In this document: piece by piece, positions 1 through 64,000 of the stretch
Numbering within the stretch: position 1 is the first letter of the stretch
How the letters are laid out: each line of letters opens with the position of its first letter
NCBI RefSeq assembly: GCF_963676685.1
Contig: NC_092354.1
Location: 73,098,001 to 73,162,000 of the forward strand
Length of the DNA stretch: 64,000 nt
From: Mytilus edulis
Lineage: Eukaryota
Direction of reading: 5' to 3'
The notes under the pieces: model-generated
Told to the model about the DNA's origin: nothing
What the model saw: the letters and a program-made list of their open reading frames with translations, nothing else
The model's database searches: none
Translations under genes and position numbers: made by a program

Positions 1-2269
1 TTGGGAGTTTTGGTCCCAACATTTTAGGAATTAGGGGCCAAAAAGGGCCCAAATAAGCATTTTCTTGGTTTTCGCACTATAACTTTAGTTTATTGAAACC
101 CCCTTAGAAAATTTTCTATACGCCTCCAGATTGTTGAGCTGATTTTTGATATGTGAGACTACCATCATGTTTGTGTCCACATGTGTTTATATTGAAATTG
201 CAGATTTTTAACTTTTTGGGACGGGGACATTTGTGTCGTTTGAAACATCTAGTTTTAAAATTATAGAGATCCATTCACTTAAACCAAATGTGGGGTTTTT
301 TTTTTGCAGTCGTATAAAAAGCATACAATATAAAAGTAAGAAGATGTGGTAGAATGTATTATAATAGGTTCTTTTTAAAAAATTTTGAAGAAATTTTACA
401 TTTTTCTTGGGCCTTTCAAACAACAGCCATTATTTATCAAATCTTCATTGTTTTCTTAGTTATTATATGGGAAATCTAACAAACTGACTCATAGACCTTC
501 TATAAACTCAAAAATAATTGCAATATGAATAAAACAACCGATGTTCAATGGGACAACTTTAGTTTAAGTTAATAGAAATCTATGAAATTTTGACACAAGG
601 TTTATGACCACAAAAGAACGGTTGGGATTGATTTTGGGAGTTTTGGTTTCAACAGTTTAGGAATTAGGGGCCAAAAAAGGGTCCAAATAAGCATTATTCT
701 TGGTTTTCCCACAATAACTTTAGTTTAAGTAAATAGAAATCAATGAAATTTAAACACAATGTTAATGACTACAAAAGGAAGGTTGGTATTGATTTTGGGA
801 GTTTAGGTCCCAACAGTTTAGGAATTAGGGGCCAAAAAGGGACCCAAATAAGCATTTTTCTTGGTTTTCGCATCATAACGTTAGTATAAGTGAATAGAAA
901 TCTATGAAATTTAAACACAAGGTTTATGACCATAAAAGGAAGGTTGGTATTGATTTTGGGAGTTTTGGTCCCAACAGAATAAGGGGCCCAAAGGGTTCAA
1001 AATTAAACTTTGTTTGATTTCATCAAAATTGAATAATTGGGGTTCTTTGATATGCCGAATCTAACTGTCATGACTGTGTATGTAGATTCTTAACTTTTGT
1101 TCCCGTTTTCAAATTGGTCTACATTAAGGTCCAAAGGGTCCAAAATTAAACTTAGTTTGATTTTGACAAAAAATGAATCAGTTAGGTTCTTTGATATGCT
1201 GAATCTAAAAATGTACTTAGATTCTTGATTATTGGCCCAGTTTTCAAGTTGATTCAAATCGGGGTCCAAAATTAAACTTTGTTTGATTTCATCAAAAATT
1301 GAATAAATGGGGTTCTTTGATATACCAAATCTAACTGTGTATGTAGATTCTTCATTTTTGGTCCTGTTTTCAAATTGGTCTACACTAAAGTCCAAAGGGT
1401 CCAAAATTAAACTTAGTCTGATTTTAACAAAAATTGAAATCTTGGGGTTCTTTGATATGCTGAATCCAAAAATGTACTTAGATTTTTTATTATGGGCCCA
1501 GTTTTCAAGTTGGTCCAAATCAGGATCTAAAATTATTATATTAAGTATTGTGCAATAGCAAGTCTTTTCAATTGCACAGTATTGCGCAATGGCAAGAAAT
1601 ATCTAATTGCACAATTTTGTGAAATAGCAAATTTTTTTTTAATTAGAGTTATCTTTCTTTGTCAAGAATAGTAAGCAAGAAATATCTTATTGCAAAATAT
1701 TGTGCAATATCAAGATTTTTTTTTAATTGAAGTTATCTTTCTTTGTCCAGAATCAACTTAAATCTTTGTTATATACAATATACAATGTATATTCACTTTT
1801 TACTACCAACTGATAAATTAAAATAATCTTTACCATTCAGTGATAACAAGCAGTTTTTTCACATCTTAATATTTTATGATGTATTTAAATGAGTAGTTAA
1901 TGTTGCAAACTCCCTTAGAAATTTTAATTGAGATTAGTTTTGGAATAAAGGAAAGGGGGATGTGATTAAAAAAATTGGGTTCAATTTTTCTCATTTGAAA
2001 TTTCATAAATAAAAAGAAAATTTCTTCAAACATTTTTTTGAGAGGATTAATATTCAACAGCATAGTGAATTGCTCTAAGAGAAAACAAAAATTTTAAGTT
2101 CATTAGAACACATTCATTCTGTGTCAGAAACCTATGCTGTGTCAACTATTTAATCACAATCCAAATTTAGAGCTGAATCCAGCTTGAATGTTGTGTCCAT
2201 ACTTGCCCCAACCGTTCAGGGTTCAACCTCTGCGGTCGTATAAAGCTACGCCCTGCAGAGCATCTGGTT
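1..2269 (+). mobile_element. Non-autonomous Helentron/HINE-like repeat with internal tandem arrays (5' end outside window)
   Basis: ~160-bp tandem units (aactttagtttaag at ~555, ~716, ~877) and ~125-140-bp units (aaaattaaactt at ~1000, 1142, 1268, 1403). The end has a subterminal motif tgcggtcgtataaa (2231-2244) followed by a short GC palindrome and ctggtt. ORFs 1090-1518 and 1307-1558 are repeat read-throughs. Confidence 0.55.
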
Positions 2270-3049
2270 GTAACATATTCTGTTACAGTGTAATTTAAAT
2301 TTGCTTCGATTAATCTCAAATTTTGACGGTCACCATGAATAAGCAATTATAATATTATTACAAACGTTAATTTCTGAATTTGCAGTATTTTAAGTTTTTG
2401 CATTAAGCTAAAATTCTACGATTTTTTTGAAAATTTAACTATTACTCGTTAGAACTGTTTTAGTGAATCAAAACTAATGTCTTCCCTGTAGAATCGAGGG
2501 GTTAGGACATGAGTAACATAATATAATTATGGTACACTTAATGCGCTAGTCATGATATAAAATTATTAAAGTATATAGTTTATAGGTGGGTATCTGAACA
2601 GTGTTTATAAGGGGAGCGAACTCCAGCAAAAACATCATTGGTGTACTCAAAGGTCTGATTGAAAAAATAAATATGATTTAAGGTAGGAATATGAACATAT
2701 TTCAAGCTATTTAACCATCAATTGTATGTATGGGGCAGGGCATGACCCCCATGATGAACTAGAAAGGTAATTAAGATAAAATATGGGTTACGGATTGGGT
2801 TCTGAACTTTTTAAAAAGTTTTTAAGATAAGTCTAAACAGTAACATCATGATATGAGGGAGCAGAACATGACCACTGGGAAAAACCCTTAGCTGTACTGC
2901 AAAGGTCTTGCCCATTCTGTGGCCTATAAAATAAAATTGCTTACTAGCAATCCATTTTAATTATGTTGTCTCATAAGCAATCAGTACACTTCTCTTTCAT
3001 ATTGACATGTCAAGACAAAATGTTGTGTTTTAGGCAGATATATAGAATT

Positions 3050-3400
3050 ACCTATTTGACCTTGACCTTTTTTGGTCATTATCCATGGTACACAACACAT
3101 CATATTTAGGTGCTGACATTGTGTGTCAAGTATTAAAAAAATCTGCAAGGAGGAGAAAAATGTGTGCTCTAGAAAAAAAAACTGGGGGAATCAAATATTT
3201 TGACCTTGAGGTCAAAGGTCAAGGTCAACTGGCAGTTTTCATTTTATGAGACATACTGTCTTATTGTAATACACCTTCATGCCAAATATCATGAGATGAT
3301 GTCAAAAGATAAATAAGTTTTCAGGATTAAATACACAGATTATTGTTGAAAATATATGAAAATAACCCATTTTTATTTCGTTGCCATGGTAACGGTGTAA
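3050..3400. repeat. Mollusc Helitron/Helentron-associated repeat fragment
   Basis: Motifs tttgaccttgacctt, gaggtcaaaggtcaaggtca and gttgccatggtaac. Boundaries are approximate. Confidence 0.35.
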
Positions 3401-4257
3401 GAGACCCCAGCTCAAAAATCATAAAACTTGTAGTACACATGTAAACCTTTATAGAAATATTTAAAACATTTAAAAATTCAAAGTACTTTATGAGATTTCA
3501 TGTCCTTTTGATGATCTTTTTACCAAGTATCCAAAATATACCCAAAATGCCCTTTTTGGACCGGTCAGCCTAAAAATTTAGCAATACTCAAGCTTTAACA
3601 TTTTGTCAAGTTTCCAAGGACGAATGATGCTTGTTATAAAAATCAATTCAAATACCAGTTAAAAATAACCTTATCTAGCATATTCAGAGCAACAAAATTG
3701 TGATATTTTTGTAGATTATTTTGGAAATTCAGGCATTTCCAGTAGATGGCGCTGTAAAATCTAAAAATAACTTACAATAAAATTTTCAAGTTAGATTTTT
3801 TTTTCTCTTGACTATCATAACATGTGTGCAAAATTTCATTTCATTTGGTTGACATGTCATGTGGACCCACTTATAGGCATTTTGCATGGTTCTATCAAAG
3901 ACTGGGTGTTAAAAACTCACTCAAATGACAACATAAATCTATACTAGGCTTAAGTTAATGGTGAAAATAACCATAAAACATATTCGAAACATTCCAAAAT
4001 TAGAATTACATTGAAAATATAAGCCAGTTTTGAGATTAATGGATAACCTTGTTTAAATTAAATTTTTAAGGTGATATACATTTAAGTGTTGAGGAATCTG
4101 GTGTTGAAGTTATATTAATTTTATTGTAAAGTTTTGGTTTCAATGCTATACTGAATACATGTTTAATTTCAATTTTTGTTCAAATTTTTAGCCTGGAATA
4201 ATAGCTGTTTTTAAACATTTCCTAAATTGATAAATACAATAGATAGATTCATGAAAT

Positions 4258-4530
4258 AGGTCTAGGCTGGTTAAGACTTGGTCGAGTATGGTTCCAGATA
4301 GGTCGAGTATGGTTCAGACTAGGTCGAGCATGGTTCATACTTGGTCGAGAATGGTTAAGACTATGACAAATATGGTTCAGACTCGTATCAAATGCTCAAT
4401 GTCTGGTCGAGTAAAGGTCGAATACAAGTTCAGGCTGTCAAGTTTGGTTAAGAATACTGTCGCGTTTTATCAAGTAAATTTCAGACCAGGTCGATTGAAA
4501 ATCAGTACTGTCGAGTCTAGTATAGGCCAT
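4258..4530. repeat. 21-bp degenerate minisatellite (ggtcgagtatggttcagacta)n
   Basis: Units recur with period ~21 from 4281; no unique spacers. Confidence 0.8.
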
Positions 4531-6514
4531 TTAGACTTTAACTGGTTTGTAATGTTATTTGAAAGGCAATTCAAAATTTTGTTTATAAAAGACAAACAAA
4601 AGCTTTTTTGTTATCAAGTTGCAAATAATTAAAATGGTCACTGGTAGAATATCTAAATGTTTGTCTCGTACCGATTTGATATTATTTATTTTAAAATTTA
4701 AAAGATAGATACTATATAAAAAAGTGTTGGATAGGAAAACGTTATCATGTCATCAAATATTGTATGGTCGATTATTAAATGATAATGTAATGTTTGTTTG
4801 TTATTTAATGTTCACTTATTCGTCTAGATATCAGCTTTGATATTACTATAAATTTAAACTTTTTCGTTTTATGAACAACAAAACTATTTATATATGTGTT
4901 TTTTTTATTGTAGATGGCGGCTTTTTGTTCAAAGTTATTGTAATTTGTTCGTTCAGTGTATGGACACTTGTGTTAATATACCTGTTGAGACAGTTAGGCC
5001 AATTCAATTGATATTTTAAAGTGTGTATTTCTATGTTGTGATTTTACACGTTTGTGTCAGAAAAGGGTGAACGTTGGTACTGTTCTTGTTTGCACCGGTT
5101 CTAATTCAGGAATCTGACATTCAGTTGTTTTCGTTTGTTGATGTGGTTCATAAGTGTTACTCGTTTCTCGTATAATATTTTAGATTAGACCGTTGGTTTT
5201 CCCGTTTGAATGATTTTACACTAGTCAATTTATGTGCTCTTTATAGCTTCCTGATAGATGTGAGCCGTGGCTCCATTTTGAAGACCGTACTTTGATCTAT
5301 ACGGGTTTAATCGTACATATTGTGACTTGGATTAAGAGTTGTCTCATTGCCACTCATACCTCATCTGCTTATATCTAATTAGTGGTTATTACATTTTTAT
5401 AAATACACACACATATACATATTTTATCAATGGCTTTAAATGAAAGAAAGTTCATATCTATTGTTAAGAGAAGGTGTTCAAGAACTTAACTTACATATAT
5501 TAAAAGTGAAGAAAACAGGTGAACTTGTATTTCAATATTTCAAAGTTTACACTACAAACAAGATATTAAGTGCTAGTAAAGAATATGTCAAACCATTACT
5601 TGTCTTTCATCGCCTGACTTATCTTCCTTGTCGTTGCTACAATCAATCCTTTTTTGACAGAATTTTGTGTTGTCATAAAAAATTCTACAAATGATTTTAC
5701 ATGTGGACAGTTTCAAGAAAGAAATTTGAATGAATATTATAGACCAAAAGGTCATTTTATAATTCAAATAGGTAATCAGTCAAACATTGTATTATCAACA
5801 GACGGTAAAAAAGAAAGAATAATATGACTGGTTGAACAATACAATATAAGTACAAACAATGACCCCATTTTATGTTGTCGGAGCTTTAACTTACAGATTT
5901 GTGAGGACATATTTTGAATCATGGATATTGTATTGCCATGACTTTGCTCAACATGTCCCGTTTTAATATAGGTAATTACTGATATTTTATAGATTTGTCA
6001 TTGAAGTTAATTGCAAATATTCGTATCTTTTTCGATCTAAAGTTGAATCATCAATTTAAATACCATCAGCACCCTCCTGAATAAAAAGAACCAAACCATA
6101 TACAGTAATTTTCATAGGATAGGATTTTAAAGTAAATATATACGTATTTCATTTAGTATATTTTTAAAAAATCAAAATATTGAAAAGTTTTTTAATATTC
6201 AACTTGTAACGACTCCGCATATTCATGTGTTCTAAATAGAAAAGTTTGCTAAAGGCGGCATAGTTTCAAAAGAAACGGACTGTATGAATTTGTAAAAACA
6301 TAAATAAATACAATACAAATGAGAAGATGTGGTATGCAACTCTCCTTTTTAAGACCAAGCCTTTCTCACATCGACCAATTAGCTATAAATTGCCCAAAAA
6401 TGACTTGAAATCAAGACAAGGTTTAGTCATAGTTTTTATGTAAATGATGTATGAGTAGCAAATAACTCATAAATTCATAAAACTAACTTTTCTTTTTTTT
6501 TGCTTTATTTTTAG

Positions 6515-6591
6515 ATGGATATGTGAAGTTTGTTATTCATGTATTGACACGGATGTATGTCTACAATGTAAACCCACTTCAAATACTGAAG
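6515..6591 (+). CDS. Cys-rich internal exon of the FGF-like gene (WICEVCYSCIDTDVCLQCKPTSNTE)
   Basis: Long polypyrimidine tract + ag at 6513-6514, donor gtatga at 6592. The phase-1 end joins in frame to the exon at 8020. Confidence 0.6.
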
Positions 6592-8019
6592 GTATGAACA
6601 GTAGAACAACAACCTCGTAGTAGTAATAAACAAAATTAAATTTAACACTACAAACCAAACAATAGAATTTAAATGTTAGTTTTCGATCATAAAGTAATAG
6701 AATTTTGTTTTGAAAATTAAATGATTTGCCCCTCTTATATTCAATGTCGTTTCCTCATTCAATAAGTCTGACGAGTGTGAACATGACAATCAAACACATA
6801 GCATTTACTTTTGCTGCACATATATTTTGAGTTTTACAGTTTTTCAAGAATGCACAGTGAGAAGTACTCCACGTAAAAATACGTATACTATTTGTTTATT
6901 CCAAAATTTTACTAAAATTTAAGCTAACAATTTAGTAGAAAGATGTTTATGTGATTACTGCTAATAGGTCATAGGTCAATACCTCTACATTTGTTATGTA
7001 ATTGTTTTTTCCAAAGCCCTTTACAAGTTCGATAACCATTTACAGTTCATAGTACATGGATGTTGTTCAACTTTAATTGCTCTAACAATTATAAAATTTC
7101 AAAATTATCTAAATAAATAAATGAGTGTCCCTTTTACATATTTGAATAATTGACATAGTGTGGATTTACTTTTGTCAGAAATATAACACTGGTTATATAG
7201 CAATTTTACAAACACTGGTTTTGATCATTGAGAAGCTTAATATTCCCTTAACAATACAACTTAGTTAAAACATTTAGCTGATTTTACAGAGTTATCTCCC
7301 TGTAGTGTTATGTACCACCTTCAAGAGCTACATTATATAATTTTGATCCAATGACAGGTTGAATAAGGGTTTGATTGTTTTTGTCAATATTACTTGCAGA
7401 AATTTAGAAAACATACTTAGTGATATGATTCATAATTTAAAATATATATCAATAGGTATAGAAAGATATAGTTTGAAATAAGACAATTATCCATCCAAGT
7501 AACAATTTATAAAAGTAAACCCTTATAGGTCAAGATACGGCCTTCAACCAGGAGCCTTGGCACACACCAAACAGCAAGCTATAAAGGGCTCCAAAAAATT
7601 TACTAGTTGAAAACCATTCAAACGGAAAAAAACAACGGTCTAATCTTTATAAAAAAGAGAAAACGAGAAACGCGAATGAACTACATAAACATACGACATC
7701 TTCTGTACATCAGATTCAACCCTATTTTTGAATAGACTTTATCACATATTGCCTCTAGAAATAATGAAATTAATGAGCATACTTTAGAATTTAACTATAA
7801 TTTGTTGTCATGTCTTTTCTGCAATTTTGTCTTTCATCGGTAACAATAACAAAAATCGTTATATAGAGATAAAATTATAGACAAGACGATACAAGAAGTG
7901 AACAGACAATGAAAATCAAACTGTCTTGAGTGTGTTGTAGGTTTAAAATGATGATTTCATTTAATTTTTGATATTATCTAATTCATTACTATTAACCCTT
8001 ATTTTGTTTTAATATTTAG

Positions 8020-8582
8020 ATATATTAGTGCCAGCTGGAAACTGTACAATGTTTTATAAACTATACTGCACTCATCCACTGCTTTTCCTACATGATCAAT
8101 TCCTTTCACTGACCCAAACTGATATCGATAGTTTGTGTGAAAACGGAGCACAATATAAGATCATACCAGCAAAGTATCCGTTGTCTGAGGTCTTCATGTC
8201 TCAACTAGATAACAAGTGGATAAGATTTAGTGAAGACAAACAAAGGTACAACAAATTTATGTTTGAACGAGCAGGCAGCTCGGTTGGAAAAACGCAGTAT
8301 TTGCACATTAAACCAGTCCACTATTCGAACTATTATCTGACCATGGGATTTAATGGATGGTGGGTTAGAGCTAAGTATCACTTTTGCTTTGTCACAGAAG
8401 ATGACGCTTTTTGGGACATTCGATGTCTCAAAACAAACAACGGGGAAGGAAACATTTTGTCAAAGTATATGCTAGTACCCAAGAATTCAAACAAATTTGT
8501 TTGTGTGGATCGTACCAATAGGCTTAAGGGGTGCTATGACAATCTCGATGTATCAAAAATGTTTATATTTAAAAGGGTTTAG
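8020..8582 (+). CDS. Terminal exon encoding a divergent FGF-like beta-trefoil domain
   Basis: Acceptor ttttaatatttag|at, open to the stop at 8582. Motifs YKLYC, LDNKWIRFSED..YNKFMFE, HIKPVHYSNYYLTMGFNG, FCFVTE, FVCVDRTNR and MFIFKRV align by eye with FGF core strands. Confidence 0.6.
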
Positions 8583-9167
8583 AGAGGCTATAACAATCAA
8601 AGGATCTGACGTATTCAAGATTATTAGGGTAGTAATCATGACTTGTTTGTTTAAACCGAGTTAATTTTGTTGAAAGATTCAGTTATAATCTGATGGTTAG
8701 AACTTTCAAAATATTTCTTTATCAACTGGTTTATAGCATTTGTTCTAGATTAGTTTTAAAGTAGGATATTCAGAACATGTGTTTGAGTAGAACCGTCTAA
8801 AACTGATTTAATGTAGAACTGTCAAGCTTTGTTTTTTGTCTTAATTTTTTTTTTACCAAGAGAAGATCTTAGAGTTGCACTTAAGTGCATGCTTCTCTTT
8901 TTGTGATTGAGAGCCATTCTTCGTGAACAAATATTTGAGAGCTACATGGGTTGTTCTTGTGGTTGGTTTTTAAAAAGAACGAATGAGAAAACCTATTTTT
9001 TTGTTGCTAAGTTTTAAATATGCCTTTTCAGACTTCAAAGTTTGATGTGATTGTTTGATTGCAACTGCTTTTAAAAGATAATGCTTCATGTTAAAAGGTT
9101 CAGCAAGTTCTGAGAATGAGTAAAATTTAATGTTTTCTTAGATCCTCTGATAATGTTATTTTATATA

Positions 9168-9986
9168 TACTGAGCCAAAAAATGTGAAATTTTATTTTAT
9201 TACAAAATCTCAAAATAACATATAATTTAATAATAACAAATGGAATTTTAACATGTCAGAAGCAACATGAATGTTTATCACTCACATTCATTAGAATTTT
9301 CTTTGTATGGAGCGAAGGAGGGTCAAAATGTGAAAATGAGTATATTGTTATTCAAAATCAATTTCTCAGCCATGTCCTAAGTGCACCAATGAAGGACTGG
9401 AAGGCACACAAGCAGCTGCCCTTAGTCAATGCACTACTATTGTGGCCGGACAAAACTTGTAACGTGTTGCGAATGTAGCGCTCCTCCTTTGACGATAGGT
9501 TTTCTTGTCTCCGAGATATCAATCTATCCTGTGTAGTTGCAATTTGTCGATACCTGTTTGTTGTCTCTAAACTGTTGCCTTATGCACATTAAATCGATCC
9601 ACGATGTCAGCAACACTCATTCTGGCATCAACCATTCCAAGAGCTTTCTGACGGTCATTTTCTGGATGACTGGTTGACACTCCCATGCAACTTTTTCAAA
9701 GGTGAATGTGGTTTTTCTTACCAATGGTGTTTCTGAAAGTTATTGAAAAAGAAATTTTTAATATCTTTTTAAAAGTATAGCTACAGAAGGTAAAACATCA
9801 TTTAGACGTACACAGCTGATATGCCGCGAAATTAATCACCAGGAAAAACATACGACTGTTTTAAATTACAGGTAACACTAAGGATTATATCAATGATGTT
9901 TAAATAAAAAAAATTCCGGAAACAAAAAAAAAAAAAAAAAAAAAAACGTAAAGAAAAATATGTTGCTAAACTTTTTTGGCTCAGTA
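9168..9986 (-). mobile_element. Tc1/mariner deletion derivative with transposase HTH remnant
   Basis: TIR tactgagccaaaaaa / ttttttggctcagta flanked by TA (9166-9167, 9987-9988). The minus strand at ~9460-9670 encodes a frameshifted Tc1 N-terminus (DRQKALG..MSVADIVDRFNVHKATV..RYRQ..EERYIR). Confidence 0.85.
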
Positions 9987-12900
9987 TATATTGAGTGATT
10001 TAAAAAAACAACAATTGTAAATGTCACTAATTGTTAGACCAGCTGAATGAATGTACAACTCACCTACGAAGCTCAAGGAATCATTTATATTCTAAGACTA
10101 ATATTTTTTTAACAAGGGAGATAGTTGATATTTTTCTTCTATTGATACTGGTGTATAGGTACCTTATCGTTAAAACATCAATTAAAGGAAACACAAAAAA
10201 TGCCAAAGCTTTTATGTCAATTCTTTATGTTAATGCAATGAATATTAAAAGGCATAGAAGATCCTTTTTCATCGAGTATCGGATTAATTATTTACACAAT
10301 TAAATGTTAGTAATAATATATCTGTTTATTTGTTTAGATTTTCTTGTGTTTTTATTAAAACATTGTATATAAATGTATTCTCTCGCAAATCAATTGATGA
10401 CTTGCTAGTGTAACCAAGTTAAACATAAATGTAACCATATTTTTAGTTAAGCCTCTATGACATTTTCTATGTTTAGCCAACATTTCAAATGCAGTTTATT
10501 TATTTTTTTTATCTAAAAGTAATAATCAATTTAAATGAAAAGACCAAATGTAAATCAAAGTATCATAAATAATAAATACGCAGCTTTGATTTAGTAAACA
10601 GATTCAAATTAAGTGAGAAAACGGTTTGTCATCTATGCTTTTTTTAATTTTCAAAACGGGAGAAAAACAAACAATCAGAAATGTATCTCTATATTCTGAA
10701 TATTGAATCATTTAGTTTTCGAGGTAATACACCATGATACATTTTTGTATTAACAATTTTATTTGTTTTATGCTAAAATATATGTTGTTTTGTACCATAT
10801 CTAATTCGATAATAACATTTGATATACAACATGTGTTCCTAAATGGTAGAAACATCATCTTATTAACGATGTAGCAATGGTTATTATAAATTAGATATGT
10901 TACCATTAAAATTGCGCAACTGTAGTTATTTATATTTTGCGCAAATGAAATATAATCTTGATCCGTAAATGATTGATTCGATGTTGTCCAAATTGCTGCA
11001 AATGCAAGAGAGGCGAAATATTCAAGAAGGACTTTGAACTCATAGATCAAACATAAACTTTAAAAAAAAAAGACAAACATACAACAATGGTACACCACAT
11101 AGAAAACTAAAGACTACGCAAAACGAACTCCATCAAAAACTGGGGGTTAATTCAAGTGTTCCGGAATGTTTCACATATTCTGATCTACATGTGGCCCCGT
11201 CGTGTTGCTCATATTATTACTAACCCGGTAAATAGTCTAATTTGTTAGATCACACGCAATACCCCAATTTGAAGCAATATACAAGAAGTGTTCTAAAGTC
11301 ATTTTTATGGAACGCTGTAACTGCCTCACGGTACTGTCTTCTTTATCATGATGAGTTTCTTTTTTATCAAGATGATGTTGTTCTCTATTATGATGTGTTT
11401 TCTCCTACTATGATGATGATTCATTTCATCAATATTTCATGTGAATTTTACATTTAACTCACGTGAATCTCAAATGAAATACTGATATATGTGAAATTCA
11501 CGTGAATTGAACTTTCAATCGAGCTTTTTTTTTTAAATGAAATTAAAGTGAATTCTTAACAAACATACAAATTTCACAGGATATGAGCTTATTTATGTAA
11601 ATCAATTCTTATCTAATACAAAGTCTGTATTGATATGTGTAAGAAATGACCATATTTTGATACTTCCATTCTATTTTACTTTCTATCTATCTAAATGTTT
11701 TGGTCTTAAACAAAGAAGGCAAGAAAATGCATCAAAGGTGAATACTAGCCATGGCACCTAAGTTCACTCCTATATGATTTTTGGTTATGTTCGAGTCTCA
11801 ATTCTTTTTTGGAAATGATTTATGGACATTTATAGAAGATGTTTGTACTGATGAATATTTTATTTGAGTTGATTTATATTATGTATATACAAGTCATATT
11901 GTGTTGTCTTCAGTTTTGACCCACACCAATCACATTTTGAAAAAATACCTACTTGCAAAAGATGCCAATTCTTTTTAAATAATGTTTTGATGAAAAAAAA
12001 ATGTTTGACCTCACCTCATATTGATGTACCGTTTAAAGCCAGAAACCTTTTCAGCGGTTGTTAACAATTTCATCTCAATTAAAAAAAATATTCAAACAGT
12101 TTGGTGTTGGTGGCTATTCTTGATTCGTATTGTAATTGTTTATAGCCTCTGGTCAATTAAATATATCATGATATATCTTTTATAAAACTATCTTTTGTTA
12201 AGGACTGCATGTTAGCACCTCAATGCCTTTCAGGTGTTTTTGTTGTTGAGTTGCTGTCTGATTGATGTATACCTAATATCGTATTGTACTAATTATATAA
12301 AATAGAAATTTCTGTGAAATATAGATGATATAAAAATGTACCAAATTGCAAATGTCTCTGTATTTATTATTTATAACTGTTGATGTAAATGTCCTTTGGT
12401 TTTGTCAGTCTTTGTTTACTCCTTTGTTCTGATTGGTATTGTCCTACAACCATTTACTTCTTGTTTAAAATATTCCCCCCCCCCCCTATTTTAACACTAA
12501 TCTGAAGATTTAGCGGAAATGTTAACAAAACAACAGGCATATATCATTAAAGAAAGGGTCTCAATGTTTGGCTGCACATTAAGCTGGAAATTCTTGTTAC
12601 TTTTTTTTTAGATAAATTTCATTTTAACACATTTTCATTTTTAACTGTAATTTGTATGTTGACACAATAATTTGAATTTGAATAGTATTATATTCAGAAA
12701 GTACTTGTGGTTTAAAAAATATACACTCTATTTAATTTCAGGTGGTTTACACTTCTTGAATACACCACTACTATGACTTCATGTCTGTTAATAATGTTTA
12801 TCATTGGAGCATCTTCTGCATATAATTGCTATTTGTACCCAAGGATTCCTTCTTAAATTTGAAAGTATCCTCCCTAGATGTTGCTCCAATGATAAAATCA

Positions 12901-14659
12901 TGTAATGCATACTTAGTAATCAGACTCTTGGAATACTTCCTACAGATCCTGTTATATAATCAAGTTTGTTTCTGTAGTTAGGCAAATAATAAACATCCAT
13001 TTAATCATTGATTACCAAACGTATAATTAGGATATAACTGTATTGTATTTTTAAGCTCTAACATGATTAATTGGTGATTTACCCAGTAAAACCCAGTAAC
13101 ACTTCGGTTTTTCCATATTTTCCACTGGGCTTGGCAATACTCATAAAACCTAGGTTTTTCCCAACCCTGTTTCAGGACATTTTAAAGCTCGCTATGCTGT
13201 ATCAGTTTTCTCATTGTTGAAAGCTATAGTTGGCATTATTCAGTCATTTGAACTCTGGTGGATAGTTATGTCAATGGCAATCGTTCCACGTCACATTTTT
13301 ATAATAAATAACTCATGAAAACAAACGCAATTCATGTATGTGTACTACACATAACCTGTATATATATTAAGTATACTTAGTGCATATAAAAACACCACTC
13401 ATCACCTTGAAGCCTTTTTCTTACATGTCTTAGTCCTATTTGAAATACAATACCAACATAGTATGTTTATGGCTCTATGTATTCTAGAACATCTGGTTAC
13501 CTGATACTGTCCAGTCAAGAAATTAGTAATAGGCGTCCATTAGGGTATAAATCAAATCTCCAAATGCACTAAAAATTAATAATCTAGCAGTCTCATTGGC
13601 ACTCACACCACATCTTCCTATATCTATGTACATCTTTTTAATAACCTCATAAACAGAGATGTGGAGGTTCATTATGGTTGCAATTTGCCATGTTAACATT
13701 ACAAATTATTAAAGTTGTACATCCAAAACTGACGAATGAGAAACCTGACAAGCAAAGTATTCCTATCCGGACGGAAAGGTGTAAATTAATATTATCCTCC
13801 CCTGCCCTTCGAATGTTGCTAGGGTATAATTACATGTACTGTAGTATGCGTAGGAGACCAGAATTGTGTTTTTGTTGGCACTCAGTATAAATGTTTTTAA
13901 AATAGATATAACAAGAAACAAGTAAACCCGCTGACATGTCTTGCCTGCTTTACTGTTCATGATACATTTTATGTTGCTTGTCCTTTATATGCTAAATTAA
14001 GATATAATTTAATATAAGTATCAAATAAACTTAACATAGACAATGATCCATGAACAAAAAACTGTCGGCCAAATAATGTTAAGGTCATAGAAACCAAGCC
14101 AGACAGACATGTGCACCAAACAATCATTGCTTACAGCAAACATAGCTGATCTCCTAATTGGTTATAGCGTGTATAGTATACAAAAAAAAAAGACCAAAAC
14201 TTAATATTGCAAGACCATTGAACCATCATGATGAATATCAGGTCATGGTAAGATGAACCCTGCCCAGACAGACATGTCATACAATCAGTTGCAGACAAAA
14301 CAAAAATGACCTACTTCATGATACAAGTAATTGTTAGATATTTGTCAAGCTATTTTGATGATTTTCCTCAAGCGTAACACATGGGAATACTAATATGAAT
14401 CTTAGGAAATCAAGAATATAAAATTCTACGCCTATAAATTTACATGGACTGAAAATTACAGGGGTGAATAATGTAACTAAATGCATATTCCATATTAATT
14501 GAATCAATATTCTCAGTTTAATAAGGGTAATACAGTTGAGCTTATTTTACAGAAGAGCTCAATGACGTTTAGTTGTTTTCACTGATTTGAAAGAAGCAGA
14601 CACAAAATCAGTATATTGAATATATTTTTCGGTTATATAAAACTCTAACATCAACCAAA

Positions 14660-14785
14660 GCAGAGAAACACGAGTTAATTATATTGATTGTATAAGGGGA
14701 TAGTTCATTTGCGCCACTTCTGTTACACGTATGTATTGTGCCTAACTGATCAAATAAAAGTTGAAAGTTGAAAGTTGAAAGTTGT
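14660..14785 (+). mobile_element. 5'-truncated LINE 3' end
   Basis: aataaa followed by a (aagttg)n microsatellite tail. Confidence 0.4.
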
Positions 14786-16333
14786 TATTCGTGCAAAGTA
14801 GACTTATATAGTTAGCTGATAGTGAACCTTCCAGCACTATACACACATACATTTAGTTATAGATAATGCATAGTTTATGGTGTTTCTTGTACAAAACATC
14901 GATGCTTTTCAGTATTGATCAAATGAAAGAGCAACCTTAGGGAGGTCTTTACTTGGACAATCTGGACACCCCGAGGTGTGTTCTTCGCCCGTTATCGGGT
15001 GGAAACAACAGAACACTAGTTAAACACAAATGTATTCTTTCCACCCGATAACGGTGTATGAACAATACTAGTCACTTTGTAAATATGTTATTGTACAGCT
15101 TAGTTTTTTGAAGGGGGCGCTACTTTTTTTCTATTTGGTTAATCTTATCAAACGAGGTAAATTTTGAAGTAAATTATAGTTTGCCTTTTAACAGAGGACT
15201 ATAATGACTTCATACAAGTAATTTTCTTTGCATTAAAGCATATGTCATTGAAACATTGTATCGTCCGGGTGTATTCTGCGAAGGAATGATCTAACATTCT
15301 GAAAGAATATACCTCAATGTTGATATTTTATAGATAAACCTTATTTTGTAAATTACGGTACCTGAACATGAAAATGCAAATCAGAAGAAATGCAATTAAG
15401 ATGCCTGTTACACTTCCTGTAATAGCACCTATAAAATATTCATATCAGATCTAAAAAGTCACCAAAAGCATACCATATACTTTTCTGCTGTGATATTCCT
15501 AGCAAAGATATATGATTCACACTTTCAAAATTAATTTGATTCTTGTAAAAACAAAAGGTACATTGGATAATTAACAGAAATTAAAAAATAAAACGTGAGC
15601 ATCGATAATGGTAATTTAATGTATAAATGAATACTATTAAATAATGATAAGATACAAAATACCAGTGAACCGGTTTCATAGCGTCACGATCGCGAGTTTA
15701 CACAAGGATGCAATCACGAACGGAAAAATGAAATCTGGTCTTGATAGTTTGCAACATCAGTAAATGAATTCACTGATCAAATATTTGGAAACAAAAGCAC
15801 CTGCCACCGTTATTTTTTGTAAAAAAAATTTTGTAGAAACATTCATATTCATCGAAAGCAAAAAAAAAATCTAAATTATATTCAATCAGGGTTCTACAAA
15901 GCCAATTCCCATTGCAGGTGATAGCAGCAAATATTTTTATCTATGTTTTATTCCTATGTGTCTCACAGAGCTTCACTGACCAATAATTTGTTCGTTACTG
16001 CTTTTATTCAGTTGATCCGATGAAATACGTATATCTAAAACAAAATAATCATAAACTACATCTTTTAAAATCAGCCACGAGCCACATAAAGCAGAAAAGA
16101 GAATACTAATTAGACCACCTACTGATTTAAACGTTTTCATTGCTACAATGTAACGCAGTACTTCCGTTTACAGATTGATAAAACGTGATGTTGGTTACAT
16201 ATAAATAAGGAAACAAACAAATGCATTAACAAAATCCAAATATATAGTTCTCCATACATTCTTCAACAATAAGCATTTGCTTCCTCATTGGGTCAGAAGA
16301 TGATTGACATTTAAGTGCAAAATTTTAACTTAC

Positions 16334-16618
16334 CATTGCAAAAGTAAAGTATATTTAAAGCTCCAACGACAGATGAATGATATGATATACTGCAAATAAA
16401 CTGTCCACTACAAAGACCAGACACAATATAAGTCCTATTAATCACATTTTTAGCGATGAATCGTATAACATTGCAATCTGATTTACCAACCCATGCCATT
16501 GAAATATTAATTCTTTGATCATTATTGCACGTTATATTATTTTCTGTATCTTTTTGTACTATCAGACACTTTTCATCTGTCGAACAAACTAAGCACGGCT
16601 TTTTCATTGTCTGGAAAA
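16334..16618 (-). CDS. Exon encoding a divergent SUEL/Gal-lectin-like Cys domain
   Basis: Acceptor ttttttttag, donor g|gtaagt, phase 1-1, 285 bp open. Cys pattern C..ITC....I.I....C...C.GQ..C.I...L.I.Y.C. Confidence 0.55.
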
Positions 16619-17205
16619 CTAAAAAAAGAGAACACTGTGTTTGAGTAAGAATATCGTTCAGTTTTGAAATTTACACCAATTCGATTTTAATTAATGTTAT
16701 ATAGTATATGCTATTTGATTTAACACTTCTAATGAGTGTCCACTCAGTTGGCATGGTGAAAGGTTTATTAAAAAAAAATCTGTATCTTATATATATCATG
16801 CCGAAAACATTGTTAGTTTAATTATCATATCATTCTAATGGGTAAGCTTATTTCTTTAATTCTGTATTCATTGTAAAAATTCATCCTTTTGTCTGTCATT
16901 GACATCTTGACTAGTTTAAAATATCGATGAACGCTTTATTGCCTTGTGTAGGGGTTTATTTAGATATTATTTTTCTTTACCAGATTTAACAAGGAAATAT
17001 GTTTAACACTCCACATTCTTAAATTGTCTGTCCTAGGGCGGGCAGCTGTAGATATGTAGTTGTCTTTCGTTTATATCTGTCATATCATTTATGAATTAGG
17101 CTGTTAGTTTTCTTTTTTTCTTGTTTTACATTTTTTTATCGGGACATTTCAACTACACGGTACGTTTTTTTTTATTGTCAAATGCGGTAAGATGTCCAAA
17201 TTGTT

Positions 17206-17352
17206 GACGGGATACCAGAGGGACAGTCAAACTCATAAATCGAAAATAAACTGACAACGCACATGGCTGAAAATGAAAAAAAGACAAACAGACACACAAT
17301 AGTACACATGACACAACATGAAAAAAAAAAAAAAATAAACAACACGAACCCC
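17206..17352 (-). mobile_element. Penelope-like element 3' end fragment
   Basis: Near-identical to 57505-57640 (gataccagag..cagtcaaactcataaatcg..aagacaaacag..aatagtacac), which directly follows a PLE RT C-terminus. Confidence 0.6.
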
Positions 17353-17563
17353 GTTGGAATGATATCGTAACCTTGGTGGATAGTTGTCTTATTTGCATTC
17401 ATATCACATCCTCTGATGGTTGTATGAATTTAACATGTATGACTGACTACCACTACAACGACAAAGCGTATGAATTTGATTTTAACTTTTAAAATCTAGA
17501 ATATAACTTGGCTAAATAATATCATGATCAAATGAAGGAATATCCTTATATCTGATATGATCA

Positions 17564-18198
17564 TTATCGGTATGTGTTGTGTGACATTACTACCACTATC
17601 ATGTTGTGTCGTATATGATGTTTATAACGACTTTTATGAGTTGACGTTTGATTTTTAGCATTATTTTGCATAACTGTTGTATATATCCGATTACCATTAT
17701 CATGTTCTGTTGTATGAGTTCGATTACCATTATCGTGATCTGGAGTAGGAGTTTGATTATCACGATAATGAGCAGTAGTATGAGTTCGATTACCACTATA
17801 ATGATTAGTAGTATGAGTTCGATTAGCATTATAATGATCAGTAGCATGAGTTCGATAACTACTATCATGACCTTGATGATGAGTTGGAATGCTTCTCACA
17901 TGACCTGGAGTATGAGTCCGATAACTACTATCATGATATGTAGTACGAGTTGGAATGTTATTCACATGATCTGCAATATGAGTTCGAATACTACTAACAT
18001 GATCTGTAGTATGAGCCAGATTACCACCAGTATGGTCTGGAGTACGAGTTTGACTGCTATTTACATTAACCAATGTCTTATTTTGAATATCAGCATCATG
18101 ATCTGACGTATGATTTCTGTTTTCAAGGTTCGATGTGTATTTGCTATTATCATGGTCATGACCAGATTCATTAAATCTTCTATCGGTATCATTGTCGG
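17564..18198 (-). CDS. His/Thr/Asn/Asp-rich 11-aa repeat (mucin-like) exon
   Basis: Acceptor tttcag|cc at 18199 in phase 1, matching the end of exon 19600-19836. 33-bp tandem repeats encode T-x-x-H-x-x-x-N-R-T-H, with many N-x-T/S sequons. Confidence 0.6.
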
Positions 18199-19599
18199 CT
18201 GAAACATGAATGGTAAGGCAAACCAATCATCTCAAGCCACGCTTCTTTTTGAAAAAGTTTAGAATATTCATAGAAAATTAATTTTGTTTACATTCTGGTT
18301 CCCAGTTATGATCTCTGTGTTCCATCTCATAGAGACATAACTTGGGAATGTTACCAGTAAATATACATGAGCATATTGTTTATATGCCGCACAGCCCTAT
18401 ATTTTGACCTTTAAAAAAAATTGAAGTGCATTTGAACTTTCAATTCTAGGATATTTTTTTTTCAAAACTTCATAGTAAAAGTGGTAAAGTTTTAGCCGTA
18501 AAAGGAGTATCTATGGGAAATTGCATTGTCAATATTTACAGAAATGCAACCTTATACTTAATCACTCTGACAAAGATATCATACAACATAAATTATACGT
18601 ATTTTCTTCACAACTTAATTTCAAGCAATTCACTGCGATTGATAAGAGATTGAGATATGAAAATAAATCCCTAAAACCTTTGGAAAATAATAGCATTCCG
18701 TTTTGGTGTAAAGTTGGTTAGCATGTTATTAGGTAGATGTCTCGATCTTTGTCGTGTGATTCGTTTACAACATATACACAAATAGAAGTAAATGTCAGAA
18801 TGCTGTAGTTCATTGATTGTCATTGGTGCATGTCTGTCAGATTTGTATTATTTGTTTGTAAATTGTTTTGTTATAAATAAGCCATTTTTTCAATGGAAAT
18901 GCTTAATCTTTTACATGTCGGTTTCCCTTTTAGCAGATTATATGTATAAGGTTTTCTCATTGCTGACAGTTGTACAGTTGTCTATAGCCGCTTACATCTA
19001 TTGCAATTTTGGTAGATATTTGTCTCACTGGCAATTGTATCATATCTCCTCATTTTTATATTTGAATGACTATTTCGATGCAGATAGAGAAATCATTTGT
19101 TTTTATTGGTATATAAACATGTATTTCATTACCCTATTTATTATATTTTATTAACGTTATCTTTGTACTTTTGCTTTTTTCTATATCGATTTCATTCAAA
19201 TCTTAATTGATACACATTCATGTCGATATCTGATAGAATAAAACTTACACAGGGAACGTGTCAAAGAGACAACACCGACAAAAACCAGAAAACAGATCAA
19301 GTTCACCAATGGATCTTCAATACAGCGAAAAACCTTGTATATTTTATGATGAAGCAACACCTTATCGGGATACCGGAACGTGACGCTTTTAAAGGAATTG
19401 TGATAATGAACTTGCATTAATGTGCTCTGTAGTAAATTCATTAATGTTTCCTCAGGTCCTCGTTTTATTTCAAGAATATTTATGCTGCTTAACATCCTAA
19501 TGTCGAGTTAGCTGGTAAATTATGAACATATTTTCAGTGATATTTGTCTATTAAAGTTAAGTATACACAATGTAGTACTGGCATATACATAATATTTAC

Positions 19600-19836
19600 A
19601 TTTACATCCAAAACCTATGTTAAGGAATTTGTAGTCTGTGTGTCTAAAGGGTACAGTATATATTGACCTTTTGTTAAATGTAATAGACTTAAGACGGCTA
19701 CTATTCTGAGGGAACAGAAAGGCGTCAGATGAACAACTATTATTTGCAAAGCCAAACTGTTTGATGTGAATGCTTTTATCGTCTGGACACTGCAATGTCC
19801 CATTGGTGTTATTTTTAACAGCAACGCAAATTTCTT
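19600..19836 (-). CDS. SUEL/Gal-lectin-like domain exon (copy 2)
   Basis: ttcag acceptor, gtaaat donor, 237 bp, phase 1-1: EICVAVKNNTNGTLQCPDDKSIHIKQ...FLNIGFGCK. Confidence 0.65.
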
Positions 19837-20179
19837 CTGAAATCCAGAAATGATCAGAATATAACCTACCATATTAGATCTGTCACCGGGTTTGTAATTA
19901 CATTAAAAACACTCAGGGTATCGTACTTCGAGCAGGATTTCATTACCAATATTTAACCAAGACTTTTTTAGAACCGGAATCATATATTTCATGACAGATG
20001 TAGCAAGAATGCCTCGCTCTTTAAAAGTTAAGAATCCTTCGCTATAACTACTTAATGAGTACGAACCGGTCTTTTTGACACGCAGAAATTATGGTTTATA
20101 TAAATGTCAATGGTACGGACAAGACTTATTAAATCAAAACTGAGGTTACTAGATGCATTTACATTTTTATATAAACCAG

Positions 20180-20903
20180 GGGCCTGTTTATCGAAGCTCT
20201 CTTAGGATTAGGACGTGTCCTAAGACCAACTTAGGACACATCTTAGTCCTAAATGGGTTTATCAAACATGTCTCAACTTAGGAAAATCCTAGGAATTGTC
20301 CTAACTTTAGGATACCAATTTAGGTGTCTTAAGAGGGTCTTAGGATGGTCCTAACTTTAGGATATATTCTAATTTCGTCTTTTGCTCATTTTCACACGTA
20401 TTATTTTTTAGCAGTAGTAAATTAGTTGAAAGTCTCCGTATTTATTTGAAAAATGCACGAGATTTGCCTTTCAACTGTTGAAGAATAAAACCGTGACACC
20501 TCGAATTCAACTCACTCAAAAACATGTAATGATTATAATTATATCTTGTTTACAATTAGTTTGATAATTTGTAGTTATTTTTTCTTCTTCTGTTTTGTTT
20601 TACACAGATTAAATGTACAATTATTTATTACGTTTAATCTAAAACTAGTTTCTAATTAATCATATTTAAAAAAACCAAAAAATATTGATAAAATTTGATA
20701 TCATATTTTTTTTTCATATTTAATTTGTATTTTCTTTTCCGCCAATACTTAGGACATCGGTTAGGACGTCCTAGCTAAGATATTCCTAAGATAGCTTCGA
20801 TGTGCATGCTGAGACGTGTCGTAAGTCGGTCCTAACTTTATCCTAAATTCTGTCCTAAGAAATTCTTAGGACGGAACTTAGGACAGTTTCGATAAACAGG
20901 CCC
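20180..20903. mobile_element. PIF/Harbinger-type MITE
   Basis: TIR gggcctgtttatcgaa / ttcgataaacaggccc, 3-bp CAG duplication (20177-20179, 20904-20906), many subterminal cttagg/cctaag repeats. Confidence 0.85.
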
Positions 20904-21270
20904 CAGCATTACAGTGTAAAATGCATACAGAACATAAGAAATAATTAAATTTTGCATACAAAAACTCGTTGAACTATAAATTAAAATCGAAACAATGTTT
21001 AAAAAGTAGAGACTTGAAGACAAATTTTAGAAACGCTTTCGATGATTTTCATTTTGACCTTAAACACTTGGTTGTGATTATGAACAACGTACTATTGGTT
21101 GTATTGTATGATCTGTGTTTTTATTAGCAAATATATAGTGTACAAAGTGTAATAATGCCAACTTGCAAATTCAGTTCTTTAAATACCTTTTCAGGTCTTT
21201 GTTTTGTTTTTATATATTTAAAATACGTTACGTTTACGCAATATAGTGCTGGCACATACATAATATTGAC

Positions 21271-21507
21271 CTATACACTGAAAACCTATGTTAAGGAAGT
21301 TGTAGCTTGGGTGCCTAAAGGGCACAATACATATAGACCGGTTGTAACATGTTATAGACTTAAGACGGCTAAGTTTCTGAGGGACACGAAAAGCGTCAGA
21401 TGAGCAACTATTACTTGCAAAGCCAATCTGTTTGATGTTAATACTTTTATCATCTGGACACTGCAATGTCCCATTGGTGTTACTTTTAACAGAAAAACAC
21501 ATTTCTT
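21271..21507 (-). CDS. SUEL/Gal-lectin-like domain exon (copy 1)
   Basis: Acceptor tttttctttcag, 237 bp, phase 1-1: EMCFSVKSNTNGTLQCPDDKSINIKQIGFASNSCSS...ITCYNRSICIVP...FLNIGFQCI. Confidence 0.65.
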
Positions 21508-24500
21508 CTGAAAGAAAAACCCAAAACAATTATTAAACAATTCATTTTAGATGACCAGACATGATTCATTGTATTACTTCACATTGTCTTATTGTTTAAC
21601 ATATGACAACGAATACTTTCCAAATGTCATAATCAATATTGTTCACTTTTACCCGAAGACAACTTATTATACTTAATACCGGGTTTGTTCTCACATTTAC
21701 AACACACATGATATCATATGTGGAAAAGGATTGCATAACCCTTCCCGTTCAACCCAATTTAATTTCGAGGGGTTTAGATTTTTGTTTTTTCTGTTGTGGT
21801 TTGTGTACTGTTGTCCATCTTTTGGTTTATTTATCTTTTGTTGCCAAGGCTCTGACACAAAAAATATAAAACAATTAATCTGGGAAAATTGAGGCCTAAC
21901 TGTTAGCAAAACAATTTCCAAAAACAAATATGACAGACAAGAACCAAAGACAACCACTGAAGTTCAGATTTCTGAATTGAGAGAGACACTCGAATATTAT
22001 TCGTCTGTAAAATTTTATCTGAAAAAAGGAATTTGTACGACGATTGGCGATGTCAATTAAAATTTAAATAGGAATGAGTTTTATCTACTGCAATTTAATT
22101 ATGAGGAGATCCTCACTTACTGTTTGGCGACACAATACAGAGTTTACGTTAGACCATTAAGATTACTAGCATACATAACGACAATCATTTAACAACATTC
22201 CCGATTGATTTGAATGCCGATTACATTGTACAATTTTGTGCAATCAATCTCAAACACATGGGCTTATTTGAGTATAAAATATTGTCAACAAACTGGTATT
22301 TTCTGCAGCAAAGCCATGGTAACTTACAAAATGTACGACATCTTTTTGAAATTACAGTTAATGAAAATATTTAACAATGACTTGTTTTTGGAATTGAGAC
22401 ATTTAATTCCATGACCACGTTCTTTGTACGTTTAAAACCTTTCACAATAACTACTGTGGATTCATTCATTTACGTGGATACCGATTGTCATGGTTTGAGG
22501 AAAAGTTGTAGTTTTGTGGATAAATAATTTCGTTGTCTGGCAACGAATGCATACATTCCCTTAGAAAATTCATAATTAGTTGATTTTAGGTTCCTCTGTT
22601 CCCACGGAATGCACAAGCATTGTCATCCAAAGAATAATAACGAATTCACAGTACTCAATGAGTAAAAAAGTGTTGTGTTTAATTGCGAAATTTGTGGTTT
22701 ATATCTATGCAGAAATCAGTTGTGCTTGACATTTATATAGAGAATTGCAGATATGAAACATAGATTTAACTTTAAAGCTAATGGAAATAAAAAGGAACTA
22801 TGAGGAAAATACAAATGGGTAGTTACATACCAAAACAATATTATTAAAGAAGGTTTCTTGTCATCTTCAATTCTTTAAATTGGAAACTTTGAAATCTAAT
22901 AAATGCATGACAATGTGTTATATTGTTACTAAAGTTATTCAGATAAGTTACTTTTGGGTTTTATTTAAAGAAAGCAATTGTTGAAATAAATCTGGCTTAC
23001 ACCTAGGCCTGATCTGAAAAATTTCGGTATGGTGATATATGATGCTTAACGTATACTGCATTATAATTGAGATTATTAAAATTTTATATTTTCAATAATC
23101 TGGTGTAATTCAATCAAATATTCGTGTGGGTGCGTGGGTGTTGCAGCCTGTAGATCATTGCCATATTTGGCATGGCCATAGCGGCGCTCGCAGCATGAAT
23201 GTCATGGACCATGGGGAAGAAAAGAAGAACGACCAGCAGGACAGGAGGAAAGAGATTGCAGCATGAAGAAATTGCCCAAAAAGAAAGACGGGGCTGGCCG
23301 GAGAAGAACTACCAGGAAAACAAAGAAGTCGGACACGTGGTGGCAGAAGTACCTGTGGAAACTGCTGATATCTCATCAGGTAATGAGTCAGAGGAGGATG
23401 AACGGGCATTACCCTCTTTAAGGCACGACCCGTTACACGAAGACTTTGAAATTGCAAATAATTCCATTGATTTCACTCCGTCAAAAGAATCTAGAGTTCA
23501 TGAAACAGTGGGGGAACACGTCCCTTTTTAAATTAAAGAAAATATTTCGAAGGGAAAGTTTATAGAGCTTCATTCTCTTTTGAGAATGCAGAAAGAAATG
23601 GAAGAGGTTGACGAGGGCGGTTTGGTTTGAAATTAAAAAGGGGGAAAATGTGCATTGAAAAAAGATCGTCGGGGGTTTGTTTGTCAATAAATGAATGGAC
23701 TTTAGCATTCATGATTTTTATGATTGTCTACATAGAGACATACAGCCCTCGAGCACAGGAAATGTTAAAATATATGCGCGATATCAGATTAGCGGCAATA
23801 AGGTCAGAAAACACGGTCAGCTATGACGAGCAATTTATGCTAAAAATAGAAAAGAATCCAAATGTATCTTGGGGAAATATACACGGTAAATATTGGCTAT
23901 TACACATCACATCTCCCACAGTTCATAACAGTGTGTCAAGGCAATCACAGGGTTATAGAACAACGACACAAAATCGTGGTAATTATAACTCAAATACACT
24001 TTCAAACAATAGAACACACCAACAATCACAGGTAACTAGTGGAAGTGTAAATATGTCATGTAAATACAATAATAATGGTAATGACCTTACTTCCCTCGTT
24101 GTAGGTTTAAACACATATGTGAAATATGCAGTGGCAAACACAGAAAGGCCCAATGGAATAACTGGGCCCAAGGAAAAAGTGACAAAAAGTATTAATTTTT
24201 ATTCATTAGGAAATACTCCACCTATAAAAGTATCAGTCTTGGAAAATAATTTAGAATTTTACCCACTTAACAATGTAGCACATGAAATTATATCTGGATT
24301 GAAATAAGGTTTTTCATTAAAATATTTTGGCTCTATAAAAATGCATTACAGCTACCCAAAATTTTTAAAGAAAAATTAATGAAGGAAGTTAAACTTGGTC
24401 GCATTGCTGGTCCTTTCAAATACCCACCTTTTCCCACACTTCAGGTATCACCAATGGGGCTAGTGCCAAAAAAGGATAGGGATTTCAGACTTATTCAACA

Positions 24501-24844
24501 TTTATCCTATCCTGAGAATAATTCAATAAACGATTGTATTGATAAAGATCAATGTTCAGTGTAGTACAGTTCAGTGGACGAAGCAGCATGTTTGATGAAT
24601 AGAAACAAAACATTTGCCCGATTATTAGTAAGTCAGTGTGACGTAAAAGCGGCTTTTCGTTTGTTTCCAATTACACCGCACGATTTTCATTTGTTGGGGA
24701 TAAAATTTCAGGGTGAATATTATCTTAATAAAATGCTCCCTATGGGAGCCTCAATAAGCTGTGCCATGTGGGAGAAATTTGCAAAAGCTTTGCATTGGAT
24801 AATACAGCTAAAAAGCGGAAATGATGATATCCTACATTATTTAG

Positions 24845-25262
24845 ATTGATTGATTGTTGGTTGCTTAACTTCCAGTGGCAAATATTTCATGCATATTCAG
24901 GACGAGAACAAGTTCACAATAAATACAATAGGTAGGTCTTGTCACAATAGAGGCAATCTGGGATGATGGTCGGGGAAATTTGGACTGCCACTGGAAAATA
25001 AGGGTTTTTTGGATAAGGACAGAAATTTTGCCTTGCAACAGGCCATCTACGGACCCCTCAAAGAGTTGTTGCAAGTGTTCTTGATCGTGGCACTCTCTTT
25101 ACACGAGACATTGGATTTAATGTCCCCATTCTGACCGGACGTGACTGCGAACTTCATACATCCCGCACAACCAAACGGACGCCCCACTTCAGCAAGCGTT
25201 TTACTGCCGGTCGGGAGAAGACCAAGTGACCATATTTCTATTCCCCAGTCACCCTTGGGGGC
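24845..25262 (-). mobile_element. SINE inserted into the Ngaro RT catalytic motif
   Basis: (aatc)n tail on the minus strand; 10-bp TSD cattatttag at 24835-24844 and 25263-25272. Confidence 0.75.
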
Positions 25263-25376
25263 CATTATTTAGCTGATTTGATTTTGTCGAGTCGAGCTAA
25301 TTATCAAAAGTTTGCAATGCTTTGAAGTTATTCTAAGAGGTGTGCAACAACATAAGGTACTCCTCTTGCTAGTGAC

Positions 25377-25860
25377 AATAAAATTGAGAATGGAAATGGG
25401 GAATGTGCCAAAGAGACAACAACCCGACATAGAAAAAAAAAACAACAGCAGAAGGTCACCAACAGGTCTTCAATGTAGCGAGAAATTCCCGCACCCGGAG
25501 GCGTCCTTCAGCTGGCCCCTAAACAAATATATACTAGTTCAGTGATAATGAACGCCATACTAATTTCCAAATTGTACACAAGAAATTAAAATTAAAATAA
25601 TACAAGACTAACAAAGGCCAGAGGCTCCTGACTTGGGACAGGCGTAAAATACGGCGGGGTTAAACATGTTTGTGAGATCTCAACCCTCCCCTATACCTCT
25701 AGCCAATGTAGAAAGGTAAACGCATAACAATACGCACATTTAAAATCCAGTCCAGGAAAAGTCCGAGTCTGATGTCAGAAGATGTAACCAAAGAAAATAA
25801 ACAAAATGACAATAATACATAAATAACAACAGACTACTAGCAGTTAACTGACATGCCAGC
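25377..25860 (-). mobile_element. Penelope-like 3'-end repeat inserted in the Ngaro pol
   Basis: Removing it restores PLASD|KTT..LMFLGIEFDT. Related fragments occur at ~30670-30760 and ~41555-41650. Confidence 0.7.
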
Positions 25861-28800
25861 AAGACTACTTCGCCGACTACATTACTTATGTTTTTGGGTA
25901 TAGAATTTGATACACAGAATTTTATCATGCGACTTCCAAAAACTCTCACAACAAATCAGAGATACCTTTGACAGTTCTAAAATAACTCTTAAAGATATGC
26001 AATCTCTTCTTAGACTCCTGATTTTTGCTTGTAAGGTAGTTGCTCCAGACCGCACCTTCTGTCGCAGACTCATAAATTCAACAATCGGGGTATGAAAATC
26101 GTATTACAAAATTCGAGTAAACAAGCAAATGAAAGCAGATTTAGAAGTTTGGTTAGACTTTTTAAAACAATATAATGGTGTCACTGTAATAAAAGACAAT
26201 GTATGGGTTTTGTAATGAAAAAAATAACTGATAGTGCAGGGGGATCCAAAGGCGGGTATGGGATCTATTTTGCAGGTCAGCCCAAGGCATATGTCCAAAA
26301 TATTGGGTTGAGACTGGAAATACAAGAGATATGACGTTGTTAAAGTTGTTTCCAGTTGTAGCTGCTCTTATGTCCTGGGAATCCTATTTTGTTAACAAAA
26401 AAGTTATTTTTCATGTTGATAATCAGGCGGTTGTTCAAATTATTAATATGAAAACTAGCAAATCAAGTAGAGTTATGACGTTAGTAAGACAGATGGTTTT
26501 ATGAACTTAAAAAATAATACATTAGTTAAGGCAATTTATATCCCTTCAAAACAAAACCAAATTGCTGATTGTCTTTCTCGTTCTTAGTGGGGGAAGTTCA
26601 GAAGCATAGCTCCAGAAACAAACCAGTGGCCAACCAAAATTCAAACACAGATCTGGAACATTTAAGTCAGGTAGCTGATTATATTGTCAATCAAGGTGTT
26701 TCCAAAAATACACAAAAATCATGCAATTTGGCTCTGTCAAAACTTTGCACTTTTAGATCATCTTATAAATTGAAACAGGATTGGCCTGTGCCAGTCAATG
26801 ATTTACTAAATTTTATAGCTTTTTTGACGGTACAGGGTCTTTTTTTTTGGGGGGGGACCATCTCATCTTATATATCAGGAGTTGCATACCATCATAAAAT
26901 TCAAGGGATACAGGATACAACCAAATTCTTTATAATTGGAAAGGCATTAGAAGGAATAAAAAGAATTCAAGGAGGAAAACGTAATGACATTAGAACACCA
27001 ATTACAGTGCAATTGTTATCAAATATGATAAGTTGTTTGGATAAAGTATGTAAGAATAAATATGAAGCTGCTTTATTTTCAGCAGTTTTTTCTGTTGCCT
27101 TCTTTGGTTTGCTAAGAGTAGGGGAAATCACTACTTCAAAATCCAAGTCTATTATAAATGGCTCCAACTTAACAATTTCTGATATTTTTAGTTAGGAAAA
27201 AAGTCCTGAAGCTAAGAGTAAGGTGGTCAAAAACTGACCAAAAAGTAAAGTCTGTTACTTTATTGATACCCGAGAACAGATAAAAAATACTGTCCGATAC
27301 GACTCATTAACATATATTTAAAGGTACGACCTACCTGTAACAATACAGATTTGTTTATCCATTATACTTGTATGCCTTTAACTAGATACCAATTCAGTAG
27401 TATACTGGAAAAAGCTTTACATTTTCTTCATATTAGTAAAGGTAATTTTAAGTCACATAGTTTTCGAATTGGGGGAGCCACGGAACTAGCTAGGCAGGGG
27501 GTGTCAGAGGAGGTAATTATGAGATTAGGCAGATGGAAATTGCATGCTTATTCTCGCTATATTAGGTTGCAATTTTTCTAGTTTCAAAAGGCTAACAAGC
27601 AACAGGTTTGCACAGGTCCCAACATTTCAATAACAATTTCCAAATTGTGACATATTCTTTAACATTAAATACCATAAACACTAATGAATTATTGTCTTAA
27701 ATCTTTATAGTATCTATTTCGGGTATTTTGTAGATTAAATGTAAGCATTATTATCTCAATATACTTTAAATGTGTTATACTTCCTTAACACCTAATAAAC
27801 TATTCTATATGTTACGCTTAATAATGGAATCAAAGGTGTTATTCAGAAGTCAAAAACAAAATACAATTTAGAGATTTAAGACAAATTGAAGAGGGATTTT
27901 TGACATTTTTTTATGTGCTTTCTATATAAATGTTATTATTTTGATGGAATTTAATCCTCAAGATTTAATCAGTAGTATTTTAGATAATAAAAGAGATTAG
28001 TGCATTTCTTTTTTTTTTTCGTTTCAGTCATAGTTCAAACGAGACAAAGTTATATGCTGCATTGTTTCAAAATTTGTAAAACAGCCCACTTACTTCCCTT
28101 GACCGTAAAAATTTGCCGTCTTTTCAATTAATGATATATATTTTTTAATTACCAAATATATAGGCCACAAAGTGTAAGGATGACAAGAAGCACATTTAAT
28201 AAAAAATAATGTCGTCCACATTTACTAATGATAAAGATATAAATGAGAAATTAATAAGGTACAAAATAAGGCAACAGTAGTATACCGCTGTTCAAACCGT
28301 TAAATGAATATCGATTTAAACAAAACACTAATCCAAACAGTATTGAAACCTGGTGCGTAAATTTGTTCATTTTGGAAATATACTACTAAACTTATAAAGG
28401 ACACATCGTTATTTTATCAAACTGTTCTATCGATTTCTATAAATATATCAACAAATACTGATTACACCTAACAAACCCCATGCTATGATTTGAATATAAA
28501 GGATCAATCAATATATACATTGTAACAAACAAGCAAATATTTCTTACATTTTGTTCTTCCTGTCATAGGAATAAGGTGAGATAACGACTTATAATTGTCT
28601 TCCTTTTTTGTGACTTGGATGTCTCATTAACACTCATACCGCATCTTCTTTATCTATTAACTTTAAATGTTAAAGAGATTGAAGATCGTGAATAGCTGTA
28701 CTTGAAATTTGAGGTCTTTGAATGTGTACAATATTTAATAAAAATGCTATATTACAGCATGTCAACGTACTTGTCTTTGGTACAGACATTATATTATGCG

Positions 28801-30264
28801 CTTGTAGGTCAGACATATAGATATGGTAACTGCATATTCGTTAGGTGAACAAAGTTTGCACATTCTATGTCGTACAGTAAAACAATCAACAGAGATTTTA
28901 TGACTTATGTTTCTATAATGTTAACTGAAAAAAAAGCCCTATTTGAAATTTAAGGTTTTTTAGTTCGAAAGTTGTTACTTTTACCATCGCAGGCAAACCA
29001 TACGCTAAGCGACATATTTTAAGTTTTTGCCGTGTCTCCGCTCAAAATATGCAAAAAAGTATAAGAACATTTTGACCACCCTTTAATGACCTATATGACT
29101 ATGTAGGGAAACCCGTTTTCCATTAGACTGTAACATTATGAGTTAGCCATGTTATCATGTTATTTGGCAAGTAAATTAAGTTAACTCGTTAAGAACATAC
29201 AAGATACTCCTCCTGAAATAGATATACTATTTGCCACAACCATTAATTATATGAAATTGCATCATAGCTTCTTTTATTGGTCATAATGCTCAGTTCTTTT
29301 AAATTCATAGCTTTCAAAGAATCGGTCTTGATGAAGGTTAAAACAGAAAATTGCTTGGGACACATACACAGTATAAAATGTTGTTTTTATTCTTTATCAA
29401 CGAAATGAATTTATTTGACGTAATCAGTTTATCAGACATTTTAAACAGAGGCGTGTCAATGATTGAGTCTTTATCTGTGTATGATTGGTTGTTATCTTAT
29501 TGTAATGCGTTTATCTATTATACAGATATCAATACAAAATTGTCTTCACTTCCGGAATTATTAAATCATTTAGGTCAGTATTGTATTATATTATGGATTT
29601 TCTTTAACTATCTTCATCTGACTTGTTCATCATTTGCGCATAATATTTTGAGAACCTTGTTAGAATTTCAAACTAGAAAAACTTAGTCGCAAATTGTTTC
29701 AGCTTACAAATACGACATTGTATGTTTACAACCATCGCATTATCAAACATAATGACAGTGTCTAATAGGATCAAATTTTTATTTGAGACACGTATAAAGT
29801 GTATGGTCTTTGTTTGCTATTGAAATAAAAGGCTATAACGTAAACATGATTACTCCCAATCACATCAAACAAATTGCACATTTGGTTTTAAAATAAGCCT
29901 TGACAAGTGTGTAGATCAACTGAATTTAAGTTTACAGTGCGCTTGTGTCACTTACATGGTTTATAATTATACTAAAATATTATAGTTGTTATTATCTACT
30001 TACATCTAATTGTAGGTTGCGGGATACGATTTGTTTGTTTTATATGCTGTTTGGACTGGTATAAATTAAAAAAAAACTTTCTGCATATATCATTTCATTA
30101 ATATAACGTCACAACTAAACATGGTCATTAAATGACAAGAAAAGGACAAATTACAACAAATTGGACAAGGTTTCACATTAGTTCGTTGGTTACATGTGTT
30201 CCTGTGAAAACAGTTTATTTCATTGCATAATCAAATATATGTTGCAGGACAGTCACGAAACAGA

Positions 30265-30343
30265 ATGACGTTACTCTATTATCTGCTTTTATTTTTTACA
30301 CTGAGAGTTTGTGACACTGAACAAACAGATCCACATACCATAA
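30265..30343 (+). CDS. Exon 1: signal peptide MTLLYYLLLFFTLRVCDTEQTDPHTI
   Basis: Acceptor ttgcag ending at 30247, ATG at 30265, hydrophobic core, donor gtgagt at 30344. Confidence 0.8.
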
Positions 30344-33300
30344 GTGAGTGATTTATTAAAAAATTGTATTTTAATTATTTTAATTTATTTTTTAAGATAC
30401 AGACCAAATTTTAAATAAAAAAGTGCAACATTGTTCACTTATTTACACAGACAAATATAGATACGAGAAAGGTGATACTGCACATCTACCTCTTTAATCT
30501 TATTTGTATGTTAAAGTGGTATTTTGGGATATTGGAATGTTTTATATTAGTTTGATTATTTCTATATTGTTTATCTATAACTTTATTATTGCAAAATATC
30601 TTATTGTTAATGTATTCATACAATAATTAATGAACTAAAATAGAAAAAAACATATGAAACATACAATATAATGACAGAGGCTCCTCATTTTGGACAGGCA
30701 CAAAAACATAATGGGGCAGGGTTAAACATGTTTTGTAAGATCTCAACCTCCCCCTATACAATTGCTTGCAAATGACAAATTAAGAGCAGCAAATACATCA
30801 AACGTAATAATAGCATAACGACTAATAAAAAAACAAACCGTTCAAAGTTGTCGTGTTTGAGGTTAACCAACCCTTGCAAAGAGATGAAAAAGTAGCAATG
30901 CATATGTTAGTACTATCATTAATAATAAAACAATTTAAAAAAGTGGTAATCGACAATGAGTTGAAAGGTCAACTTGTTCATACTATTTTACTTTTAAATT
31001 GACATTTTACTAAAATTATCAAACTGATGATAGTTATTTGCTTATTAAGTTTAAATCTTAGTTTTTCTACATATACACTACAGCTTGTATACAGATGATC
31101 GGATCTCTACAAAGTAAATATGGCAACTATAACATTACAATAAGAAGTCCGCATGTTCATGTTACCTGTGTAAACGACACTACACTGGTCGGAAGTAGTA
31201 ATGTCACGTGTAAAAATCAGAAGTGGCAACCAGATTTTCCTCATTGTTTAGTGAACTGTCCACCAATACCACCTTCACCGATCATTATTTCAGCGAATAC
31301 GCAATCTTATGTAAAGGTAAGATCATCACATCTAATATATAGTGAACACAATATCATTTAGAAAAGTTTATAACGTCTGCCGATCGAAGGGGATTAAGTT
31401 TGAAATTTAGCAATTTTATGGAATTTAGTGTAAATATAATAATAGAAATAATTTTGGCCGTACTATCTTAGATCGTTATTATAGCAGTGAGGCACCATTT
31501 TGTAAGTACACTCAGTCAAGCTTGTGTGATCGTCATAAACACTACAACTATAGTCATACGCATACAGTACAAATAACAATGCATTCAGACATATACCCTT
31601 CTCAGTCTTTTCGGCAAGATGCTGATGAAGGTGTTTATTTGGAATGTCAAGGTGAATACATACCATCCATTGTGAATATCATACTTAAGAAGTTGAATTG
31701 TAAGAAAATATACACACCTTCTGCAAGTCTAATGTTCTCCTTTTTAACATTGTTTTCAAGGCTAGCTACATTAGATATTTCCTTCAACCTTGTGGATAAT
31801 CTATCCGAAGCGTATTTGATTGATTCGTCATATAATTTATTGATTCATATTATAATTGCTACAAAACGTTATGTAGAAATAAAGTCCCCAATCAAATATA
31901 TGTATACAAGGATATATATTTCTACAAATGATATTAGCTGTGAATAGTCTAAAAGTGTACAATAGCAATTTATTCGATAATAGCAATAAAAAATGCGATT
32001 GATATATTTTAAATTTTCGAACTATATGTTTTAAAAAGGCTCCAGTGAAATAACGTAAAGTCAAGGCCCTTGTTAACCATAAATGAAATGTAAGGTATGT
32101 TCACAGCGCAACGTATACTATACTATAGCATAAAAATACGATGTATTTCAATACATGTTTGTTCAATTTTGTCCATTTCGAAATCCATCATAGTATTTTC
32201 GGTAAAACACGTGTTTTCCAATAATATTTTTAAATTATTATTAATTCAAAATTATAATAAAAATTGCAGATATGAAATCATTGCGTATGCTTAATCGGGG
32301 ATTAATTTATATGCTCCAGAATGAATCATCAGTTTCTGCTAAACAACTGATACCCATCATGTTGACCACGAAAATATACTGAAATGTATATCATTTCGGG
32401 GCCTTTTATAACTGACTATGTTGTATGGGGTTTGCTCATTGTTGAAGGCCATACAGTTTTTAATGTCTGATTAATTTGGTCTCTTGTGGAGGGATGTCTC
32501 ATTGGCAATCATACCAAAAATATTTTTTTTTTATATATGATTCAGATAGATCAAGATAAATAAAAATGGAATTAAAGAGATATGAAATTTTCAAAAATGA
32601 TGCAACTGTTTCGATATTTCAGACAAAAGACAGAAATCGATCAGCCGGTACAACTATTTCTCTTTCATGTATTACATCCGGGTTTATTGTAAATGGCTCG
32701 TCTAGAATTACATGTCAATCAGATAGATCTTGGAAACCTAACATTCCAAAATGCAGACGTTAGTATTTGATATTATGATTTGTTGTGTTGTTTATCCATT
32801 CGTTCTAATCTTATTCAGGGATATCAGTGTTGTCTTATTTACACATCCCCAAATGTGTAACCAAGAAGAAAATATAAATCATTTCAAGATAGAATTGATC
32901 AGCGATAAAATAAAGGAACTTTCTTGAATCGAACAAATTAAATATTTCTTAGAGGGAATTATAAGAATGACATTATGATAGATAAATGTTTTTTTGTAAA
33001 TACCAAAACTATATCATCATACACATATAAATATAACTAGAGGTCAACATAGGGTAACCGCAACACCCTTTCAACTCATAACAGTATGCATAGCTGCGTT
33101 TTGTTGCCCTTCTGGTACGCTCGAATAGAACACTTAAAACTGTGAATTTCTATAATTATATAGAAGTGTGTCAATCACCTATAGATAAAAAAAAATAGAT
33201 GCTGGATATATTTGAGAACGCTACTGTAAAAAACCCACAAAGGAAAATCTTTATTATTTTTGTATTTTTTTCAAAGCTATTCAAGGCCGTAAGTCAGACA

Positions 33301-36300
33301 GGTTTTCTTCGAAGACAACATTTTATGATAAAAGTAGATACTAACATATTTAAAAATAATACACATGTAGATCGAGGAAAATCTTCCACAATTTCGGAAT
33401 TTCACAAAAATGAAGTTCTGAAACTCCAATAAGGAATGAATTTCAAATTTTAAATGATTGTCCCTTTAATTTTCTACAGCTAAAAAGTTTCCACCAGAGA
33501 GACGATGGATGACGATCTTAGCTATAGCCGGTCCAGCAGCTTTAGTATTGGTAGTCTGTGTGATTGTTTTAGGAAAATTTTTGCTCAAACGAAGGTAATC
33601 ATTATATTAATTTTAATTATCTATATGAATAATTTGCAATATTGGTTAATTGATAATCCGGATTTTGATGGGTTTGTGATGCTCAGTCCTTTATTTTCAA
33701 TGTTGTGTGATATCTACCGTTCTTTGATGTTGATCTTTTTTGTTTATAGCCATAGCGTAGTCAGCTTTATTTCGAAATCGATGAATCCTTTTGATATTTA
33801 TGCCACTGTTTTTTAATATGATGGGAACATTATGTAGAAGATATTTATGATGTGGCTATGAACTAGCTTTTAGTAGTAGCAAGTATTCTTAAAAAAATAG
33901 ATACGTACTGTTTGTATTTTGTTTGTATGTCAGTTGTTTTTGTGCTACATGATAATTATATGACCCACACCATAACAGTTTTAGAATTAACTTTATTTTT
34001 GAACCACTGTAAAAAAAAAGGGGGATGGGTTACACTAAATTCTAAAGCTACTAAATTCGATATTTATCAATACTAAGTCAGGAGACTAATTAAATGGTTA
34101 CCGTTGGTTGCTGGTTGTTATTTTCATTTATTGTCACATATCGTAATCTGCGTTTGAAGCTCATTCATTTTCTTCGGGTTTTTTTTATCGTTATTCGTAT
34201 ATGAAAAATTCACTGACGGCATTTGAATATTATTCTTGTAATTAATTTGTTCATTATTAATATTTTTTTTATAAAATTTGAATTACATTATTAAATTTTG
34301 TGTAATGGTTACAACCTTTTTTTGTATAATTAATCGACTACACTTGACCTATGTGGGATTGTTGATTAATTGGCACTTCTTTTTTATGACGATTTATTTT
34401 TATTTATTTTAGACTGAAAAAATCAGAAATACAGGACGCTATACATCTATCACAGAAAAATGAAACAACGCCGTTTGTATTTTACTTTTTTTGTTATACT
34501 GACCGAAAAATGCTTGTATTATACAAGTGTTATGAAGTCGATATTAATGAATTAGTTGACGAAAGATAGTTTGTTCCTCAAATTAATAAAGCTTGCAGGA
34601 AAACATTCAAGATTTGAATTACTACAACTTTATCTTTATGCAGCTACCACTATTGGAGCAGGATCTACTACCCCATCTGGAGTGTCTGAAATCACTTGTA
34701 GCCTTTTGATTGGGTTCAAGTTTTATAACATAATATATTACATTATATAGACCCTACAGCCTTACAACAAATATGTTGAAAAATACATTTATCTCAAACA
34801 ATTATGTTGTTTGAACAAAAACAGAATGTTGGTTACCGTCTTGTATTTTTTTCTTAATCATCTTAAACGCATTTAGTTTTTTATAGAGATTCTCTTCTAC
34901 AACTGTTTTATATGGTTCAGATTTCAATTGATGCGCTCAAATATTTCATATTTAGTTTTTGAAACTTGTTTTCTCGCGACCCCCATAACGAAGTTTTCTA
35001 TAGATACACGTAAAGTTCATTATGGTATTTGATCATCAGTTTACAGTACATATTTGGTTAATATGAGTTTGATTTCAAATGTTTAGCACCATTTGTTATA
35101 ATCTTTATTACAGGAACTGTTTACCCTTCATGAACTTAAGGTTGATCACTTGGTTTAACCGTTGAATATATACTGAAGAAATTTTCTAAATACCGTGACG
35201 ACGTAGTCAAACATGTTTAATGTGAACAGAGTAAACAATTGATAAGTTCTAATTCTTTATTAAAAAAGGTTATCATTACAGGTTTTATAAAGTTTGGACA
35301 ATACGAAGGACACAAAAGAAAATGATTGAAGCTATAGATCTTTCTTCATTAAAAAATAAAGGTATATAAAAACGAATGTATATGATCACAAGTTAGGTTA
35401 AGTTTATTGATAGTTTTGCTGTGTTTCATAGCTTAATTCTACATTACGACGAGTGCCACACGTGGAACACACCTTAGCTTGCTTACACTACTGGAGCTCC
35501 GAAAATCAATACAGGTTTTGTTTGATTGCGTATAAACTCGGCTTTGAGCGTTATGGGACGTATACAATAAAGTGTTGTTTTTATTCTTTGCATACCAATC
35601 ACAAATGAAAAATGATAAATAGAAAGTGTGTTCCTGGTCCCTATTGTTACACGATTAAATACTATCGAATGCAAACACGTTCAGGCATTGTACGTTACAC
35701 AGAGAGAAACCACAGTTTTGCGAATAATACTATATAAATGTTAGTAGTACCACTGCAGAAAATATGGAGGTGGTTGTACATGCTACATACCAATAACGTC
35801 ATTCAAAGGTGTGTGTCCGTTTGGCAGCGGGCACACTATTCACACATGACTACGTAATTGAAAAATGGATGGAAGATACCACATAATTTTAAACAATTGA
35901 ATATATCTTTTAATAACATACATTTTTTTAATGTTCGGGCTTTTCATAGCTGACTTTACGATTATTTTGTTTCGTTTCTGAAGGACGTATCGTGATCTTT
36001 CATAGCCTACATTTACTTCGAACTTGACTAGATAGTTGAGTCACACGAAATCATACTACATACCACATATCCTTATTCTTATATTATACTTTAAACATTT
36101 ACACACACAAAGAAAAGGTTTCAAGTATTTTTTAAATGTCAAATATGGGATGATGACTAATTTGCATGAATGTTTCAGCAAGTAAAATGTTTAATATTCC
36201 ACAAGATAAATACTTGAAACTAGTACTAGAAGAAGATGGCTCAGAGATTCAAACAACGCCCTCTATGGTTCTTTGTCAAAAGAAAGTATTAATGGTTATA

Positions 36301-39300
36301 GATAGGAACGACAAATGGAAACCCGTATCATCAGATGAGAGTGAGAAAATAAGGTACACATATTTCATTACTATTATAATCTGTTTCTTTCCATGCACAT
36401 ACGATCGCAATAATTCAGTGTGGTTCGTTTTGTACAGTCTTTATATGATGTGTTTTTGACCTAATGTAAAAATTGTTCATGACAATAATACCACTCACAA
36501 GTATAAACAATACAAACATAAAAAAATGAAAAAGCAAATATACCATCACTTACAATTAAATCAAAAGCAGCACAGACTCCTATTTACAAAACTAGATACA
36601 AGCAGGTGTGTGTAATCAGTATTTATTCAAAACGAAAAATTAACACAACAACACTCAAACTAGAGGTCGACAATAAACTGTACATGTCTCCTTTCCGTTA
36701 TTTAAAGATCGATTGTAATTAAATCCTTTACTAAAAACACTAAATTTTTGATTGATCAGTGATAAGACGCCAAATGTATAGTAAGAGGATATGCAAGTAC
36801 CATTTCAATATCTTTTTGAAGCTCCTTTATAATATGGTATGCATTAAGAAACATGTCGGCATGAAAGGATCATAGTGTGCTCCAATGGCTATGCTATGTT
36901 GAAAAGAAGGCACAGGATGATAAGGATATATCAATTAATGAAAACATTAGACAATTGTGGTATTATTTAATGTAATACCGTGAATTTTTTTCACTCAACA
37001 GTTGTAACTGTGACGTACTTAATTTTTATCATGAAACATACACTGATCCCGTTGTCAAAACAATAATCTTTCAGATTAACCTACGATGTGTGTTCATTTG
37101 ATCGAAAGCAAAGAAAGTTATTTTTAGCAAACAGTTTAAAAGATCTGATAGACCAAGGTAAATAATAAATGTTAAATGATACTACAACAGATCTTCATTA
37201 CGACACAGAATGTGTTTTCTGCGATGCATCAACTACGAAGCATTTAGATAACCGAGCAGAGTAACTGTTGAGACAAAATCAAGACAATGGCAATACATAT
37301 TGGTCAACCAATACATGTAATGCATTATACATGTAATTTTGTTTTATTGTGCAAACTTAACTTCATTAATTGAAACAAGGTTAAAATGTTTGCCACTTTT
37401 TAATATCAAAGTCATTATAATTCAAACTACAATTATACGTTATAAAATCACAGTGCTTATCGACATGAAAAAACAACAGGAACTACGATATCAATATCTT
37501 CACGTTTATATCAGTAAATCTTTTCCTAGGTAAAAATAAACTATTCCGTATTTTAAGATGAATTTGTGTTTCTCTTAAAATATATATATTGAGCTGCATT
37601 TATATACATTTGTAGTACAACATATCTTTGAACAAGAAGATAATTATTTGTGTCTTGAGATGGACGGTACGGTAATTGATGATGATATTTCGCTGACTGC
37701 TGTTGCTGGGCAACAATTGATGTCAATGAATGAAACCACCGGGTGGCGATCAGTGAACCCCGGAGAGATAACGAAGAGTTTGTCTGAATTGAAAACTGAT
37801 GAGCAATCCAATGACAAAAAGTGAGTACATTTAAAGTCATACATTTTAAAGGTCATGTTAAAGTCGGATAATTAATAGATGTAGCTACATTGAAATACGT
37901 GTGTCAACTTTTGCCTGAATATTTCATGCAGACGATGGTAATTTCATTTATTTGTACTGTAGTCATGTCAAGTAATTATTTTATTTCAGTGTTATATTCA
38001 ACATTGCCATAAAAGCGCGAGGTTTAAATAGCCACAAAACAAGGTTTCACCCATCATTTTTTCTTAAAATGTCCTGTACGAAATCCGGAAAATGGCAGTT
38101 GTTATCTTACAATTCGTTTCTATGTGTGTTGCATTGACTTTTGTTCTTTGTTGTACTTAGTTTTTTTTGTTATGACGTTGTTTTCCTTTAATAGTTGATG
38201 TGTTTCCCACGGTTTTAGTTTGTAACCCGGATTTTTTTTTTCTTTCAATCGATTTATGACTTTCGAACAGCGGTATACTACTGTTGCCTTTAAATATTGT
38301 TTGTCTGAGACATATGAAAACGTATTAAGAAATTTGAGACATATTATATCGTAAAAGGAAATATGAGACATATAATATATTATAATGAAATTTGAAATAT
38401 ACTAATTTAATCGTATAAAGAAATACGAAAAATATTGTATTCATATAATTTAAGGAAATGGTGAAAACTGAACGTCATGATCCCATCGATAATCAATAGA
38501 TGTATCTGTATTAAAACATTGCTTGCGTCAACGTTTGTCTGAATATTTCATGCAGACGATGGCGCTCGATTAGTAAAAAAAAAAATCAAAGAGATTGACT
38601 GTGGCTAAGACATATATTCATCTGTCGGCTTTTGTAATTTTCTAACGAGTTTCATAGAGATGCACCTGTATGGCTTCACGGGTTTAAATAAAAACAAACC
38701 TTATTCCGTTTGCAATTATGAAGTTCAATAATTACAGTCAGTTATTTAGCTAAGCATAATTACTTGAATTAGTTTTTTTAAACAAATACTATCTTCAAAT
38801 TCTAATTGACGCTTTCAATTTCAGTCCGGGTATCTATGATGAGTTTATTTTCATATTTTTATTTTATTTTACAGAGATTGTTACAAAGTATGGTCAAAAG
38901 ACCTTCGTTATAAGAAAATAATATTTGCCAGTGATTTAGTTGATTTACATATAAAAGGTATACACTATTTAAGTATAAATTCTACCAATTACATAATAAC
39001 ATTGTAATGACAGATGCTATGATACAATCAAAGTCACGACGTGCACAGCATGTACAATTTAGACACATGTGTTTCCCGGCAAATGGAACGAGACGCAATG
39101 TAAGCTAATATTGTTAGGATGCACAAATTTCGAAATTAAACAATATATTTGCATAGTCTATATATATCACTACGTTTATGTTGAATACCTTTCAATTTCG
39201 AAACCAGGGACCTTAGTAGCGTGGTGGTATTGGTAGTCGAATGTCTGTATCTCTACCTTTCAACACGGAGTTTGATTCCAGCACTGGCAGATGCATTGTA

Positions 39301-40209
39301 ATTGAATTTTAATTGACTTGGACTGTCATATCCCTACATTTAAGTAAAGGCAACAACACTATATCTCTGTTCAAAAGTCATAAATCGATTGAGAGAAAAC
39401 GAATCCAGGTTACATACTAAAAGTGAGAGAATCACATCAAATATAAGAAGAAAACAACGAAAAAACAGAACACAGAAGTGCAAAAACAAACAAACAACAA
39501 TGCAAAATTCATAGAAACGAACTATAAGATAACAACTGCTATATTCCTGGCTTTGAACAATTCATTTTAAGTAAACGTGATGGGTTGAACCTGCTTTTGT
39601 GGTTATCCAAACATCCGCGATTTATGGCAATGTTTGATAAGCCGCGGGTTTATTTATAATCTTCCTCTCAAACCTACATACGAATATAATTTCTATTTCC
39701 CATAAATGTTTGAAATTGATAGTGCCTTGACAGTGAGGATACCATATACTTTTTATATTGCAATACGAAATAAGAGTAAAAAACATTAAAATTGATGTGC
39801 ATGTATTTGTCTGTTAGTTTATAAGTTTTCGACTATGACTGTATACATTTTAGAACTTTAATGTTTTACATGCTATAGTGATACTTTAAAAAATGGCTTC
39901 TTTGAAGATATTAAAGCAAACACAAATACGAACCAACATACACTTTATTCTTTTTATGATGCTACTTGGAATTTTTTTTTAGCTGCAAAGGCTTTGTGTC
40001 TGCAACCACCTATAGAAATATCTCTTTTGAATGATGATGTTCCAATATTTGATAATCAGCAACTCATACATCATAGAAAGGATATTTTGCTAGCAGTAGA
40101 AGCTGGTGATGCGTACAGTGTAGCTATGACGTCCGATTACACAGAAATTCCGGATGTACTCCAACAGACGCCATACAGACGGAATTATACGAATGACACG
40201 TACTTCTGA
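30265..40209 (+). CDS. Type I membrane protein: signal peptide - 2x Sushi/CCP - TM - 3x CIDE-N-like - Tyr tail (491 aa, 11 coding exons)
   Basis: Exons 30265-30343, 31084-31316, 32623-32758, 33480-33594, 34413-34472, 35282-35361, 36179-36353, 37075-37157, 37616-37820, 38875-38957, 39983-40209. All introns are GT-AG with compatible phases; total 1476 nt with no internal stop. Confidence 0.85.
31084..31316 (+). CDS. Exon 2: Sushi/CCP domain 1 and start of domain 2
   Basis: C..VHVTCVNDTTLVGSSNVTCKNQKWQPDFPHC then NCPPIP; tacag acceptor, gtaaga donor. Confidence 0.9.
32623..32758 (+). CDS. Exon 3: rest of Sushi/CCP domain 2
   Basis: GTTISLSCITSGFIVNGSSRITCQSDRSWKPNIPKC; ttcag acceptor, gttagt donor. 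Confidence 0.9.
33480..33594 (+). CDS. Exon 4: transmembrane helix
   Basis: WMTILAIAGPAALVLVVCVIVLG followed by basic KFLLKR; ctacag acceptor, gtaatc donor. Confidence 0.85.
35282..36353 (+). CDS. Exons 6-7: CIDE-N-like domain 1
   Basis: PFYKVWTIRRTQKKMIEAIDLSSLKNK|ASKMFNI..LKLVLEEDGSEI..VLMVIDRNDKWKP. Confidence 0.8.
37075..37820 (+). CDS. Exons 8-9: CIDE-N-like domain 2
   Basis: RLTYDVCSFDRKQRKLFLANSLKDLIDQ|VQHIFE..YLCLEMDGTVIDDD..LMSMNETTGW. Confidence 0.85.
38875..40209 (+). CDS. Exons 10-11: divergent CIDE-N-like domain 3 and Tyr-rich C-terminus
   Basis: CYKVWSKDLRYKKIIFASDLVDLHIK|AAKALCLQPPIEISLLNDDVPIFDNQQL..ILLAVEAGDAY, then SDYTEI..TYF-stop. Confidence 0.75.
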
Positions 40210-43200
40210 CAATACCATATGTTTTAAATCAGAATATTCCATTGGGTTTTATAAATCTAGCCCAAAAAAACGACATATTCATTAGTGTATAATAAGAGAA
40301 ATGCATGTTTTTTTTCTACAACTTATCATATTGTGTGGGTTTTTTTCATATTCGAGTGTGTTACTGTGTGTTACTGTGTGTTCAGTTTAGCATCCGAAAG
40401 TATATTGTGAATGGTTGTGTACGTTGTAAAAATGATTTTGTGATTTAAAAATAACACAGAAAAAACTGAGAATTTTCTCATTTCCTCAAATCATCTATTA
40501 TCTTCTTGAAATAAGGTTTTTTAAACGTGTTTATAAAATTATATAAAAAGATGTGATATGAGTGTCAATGAGACAGATCTCCACTTAGATCATAATTTGT
40601 AAAAGATGAACCATAGTAGGCCAAATTACTAGTGGAAAACAATTCAAACAGGAACCTGCTGTCTATTCTATATAAAAAAAAATAAGAAATGAGAAACACT
40701 TATAAACAACACCATTAAACGACAACCACTTAACATCGCCTTCCTGACATAAGACAGATGCAAACATATGAAATGGGTTTACACATTTTGATAAATACCG
40801 AACTACACCCTTACCTGAAACAGTAGTGTAACATCACAAAATAGAAAGACACACTATGAAGTATCAAATTAAATGGTTCAACTCAATCAAAAAACATATT
40901 CACAAAAACAAATGAACATACACTGACCGAATAAATTTGAACTATAGCACACCGTAAATACACCCATTTTTGTAATACTCATGATTGCAGACTAGCTATT
41001 TTATCCAGCAATAAATAGTTTTACGAATTGTTCAGTGGAGTTATCAATTAATTTAATTGAATTTCTTGACATTGACAGTTATGTACATGTTCATACAAGC
41101 TTCAGGCGATGATACATTATCACTTAAAATAGCATCTACACCGATGCTGATATCCCACTTTATGTTATTTGTTTATTACCCAATTGATATAATTCACCTC
41201 ATTCCGCAAATAAAGTTTTTCCAAGGATTTTCTGGTCTTTTTTTCCCCAAAACAGATAATACATTTTCATTAATCTGTCTATGGATCTGTCGGAAGTAGA
41301 TATAATCTTTAACCCACACATTCCTCTACTATTCTCTTTATTTCAAAATTTTATTTTGAATGTTAATGCATTTACTTCTGTTTCCTGGATTAGAACAGAA
41401 TACACATGAAGTATATCAACAACAGTACATCCTGAAACACTTTTTTCTATAACAGATGCATATATGCATACATATTAAAAACCAGGAAATAAGTGTACAT
41501 TTTGTATAAAACATTTAGCATTCAACTTTTGAGCATACATAAAAATAACAAAGGAATAGGGAATGTGTCAAAGCGACCATAGAGCAGAAAACAGCCGTAG
41601 GTCACCAATGGTTCGTCAATGTAGCGAAAAAAACACCCGCACCCGGTCTTTTTTTATAAATTGTTTTCCTATTTTCCTCTCTCATTCTTTTTGTTTTCTC
41701 TATTTGATATTGTTTTATTTGTCTTATATTGAGTCAAATATATTATTTGAGATATAATTTCAGAACATTTTTGTATTACCTTCAATATAAACAAAACTTT
41801 TGTTTAATATAAATTATATTCCATGTAACAAAGTATATAGTTACATGAACAGTTTATTTTTACACAAAGTAATATAAGCATGATACTATCACTTATTGGA
41901 AACAAAATGTAGACCATTATACAGAATACCTCAACATCAGCTTGTGTGATATTACTTATTATTCGAACATAAGCTTTCATTTTTGTTGCGTTGAATAGGA
42001 TAGTTTTTTTCTTCAGAAACGTGTTAGAATATTACAATTCGCAAATTAATATTATTCTAAAATGGCTTCTAGTTTTATTGGGCGAAAAATAATGTATTTA
42101 AGTTCAAGGACAAATGCAATGTGCAAATGTAACACAAAAGATGACAATTTTTTGGAAGCTTTTTCTAATATGTTTGTTTTTGCTTTTTGTAGAGTTGTCA
42201 ATCTTTCAAACTATTCATTTTTATTGAAAGATTGCTAACTATACGTTACTATATGTACTTCTGACATTAACACATGCAATTTTCAATATTTTTCAATATC
42301 TAAAATTTAAATTAAAAACAAGTTGTCTTGGACTTGCATTGCCATATCTATTTTCATACTCGTATTCGTATATGCTTTCCATGTTTTCCGATGCTTTCCA
42401 AACGCACTACAACCATATATTGAGTGTTTATACATTATACCAGAGTGTAGGAGTTGGAGTTTCTGATACCAGACTTACTATTGTTTTATAATCTCTTTCT
42501 GTTACATTATAGCTATTCGGTGCATTTCGTTGTAAGCACTTGATTTTTTTTATCAATTATATTGCGTATTGGTGGATCTTATAGAGCACCAGATTTAGAC
42601 ATTGTGATAAGAGAAGATGAGATTGAGTATAAATATATAGGGAATATGTCAAGAAAACAACAACCCGACCAAGGAGCAAATACAAAGACAGTCCATCGGG
42701 ATGTTATTGTCGACAAGAAACTTAAAAGCTCAATATGGTTAAAATGTTTACCAAATTTGTTTTTTTCACCCCACATTATCATGAGTATTGCCCTGACAAT
42801 GATTTTGATTTAATCGAGGTATGAGAAACGGTTAAAAATTGTCGAAGTTTATTCGACATAACATAGCAGGACAGTGTCCTTGTTGAAGATGCATGTTTTA
42901 TCAGACCGACAACTTGCTTCTTTTTTCTCCCGCCTTTGTCAGAAAGAAAAATAAAGCAAATACCGTTGTTGTTGTTTGCGTCAAAAAAATGACATGTTAG
43001 ACCTTATTACAGATCTCCAGATATAATCCGTATTTTTCCATGGTAACCATTTTAAATGCCAGATTTAAGTTGAACTTAAATTTTAGTCGGTATGATGACA
43101 TTTTGATTCTCATATTGTTTTACTCTTGTTTAATTTTTTTCTAAATTTGCAGATTTTAATTTTTTTTCAATTTTTGGCTAAAAATTGCAATTTAAAAGCC

Positions 43201-44546
43201 CCGTTCCTATAGCAACAGACCTATTATTTTTCATTACGTTGAATTTCTCCGCTAAATAATAGATACAAAGGTAATGTAAGATTAAAAAAGTTATTGGTTA
43301 ACTTTTAATTACATTTTTAATGAAAAAACTGATAAAAATTGGAAAATTTTACTTTTTTGTTTCCATAATTACCACCCTTGGAAACAAGATACTCAATAAT
43401 TTTGTCTATAAATAAAAACTATGATATGTTGACTCAATGGAAAGTATTATGTCTTATTCCAAATTGGATGCGTAAGTTTGCTATACATCCTGAAAAAAAA
43501 CTGTCTAAATTGGGTATTACAAATACCTGTTGAACTCTTCCATGTATCCATGGTTCAAGTCAGGGTAACACGAAATATTTTGTATTTTTAAATTCCGTCA
43601 TAATATCAATTTGTAATGATATTTATAGAAAAAATAGATATTTTTTTTTCTATATATTCTTTTTAAGTGGTTAATAAAGCCCAAAGTAGACCTATTTCGT
43701 AGTTGAAAAGGAACAATTTTGAAGGTTAAATTAGAATATCCTGTTACCATGGCAACCATGGTCCAAAGCAACCATATCAACATTATTGTTTTCATTTATA
43801 CGAAATAGTGTGATAACTGACAAAGTTTAAAGCTTTTCTGAGACTATGCATGCCACAGCCTATATCTGGCATGGTTGATATTTACAGATAATCAATGTTA
43901 ATATCTAATACGATTTGGATTTACTTTTGGTCATTTGCATTCGAATTTACCAGGAAGGTTGAGAAGCACCGTCTAATATTATAATGACCGAAACAAACAT
44001 TGTTTTGATCGATATATAAATATATACATTAGAAGACGAAAAATGTTTCGCATCTTAGTTATGGTGATGTTTAATAGATATGAAAATAGCATTTTTTTTA
44101 CTAGACTCAAAAGCTGAGTAGTACCACGTGTATGTGCCAGACGACACAATTTCATCGCCAATAGTATTATCATGATGACGCCGAGTATACTTGTGGCTCA
44201 ATTTGTTTATGGTTCAAGCTTATTTCAAATGCTAAACATACCATTTTTTTTTTGATGGATTGACCCAACAGGACATTACAATAACACACTCTCGTACATA
44301 CGTGTATACAATACTTCGACAATACATAGACTATTACCTTGCAGAATGAAAATAAAAATGTTATTTATACAGTACATGTTATACAATAGTTTTTCATCAT
44401 CTTCATACTGAGTTTGTTTTATCATTTTGTTTTCGCTTCATAATACAATCAATAAATACGATGAATGTATACCAGCAATATAATGTTAATTGCATCACAA
44501 TACGTCATTTGATCACACAAATTAATACTATTGAACGTTTTTCAAT

Positions 44547-44928
44547 TTAATTGTAAACAGGGTCTGCTTTTTTGTTTAGAGACTGAAGATAGTTCCCAGA
44601 TACATCGTAGTCATCTTCTGTAATTCTCCTGTGTGCAATTCCGTAATCACCATCACAGTTGTTATGAACATTATGGCGTATTGTATGATCATACATGACA
44701 TCAGAGTCGTCTTCGGTGCTCCGAAGATGTGAATACGTGTTTGACTCGTCTGTTGAAATGGCCAAATTAACTGCATGCGCTGCTGACATTTGTATTGCAT
44801 CAGGGGAAATCATCATATTAGCTTGAGGGTTATTGGCTGATTCTGGTTGTCTCTCAGTTGTTGTATTCATGCTTGTCGTAACGTTGTCCTTACTTGATTT
44901 CTCAACATTTCTTGATTGATTACGTCTT
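44547..44928 (-). CDS. Last exon of a type I membrane protein: Tyr-motif-rich cytoplasmic tail
   Basis: Acceptor ttttacag, phase 2, open to the stop at 44547; motifs TYSHL, MYDHT, DYGIA, DYDVS, NYLQS, PVYN. Confidence 0.85.
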
Positions 44929-45329
44929 CTGTAAAAATAAAAATAAAAATACGTGTTTTATTTAATTTATATGTATAACCTGTTTTACTGTATAGACAGT
45001 CTGAAGACCCGTGGTACATTGTATCTATTTGAAAGAGCAATGCAAATGCCCTTGACATTTTTCTCATTGTTTATTTGTCAACTTTAACTTTATGACATAG
45101 TTTATTTTCATATAAGGTAGGCATATCTGGTCGATAGGTGTCATGTGTATTTTTTACCTTATCATCATTTTTCATTTCTCAGAGTAAAACTTTCAAGTAT
45201 TCACGAAATTATATTTGAAAAAATCTAAATTTCTAAAGAAAGGTTTATCATTACATCAGCTATTTATCTACTTTTTGATTTAGCGATACCTATTGTTTGT
45301 ATTACAAACAATTTTGATAAGAATCATAC

Positions 45330-45411
45330 CTTAATAAAACTCCAACAATAATGCTCATTATGAGCAAAACTCCAACAATTCCTCCAACAATGAAAACATA
45401 TACTGGAATTC
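45330..45411 (-). CDS. Transmembrane exon GIPVYVFIVGGIVGVLLIMSIIVGVLLR
   Basis: tttacag acceptor, gtatga donor, phase 1-2, joins the 44928 exon in frame. Confidence 0.85.
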
Positions 45412-45590
45412 CTGTAAAGCAATTTAGTTATTTATGTACATGTTTAAGTAGCACTTGGAGTGGTTATTGAATGGTATACTGATATGAATTAGAAGAATCG
45501 TAGTATTCCTTACTATGCAATTGGAGAAGAAATGAATTTTTAGACAAGAAACATGATACATGTGATTATTTCATAAGTTTAAACATATTT

Positions 45591-45920
45591 GTTTAAAGTG
45601 GATTGGGAAACAAGTTATTGCATCTTATATTATACCCTTTCCACTTTACGGGTCCAAGTGCTGCCTTGTAGCGGCATTAGCCTGCTCTTTTTCGAAATCT
45701 ACAAGGGTGTCTTTTATGTGCAAGAGCTATGGCGTTCTCCTTACACGGGTCAGCAATGTATCGTCCCCTTCCAACGGACTATCATCGTTATCTTAAGACC
45801 ATACTCGCAAATGGTTCCAGGGAGAGCCGAAAATTCGGTCCCTGAAATTTTCTCCCCGGGGATCGAACCAGAAACCTTTTGGTTAGTAGTCCGATGCACT
45901 TGCCACTACACCACGGTTCT
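45591..45920 (-). mobile_element. tRNA-derived SINE
   Basis: Minus-strand head gagaaccgtggtgtagtgg (A box) ... ggttcgatcccc (B box); catattt duplicated at 45584-45590 and 45921-45927. Confidence 0.8.
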
Positions 45921-46212
45921 CATATTTCTTTAGTTTGCGGAGTTTGAAGGACTTACTAATTTGATTAATTAAGACAGACACATGAACAGACGACGGGGCT
46001 TTGTTTTAAATTTTGTACTGCTTATTAAGTCAGGTAAACGGTATGCAAATTTTGCCATTTAGCATTCGTTGTACTAGAAATTATGAATATTGCATGACTG
46101 TCTGGACCAAAAAGTCTAAGAAAGTACTTTGGCTTTCGATGACAGTTTAGTATCACACAACACGAACAACAGCAAAGAATTAAAAAAAAATGTCGCCTAA
46201 CAAAGATTAATT

Positions 46213-46516
46213 TGTTCTGTCGAATAATTGTCAATTATTTACTATCACTTCAAAACCTTTTTATTAATCACGTCGGCCTTACATTCCACAGCAGCCACAT
46301 CAAAATAATATCACGTGTTTGTTTTTGTTCTCATCTCATTGTTAAATTTCTTGATCTGCGGCATATCACGGAGTGAGTAATTAATTAATTTAATTTGCAA
46401 TTATCACAAATGTATTTTTGTTCATTTGCGTTTCAGTTCATTATTCATTTTATTTACCTTGATTAAGAGTTTTCATTGTTCGTTTTTGTTACACAACACA
46501 AACATACACATTCACA
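46213..46516 (+). repeat. BEL/Pao 5' LTR
   Basis: tgttctgtcg...cattcaca, roughly 90% identical to 53752-54053 (by-eye estimate). Confidence 0.9.
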
Positions 46517-49500
46517 TAAAGTAAAATATCCCCGCTTAAAGGCAATTCAGCATGTCCGAATCAGACGATTCGTCAACATCACGTTCCAGAACGTTCAACA
46601 AGAAAGGACAACAACATTTTGAGGATAAATATTCCAAACGAAACAAACACAAATGCAAGGCATATGATCAAACAGCAGACCACCTTCATCATTTTAAGTA
46701 AAATACTTATAGACTTAGCAACGCGACAAATTAAAAATCGAATCAATGATATAGCATTCGAAGAAAGATCAATAATTTTATCAAGCAGTTCAAAATCATC
46801 ATTAAGATCATCTACAAGTTTTCGCCAAAGTCAAATGAGCTCAGTCATATCACGAACAAGAGCAAAAGCAAAAGTAGCAACAACAAGATTAAAGTTTGTA
46901 GAATAAGACCTACCGGAAGCCAAACGCGAAGCTGGCGCAGCAGAAGCAGAAGTTGATGCATTATCAAAATCTCCGGAATCGTCAGGAACGTAAGTTAAAT
47001 ATGAATTGAACATACAATCAGAGCCATTGGATGCAAAAGCTCGGACTAAGACATACGTTCAACTATTAAACTCGGCAAAACAAGATGTGCAAACTGGAGA
47101 CACACATAACAACCAACATATTGAATCTTCATACCGTGTAACTGAGACAAATTTGGACCCGAGGGTCGAACCCTTTCTTTCGTCACAGTCAGTAGCAGGT
47201 GACTTTACTCGATATCTGTTGCAAAAAGATCTGCTTCTCTAAAGACTTTCACAGTTTGATGACCGACCAGAGACATATCTCACACGGAAAACGTCTTTCC
47301 GTGCTGTCATGAAAGAATTAAAAGTTACACCAATGAAGGAATAAGATTTCTTAGTTAAATGGACAGGTCAAGAATCAAAACGACACGTCATAAGCATCAA
47401 ATCCGTCAACGCATCAAATCCCTCTATAGATCTAAGCCGATAGGGGCAACGTCTCGAAGAACGATATGGATATCCCGAAATGTTAGAAGCGTCATTAAAA
47501 CGGAGAGTTGAACAGTTTCCGAAATTAACTATAAAAGACAACAAGAAATTGTTCGAATTGTATGATCTTGCATCAGAAATCGATTCAATCAAGAGTATGG
47601 AAAACATGAAACCCCTTCATGGTCAATATGATTCATCAATCGGAGTTAAACCAATGGTGAATAAATTACCACATAGTCTTCAGGAAAAATGGACCACAAC
47701 AGCTGTTAGATACATGAACTATAATGATGTAGCCTATCCTCCATTTGGTGACTTTGTAGAATTTTACCGAGATCAGAGTCGTATCAAAACTAACCCAAGC
47801 TTCTTTAACGAAACAACACCATTCAAGAAAGAAAACAATTTTCAGAAGCGACCCGAAAGAAACACTCACATACACGTCAAGAAGACTGAGACAACGGACC
47901 CACATAAACCTTTATCTCTATCTGATAATAACTCCACCAAACAGAAATGTTCGCTTCATCTTACTGAATACTCGTTGAACAAATGTAGAGTTTTTAGAGC
48001 CAAGCCCATCGGTGAGAGAAATAAATTTATTAAGGAGAAGACAATCTGCTTTAAATGTCATACATTAAACTGTAAGAACGTTGTTCGTTGCAAGGAATGT
48101 AATAACATCCACCTTATGTACACGTCGATCATACTCATGTGAATTCTTCTACACAACAAACTCAGGACCGTCTGAAAATCAAACAGATCACGGAGGGGAG
48201 TACTCTATCTGGTACAGCTAAGGCATTATGCACTCGCATTTGTGGAGGGTTTTCAGGAAAATCATGCTCAAAGATCATTTTAGTCAATGCATTTTTAAAA
48301 GACAAACCAGAGAATGTTGTAAGTCTCTACGTTATGATCGACGATCAGAGAAACATGACTCTTGCTAGTTCTATTTGATATGTTGGCAGTTGAAGGAGAT
48401 GAAACAGAATATACACTGGTATCATGCTCAGGTAAAGTCCGTTCCACTTGGAGGAGATATAATGGTTTAGTTGTTGAATCTATCGACCGATCAGTTCAAC
48501 TTGATATGCCTTATGTGATAGAATGTGAAAATTTACGTGACAATCGGAATGAAATTCCAACGCCAGAAGTTGCAGAGAGTTTCTATCACTTCCAAGATAT
48601 TGCGCATCATATCCCACAGCTAGACAATGAGGCCCATATTATGATGCCTATAGAACGAGACGTCATTTCAGCACATCACGTACTAAACTAACGTATTGGT
48701 TTAGCTAATCCTTCGTATGCACAGAAACTACGTCTCGAATGGTGTATCATCGGGGAAAGCTGTCTAGGTAACGTCCACATGCCAAAGGAATTAAGAGTCA
48801 ACAAAACCAATATCCCTGAAAATGGAAGACCAACACTGTCTGATCCTTGTAATAACCAAAGAAAATTGAAAGAAATAGTACATGATGTCTTCGAACAGAA
48901 AGACGACGATAATAAACCTGGGTTATCAATTGAAGACAGACCATTTTTGAACATGATGGACTCAAGTTTTCGCAAAAACGAAAATGGAAATTGGAGCTGT
49001 CCGTTGCCCTTTAGGCACAATAGGTCGAACATTTTGAACAATTACGAACACGTGAAGAGCAATTGTACTAGAAAAGTCATTACGAAAAGATCAAATGAAA
49101 AGAGAACATTTTCTAGAGTTCATGGAGACCATTTTTTCAAACGGTCATGCCGAAAATGCACCACCTTTACCAAACGACACAGAAGGTTGGTATCTCCCAA
49201 TATTTGGAGTATACCACCATCATAAGAACGACAAAGTCCAAGTGGTTTTTGACTCGGCAGCAAAATGCAATGGATTATCCTTAAATAACGTGCTACTACC
49301 TGGACCAGATCTACCAATAGTCTATTGGGAATATTGCGTCGATTCAGACTCGAACCGGTAGCTGTTGTTGCAGACATTCAACAGATGTTTTATAGCTTCA
49401 AAGTCGATGAACATCACAGAGATTATTTAAAGTTCTTATGGCATGAACAAAATGACATCAACAAACCACTTACAGAATATCGAATGTGCGTCCACATTTT

Positions 49501-51404
49501 TGTAAATACCGCATCTCCATCTATCGCTAGCTATGCGCGGTAATCTTGGCTCAGAGGTAACCCACTTTTATTTGTTCTAAATGACTTTTATGTCGATGAT
49601 GGATTGACCTCGCTTCCAACAGCCACTGTCAATCTTCTTAAAGAGATACAGGAAGCACTCAAAACAGAAGGAAAATTAAGGCTACACAAGATAGCATAAA
49701 AAAACAAAAAGGTTATGGAAGCTTTCCTTCCCGAGGATTTAGCTAAGAATTGGGAAATCAAACCAGCGCTACCAGTACAATGCAGTCTTGTAATCCGATG
49801 GAGTCTGATTCAGATACCTTTTCATTTGATATATCGACAGATGACAGACCGCATTCTAGTAGAGGAGTTCTATCAACGATAAACTCTATTTTTGACCCAC
49901 TTGGATGTTTAGCTCCAGTTGTCGTAGAAGGAAGGTTGATTCAACGTCAACTAGCGACTGGGACCAACCGTTACCAACAGAGTATTTTGATACTTGGAAA
50001 AGAGGGACGAAAGATACCAAAGGGAACCGTTGGACATCTTCATTGCAAGAATTGGACCAGTTACATATTCGCCGTACTTATCTGTCGGATTCATTTTTTA
50101 AATCAGAAGAGAAGTCAGTACATATATTTTGCGATGCATCAGAAAAAGCTATCACAGCTGTAAGTTTTGTACGTGCACGAAATAATGCAGGACAATTTGA
50201 ATCAGGATTCCTACATGGAAAATTTAAAGTAGCACAAGTTCATGGACATACAATCCCGAGATTAAAACTCTGCTCAGTCGTTTTAGCAATCGAGATAGCC
50301 GATACAATTGCGCATCAACTACAATTGCCACTGAAGGAGTTCAAATTCTATACCGACAGCAGAGTAGTTTTGAGCTACATTAATAATGACTTATAATTAT
50401 GTTGCTAATCGTTTACAGAAAATTTGATCAATCACACTTACAAAGCAATGGCAATATGTTTCTACAAATAACAATCCCGCTGACAAAGGTACGCGATTCG
50501 TATATGCTTTGGAAATGTCAAATTCTCTATGGATCACAGGACCACAGTTTCTTTTAAAAGACGCCACAGGTATAACAGAGAACTTTACATTACAAAACCC
50601 AGATGTTGAAAAGGAACTCAAACCGGATGTACTGAAGTTTAAGACGGATATTAAATTTTTACAGCAGTTAGGAACTGATCGATTTAGTAAATTCTCGCTT
50701 TGGTAAACTCTTACAAAGGCAATTGCACGTTTAAAACATGTAGCACAGCCTTTTGCTAGCAAATCATCATGTACAGGATGGCATATCTGCTCAGAATCAG
50801 CATCTGTAAATGCCATTGATGAAGCAAGAAAACTAGTTTTACGAAAAGATCAGACAGATACTTTTATCGACGAAATTGAGTGTCTTACCACAAGAAAATC
50901 TCTTCCGAAATCCAGCTGTGTAGTCAGTCTTACGCCTTTCCTTGATAAGAAAAACATTTTACGTATTGGTGGAAGAATACAAAATTCGAATGTTCCAGAT
51001 ATTGAAAAACACCCGATACTCCTTTCTGGTCGCCATCACATTGCACTACTTATAGTCAGACATTATCATGAATTTAGTCATCATCAAGGACGTCACATAA
51101 CCGAAGGTTCAATTCGTTCTGCAGGCTTCTGGATAACAAGAGTAAAATCACTTGTATCTTCCGTCATTAGCAAATGCGTAAAATGTCGTATACTTAGAGG
51201 GTCGATATGCAATATTAATGTTACCTCCAGATAGGTTAGAACCTGGTCCTCCATTTACAAACGTTGGCGTCGATTGTTTTGGTCCGTTGGAAGTGTTAGC
51301 TCGTCGAACTCGTGGTTGACACGCAAACAACAAAAGATTAGCTACTATGTTTACATGTTTGACAACAAGAGCTGTTCATGTAGAAGTAATAGAGGAGTTA
51401 AGCT

Positions 51405-51862
51405 GGTCCGAGACGACAATTATTTCGTAGTGCATTTCTTTTAGAACATAAATGAAAATTTAAAAAAATCCCACCTACGATTTCTCAATGAAATTTTTAC
51501 AGTGTGTTGTACCTCTTTTGGGACAAATTATATCAAAATTATAGAAAACTTCATAGACTCTAACTCAAAATATGGACAATTTTATGTTTAGGGCGTCTTG
51601 AAATCTTTTGACAGCTTCCGAAGTGCTAATTTTAAACCTTTTTCAAATGGGTCCAAATCACTACTTTCCTTTAAAATTCTGGACCAAAATTTTTTTTACA
51701 GTGTAATTTCATCCCCCTAGCTACTTGCCATTTGAGGCATAAAACATGGAGAAATAAATTTGGAAGGGGTATAAAAAATATTGGCAAGTAACCCACTGTC
51801 AACACTAGGGACTATATTTATGGACAACGAAAATCAAAGGACAACAATTGTGGTCTCGGACC
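51405..51862. mobile_element. MITE nested in the BEL integrase
   Basis: TIR ggtccgagac.acaatt / aattgt.gtctcggacc flanked by AGCT on both sides. Removal restores EELSSSSFI. Confidence 0.85.
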
Positions 51863-52131
51863 AGCTCATCGTCTTTCATTATGGCATTAAAACGATTCAC
51901 AGCAATACGAGGTCCAGTGAGTCATTTTAGATCTGATAGAGGAACAAACTTCGTAGACACTATCAAAGAATTAGAGATACAAGCAATCAAAGTCGAGGAT
52001 AATCGAATGAAAGAGTTTCTTCGTAATCAAGGAACAACTTGGCAGTTCAACCTGCCTCACGATTCTCATATGGGAGGTGTCTGGGAAAGAGTTTTTGGCA
52101 TAACAAGAAGAATACTAAATTCGCTAATAAT

Positions 52132-53051
52132 TAGTGTTGTCAAATCGTACATTTTTGCCTAACCGGTTAGTCGGATAATCGTTCGACCGATTAACCGGTT
52201 AACCGGTAGTTTACGTTGATGTTTGAAGACCATAAACTTTCAATAGTACCCTACACATAGGTATTAGAAGATTTAGTATTAGTGATAATGTTTATACGAT
52301 GAATTTAAATTTGTCCTTTGGTATTATAAGGCTTGTCTGTAAGATTCCTGTCGACGTTTGACTTTTAATAATCAAATACACGGTATCAACTGTGGCGTTT
52401 GTACTAACTTCAGATTGAATAAAAAAAACTTCTTGATATCGTAGAATTGAATATGTCTGAAACCGATTATTCTTTCATTTTCTCTTGTTGCCTCCGAAAA
52501 TAATGTTGAGAGTTTAAGTTTGAATTTATTAATCCTGATACTCGTACCATCAAGTATACATTGATTACATTCACGTTGGTTTGCTTTTTACAGCTTTTGA
52601 GTAAGTATTTCATTTAAAGTATGACAGAGACTTACACGACGTAGATTGCACATTCAGATGTAGGTCTACACAGTATTGCACCAAAAATGAAATGAAGTAA
52701 ATCGTAAAATGTAATTGTATTACTTATTAAAAGTTAATGTTAAAACAACATGTAACTAATAATGTTTCCTTAAGATCTTGCCCCGAGCTGAGAGACAAGT
52801 TCTAATTAATTTTATATTTTTGGATTAACAAATTGAATAGCAATCAACATACTGGACAATTGATCCGTCAAATTATTTACCACGACGACAATTTTTAAAG
52901 CAAACATAACTATTTAATGATTTCAATTCAAATTTATATCAAATCTATTAAAAATAAAAAAACGTCCGGTTAACCGGTTAACGTTTTTTGTATTCGGTAG
53001 TCGGTCGTTCGAACGGTTAACCGATTAACCGATTAACCGTTGACAACACTA
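52132..53051. mobile_element. hAT-type MITE nested in the BEL integrase
   Basis: TIR tagtgttgtcaa / ttgacaacacta; 8-bp TSD ctaataat / ctattaat (7 of 8 match); subterminal ttaaccg repeats. Removal restores ILNSLLMEAS. Confidence 0.9.
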
Positions 53052-53751
53052 CTATTAATGGAAGCTTCCAGGAATAAGTTAACTCATGAGATGCTTGTAA
53101 CATTTTTAGCAGAAGCATCAGCAATTGTGAATTCGAGACCGCTTGTCCCTCTCACTACCGATCCAGAAAATCGGATGCCGCTCTCTCCATCGTTATTACT
53201 TACTCAAAAACCGCAACAGATCATTAACGATCAGCGAATAATTGACAGCAAAGATATGTACAATAAACAGTAGAAATGTGTGCAAATACTTGCAGATAAA
53301 TTTTGGAATTGGTGGAAAAATGAATACCTACAAACACTCCGAATACAACGTAAGTGGACCGAACCACAGAAAAACATCTCTCCGGGCGATGTTGTTCTGA
53401 TAAAAGACAAGCAATCTGCTAGAAACGATTGGCCTACAGGGATTGTAGAGAGAACTTATCTTGGATCCAATCAACAAGTATGTACATGCGATGTCATAAT
53501 CATCCAAATCATGCGGAATAGTGAACGTGCAGTGATATACACTCGTCCAGTGACCGAAATTGTGTGTCTTTTTCTAGTCGAGTCATGGGGAGAAGTCCAG
53601 AAAAAGAAACTTTGATTTTGACAATGTAGAACTTGTAGCTTAAACAATTTAGAACTTTAGTTGTTATTTACAGTTAAATGTAGTATTGAACATTTTAGTT
53701 TTTTTGTTTTTTTTTACTTTTTAAAGTGATTCCTTTAGCATCAGACGGGGG

Positions 53752-54053
53752 TGTTCTATCGAATAAATGTCAATTTTTTACTATCACTTCAAAACCTTTG
53801 TATTAATCACGTCGGCCGTATATTCCACAGCAGCCACATCAAAATCATATCACGTGTTTGTTTTTTTTCCTCATCTCATTGTTAAATTTCTTGATCTACG
53901 GCCTATCATGGAGTGAGAAATAATTAATTTAATTTGCAATTATCACAAATACATTTTTGTTCATTTTCGTAGGTTCATTATTTATTTTATTTACTTTGAT
54001 TAAGAGTTTTCATTGTTCATCTTTGTTACACAACACACGCATACACATTCACA
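53752..54053 (+). repeat. BEL/Pao 3' LTR
   Basis: tgttctatcg...cattcaca, preceded by the polypurine tract. Confidence 0.9.
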
Positions 54054-54608
54054 TCGTGTTATCTTTACTACATGTAACGAAACACACGCATTATTGTTAT
54101 TTTAATGACTTTTCAATATTTTACGAATGTCAAGAAGGTGTTTTTGAATAAGTTTGCATACTTATTTCTGTTTATATTAATTTTGTATCTGTATTAAACT
54201 TTTGTTATTTTGGTATAAATACACGAGATAACCTTCAAAGCATGTTGATACATCATACTTTATTTAAAGAAAAATCTATGGAACACAATAAGTGCCACTT
54301 TTAGGCGTACAATTTTGTCTTTCCAATGAATAAGTTTAATTGTTTTTAAGCAAATTTTACATAGGAAATTGCTACTATTATACTACTTATTTTTTATTTC
54401 ATTTATTCAATCAGTTAAAGTAGTAATTTCACTAAGATCAGGTTTTTAAGATTCTTTATTTGTTTTTCAGTATGATACAACACAAACATGTATGTAACCA
54501 CATCATCATAGATTAAATGATCTAAATCACATGTAGTTACTTCATCACTGGTTAACTGACTGTAAATCGGCAGTGCCAAGGCAGAAAATAATTATTAAAT
54601 CAACCTAC

Positions 54609-54653
54609 CATAATACTCTGTACTAGTGTCATCGCCTTGTCTAGTACTGTCAC
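54609..54653 (-). CDS. Stalk micro-exon GDSTRQGDDTSTEYY
   Basis: ctaacag acceptor, gtaggt donor, 45 bp, phase 1-1. Confidence 0.65.
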
Positions 54654-54815
54654 CTGTTAGGATGGATAGTGAAAGTGTTCACTTTAAGTTTTAAAATGTA
54701 CACTGACCAACTGCATAAAACATAACTATGTCTTAATTGAAAAGTTTGCTTTCTGCTGAAGTAACTTTTATTATTGTTTGGAGATATATATGGAGATAAT
54801 AATGACCACAACATA

Positions 54816-54953
54816 CGTGCTATAATTGTTTTATAATTGTTTTACTTCATTTGAGGTGACTTATAGGTCCATTGGGCCGGGTGTATTACTATTTATCATA
54901 TATTATATGTTTATAATCTGTACATAATTTACACATGTCACTATAATAAATAA

Positions 54954-54986
<33 letters not shown>
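54816..54986 (+). mobile_element. 5'-truncated LINE 3' end with (TTAC)n tail
   Basis: aataaa followed by (ttac)n; absent from the sister tandem unit at ~57095. Confidence 0.6.
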
Positions 54987-54987
<1 letters not shown>

Positions 54988-55780
54988 GAAGATGGGTTAT
55001 AGGAATAGCAAAGAAAGATGGTATGTATATTTAAATTGCAGATTTGATTACGTAAGACACATGATCAGATGACGGGGCTATATATATATAACACGATTTT
55101 TTTTTAAATTTTGTATTGATTTGAACCACGAGTAAACTATAGTGTTTAGTATTGAAGAACAGAATCTAGGTACTGAAGCTGTTTGTCATCTTGATAACGT
55201 AGTATGGTGTTCTTTGGATTGTCTTTGTAGACAATTAACCGTTGCGGTAAGTTAATTTCGGTAATATCCTTTTAGCATGGCTCGGTACTTATGCATCCCG
55301 CAAATGTGTTTGTCTTTAATGGTTTCGGTTCTTACATTTTATTAAAAATCCCCTATCACAATAACGTCAGCAAAACTCTTTGAAGATCGTCAGACTAAGA
55401 CTAATGATTAAATTAACCTACCATAATACTCTGTTCTCATGCCATCACATATAATGGGTTATAAGAATAGCAAATAATGATGATGTGTATATTTTTTATT
55501 TTCGGAGCTTAAATGTCTTACTAATTTGATTACTAAAGACAGACTAATGTACATATGACGGGGCTATGTTTGATTTTTTATACTGCTTATTCAGTCAGGT
55601 AAACACTATTCAAATTTTGCCATTTAGCATTCGTTGTACTAAAATTTATGAATATTGCATGACTGTCTGGACCAAAAGGTCTAGGAAAGTACTTTGGTTT
55701 CAACGAAAGTTCAGTATCACGCAACGAGTACAACAGTAAAATTCGTCGTCTAACAATGATTAATTATTAAGTCAACCTAC

Positions 55781-55840
55781 CATAATACTCTGTACTAGTA
55801 CCATTAACTCTCATTCCGTCACCTGGCGTAGTATTGCCAC
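55781..55840 (-). CDS. Stalk micro-exon GGNTTPGDGMRVNGTSTEYY
   Basis: atgacag acceptor, gtaggt donor, 60 bp, phase 1-1. Confidence 0.65.
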
Positions 55841-55998
55841 CTGTCATAGGATGAATAGTGTGTAATGCTTTAAAAAAATTATCACTTTTCAAATGTACAC
55901 TGATCAACTGCATAAAGCAGACATATTTCTTATATAAAAAGATGATTTTTTTTTATTGAAATGACGTTTATGATTATTTTGACATGTTCCAAATTTAA

Positions 55999-56688
55999 GG
56001 TAGCACAATACAAAGATTATCTAATTTTAACACCCAAGTTTTAAAATGCTGTTACTTCCTTAATAATGCTTGAAAATTTATAAAAGTGGTAGGTTTGGAT
56101 AGTTAACAGACTACTCTTTCAAATTAATGCAATGTTAGTATTATTCAACAATTATGTAACCAATTATAATGTTAACTGTCTCTAAAACTTTTCATCAAAT
56201 GAAATTAGATTCTGCATAGGTATCCCTAGAGGGTTGATTTTTTTATATGTTATTCCTATGGCCATTATCTACAAAAGGGTGTCTCAGATTTAGATAGAAT
56301 GTATAGAACAAATTTTACACCTAAGCAAACACTATCTGCTTTTAGGTGGTTATGATGTTTACACTAATTAGAGATTTATGAGATAATGGAATACCATAGA
56401 GACAATCTGAGACACCCTTTTGAAGCCCATGATATGTTGATTAAGATTTCGTTAAAATTTCCGTATAGTTAAAGAGATGATAGAGCTAAATTCATTCAAG
56501 TGAACTACCCAAATTTTGCCACTAATTACATAATAATTGCATAATAAAAATATTGCAACCATTTAAAAGATTAATCTTTTATCTATCTATATATACCTCT
56601 TTTATTATTTTCTATGCATTCATAAGAAAGTTACAGCATTTTAAAGGTTAGTGATTGGAGGTAAAATAAATCTTTGTATTGTGCTACC
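55999..56688. mobile_element. TTAA-targeting MITE (Kolobok-like, GG..CC termini)
   Basis: 20-bp TIR ggtagcacaatacaaagatt, TTAA on both sides, internal inverted repeat aaaagggtgtctcagatt. Confidence 0.85.
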
Positions 56689-56863
56689 TTAAAAGATTAT
56701 TTCTATTGAAACGACATCTATTATTGTTTGGAGATACATGTGGAGATCGAAATGGCCGCCTCATACAGATGATGGGTAATACGGAAAGCACAACAAGATG
56801 ATATTTTAAAAAATGCAAAGTTTAAAGGTCCTGAAAATTTGATTAATTATTAAATCAACCTAC

Positions 56864-56923
56864 CATAATATTCTGTGCTAGTGTCATCAATTCTCATGTC
56901 ATCACCTGGTGTAGTATTGCCAT
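56864..56923 (-). CDS. Stalk micro-exon DGNTTPGDDMRIDDTSTEYY
   Basis: atgacag acceptor, gtaggt donor, 60 bp, phase 1-1. Confidence 0.65.
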
Positions 56924-57492
56924 CTGTCATAGGATGAATAGTGTTAAACGCTTTAAAAAAATATTCACTTTTCAAATGTACATTGACCAACTGTATAAAG
57001 CAGACATATTTCTAAAATTAAAAGATGATTTTTTTGTTTTATTGAAATGACGTTTATGATTATTTTGAGATACATATGCAGAAATTAATTACCACAACAT
57101 GCAGGTGATAGGTTATGGAATAGCAAAGAGATATGGTATGTTTATTTATAATGCAGAGTTTAAAGGTCCTGCTGATTTGATTACGTAAGACACATGATCA
57201 TATAACAGGGCTATATGGATAAAAGAATTAAAAACACATTTTTTTTACTGCTTTGATTCTCAGGTAAATTTATATAAAACTAAAGTACTGATTCTGGGTA
57301 CTATCGTTGTTTATCATCTTAATAACGTATTATGGTGACTCATTTATTTGTCTTTGTAGATTATTAACCCTTCCTTTAAGTCAATTTTGGTAATATCCGT
57401 TTGGCAGAGCTCGGTACTTATGAATCCCGCCAATGTGTTGCTTCTCAACTGTTTTGGTTCTTATACATTCTTGGTATCAAATATTTGGCTCG

Positions 57493-57880
57493 AAAAAGAG
57501 GAACGAAAGATACCAGAGTGACAGTCAAACTCATAAATCGTAAAACCTGACAACGGAATGGCTTAAAATGAAAAAGACAAACAGAAAAACAATAGTACAC
57601 TTGACACAACATAGAAAACTAAAGAATAAGCAACACAAACCCCACCAAAAACTAGGGATGATCTCAGATGCTCCGGAAGGGTAAGCAAATGTTCCACATG
57701 TGACACTCATGTTATAACAAATCCGGTAAATTGTCTTATTCGGTAGGTCACATTTATGAAAGGGATGGTGATTGTAGTTACAACGTCAGGAACATATCCG
57801 ATAGCATCTGTGAAACTGTTATTCCATAATTGACGATGGGATGTTTTCAACTACACCATTTGGAACTCTTGGTTTAATAG
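57493..57880 (-). mobile_element. Penelope-like element: RT C-terminus and 3' region (distal half, split by DIRS)
   Basis: Minus strand reads LLNQEFQMV*LK..YGITVSQMLSDMFLT, continuing the 62754-62958 fragment. Confidence 0.75.
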
Positions 57881-58073
57881 TTCCAAAACTAAACGAGACT
57901 TACCTTGGTAAAAGTTGAAGTTCAGTTGGAATTTAACGTAGTCATCTTTAGTTGTAGGGATCAGATGAGATGTTCGTGCGCATGTGTAGCTTCAGTCTTC
58001 AAAGTCGAAGGGTTTGTGCATACAAAAGTACTAAGTACAACATCACAAAAAAGAGGGAGGGATATCGGGAGGG

Positions 58074-58197
58074 CATCTGATCCCTACAACTAAAGATGAC
58101 TACGTTAAATTCCAACTGAACTTCAACTTTTACCAAGGTAAGTCTCGTTTAGTTTTGGAATTTAACTACGTCATCCCGTTTCCGGGACCAGATGAGA
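58074..58197. repeat. DIRS internal complementary region (ICR)
   Basis: 58074-58160 is the reverse complement of 57881-57967; 58161-58197 is the reverse complement of 62715-62751. Confidence 0.95.
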
Positions 58198-58310
58198 CTT
58201 CAAAGAGCACAAGCCCTGAGATAAGTCAAAAAGTTATATTAAAAACCTCCAAAAAAAAAAAACAACAAATATATCCCTCCTATATACAAAGTTCATTTAC
58301 AAATAAAGTT

Positions 58311-59480
58311 CTATGTACTCAGAACAGCTCTCTGAAAACGTTGTTCATCTGACTCGATCGGCTTCTTGTAGAATTTAGCAAAAGTCTTTTCACTGGTCCA
58401 ACCAGCTCTTCGTAAAATACATTCCACAGGAATCAGATTATGGAAAGCCTTAGAAACAACTGCTGATCTAGCGCTATGCGAAGAATAAGATTTTAAATTA
58501 ATTCCTGATTTAGACATCACAGTTTTGATCCATCTGCTAATTGTTTCTCTTGAAACGGCTTTAAACGGTTTCACATAACTTATAAAAAGTTTCTGACTAT
58601 TACCACGAGCTTGAGCTGTTCTCATCAAATATTCTTTTAAAACAGTAAAAACACACAATCTCCTATCTGGAGGATAAGCAAAAAGTTCAACAAAATGTAC
58701 ATTAAACCCAGGTCTATTCTGTTTTAATAAACCTGAATAAAACAAAGTATAACTATCCTTTCCTTTAACTAAATTGTCTAAACATAGCAAAAACAACGAC
58801 TGTGTCCTACAAGCCGTGGATAAAACAATTAACATTACTAACTTCAATGTTAAATCTTTCAACGAAATATATTTTACGGGAGATAACTTCCGTAAAAAAT
58901 TAAAAACTTTAGATACGTCCCAAGTTTCACTATATCTAGGTTCTGAAGGTCGCAAATTATAAACACCTTTTAAAAATCTGATGATTGTAGCGTTAGAGCC
59001 AACTGTCACTCCATTAAACATTATTCCTAAGGCTGACAATGCAGATCTTGCACAATTTATCGTACTATAACTTAATCCTTTATCAAAAAGCACTGTTAAA
59101 AAATCTAAGACTTCATTTAAAGCTGGTTGAAGTGGATCAATTTTCCTTTTACTACAGAAACGGAACCATTGCTTGACATAAGTTGAGTATTGCTTTTTCG
59201 TACTGTCTCGCCAAGACGCCAAAATGATTTTGGAAGCCTTGTCTGAAATGCCTTGGTTTTCCAAATTTTTCCTGATAACCGACAAGCAAGAAACTTTAAC
59301 TGATTGTGAAGAGGATGAATCTTTTCCGTTCCTGGAATGGACAGAAGTCTTTTCTTTCGAGGCAACATTTTTGGAAAGTCTATCAACATTTCTAGTAAAA
59401 CTGGATACCATGCCTGAGTCGGCCATAATGGTACAATCATCAGAACCTCTGCACTGTCTTTCTGAACTTTCTGTAAACAT
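58311..59480 (-). CDS. DIRS tyrosine recombinase
   Basis: 389-aa ORF; catalytic-type motifs TACRTQ, SHSARS, AGW, FAKFY; overlaps the pol 3' end. Confidence 0.95.
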   Translation of the reverse strand: MFTESSERQCRGSDDCTIMADSGMVSSFTRNVDRLSKNVASKEKTSVHSRNGKDSSSSQSVKVSCLSVIRKNLENQGISDKASKIILASWRDSTKKQYSTYVKQWFRFCSKRKIDPLQPALNEVLDFLTVLFDKGLSYSTINCARSALSALGIMFNGVTVGSNATIIRFLKGVYNLRPSEPRYSETWDVSKVFNFLRKLSPVKYISLKDLTLKLVMLIVLSTACRTQSLFLLCLDNLVKGKDSYTLFYSGLLKQNRPGFNVHFVELFAYPPDRRLCVFTVLKEYLMRTAQARGNSQKLFISYVKPFKAVSRETISRWIKTVMSKSGINLKSYSSHSARSAVVSKAFHNLIPVECILRRAGWTSEKTFAKFYKKPIESDEQRFQRAVLST

Positions 59481-61126
59481 CTACTAATTACAGAAAAAGG
59501 GGGAAAAAGATAATAAAATACCTCATCAGACCATAAAATACTAAAAGCATTTACAAATACTGCCTCAGGGTCAGGTTTCCACGACGAGAAACTCTTAACT
59601 TGACAATTTAATCTAGAGGCAAATAAATCATGGTCTGGAGTACCCCAAATCTCCACTAATTTATGGAAAACTTGCTTATCAAGCATCCACTCTAAATGAT
59701 CGTCAATTTTTCTTGATTCAACATCTGCAGCGTTATATTTACCAGGAATATGTTCTACTGAAATCCATATATTTCTTTCAATACACCAAACCCACAAAAG
59801 TTTGGTTATTTCATTCATTTGCTTGGATTTTATACCACCCATATTGTTAACATAAGCAATTGCACTAGAATTGTCACAAAAAATCTTCACATGTATATCT
59901 GAATAATTTTTACAAAAAGCCTTCAGAGTATAAGAAATGGCTAACAATTCCAGAACATTTATGTGATAAGTTTGCTCAACATCATTCCATCTTCCTTGAA
60001 TTTTTTGGTCTTTAAATAAAGCACCCCAGCCTTTTAATGAGGCGTCAGTTGTCATAGAAAAATCTGGATTTTTCCTATTAATGACTCTTTTCTGACAATG
60101 TAAGTTTTCAACCCACCATTTTAAATCTGCTTTCATGGCAAATGTTATAGTCATATTTTGATCAAAATTCCCAAATGAAAATTTTAAAGCCTGAATCTTT
60201 TCAATTTCTAAATTTCTGTAATATAAATGACCAAAATCCACAGCTGAAAGAGTGGATATTAGCAAGCCTATAACATGGGCAACTAACCGTATACTAGCTA
60301 CGTTTTTCTTGATCAGATTCTGACATTCTAATACAATTTTTTCTACTTTTTCTTTTGGCAACACAACTGTCATAGATACAGAATCAATAATATTGCCTAA
60401 AAAGACAATTTGTTTAGCAGGCTTGAACACAGATTTTCTTTCATGAATTATAAAACCAAGCCACTCCATTAAATCATTAGTATTTTGTACATTTTCTATG
60501 CACTCATCTTCAGTATCTCCAAGCAAAAGAGAGTCATCAATATAAGCTACATTCATATAACCAAATTGCCGTAAAGTTGCAAAAACAGGCTTCATTAACT
60601 TTGTAAAGATTCTAGGTGCTGATAGCAAACCATTTGGTAAACAGGTATATTGAAAAAAAGTGTTTTTCCATATAAAACGTAATAGTTTCTGATGTTCCTC
60701 TGCTATAGGAACAGAATAATATGCATGACGCAAATCAATTGAACTGAAAAAACAATTTGGTTTCACCAATTTTAAAGCCATTTCAAAAGTGTCCATCTTG
60801 AAATGATGGGGAATAATACATTTATTCAATTCTTTTAAATTAAGAATCACTCTATGCTCATTTGTATTTATCTTTGGAACTGTAAAAATTGGAGATATAT
60901 ATTGATCTGTATCAAATTTAACTTCCACTATTACACCTAATTTTTTCAAATTTTCTATTTCGTCATTTATAATCTTTTCCTGGCCTTTATCAAAAATTCT
61001 TTGATATGGTGTGAGACTTTGAGTGGGTATTGAATTATCAATAAATTCAAGGTGACAGTGTTGAACTGTATCCAAAATAAATTTATCAGAAGTAATTTTT
61101 TGCCAGTTTTCAACATAATTTTTCAA
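59117..61126 (-). CDS. DIRS pol: reverse transcriptase - RNase H - adenine methyltransferase-like domain
   Basis: IDLRHAY, CLPNG, YIDD, TTDASLKGWG, HINVLELLA, CDNSSA, DLFAS, YLFPPF. The frame stays open upstream to ~61240 without an ATG. Confidence 0.95.
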   Translation of the reverse strand: MKNYVENWQKITSDKFILDTVQHCHLEFIDNSIPTQSLTPYQRIFDKGQEKIINDEIENLKKLGVIVEVKFDTDQYISPIFTVPKINTNEHRVILNLKELNKCIIPHHFKMDTFEMALKLVKPNCFFSSIDLRHAYYSVPIAEEHQKLLRFIWKNTFFQYTCLPNGLLSAPRIFTKLMKPVFATLRQFGYMNVAYIDDSLLLGDTEDECIENVQNTNDLMEWLGFIIHERKSVFKPAKQIVFLGNIIDSVSMTVVLPKEKVEKIVLECQNLIKKNVASIRLVAHVIGLLISTLSAVDFGHLYYRNLEIEKIQALKFSFGNFDQNMTITFAMKADLKWWVENLHCQKRVINRKNPDFSMTTDASLKGWGALFKDQKIQGRWNDVEQTYHINVLELLAISYTLKAFCKNYSDIHVKIFCDNSSAIAYVNNMGGIKSKQMNEITKLLWVWCIERNIWISVEHIPGKYNAADVESRKIDDHLEWMLDKQVFHKLVEIWGTPDHDLFASRLNCQVKSFSSWKPDPEAVFVNAFSILWSDEVFYYLFPPFSVISRCLQKVQKDSAEVLMIVPLWPTQAWYPVLLEMLIDFPKMLPRKKRLLSIPGTEKIHPLHNQLKFLACRLSGKIWKTKAFQTRLPKSFWRLGETVRKSNTQLMSSNGSVSVVKGKLIHFNQL

Positions 61127-61188
61127 TCTACCTGCTGTAAAAGGTTTGATATCAGAGACACCCGCTAAACTTACCTGTTTAGCATAAT

Positions 61189-62466
61189 TTACTTCCTCAG
61201 GAAACTTGGAACACCTCTCAAGTTTTTTGAACCACCTTGATCATTTGAATACTGGCCTCTACCGCCGTAACCACGGCCTCGACCACCTCTGTATCCACCA
61301 CGACGAGACCCTGCACGGCCTCTACCAAAACCTCGTCCTCTACCAAAACTACCTCCTCGAGAAAAACCATTTCCTCTACCTCTTGCATTATTATTATTAT
61401 TTAAATTTCGACCAAGTCTGTTCATGTCTTGAATTTCTTTCGACTTTTGATGGACATTGTCACCATAAAGCATGTCAGTGAAAGGAATTGAGGGTGAACT
61501 TAAATGATGATATTCAGGACTTAAATCAAATCTTTGATATTCCTTTCTTTTTATATTAGTCATCTTGTTATATTGTGACAGTAAAGCTATGGAATCAATC
61601 CCCAAATCTATGCAAGACTGCATTTCTTGTTGACAGTCGTCACCCAATTCAGATTTTAGTTTGCACAACATATTTAATAATTTTGTAATGTTACATGATG
61701 CTTTAACAACAGTCTCTTGATGTTGTTGTATGACCGAATCAAAAGATCTAGTTTGAGGAGAGAGTAAATCCCAAATGAGCTGATTTACTCTAGTCCTTGT
61801 AAGAGAAACACAATTCTCTGGTCTAGCTACTGATTTCATCAGTTCATTGTATTTTTCATCAGATATTCCCTCACGGAAAAATTCATTAACCGTGTCAGCT
61901 AAAGTGTCATCTACACTTGTATCAACATTATCTTTTGACCTATAAGCTTGAGCAGCAGCTTTAAAAACATTGTCACCCTCTTTGTCAACAGTTTTTTGTT
62001 TTTTAGCTGGAGGTTCTGCAACCTCAGTATCACCAACATGATCATTATTGTCATTATTATTTTCATCATAAACCTCAGGGTCTGCACCCTGGCTTTCATC
62101 GTAACCCTCAGGCTCAACGTAATACAATTCGTCGACCATCGACTTGAGAGACACAAAATCAGTTTTTTGGGAACTCTGTTCCTGTTGCATGTTCTTCAGA
62201 ACTGAAAAAACCTCAGCTAAAGTGGGCTCTTTACTAGCTTCGCCAGTATTTTGACTCAGACCTTTAAGTCTTGAAGCAACAGTTCCGGCCTCGCCGGAGC
62301 TGACAATTTTTGCACCACTACTACAACTATTTGTATCGTCATTCTTTGAACGAGAATCATCACCGGATGATTTTCTTTTAGGATTTTTACCTTTTGCCTC
62401 ATTTGAAGCACTTGAACCTTTCTTCAAGGATTTTGAATCAGTTTTCGAGAGCATGGCATCCGCCAT
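61189..62466 (-). CDS. DIRS Gag-like protein with RGG-rich C-terminus
   Basis: 425-aa ORF first in the element; RPENC..L...RVN..IW, LYGD, GRG repeats. Confidence 0.9.
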   Translation of the reverse strand: MADAMLSKTDSKSLKKGSSASNEAKGKNPKRKSSGDDSRSKNDDTNSCSSGAKIVSSGEAGTVASRLKGLSQNTGEASKEPTLAEVFSVLKNMQQEQSSQKTDFVSLKSMVDELYYVEPEGYDESQGADPEVYDENNNDNNDHVGDTEVAEPPAKKQKTVDKEGDNVFKAAAQAYRSKDNVDTSVDDTLADTVNEFFREGISDEKYNELMKSVARPENCVSLTRTRVNQLIWDLLSPQTRSFDSVIQQHQETVVKASCNITKLLNMLCKLKSELGDDCQQEMQSCIDLGIDSIALLSQYNKMTNIKRKEYQRFDLSPEYHHLSSPSIPFTDMLYGDNVHQKSKEIQDMNRLGRNLNNNNNARGRGNGFSRGGSFGRGRGFGRGRAGSRRGGYRGGRGRGYGGRGQYSNDQGGSKNLRGVPSFLRK

Positions 62467-62753
62467 TGTTTACACCAAAAAATATCAACTGCCGTAAAAC
62501 GGTCTATTTATCGTAAATTTACAACAGAGAAAAATATAAAAAAAATTAATATAAACAATAAACCCCTCGAGTTTATTTACATATTAAACAACAAAAAAAT
62601 AACTACCTCGTAGTTATTGTGATAAAATATTTCATTATAGAAGCTACAATTACAGACCACGTCTGCCTTCTATGAAATAAAGCTACGAACTGAAGCTACA
62701 CATGCGCACGAACATCTCATCTGGTCCCGGAAACGGGATGACGTAGTTAAATT

Positions 62754-62958
62754 TCCTTGTGAGCAGGAAACCTCTATCAAGAAAATCATGATAGGAGATA
62801 CAATCCCAGGAATATCGTATCAATTGGAAGATGTATGCAGGAGCTGCCGGAATGTTGCTACTTAGAAATGGAACGTTCACAATTGGAAAGTTGAAATAAT
62901 CTCTTTTGTCGTAATGTTTTGTTTTTAACCGACCCTCATTGTCAATTTCTAGATGCAA
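62754..62958 (-). mobile_element. Penelope-like element RT thumb fragment (proximal half, 5'-truncated)
   Basis: HLEIDNEGRLKTKHYDKRDYFNFPIVNVPFLSSNIPAAPAY..QLIRYS..FLDRG.LLTRK. Confidence 0.8.
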
Positions 62959-63000
62959 GTTTTCCTGATGAAGAATGATCCAGAAATGTGCATCGGACGT
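62959..63000 (+). ncRNA. Degenerate minimal type I hammerhead-ribozyme-like motif
   Basis: ctgatga (62965-62971) .. gaaa (62983-62986) .. short near-palindromic stem, atc cleavage-type triplet, then ggacg; PLE context. Confidence 0.4.
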
Positions 63001-63551
63001 ATATGACTCTTTTACGTGTTATTTTTTAATTTTCTGTTGTTCTGTGGTCATTTTTTAGTATGCCTATGTGCTTTGTCTGTATGCTTTTTGATTGTTCCTG
63101 GCTGATATATTTGTTTGCTTTGATAGTGATTAAACTTTTAACACAATGTTGACTTCTGTGTCTTTTTTTTGACAACTTTACCTTTTATGTCTGTTTTTTT
63201 CACATATTGTTGTCGATATAATGGAATGTTATGCGTCTGTCATACAAGCAAGAGGTGCATCTAGGTAGACAACCAGGTTTAACCGAACATGTTATACATT
63301 AGGTAATGATTGTGCCGAGTTAAGAATATAACAGTTTTGTTTTCCCATTCCTTTGATATGTTTAAACTTTGATTTTAAAATTTGATATCGAATTTTTCGA
63401 CTGTAATTTTTCTTGCAGTTCGTTTCTTTTGGAATTTCTATTATGTATATGCAAATTTTGCCATTTATCACTCATTTTACTAAAAATGATGAATACATAT
63501 TTCGAATGTCTGAATCTAAATGCTCAAGGAAGTACTTTGGATTTAATTCTA

Positions 63552-63648
63552 GGTTAGACAATACTTGGTCATGTTTTATGAATATTTAAGCCCAAGGCGA
63601 AGCCGAGGGCTAAAATGTTTAAAAAACATGACCAATAATTGTCTGACC
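63552..63648. repeat. Imperfect fold-back palindrome with ggcgaagcc centre
   Basis: Arms ggttagacaat..ttggtcatgttt..agccc and gggct..aaacatgaccaa..attgtctgacc. Confidence 0.7.
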
Positions 63649-64000
63649 AATTTAGAACATATTCACACTTTCGAGTGACCTTACAAAATTAGTCTTTCCT
63701 ATTGTTATATTCAAACCTAAATAAGAGTTCACTTTTATAATGAAATAAATGTAAAACATAGGTAATGATCATTTCGATGGATGGAATGAAATAGCACTGA
63801 CATAGTCTGTGATGATCAAAAGGATAAATTGTTTTTTTTATCTGCTTCATGTAAAATTTAATACTTATATATCTTGAGATTTTTTTATTTCAAAAAGCAC
63901 ACAATGTTATATAAATCCCCTTTTTGAAATTATAATTTGTTTTATATAATTGGATGTTTAACTATTTAGATTCAGACCATTCAACATTAGATATAAAAAA

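What the first reader, a model, noticed from the sequence alone, without database searches (positions are those of the whole stretch)
30265..40209. Candidate new receptor class: Sushi-Sushi-TM with three cytoplasmic CIDE-N domains
Seen: 11 GT-AG exons splice in phase into an uninterrupted 491-aa protein, most of it missed by the ORF track. It has a signal peptide, two CCP/Sushi modules, one TM helix and three repeats with CIDE-N hallmarks (Y-K/D-V-W/C...RK..A..L..L, then LVLEEDGSEI / LCLEMDGTVIDDD, then LM...W). Established: CIDE-N is the homotypic interaction domain of soluble or lipid-droplet proteins (DFF40/CAD, DFF45/ICAD, CIDEA/B/C, Drosophila Drep) and assembles through charge-complementary surfaces; CCP modules are extracellular complement/adhesion domains. 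Inference: this could be a surface receptor that uses CIDE-N the way death receptors use death domains, recruiting CAD/ICAD-like proteins and linking outside signals to DNA fragmentation or lipid-droplet control. I do not know this architecture from the literature, but I could not search.
Basis: partly seen in the sequence, partly recalled or inferred. Interest (0 to 1): 0.93.

Follow-up and report, generated by a model that had tools for sequence, protein, structure and literature searches.

The report
Mussel membrane receptor with CIDE-N tail
A real, transcribed blue-mussel gene encodes a single-pass membrane protein with two complement-type Sushi modules outside and three CIDE-N domains inside. 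CIDE-N is so far known only from soluble DNA-fragmentation and lipid-droplet proteins. The layout is conserved in mussels, oysters and scallops, is labelled "uncharacterized" in databases, and was not described in any paper I could find.

Summary
The eleven GT-AG exons at 30265-40209 (+) add up to 1476 nt. They encode, residue for residue, the 491-aa database protein XP_071140834.1, "uncharacterized protein [Mytilus edulis]".

RNA contigs from three studies carry six of the ten splice joints. A single 1164-nt contig links Sushi exon 3, the TM exon, exon 5 and the exons of the first two CIDE-N repeats, E6-E9.

Pfam finds Sushi x2 (40.8 bits) and CIDE-N x3 (94.9 bits). In an AlphaFold model, repeats 1 and 2 superpose on solved CIDE domains at Z 13.4-14.0, clearly above generic ubiquitin folds. 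Repeat 3 matches repeat 1 profile-to-profile at 98%.

The same plan (signal peptide, Sushi or Cys-rich ectodomain, TM, three CIDE-N) occurs in other Mytilus species, Saccostrea, Argopecten and unnamed transcripts. Within Mytilus the ectodomain is 65-94% identical (mostly 65-79%) and the tail 80-99%.

Nine full-text searches found no paper on this architecture. So the gene is annotated but the family is undescribed.

Its function is only inferred: a receptor that signals by head-to-tail CIDE-N assembly. A self-association prediction gave no verdict.

The parts
30265..30343 (+). Exon 1: start codon and hydrophobic N-terminal signal-like segment (P0014 residues 1-26, phase-1 donor CATAA|gtgagt)
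   Evidence: Its translation is an exact substring of P0014. The signal peptide is inferred from the sequence; no predictor was available.
31084..31316 (+). Exon 2: Sushi module 1 (Cys28, 55, 69, 81) and the first third of Sushi module 2 (Cys85)
   Evidence: Pfam Sushi 16.6 bits on the exon alone. Exact match to P0014 residues 28-104. PDB sequence matches to CR2, CR1 and factor H.
32623..32758 (+). Exon 3: the rest of Sushi module 2 (Cys120, 135, 148)
   Evidence: Pfam Sushi 30.8 bits, above the cut-off of 20.7. RNA joint 32758|33480 in three runs. Model pLDDT about 75-81.
33480..33594 (+). Exon 4: stalk, transmembrane helix (about residues 159-182) and basic stop-transfer stretch KFLLKRR
   Evidence: Kyte-Doolittle 19-residue maximum 3.02. 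Modelled as a helix from 158. RNA joints on both sides.
34413..34472 (+). Exon 5: 60-nt juxtamembrane cassette (residues 188-208), absent from the M. coruscus model
   Evidence: RNA joints 33594|34413 and 34472|35282 in three runs. P0002 joins exon 4 directly to exon 6.
35282..35361 (+). Exon 6: CIDE-N repeat 1, N-terminal half (FYKVW...R..KK)
   Evidence: Pfam CIDE-N profile positions 2-29, 15.6 bits. RNA joint 35361|36179.
36179..36353 (+). Exon 7: CIDE-N repeat 1, C-terminal half (LVLEEDGSEI ... W)
   Evidence: Pfam CIDE-N positions 29-76, 22.1 bits. Model residues 206-284 on the DREP2 CIDE domain, Z 13.4, rmsd 1.5 over 79 residues.
37075..37157 (+). Exon 8: CIDE-N repeat 2, N-terminal half (TYDVCSFDRKQRK)
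   Evidence: Pfam CIDE-N positions 4-29, 17.7 bits. RNA joints 36353|37075 and 37157|37616.
37616..37820 (+). Exon 9: CIDE-N repeat 2, C-terminal half (CLEMDGTVIDDD ... W) and linker
   Evidence: Pfam CIDE-N positions 37-72, 16.4 bits. Model residues 293-367 on FSP27 CIDE-N, Z 14.0, rmsd 1.1 over 75 residues.
38875..38957 (+). Exon 10: CIDE-N repeat 3, N-terminal half (CYKVWSKDLRYKK)
   Evidence: Pfam CIDE-N positions 3-43, 19.5 bits. The loose end of an RNA contig after 37820 reads the first bases of this exon.
39983..40209 (+). Exon 11: CIDE-N repeat 3, divergent C-terminal half (EDGT motif lost), conserved C-terminal tail ending D-T-Y-F, and stop codon
   Evidence: No Pfam hit on the exon alone, but the third CIDE-N stretch is found in the full protein. 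hhalign of repeat 3 against repeat 1 gives 98.2% over 71 columns. Model pLDDT is 74-87 with the same strand/helix order as repeats 1 and 2.

Best explanation
This is a type I membrane protein of the blue mussel. From N to C terminus it has a signal peptide, two Sushi/CCP modules facing outward (or into the lumen), one transmembrane helix, a 26-residue basic juxtamembrane segment, three tandem CIDE-N domains in the cytoplasm, and a short tail ending in a conserved Tyr-Phe.

Shown here: the gene, its splicing, the domain content, the CIDE-N fold, and conservation of the whole plan across pteriomorph bivalves.

Inferred: the fast-evolving Sushi part binds an external ligand (a microbial or self surface, or a complement-like factor). 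Ligand-driven clustering raises the local concentration of the tails. The CIDE-N domains then polymerise head to tail through their basic and acidic faces, as solved CIDE domains do. The resulting platform recruits cytosolic CIDE-N proteins, such as the mussel DFF40/DFF45 pair or the many CIDE-N-only proteins of this genome.

The three repeats are not equivalent:
- Repeat 1 keeps both charged motifs.
- Repeat 2 has Asp in place of the first basic Lys but keeps the full acidic DGT-x-IDDD motif.
- Repeat 3 keeps the basic motif but has lost EDGT.

This division of labour is conserved from mussel to scallop. It suggests a polar, pre-assembled seed rather than three redundant copies.
For: - One spliced RNA carries the Sushi, TM and CIDE exons in three studies.
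- The model is identical to RefSeq protein P0014.
- Pfam finds CIDE-N at 94.9 bits in 3 stretches and Sushi at 40.8 bits in 2 stretches.
- Solved CIDE domains are the best structural matches: Z 13.4-14.0 against 9.9 or less for other ubiquitin-like folds.
- hhalign of repeat 3 against repeat 1 gives 98.2%.
- The TM helix has a Kyte-Doolittle maximum of 3.02. The ectodomain has 8 Cys in the 4+4 Sushi pattern and 5 N-glycosylation sequons.
- The same plan occurs in Saccostrea, Argopecten and unnamed transcripts. 29 columns are invariant, nearly all at CIDE-N motif positions.
- The three repeats have position-specific signatures that are conserved across species.
- Within Mytilus the ectodomain is 65-94% identical (mostly 65-79%) and the three CIDE-N repeats 80-99%.
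- The genome encodes DFF40 and DFF-C exons and at least 41 CIDE-N exon matches.
- Head-to-tail, charge-driven, concentration-dependent filament formation is the published common behaviour of CIDE domains (PMC8647176, read).
- Bivalve receptor-like proteins with apoptosis adaptor domains in the tail have a precedent: Cys-rich ectodomain, TM, DED and TRADD-N in Crassostrea (PMC8195603).
Against: - There is no experimental or computed evidence of any interaction. The self-association prediction for two tails gave no verdict.
- Topology and surface location are inferred. No signal-peptide or topology predictor was available, and both flanks of the TM helix are basic.
- Sushi module 1 was not modelled with confidence (pLDDT under 50).
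- Repeats 2 and 3 each lack one of the two canonical charged motifs, which could equally mean they no longer polymerise.
- The tissue and conditions of expression are unknown. One raw-read RNA run (about 6% of it read) had no reads on the exons.
- The ectodomain-versus-tail contrast is confounded by tandem paralogues and possible exon exchange.
Confidence: 0.5

Rival explanations
1. Membrane-anchored sink or regulator. The tail holds DFF40/DFF45-like or other CIDE-N proteins at a membrane and keeps them from acting, or releases them on cleavage. It would be a decoy, not a signal-initiating receptor.
For: CIDE-N pairs such as ICAD and CAD are inhibitory in the established pathway. Repeats 2 and 3 each lack one charged motif, so they could cap a filament rather than extend it. 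The genome holds many CIDE-N genes to regulate.
Against: A rapidly diversifying ectodomain on a strongly conserved tail is more typical of ligand-sensing receptors than of a passive anchor. No caspase site or release mechanism was looked for or seen.
Confidence: 0.15
2. Non-apoptotic scaffold at cell contacts. The Sushi modules mediate adhesion or ligand capture, and the CIDE-N tail organises a submembrane complex, as Drosophila Drep-2 does at synapses.
For: Drep-2 is a CIDE-N protein with a synaptic, non-apoptotic role (PMC4229683, abstract listed). Sushi modules occur in adhesion and neuronal receptors, for example the weak PDB match to the GABA-B receptor. The extreme C-terminus (D-x-Y-F/Y) is conserved and could be a docking motif.
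Against: There are no expression data by tissue. The C-terminal motif was not tested against any binding domain.
Confidence: 0.15
3. Internal-membrane protein in lipid-droplet biology. The Sushi end lies in the ER lumen, and the CIDE-N tail contacts CIDE-like proteins on droplets, as vertebrate CIDEA/B/C act at droplet contact sites.
For: The best sequence and structure matches of repeats 1 and 2 include FSP27/CIDEC. NCBI's pipeline named the neighbouring paralogue 'lipid transferase CIDEC-like'.
Against: No CIDE-C region was found: Pfam gives no other family in P0014. According to PMC2426694, CIDE-C exists only in vertebrates. Glycosylated, disulfide-rich, fast-evolving Sushi modules point to an exposed surface. 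The NCBI name is automatic.
Confidence: 0.08
4. No function of its own: a lineage-specific exon-shuffling product, or a read-through of two genes, that is transcribed but not used.
For: Two neighbouring copies look partial (E1-E4 only, and E1-E10 without a last exon). Expression appears low.
Against: The frame is intact over 11 exons. One RNA contig spans the Sushi-TM-CIDE boundary in three studies. The architecture and repeat-specific residues are conserved between mussels, oysters and scallops.
Confidence: 0.04

Closest known systems
CIDE-N (CAD) domain proteins: DFF40/CAD, DFF45/ICAD, CIDEA/B/C (FSP27), Drosophila Drep1-4
   Same: The same domain family by Pfam (94.9 bits) and the same fold (Z 13-14 to DREP2, DREP3, Drep4, FSP27, CIDE-A and the CAD/ICAD complex). 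The basic FKVW/R..KK and acidic EDGT/DD motifs are recognisable.
   Different: All described members are soluble or droplet-associated, with one CIDE-N plus a nuclease, inhibitor or CIDE-C part. This protein has a signal peptide, Sushi modules, a TM helix and three tandem CIDE-N domains, and no DFF40, DFF-C or other Pfam domain.
Death receptors (Fas/TNFR1 type) and Toll/IL-1 receptors
   Same: The same logic by analogy: an extracellular binding part, one TM helix, and a cytoplasmic homotypic-assembly domain that forms open-ended oligomers.
   Different: P0014 has no TNFR, Death or TIR domain. CIDE-N is a ubiquitin-like beta-grasp, not a six-helix bundle. Its published filaments are salt-sensitive and dynamic (PMC8647176). 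The resemblance is functional inference only.
Bivalve receptor-like apoptosis-adaptor proteins (Cys-rich ectodomain, TM, DED and TRADD-N in Crassostrea; Kaur et al. 2021, PMC8195603)
   Same: A lineage-specific bivalve family with a Cys-rich ectodomain, one TM helix and cell-death adaptor domains in the tail. The ectodomain is variable between close species.
   Different: The adaptor domain is different (CIDE-N x3 instead of DED plus TRADD-N). The family is small, not 50 or more copies. In that paper CIDE appears only once, as the name of the DFF40-like nuclease.
Short Sushi-domain membrane proteins (complement receptor/regulator type, IL-2R-alpha/IL-15R-alpha type)
   Same: One or two CCP modules next to a single TM helix. 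The best sequence matches of the ectodomain are CR2, CR1, factor H and CD46.
   Different: Those proteins have short tails, or tails without assembly domains. No complement-binding function can be read from two divergent CCP modules.

Membership tests
CIDE-N domain family (Pfam PF02017) | Profile match above the curated cut-off (23.5 bits) | tested here: met
   P0014 scores 94.9 bits in 3 stretches. The exon halves match profile positions 2-29/29-76, 4-29/37-72 and 3-43.
CIDE-N domain family (Pfam PF02017) | Ubiquitin-like alpha/beta roll fold superposable on solved CIDE domains | tested here: met
   Repeat 1 on DREP2: Z 13.4, rmsd 1.5 over 79 residues. Repeat 2 on FSP27: Z 14.0, rmsd 1.1 over 75 residues. 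Repeat 3 was not searched alone. It shows the same strand/helix order at pLDDT 74-87, and hhalign gives 98.2% to repeat 1.
CIDE-N domain family (Pfam PF02017) | Opposed basic and acidic faces that drive head-to-tail assembly | tested here: inconclusive
   Tested at sequence level only. Repeat 1 keeps both motifs. Repeat 2 has Y-D-V in place of Y-K-V but keeps DGT-x-IDDD. Repeat 3 keeps YKVW/KK but has LLNDDV in place of LEEDGT. Surface charges were not computed.
CIDE-N domain family (Pfam PF02017) | Homotypic binding to other CIDE-N domains | not testable with these tools
   Complex prediction with two copies of the tail returned no verdict. This needs biochemistry.
Sushi/CCP/SCR module (Pfam PF00084) | Profile match above the cut-off (20.7 bits), with four Cys and a conserved Trp in each module of about 60 residues | tested here: met
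   40.8 bits in 2 stretches. Cys28/55/69/81 and Cys85/120/135/148. PDB sequence matches to CR2 at E 2.6e-25. Only module 2 was modelled with confidence.
DFF40/CAD and DFF45/ICAD | C-terminal nuclease domain (PF09230) or inhibitor domain DFF-C (PF09033) after the CIDE-N | tested here: not met
   Neither family is found in P0014 at E up to 0.1. Both are encoded elsewhere in the genome, on C13 and C97.
Vertebrate CIDE proteins (CIDEA/B/C) | One CIDE-N followed by a CIDE-C region that targets lipid droplets | tested here: not met
   After repeat 3 only 31 residues remain. No further Pfam family is found. CIDE-C is reported only in vertebrates (PMC2426694).
Death receptors (TNFR superfamily with death domain) | TNFR Cys-rich repeats outside and a death domain inside | tested here: not met
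   P0014 has no TNFR or Death family hit. Only the general layout is alike.
Type I single-pass membrane receptor | Cleavable signal peptide, one TM helix, N-terminus out | tested here: inconclusive
   There is one hydrophobic core with a KD maximum of 3.02 at residues 158-189, and a hydrophobic N-terminus MTLLYYLLLFFTL. Homologues have the same features. No signal-peptide or topology predictor was available, and there is no experiment.

The most novel reading that the evidence does not exclude
CIDE-N is a receptor-proximal signalling domain. A family of bivalve surface receptors senses ligands with fast-evolving Sushi modules. It uses a polar triplet of CIDE-N domains as a ready-made seed that nucleates filaments of cytosolic CIDE-N proteins. 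This would couple outside recognition directly to CAD/ICAD-type DNA fragmentation or to another CIDE-N effector. It would add a fold (a ubiquitin-like beta-grasp) to the short list of receptor assembly domains such as Death-fold, TIR and RHIM.
Probability: 0.22. Interest if true: 0.85.

Novelty: new variant of a known kind. Interest (0 to 1): 0.62.

Why it matters
CIDE-N is textbook-bound to two settings: the CAD/ICAD nuclease switch and lipid-droplet fusion. A conserved family that places three CIDE-N domains behind a transmembrane helix and a variable Sushi ectodomain would show that animals also use this filament-forming module at membranes. That would parallel the use of death domains and TIR domains.

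It would give cell-death and innate-immunity researchers a concrete, testable case of how a domain moves from an effector complex to a receptor. It would also give bivalve immunologists a new candidate receptor family in species known for transmissible cancers and mass mortalities.

The practical finding is modest but useful. A set of "uncharacterized protein" entries in mussels, oysters and scallops can now be named as one family with a defined architecture and repeat-specific signatures.

Tried and rejected
1. My own first exon 1 donor (30310, 480 aa) was rejected in favour of 30343, which matches P0014 and the orthologous models.

2. A whole-library phmmer search with exon 7 also returned long fungal-type NACHT/HET proteins (P0003-P0006, P0010, P0011). 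Pfam shows that these are DUF7104 short repeats matching only about 20 residues of the query. They are not relatives.

3. Complex prediction on two copies of the tail (residues 205-465) gave no verdict: score 0.00, controls not run. This is neither for nor against binding.

4. The ESM Atlas search with the whole protein gave no usable hit. With the tail alone it gave only single-domain CIDE-N clusters.

5. The profile search with alignment A1 added little: one further transcript (P0020) and partial models. The word index limits its reach, so the family's taxonomic range is a lower bound.

The organisms behind the unnamed transcripts P0007, P0013, P0016 and P0020 therefore stay unknown.

7. P0013 and P0016 found nothing in this genome at E 1e-6, meaning 'not found with this query'.

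8. The search of earlier findings had no note near this place and none on CIDE. Two Sushi notes elsewhere in the genome did not bear on this finding.

9. The raw-read run X21 (about 6% read) put no reads on the exons, only on an intronic repeat. That is too shallow to say anything.

10. The exons were searched one by one by reference. The full-length analyses used the database protein P0014, which was shown piece by piece to equal the spliced product.


Full report
**What is there**

The region lies in AT-rich (about 31% G+C) animal DNA. The window is G000:C11:73098001-73162000 of a 1.37-Gb assembly.

On the + strand, stop-free blocks with GT/AG borders give eleven exons. I first chose a weak donor for exon 1 (30310).

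Each of the nine split codons encodes the P0014 residue at that position. The total is 1476 nt, which is 491 codons plus stop.

P0014 is XP_071140834.1, "uncharacterized protein [Mytilus edulis]". That step is left out. All full-length analyses used P0014 by its id.

**Is it one transcript?**

I laid window 32600-38599 against contigs of three RNA runs from three studies, plus one raw-read run. Six GT..AG joints appear in all three contig runs: 32758|33480, 33594|34413, 34472|35282, 35361|36179, 36353|37075 and 37157|37616.

One 1164-nt contig (X1, record 1) carries exon 3 (Sushi), exon 4 (TM) and exons 5-9, and runs on at both ends. A 972-nt contig of X6 continues after 37820 with the first bases of exon 10.

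The architecture is real at the RNA level.

The joints E1/E2, E2/E3 and E10/E11 were outside the single 6,000-base call. They rest on the RefSeq model, on equal-length models in M. galloprovincialis, and on the contig lengths.

The runs are labelled RNA by guess for X1 and X2 and by record for X6. Intron-free contigs with canonical splice borders are themselves the evidence that they are RNA. The raw-read run (6% read) had no reads on the exons.

**Domains**

Exon by exon, Pfam gives these matches:
- Sushi on exon 2 (16.6 bits) and exon 3 (30.8 bits).
- CIDE-N halves in the right order: exon 6 at profile positions 2-29, exon 7 at 29-76, exon 8 at 4-29, exon 9 at 37-72, and exon 10 at 3-43.

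On P0014, Pfam gives CIDE-N at 94.9 bits in three stretches and Sushi at 40.8 bits in two.

Other features of P0014:
- One strongly hydrophobic segment (residues about 159-182, KD maximum 3.02), followed by KFLLKRR.
- Eight ectodomain cysteines in the 4+4 Sushi pattern.
- Five N-x-S/T sequons in the ectodomain.

The PDB sequence search matches the ectodomain to CR2, CR1 and factor H, and the repeats to CIDE-3/FSP27, CIDE-A, CIDE-B and DREP3.

An AlphaFold2 model built on a nine-sequence alignment has pLDDT 74-87 over the three repeats and about 75-81 over Sushi 2. Sushi 1 is unmodelled.

VIA-align places repeat 1 (206-284) on the DREP2 CIDE domain (Z 13.4, rmsd 1.5 over 79 residues). It places repeat 2 (293-367) on FSP27 CIDE-N (Z 14.0, rmsd 1.1 over 75). 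Drep4, DREP3, CIDE-A and the CAD/ICAD complex follow, and generic ubiquitin-like folds start at Z 9.9.

Repeat 3 could not be searched alone. It has the same strand-strand-helix-strand-helix-strand order. It also matches repeat 1 profile-to-profile at 98.2% over 71 columns.

**Gene structure**

Each repeat is two exons split by a phase-1 intron at the same domain position (about profile position 29). The repeats are separated by phase-2 introns. This is the pattern expected from tandem duplication of an exon pair. Other CIDE-N genes of this genome are split at the same place.

**Relatives**

A whole-library phmmer search with exon 7 found the M. coruscus protein CAC5401758.1 (P0002, 471 aa, the same plan without the exon 5 cassette) and an unnamed transcript, P0007.

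Searches with P0002 and with the tail of P0014 added these proteins:
- Mytilus californianus, M. galloprovincialis and M. trossulus.
- Saccostrea echinata and S. cucullata.
- Argopecten irradians.
- Further unnamed transcripts.

All the full-length ones have a hydrophobic N-terminus, a Sushi-like or Cys-rich ectodomain, one TM helix and three CIDE-N stretches. Some also have long unstructured C-terminal extensions.

One transcript family (P0013, P0020) has a different Cys-rich ectodomain before the TM helix and three canonical CIDE-N domains (172.9 bits).

The alignment has 29 invariant columns, nearly all at CIDE-N motif positions. The C-terminal end D-x-Y-F/Y is conserved.

The three repeats keep their own signatures in every species of the Sushi-type family; only the Cys-rich transcript P0013 departs from them:
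- Repeat 1: [FY]-K/R-V-W ... R..KK ... LVLEEDG[ST].
- Repeat 2: RLT[YF]DVC.FDR..RKL ... CLE.DGT.IDDD.
- Repeat 3: [YF]KVW..D...K[KR] ... DLH[IL]KA, with EDGT lost.

The triplet is therefore old, predating the split of mussels, oysters and scallops, and its members have specialised.

**Ectodomain against tail**

Within Mytilus the Sushi modules are 65-94% identical to P0014 (mostly 65-79%; only M. trossulus is higher). The three CIDE-N repeats are 80-99% identical.

Part of this contrast may come from paralogues. Two upstream tandem copies exist on C11. One, at 73,047,201-73,055,924, has exons 1-10 and no last exon in the next 10 kb. The other, at 72,990,667-72,996,069, has exons 1-4 only. The M. 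galloprovincialis model has an ectodomain nearer to the first of these copies.

The pattern fits a diversifying binding part on a constrained signalling part, but it needs a proper codon analysis.

**Mechanism**

Established knowledge is that CIDE domains bind one another through opposed basic and acidic faces. They form open, salt- and concentration-dependent head-to-tail helical filaments. This has been proposed as their unified mechanism (PMC8647176; also PMC7156525, listed).

The mussel genome encodes a DFF40 nuclease gene, a DFF-C exon and at least 41 CIDE-N exon matches. A mussel Dff-A with the EDGT and VDDxxYF motifs has been cloned (PMC3634015).

My inference is that clustering of the receptor concentrates the tails. 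The tails then assemble and recruit cytosolic CIDE-N proteins. The unequal repeats suggest a polar seed.

None of this was shown. The only interaction prediction I ran gave no verdict.

The rivals are a membrane sink for DFF-type proteins, a non-apoptotic scaffold in the manner of Drep-2 (PMC4229683), an internal-membrane or lipid-droplet role, and a transcribed but unused shuffling product.

**Comparison and novelty**

The protein is a member of the CIDE-N and Sushi domain families by tested criteria. It is not a DFF40, DFF45 or CIDE A/B/C protein, because their defining C-terminal parts are absent. It is not a death receptor, because it has no TNFR or Death domains.

The nearest conceptual precedent is the oyster receptor-like family with a Cys-rich ectodomain, TM helix, DED and TRADD-N (PMC8195603).

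Nine full-text searches over about 8.4 million papers found no description of CIDE-N with a TM helix or with Sushi, nor of tandem CIDE-N domains. The 2008 survey of CIDE-N evolution lists only DFF-type proteins in invertebrates and does not mention membranes (PMC2426694).

The library lacks most subscription journals, and I could not query InterPro. "Undescribed" is therefore a bounded claim.

The gene itself is not new. It is annotated in RefSeq, and orthologues sit in UniProt as "Sushi domain-containing protein". What is new is recognising these entries as a conserved receptor-like family with a CIDE-N triplet.

**Verdict**

- Observation: confirmed.
- Interpretation: partly supported. The architecture holds; the function is inferred.
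- Novelty: new variant of a known kind.
- Interest: 0.62.

Noticed in passing
window 38078-38292 (intron 9): A short dispersed repeat. RNA contig depth jumps to about 660-1500 (against about 9-25 on the exons), with many variant letters, loose ends on both sides and non-canonical 'joints'. It looks like a highly copied, transcribed SINE/MITE-like element, not part of the gene.
   Followed up: no
window 58311-62466, minus strand: Three long ORFs (389, 669 and 425 aa) of a retroelement. Pfam finds reverse transcriptase, RNase H and a phage-integrase SAM-like domain (tyrosine recombinase type), so it looks DIRS-like. I observed it only and did no reconstruction.
   Followed up: partly
G000:C11:73047201-73055924 (L001) and C11:72990667-72996069 (L003), 81 and 137 kb upstream of the gene: Two tandem relatives. 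L001 has exons 1-10 (58-97% identical) but no last exon in the following 10 kb. RefSeq models it as a 163-aa 'lipid transferase CIDEC-like' protein that starts in the TM helix. L003 has only exons 1-4 (Sushi-Sushi-TM).
   Followed up: partly
G000:C11:77497181-77502670 (L007): A more distant locus on the same strand with a Sushi exon, a TM-like exon and the two halves of one CIDE-N domain, 30-50% identical to family members. It may be a single-CIDE-N relative of the same receptor plan.
   Followed up: partly
G000: C11:24.70, 24.76, 32.05, 47.01, 60.55 Mb; C1:5.78; C2:73.80; C7:87.87; C9:80.09 Mb (L004-L006): At least nine copies of a two-exon CIDE-N unit have identical Pfam scores (46.5 and 20.4 bits). 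Three copies that I fetched share 4.6-5.7 kb at 98.8-99.1% identity across different chromosomes. This is either a recently spread repeat carrying a CIDE-N gene or very recent duplications. Other ORFs in the element have no Pfam match.
   Followed up: partly
window 22000-27500 and 46000-52000: Stretches with higher G+C (0.35-0.39) than the rest of the window contain ORFs of 148-226 aa. The three I scanned have no Pfam match. Their nature is unknown.
   Followed up: partly
window 34413-34472 (exon 5): A 60-nt in-frame cassette encodes the juxtamembrane segment. It is present in all three RNA contig sets here and in M. californianus and an unnamed transcript, but absent from the M. coruscus model. 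This may be alternative splicing or a model difference.
   Followed up: partly

Follow-up and report, generated by a model that had tools for sequence, protein, structure and literature searches.

A predicted single-pass Sushi membrane protein with a triplicated CIDE-N tail in Mytilus edulis

The window, a stretch of 64,000 nucleotides of Mytilus edulis DNA, contains an 11-exon gene on the forward strand (30265-40209, +) with a predicted protein of 491 amino acids. The exons are all joined at GT-AG boundaries, and the translation of the 11 spliced exons equals the protein record P0002, letter for letter. The predicted protein carries, in order, a likely signal peptide, two Sushi domains, one transmembrane (TM) helix, three CIDE-N domains and a short tyrosine tail. 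The first-pass annotation had treated the six 3′ exons as a unit, a CIDE-N triplet, and those exons, the motifs quoted from them, their 80-83 bp and phase pattern and an intron at the same place three times were all confirmed from the sequence. However, the triplet is only the 3′ half of the gene. Exon 6 begins in phase 2 and is spliced onto five upstream exons (30265-34472) that had been missed, and the repeats, read at that time without an anchor, are in fact the tail of a protein predicted to span the membrane. Across the six 3′ exons, 5/5 introns are GT-AG, the phases alternate 2, 1, 2, 1, 2, 1, and the reading frame stays open up to the TGA stop (40207-40209). The exons are as follows.

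30265..30343, + strand: exon 1, start codon, then a hydrophobic N-terminus that is probably a signal peptide (amino acids 1-26, judged by eye); its joint to exon 2 (30343-31084) is in runs X2 and X10
31084..31316, + strand: exon 2, Sushi/CCP domain 1 and the beginning of domain 2; no other part of the protein varies as much
32623..32758, + strand: exon 3, remainder of Sushi/CCP domain 2 (Pfam PF00084, E 3.8e-7)
33480..33594, + strand: exon 4, predicted TM helix (amino acids 162-180), then a basic stop-transfer stretch
34413..34472, + strand: exon 5, juxtamembrane linker, 60 bp
35282..35361, + strand: exon 6, 80 bp, first half of CIDE-N repeat 1; basic face, K at 3/4 positions
36179..36353, + strand: exon 7, second half of repeat 1; the EDG turn is retained and the second acidic cluster is degraded in mytilids (2/5)
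37075..37157, + strand: exon 8, 83 bp, first half of repeat 2; basic face lost (strand-1 Lys to Asp, helix-1 Lys to Gln)
37616..37820, + strand: exon 9, second half of repeat 2 and a longer linker toward repeat 3; acidic face the most complete of the three (3/5)
38875..38957, + strand: exon 10, 83 bp, first half of repeat 3; basic face 3/4
39983..40209, + strand: exon 11, second half of repeat 3, without the EDG glycine; a tail modeled at low confidence that holds one YxxI motif (amino acids 467-472); stop codon

All 10 introns are seen as joints in run X10 (RNA on record), nine in X1 and eight in X2, and the five joints of the six CIDE-N exons are all present in transcript-like contigs. A single X1 contig extends from the Sushi-1 exon through repeat 2, and a single X6 contig from the TM exon through repeat 3. 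In the DNA-like run X15 the introns were evenly covered, and none of these joints appeared among the rows listed. Raw reads were few: the roughly 6% of each run that was read gave no exon reads in X21 and three reads across joints in X22, so the gene is expressed weakly or in a limited set of tissues. That the six exons form the end of an 11-exon gene for a predicted single-pass Sushi membrane protein is, in our assessment, very nearly certain.

The repeats are mutually homologous CIDE-N domains, as had been proposed. Pfam PF02017 matches the protein in three stretches with 94.9 bits (curated cut-off 23.5), and the AlphaFold2 model shows an identical order of strands and helices in all three repeats, with a pLDDT of about 80 each; the two repeat-3 exons alone gave no match. 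When the best range was taken for each chain, within model residues 39-132 and 131-208 (repeats 1 and 2), the six best structural matches were all CIDE-N domains, with Z-scores from 13.9 (rmsd 1.3, 78 aligned) down to 9.8. The nearest solved domain in both sequence and structure is the CIDE-N of FSP27/CIDEC (Z 13.9, compared with 13.2 for DREP3), at a sequence identity of only 30%. PDB matches of the tail cover the CIDE-N part only. There was no match to the C-terminal nuclease domain of DFF40/CAD (PF09230) in P0002, no Pfam match in the protein to the C-terminal chaperone/inhibitor domain of ICAD (DFF45), and no Pfam match to a death or TIR domain in P0001-P0004 or P0010-P0014. Pfam matches to KHA, Calsarcin and an IARS1 ubiquitin-like domain were weak and below cut-off, and were set aside. 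The ESM Atlas gave no usable match for the tail; a Littorina protein there led to one Mollusca Sushi cluster at 0.76, recorded as a lead only.

Identity among the three repeats is 20-26%, compared with 33-43% to the same-position repeat in scallop and oyster. In a quick tree, which took in 36 of the 107 other CIDE-N domains and left out the partial row P0021_D1, the mussel, oyster and scallop copies of repeat 2 group in one clade, and so do those of repeat 3 (SH-aLRT 100). The intra-domain intron lies at the same aligned position in all three repeats, and a single-CIDE receptor gene of the same genome has the identical 2-1 exon module. Together, the same-position clades and the shared module support the old duplication of a two-exon module suggested by the first-pass annotation; repeat 1 is probably nearest to the ancestral single domain. 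The intron is not peculiar to this locus, as the other examined non-CAD CIDE-N loci of the genome share it; the CAD gene, at C13:70.40 Mb, has its CIDE-N intron at a different site. A phase-1 intron inside the domain, like that of the window gene, is also described for Dffa (PMC2426694).

Among the best 150 of 178 profile matches, in which many family rows lack a species name, the full order with three CIDE-N domains occurs in named records from Mytilus, Saccostrea, Magallana and Argopecten; an oyster ortholog is LOC105336999. Versions with a TM segment and one CIDE-N domain occur in Mytilus, Patella, Lottia, Lymnaea, Haliotis, Littorina, Babylonia, Nucella and Gigantopelta, and most family members have one or two Sushi domains only. 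By a hydropathy rule, a TM segment preceded CIDE-N in 0/121 of the lower-ranked matches (P0044-P0164). We found no description of a Sushi-TM-CIDE-N architecture in the open-access literature, and our best reading is an undescribed molluscan receptor family.

The predicted TM helix gives a Kyte-Doolittle 19-mer peak of 3.02 and is helical in the AlphaFold2 model, with six K/R among the 12 residues that follow compared with four before. A TM peak followed by a K/R excess is found in all 29 TM-bearing rows among the 31 family rows. With the hydrophobic N-terminus, we infer a type I topology that would place the Sushi domains outside the cell and the CIDE-N domains inside. The best solved-sequence match of the ectodomain is CR2 (E 2.6e-25). 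The ectodomain is rich in glycosylation sequons and, with identities among Mytilus records of 49/78 to 65/74 in the exon 2 region, diverges far more than the tail, which counted for a receptor reading, as in recognition receptors. Positive selection on the ectodomain was not shown, dN/dS being 0.44 between two tandem copies. In the tail, the CIDE-N repeats are joined by linkers of ~8 and ~21 residues and followed by ~30 residues C-terminal of repeat 3. Mytilids and scallop have YxxPhi motifs outside the domains; several oyster rows lack the tail motif.

The charged faces of the repeats were scored at four basic and five acidic positions, defined by DREP3 numbering via structure and sequence matches, in 14 triplet rows that are not independent (they include five Mytilus orthologs and four oyster rows). 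In the window protein, repeats 1-3 hold 3/4, 1/4 and 3/4 of the basic positions and 2/5, 3/5 and 2/5 of the acidic positions, with net charges of +6, −6 and 0. The strand-1 lysine is K/R in 13 of 14 rows of repeat 1 (one gap), K in 13 of 14 rows of repeat 3 and K in 11/11 single-domain relatives; in repeat 2 the same position is D/E in 13/14 rows, and it is acidic in 0/107 other CIDE-N domains. Repeat 2 has no basic face in any of the 14 rows (at most 1/4 positions). The earlier statement that basic patches persist thus holds for the strand-2 lysines only, and fails for repeat 2, with one basic position of four and Asp at the strand-1 lysine. DREP2 K13D is reported to be monomeric (PMC6292858).

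The acidic side follows another pattern. The EDG glycine is kept in 14/14 rows of repeat 1, 14/14 of repeat 2 and 3/14 of repeat 3. Its absence from repeat 3, noted in the first reading, extends to 11 of the 14 rows, but the graded loss of the acidic face proposed there is not supported by the scores, which make repeat 2 the most acidic. In 11/14 rows, 2-3 of the mapped positions in repeat 3 are still acidic, so that describing this repeat as basic only depends mainly on the lost glycine turn. DREP4 G92I is reported to lose filaments (PMC8891305). In mytilids, the erosion of the acidic face of repeat 1 would leave only its basic face on offer. Across the family, the EDG turn and lysines of the CIDE interface are selectively conserved, and single-domain relatives retain both faces. 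Filament-forming CIDE domains have both faces on each domain, which was not found in the window protein.

We favor, with a probability of roughly 55%, the reading that this protein is a cell-surface receptor that signals by CIDE-type charge pairing. The variable Sushi ectodomain would bind ligand or mediate clustering and so draw the tails together, and repeat 1 could be where cytosolic CIDE-N proteins or single-CIDE receptors dock. Repeat 2, with an acidic face only, and repeat 3, with a basic face only, might form a closed dimer, which we propose tentatively as the specific pair. In trans, this pair would cross-link receptors; in cis, it would be an off-state clamp. AlphaFold2 does not support the cis clamp, as no fixed packing of the three domains was predicted (pTM 0.33; weak evidence, from 18 sequences). 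A complex prediction for repeats 2 and 3 scored 0.23-0.24 against a mark of 0.34 and, with the alignment unused and no controls, bears neither way. A one-faced closed pair would make assembly limited in length and not an open filament seed. The seed-or-cap idea of the first-pass annotation therefore survives only in its second half and in altered form, with repeats 2 and 3 as one-faced units. A precedent for such a pair is described in PMC8891305, where the DREP4 basic-face mutant K74E and the acidic-face mutant D91K form a dimer; each domain there has one dead face, and the same seems to hold for repeats 2 and 3. The DREP4 dimer is engineered, soluble and measured, whereas the mussel repeats are natural, lie in one chain and are a putative pair.

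Several other readings were weighed against receptor signaling. The protein could be a membrane-anchored decoy for the apoptotic nuclease. Its acid-only repeat 2 would, like ICAD, bind CAD on the basic face, and would either retain CAD at the membrane or cap CAD filaments there. The charge pattern of repeat 2 is ICAD-like (only the acidic residues are conserved in DFF45, according to PMC6292858), and this genome has a CAD gene. However, the two-faced single-domain relatives argue that the ancestral receptor was no ICAD-like cap, CAD acts in the nucleus, and the ICAD chaperone domain was not found in the protein; we consider the decoy unlikely. The trimer originally suggested, a pre-assembled head-to-tail oligomer that seeds open CIDE filaments, draws on the short-linked tandem folds, the basic repeats 1 and 3 and the head-to-tail polymerization of CIDE domains (PMC8647176). 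An open chain needs both faces on its middle unit, and repeat 2 is reversed at the position of DREP2 K13D; this conserved reversal, with the ungraded acidic scores and the low pTM, makes the trimer quite improbable.

A tether at membrane contacts or organelles has a similarly slim chance. Here a secretory-pathway protein would join membranes or lipid droplets by CIDE-N pairing in trans, as vertebrate CIDEC does, and both the membrane anchor and the closest solved relative, FSP27/CIDEC, suit this idea. However, a sequon-rich, variable Sushi ectodomain suits surface recognition, the FSP27 match is distant, and CIDE-C is vertebrate-only according to PMC2426694. We give equally little credence to a generic ubiquitin-like scaffold for non-CIDE partners, such as ubiquitin-binding proteins, with signaling by the tyrosine tail and its YxxPhi motifs. 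Foldseek with the full-length model placed linear poly-ubiquitin and ISG15 chains first, but these matches (rmsd 8-22 Å, 9-15% identity) were rejected as an effect of tandem beta-grasp folds, and the selectively conserved residues are those of the CIDE interface. Finally, fusion of a Sushi-TM gene to a separate CIDE-N gene by gene prediction, suggested by database models without an ectodomain (P0004, P0007, P0022), can be practically discounted, being already contradicted by single transcript-like contigs that bridge the TM and CIDE-N exons and by the same domain order in bivalves, gastropods and a second locus of this genome.

The proposed receptor combines features of known systems. With CIDE-N/CAD-domain proteins (DFF40/CAD, DFF45/ICAD, CIDEA/B/C (FSP27) and Drosophila DREP1-4; PF02017) it shares the domain profile, the fold and the charged-face positions. 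The solved or described members have one domain and are soluble, nuclear or lipid-droplet proteins, whereas in the mussel protein a Sushi ectodomain and a predicted TM helix are followed by three CIDE-N domains, two of them one-faced, and no nuclease or ICAD C-terminal domain was found. With the regulator-of-complement-activation (RCA) membrane proteins (CR2, CR1, CD46) it shares a tandem Sushi/CCP ectodomain and one TM segment. RCA membrane proteins have a short cytoplasmic tail, in contrast to the folded CIDE-N tail here, and most members of the mollusc family have only one or two Sushi domains. Death receptors (TNFR1/Fas) and Toll-like receptors are single-pass proteins with a cytoplasmic homotypic assembly domain. 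The mussel protein would share this layout, with CIDE-N, a beta-grasp fold that pairs by charge, in place of death or TIR domains.

By extension, mollusc receptors may use CIDE-N in the role of the death or TIR domain. The Sushi domains would sense ligand, the tail would nucleate CIDE assembly at the membrane and couple directly to CAD/ICAD or to the mussel's expanded cytosolic CIDE-N set, and the bivalve triplication would have added a switch pair of an acid-only and a basic-only repeat; this wider scheme is doubtful. Work on CIDE-N has treated it as a module inside the cell, in apoptotic DNA cutting and lipid-droplet growth. Its conserved use as the tail of a predicted receptor across bivalves and gastropods would give receptors one more homotypic domain to signal with, and might link the cell surface to CIDE assemblies. 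The naturally one-faced repeats offer a direct test of how CIDE filaments may be limited or capped. In farmed mussels, oysters, scallops and abalone, whose immune receptors are of practical interest, these genes lack annotation.

The six exons that the first-pass annotation assigned to a run of three CIDE-N domains are found in the sequence, with GT-AG introns, phases alternating 2|1 and a frame that stays open to a stop at 40209. Because the first of these, exon 6 of the gene, opens in phase 2, part of the gene must lie further upstream. Exon 7 as a query retrieved the 491-aa record P0002 (XP_071140834.1, labelled Mytilus edulis), which carries Sushi and CIDE-N domains, and five upstream exons together with the original six give its exact translation.

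Upstream exons of the gene, which with the other exons translate letter for letter to P0002 (window positions)
30265-30343, plus strand: exon 1
31084-31316, plus strand: exon 2
32623-32758, plus strand: exon 3
33480-33594, plus strand: exon 4
34413-34472, plus strand: exon 5

Eight sequencing runs were compared with the gene. X10, which is RNA on record, has GT-AG joints for 10/10 introns; nine joints occur in X1, eight in X2 and, among the rows listed, at least eight each in X6 and X9. These five runs come from five studies, X1, X2, X6 and X9 being RNA by our guess. An X1 contig of 1164 nt contains pieces from the Sushi-1 exon through repeat 2, and an X6 contig of 1002 nt contains pieces from the transmembrane (TM) exon through repeat 3. 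In X15, a DNA-like run, coverage of the introns is even, and its listed rows contain none of the gene's joints. Sampling about 6% of the raw reads of X22 and of X21 yielded three joint reads from the former and no exon reads from the latter.

Elsewhere in the window, ORFs resembling gag-like, RT/RNase H and tyrosine recombinase proteins lie at 58314-62469 (minus; nearly intact in appearance) and 23182-27578 (plus; fragmented), presumably DIRS-type retroelements, and fragmented retroelement-like ORFs at 46520-53612 (plus) resemble what we take to be a BEL/Pao-type LTR retroelement. Two further stretches, 16314-21529 and 42544-45427 (mostly minus), contain short ORFs with the appearance of exons from other genes: around 16-21 kb they encode lectin-like repeats rich in cysteine and a repeat rich in His and Thr, and around 43-45 kb there is an Asp-rich exon along with a possible TM exon. 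Two that were tested had no significant Pfam match.

P0002 is composed of a hydrophobic N-terminus, judged by eye to be a likely signal peptide, two Sushi domains, one hydrophobic helix (aa 162-180) with basic residues after it, three CIDE-N domains (repeats 1, 2 and 3) and a C-terminal tail of ~30 residues with one YxxI motif. Five N-glycosylation sequons lie in the Sushi region. The gene, its splicing, the order of its domains, the distribution of the family and the unequal charged faces of the repeats are established; we infer that the protein is type I in topology, works as a receptor and pairs in the CIDE manner. In Pfam, exons tested singly gave weak CIDE-N matches for four and none for the two repeat-3 exons, and the whole protein gave three CIDE-N stretches at 94.9 bits. 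AlphaFold2 built a strand-strand-helix-strand-helix-strand unit three times (pLDDT ~80). Structural comparison places CIDE-N domains in all six top positions, with FSP27 (Z 13.9, rmsd 1.3, 78 aligned) and DREP3 (Z 13.2, rmsd 1.4, 75 aligned) at the head. A generic ubiquitin-like scaffold is a rival reading of these units.

A search with the tail, the CIDE-N side of the TM helix, found eight proteins, including records from Saccostrea echinata, S. cucullata and Argopecten irradians, each with a TM helix and three CIDE-N domains, and all whose N-terminus is present have a Sushi-type region. Searching 1.84 billion representatives with a profile gave 178 matches at E<=0.001; the 150 listed add a Pacific oyster cluster (39 members, LOC105336999). 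Proteins with a TM helix and one CIDE-N domain are among the top matches from Mytilus (P0182), Patella, Lymnaea, Haliotis and Littorina, with others from Lottia, Babylonia, Nucella and Gigantopelta, and they carry a Sushi domain wherever the N-terminus is complete. Among the matches listed, named family members are all molluscan with one exception, a record labelled Digyalum oweni in a Littorina cluster; since we take this species to be a parasite of Littorina, host carry-over is likely. Five gastropod single-CIDE receptors (P0028, P0031, P0033, P0042, P0043) have in common a conserved juxtamembrane stretch with an RRESRR motif, a possible kinase site, which was absent from the bivalve triplets seen. 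Unusual CIDE-N fusions also occur among the profile matches (P0035, P0046, P0063, P0066, P0117, P0132); their partners, across the set, are a transposase-like region, CARD, C2H2 fingers, NYN nuclease, zf-CW and zf-MIZ.

The proposed old duplication of a CIDE-N module is borne out: identity among the three repeats of P0002 is 20-26%, against 33-43% between them and their same-position counterparts in a scallop and an oyster. In a quick tree of CIDE-N domains (88 rows, 80 columns), repeat 2 forms one clade (14/14, SH-aLRT 100), the repeat-3 rows group as a single clade that also takes in P0118, a fragment resembling repeat 3, and repeat 1 does not separate from single-domain receptors. By these sequence comparisons, the triplication is older than the mussel-oyster-scallop split, and repeat 1 has stayed closest to the single-domain form. 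The intron at one position in all three repeats holds as described, although it is not peculiar to this gene. The single-CIDE gene near 77.50 Mb on C11 has the same phase 2|1 exon module, and the other non-CAD CIDE-N loci examined have a phase-1 intron at profile position ~28 (flanks read by eye, some at the donor or acceptor side only), whereas CAD (C13) is split further along, in phase 0. The common intron is therefore ancestral. These phases fit those of one report, where the first intron is phase 1 in Dffa and phase 0 in Dffb (PMC2426694).

Other CIDE-N genes on chromosome C11 of M. edulis
C11:67.826-67.836 Mb (near 67.83 Mb; L030-L031), minus strand: triple-CIDE-N gene, same exon module, Sushi and TM exons found
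C11:19.568-19.575 Mb (near 19.57 Mb; L033), minus strand: triple-CIDE-N gene, same exon module, matches records P0022 and P0034
C11:77.496-77.503 Mb (L029): Sushi-TM-single-CIDE-N gene (P0182), candidate co-receptor, also a model for the ancestral form
C11:73047201-73055895 (L021, L022), 81 kb upstream: broken tandem copy of the window gene, exons 1-10

Of 46 candidates scored across the genome, 41 match PF02017 at the exon level, many of them on C11, which indicates a CIDE-N family expanded well beyond CAD and ICAD. A CIDE-N exon pair with its intron is present in at least nine scattered copies (L003-L011; L041-L046) that are 99% identical and lie on C1, C2, C7, C9 and C11. The three compared have a common ~8 kb segment with the same left end, in which no transposase ORF was recognised, and insertions interrupt some copies; a mobile element spreading a CIDE-N gene is likely. 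One copy (L043/L044, C2:73.80-73.82 Mb) contains a 4.1-kb insertion with ORFs of 911 aa and 180 aa, resembling what we take to be a Penelope-type reverse transcriptase and GIY-YIG nuclease.

The upstream tandem copy has a tail near-identical to that of the window gene and a divergent ectodomain (exon 2, 76% identical). An in-frame stop lies inside its exon 10 and exon 11 was not found there; it may yield a TM plus shortened CIDE product (P0007, P0001). Between the two genes, dS is 0.435 and dN 0.192 in the ectodomain, giving no support for positive selection there, and 0.124 and 0.021 in the tail. Among Mytilus records, identity to P0002 is 49/78 to 65/74 in the first Sushi region and 62/76 to 75/76 in the CIDE-N repeats. 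The upstream ectodomain matches the type carried by P0005, a complete protein of M. galloprovincialis. That two types of ectodomain sit on nearly the same tail suggests that copies have exchanged sequence or that the allelic lineages are old.

Interface residues of DREP3, taken from PMC8647176 (basic K122, K132, K145, K149; acidic 162, 165, 167, 168, 170), were transferred to the repeats through sequence and structure alignments. Repeats 1-3 of P0002 keep 3/4, 1/4 and 3/4 basic positions, with net charges of +6, -6 and 0. Acidic positions score 2/5, 3/5 and 2/5, so the graded loss of the acidic face read by the first-pass annotation is not seen. Fourteen triplet rows were compared; they are not independent, since 5 are Mytilus orthologs and 4 come from oysters. 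In them, the residue at K122 is K/R in repeat 1 (13/14, 1 gap), D/E in repeat 2 (13/14) and K in repeat 3 (13/14), the K145 position of repeat 2 is Gln in 13/14, and the glycine of the acidic-side EDG turn is kept in 14/14, 14/14 and 3/14, respectively. In the L033 gene, the strand-1 lysine position of repeat 2 is His, not Asp. Single-domain relatives have Lys at K122 in 11/11, and none of 107 other CIDE-N domains is acidic at that position. The changed sites of repeats 2 and 3 correspond to mutant sites described in two papers: DREP2 K13D is monomeric (PMC6292858), DREP4 G92I loses filaments, and mixed DREP4 K74E and D91K form only a dimer (PMC8891305). Three results count against a clean division of faces: in 11/14 triplet rows, repeat 3 still has 2-3 acidic residues, the acidic face of mytilid repeat 1 is eroded, and AlphaFold2 shows no fixed packing among the repeats (pTM is 0.33 in the 332-aa P0004 model and 0.45 in the full-length one).

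Most likely, clustering through the Sushi ectodomain would gather the tails, and we give receptor signalling by CIDE pairing a probability of about 0.55. Repeat 1 would dock cytosolic CIDE-N proteins or single-CIDE receptors. Repeats 2 and 3, with one usable face each, could pair as a closed unit, either a clamp on the tail in cis or a receptor-receptor link in trans, although this specific pair is a tentative proposal, somewhat doubtful. Less probable rivals to this reading as a whole are that the protein acts as a CAD decoy, that the three repeats form the open trimer first proposed, or that it serves as an organelle tether.

Searches confined to the main text of open-access papers turned up no account of a CIDE-N protein that is transmembrane or linked to Sushi domains; PMC3482391 and PMC3417536 each mention CIDE-N three times. 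Automatic database labels already show Sushi and CIDE-N together, and others may have noticed the pair earlier. The mollusc Sushi-TM-CIDE-N proteins are a real, apparently undescribed receptor-like family.
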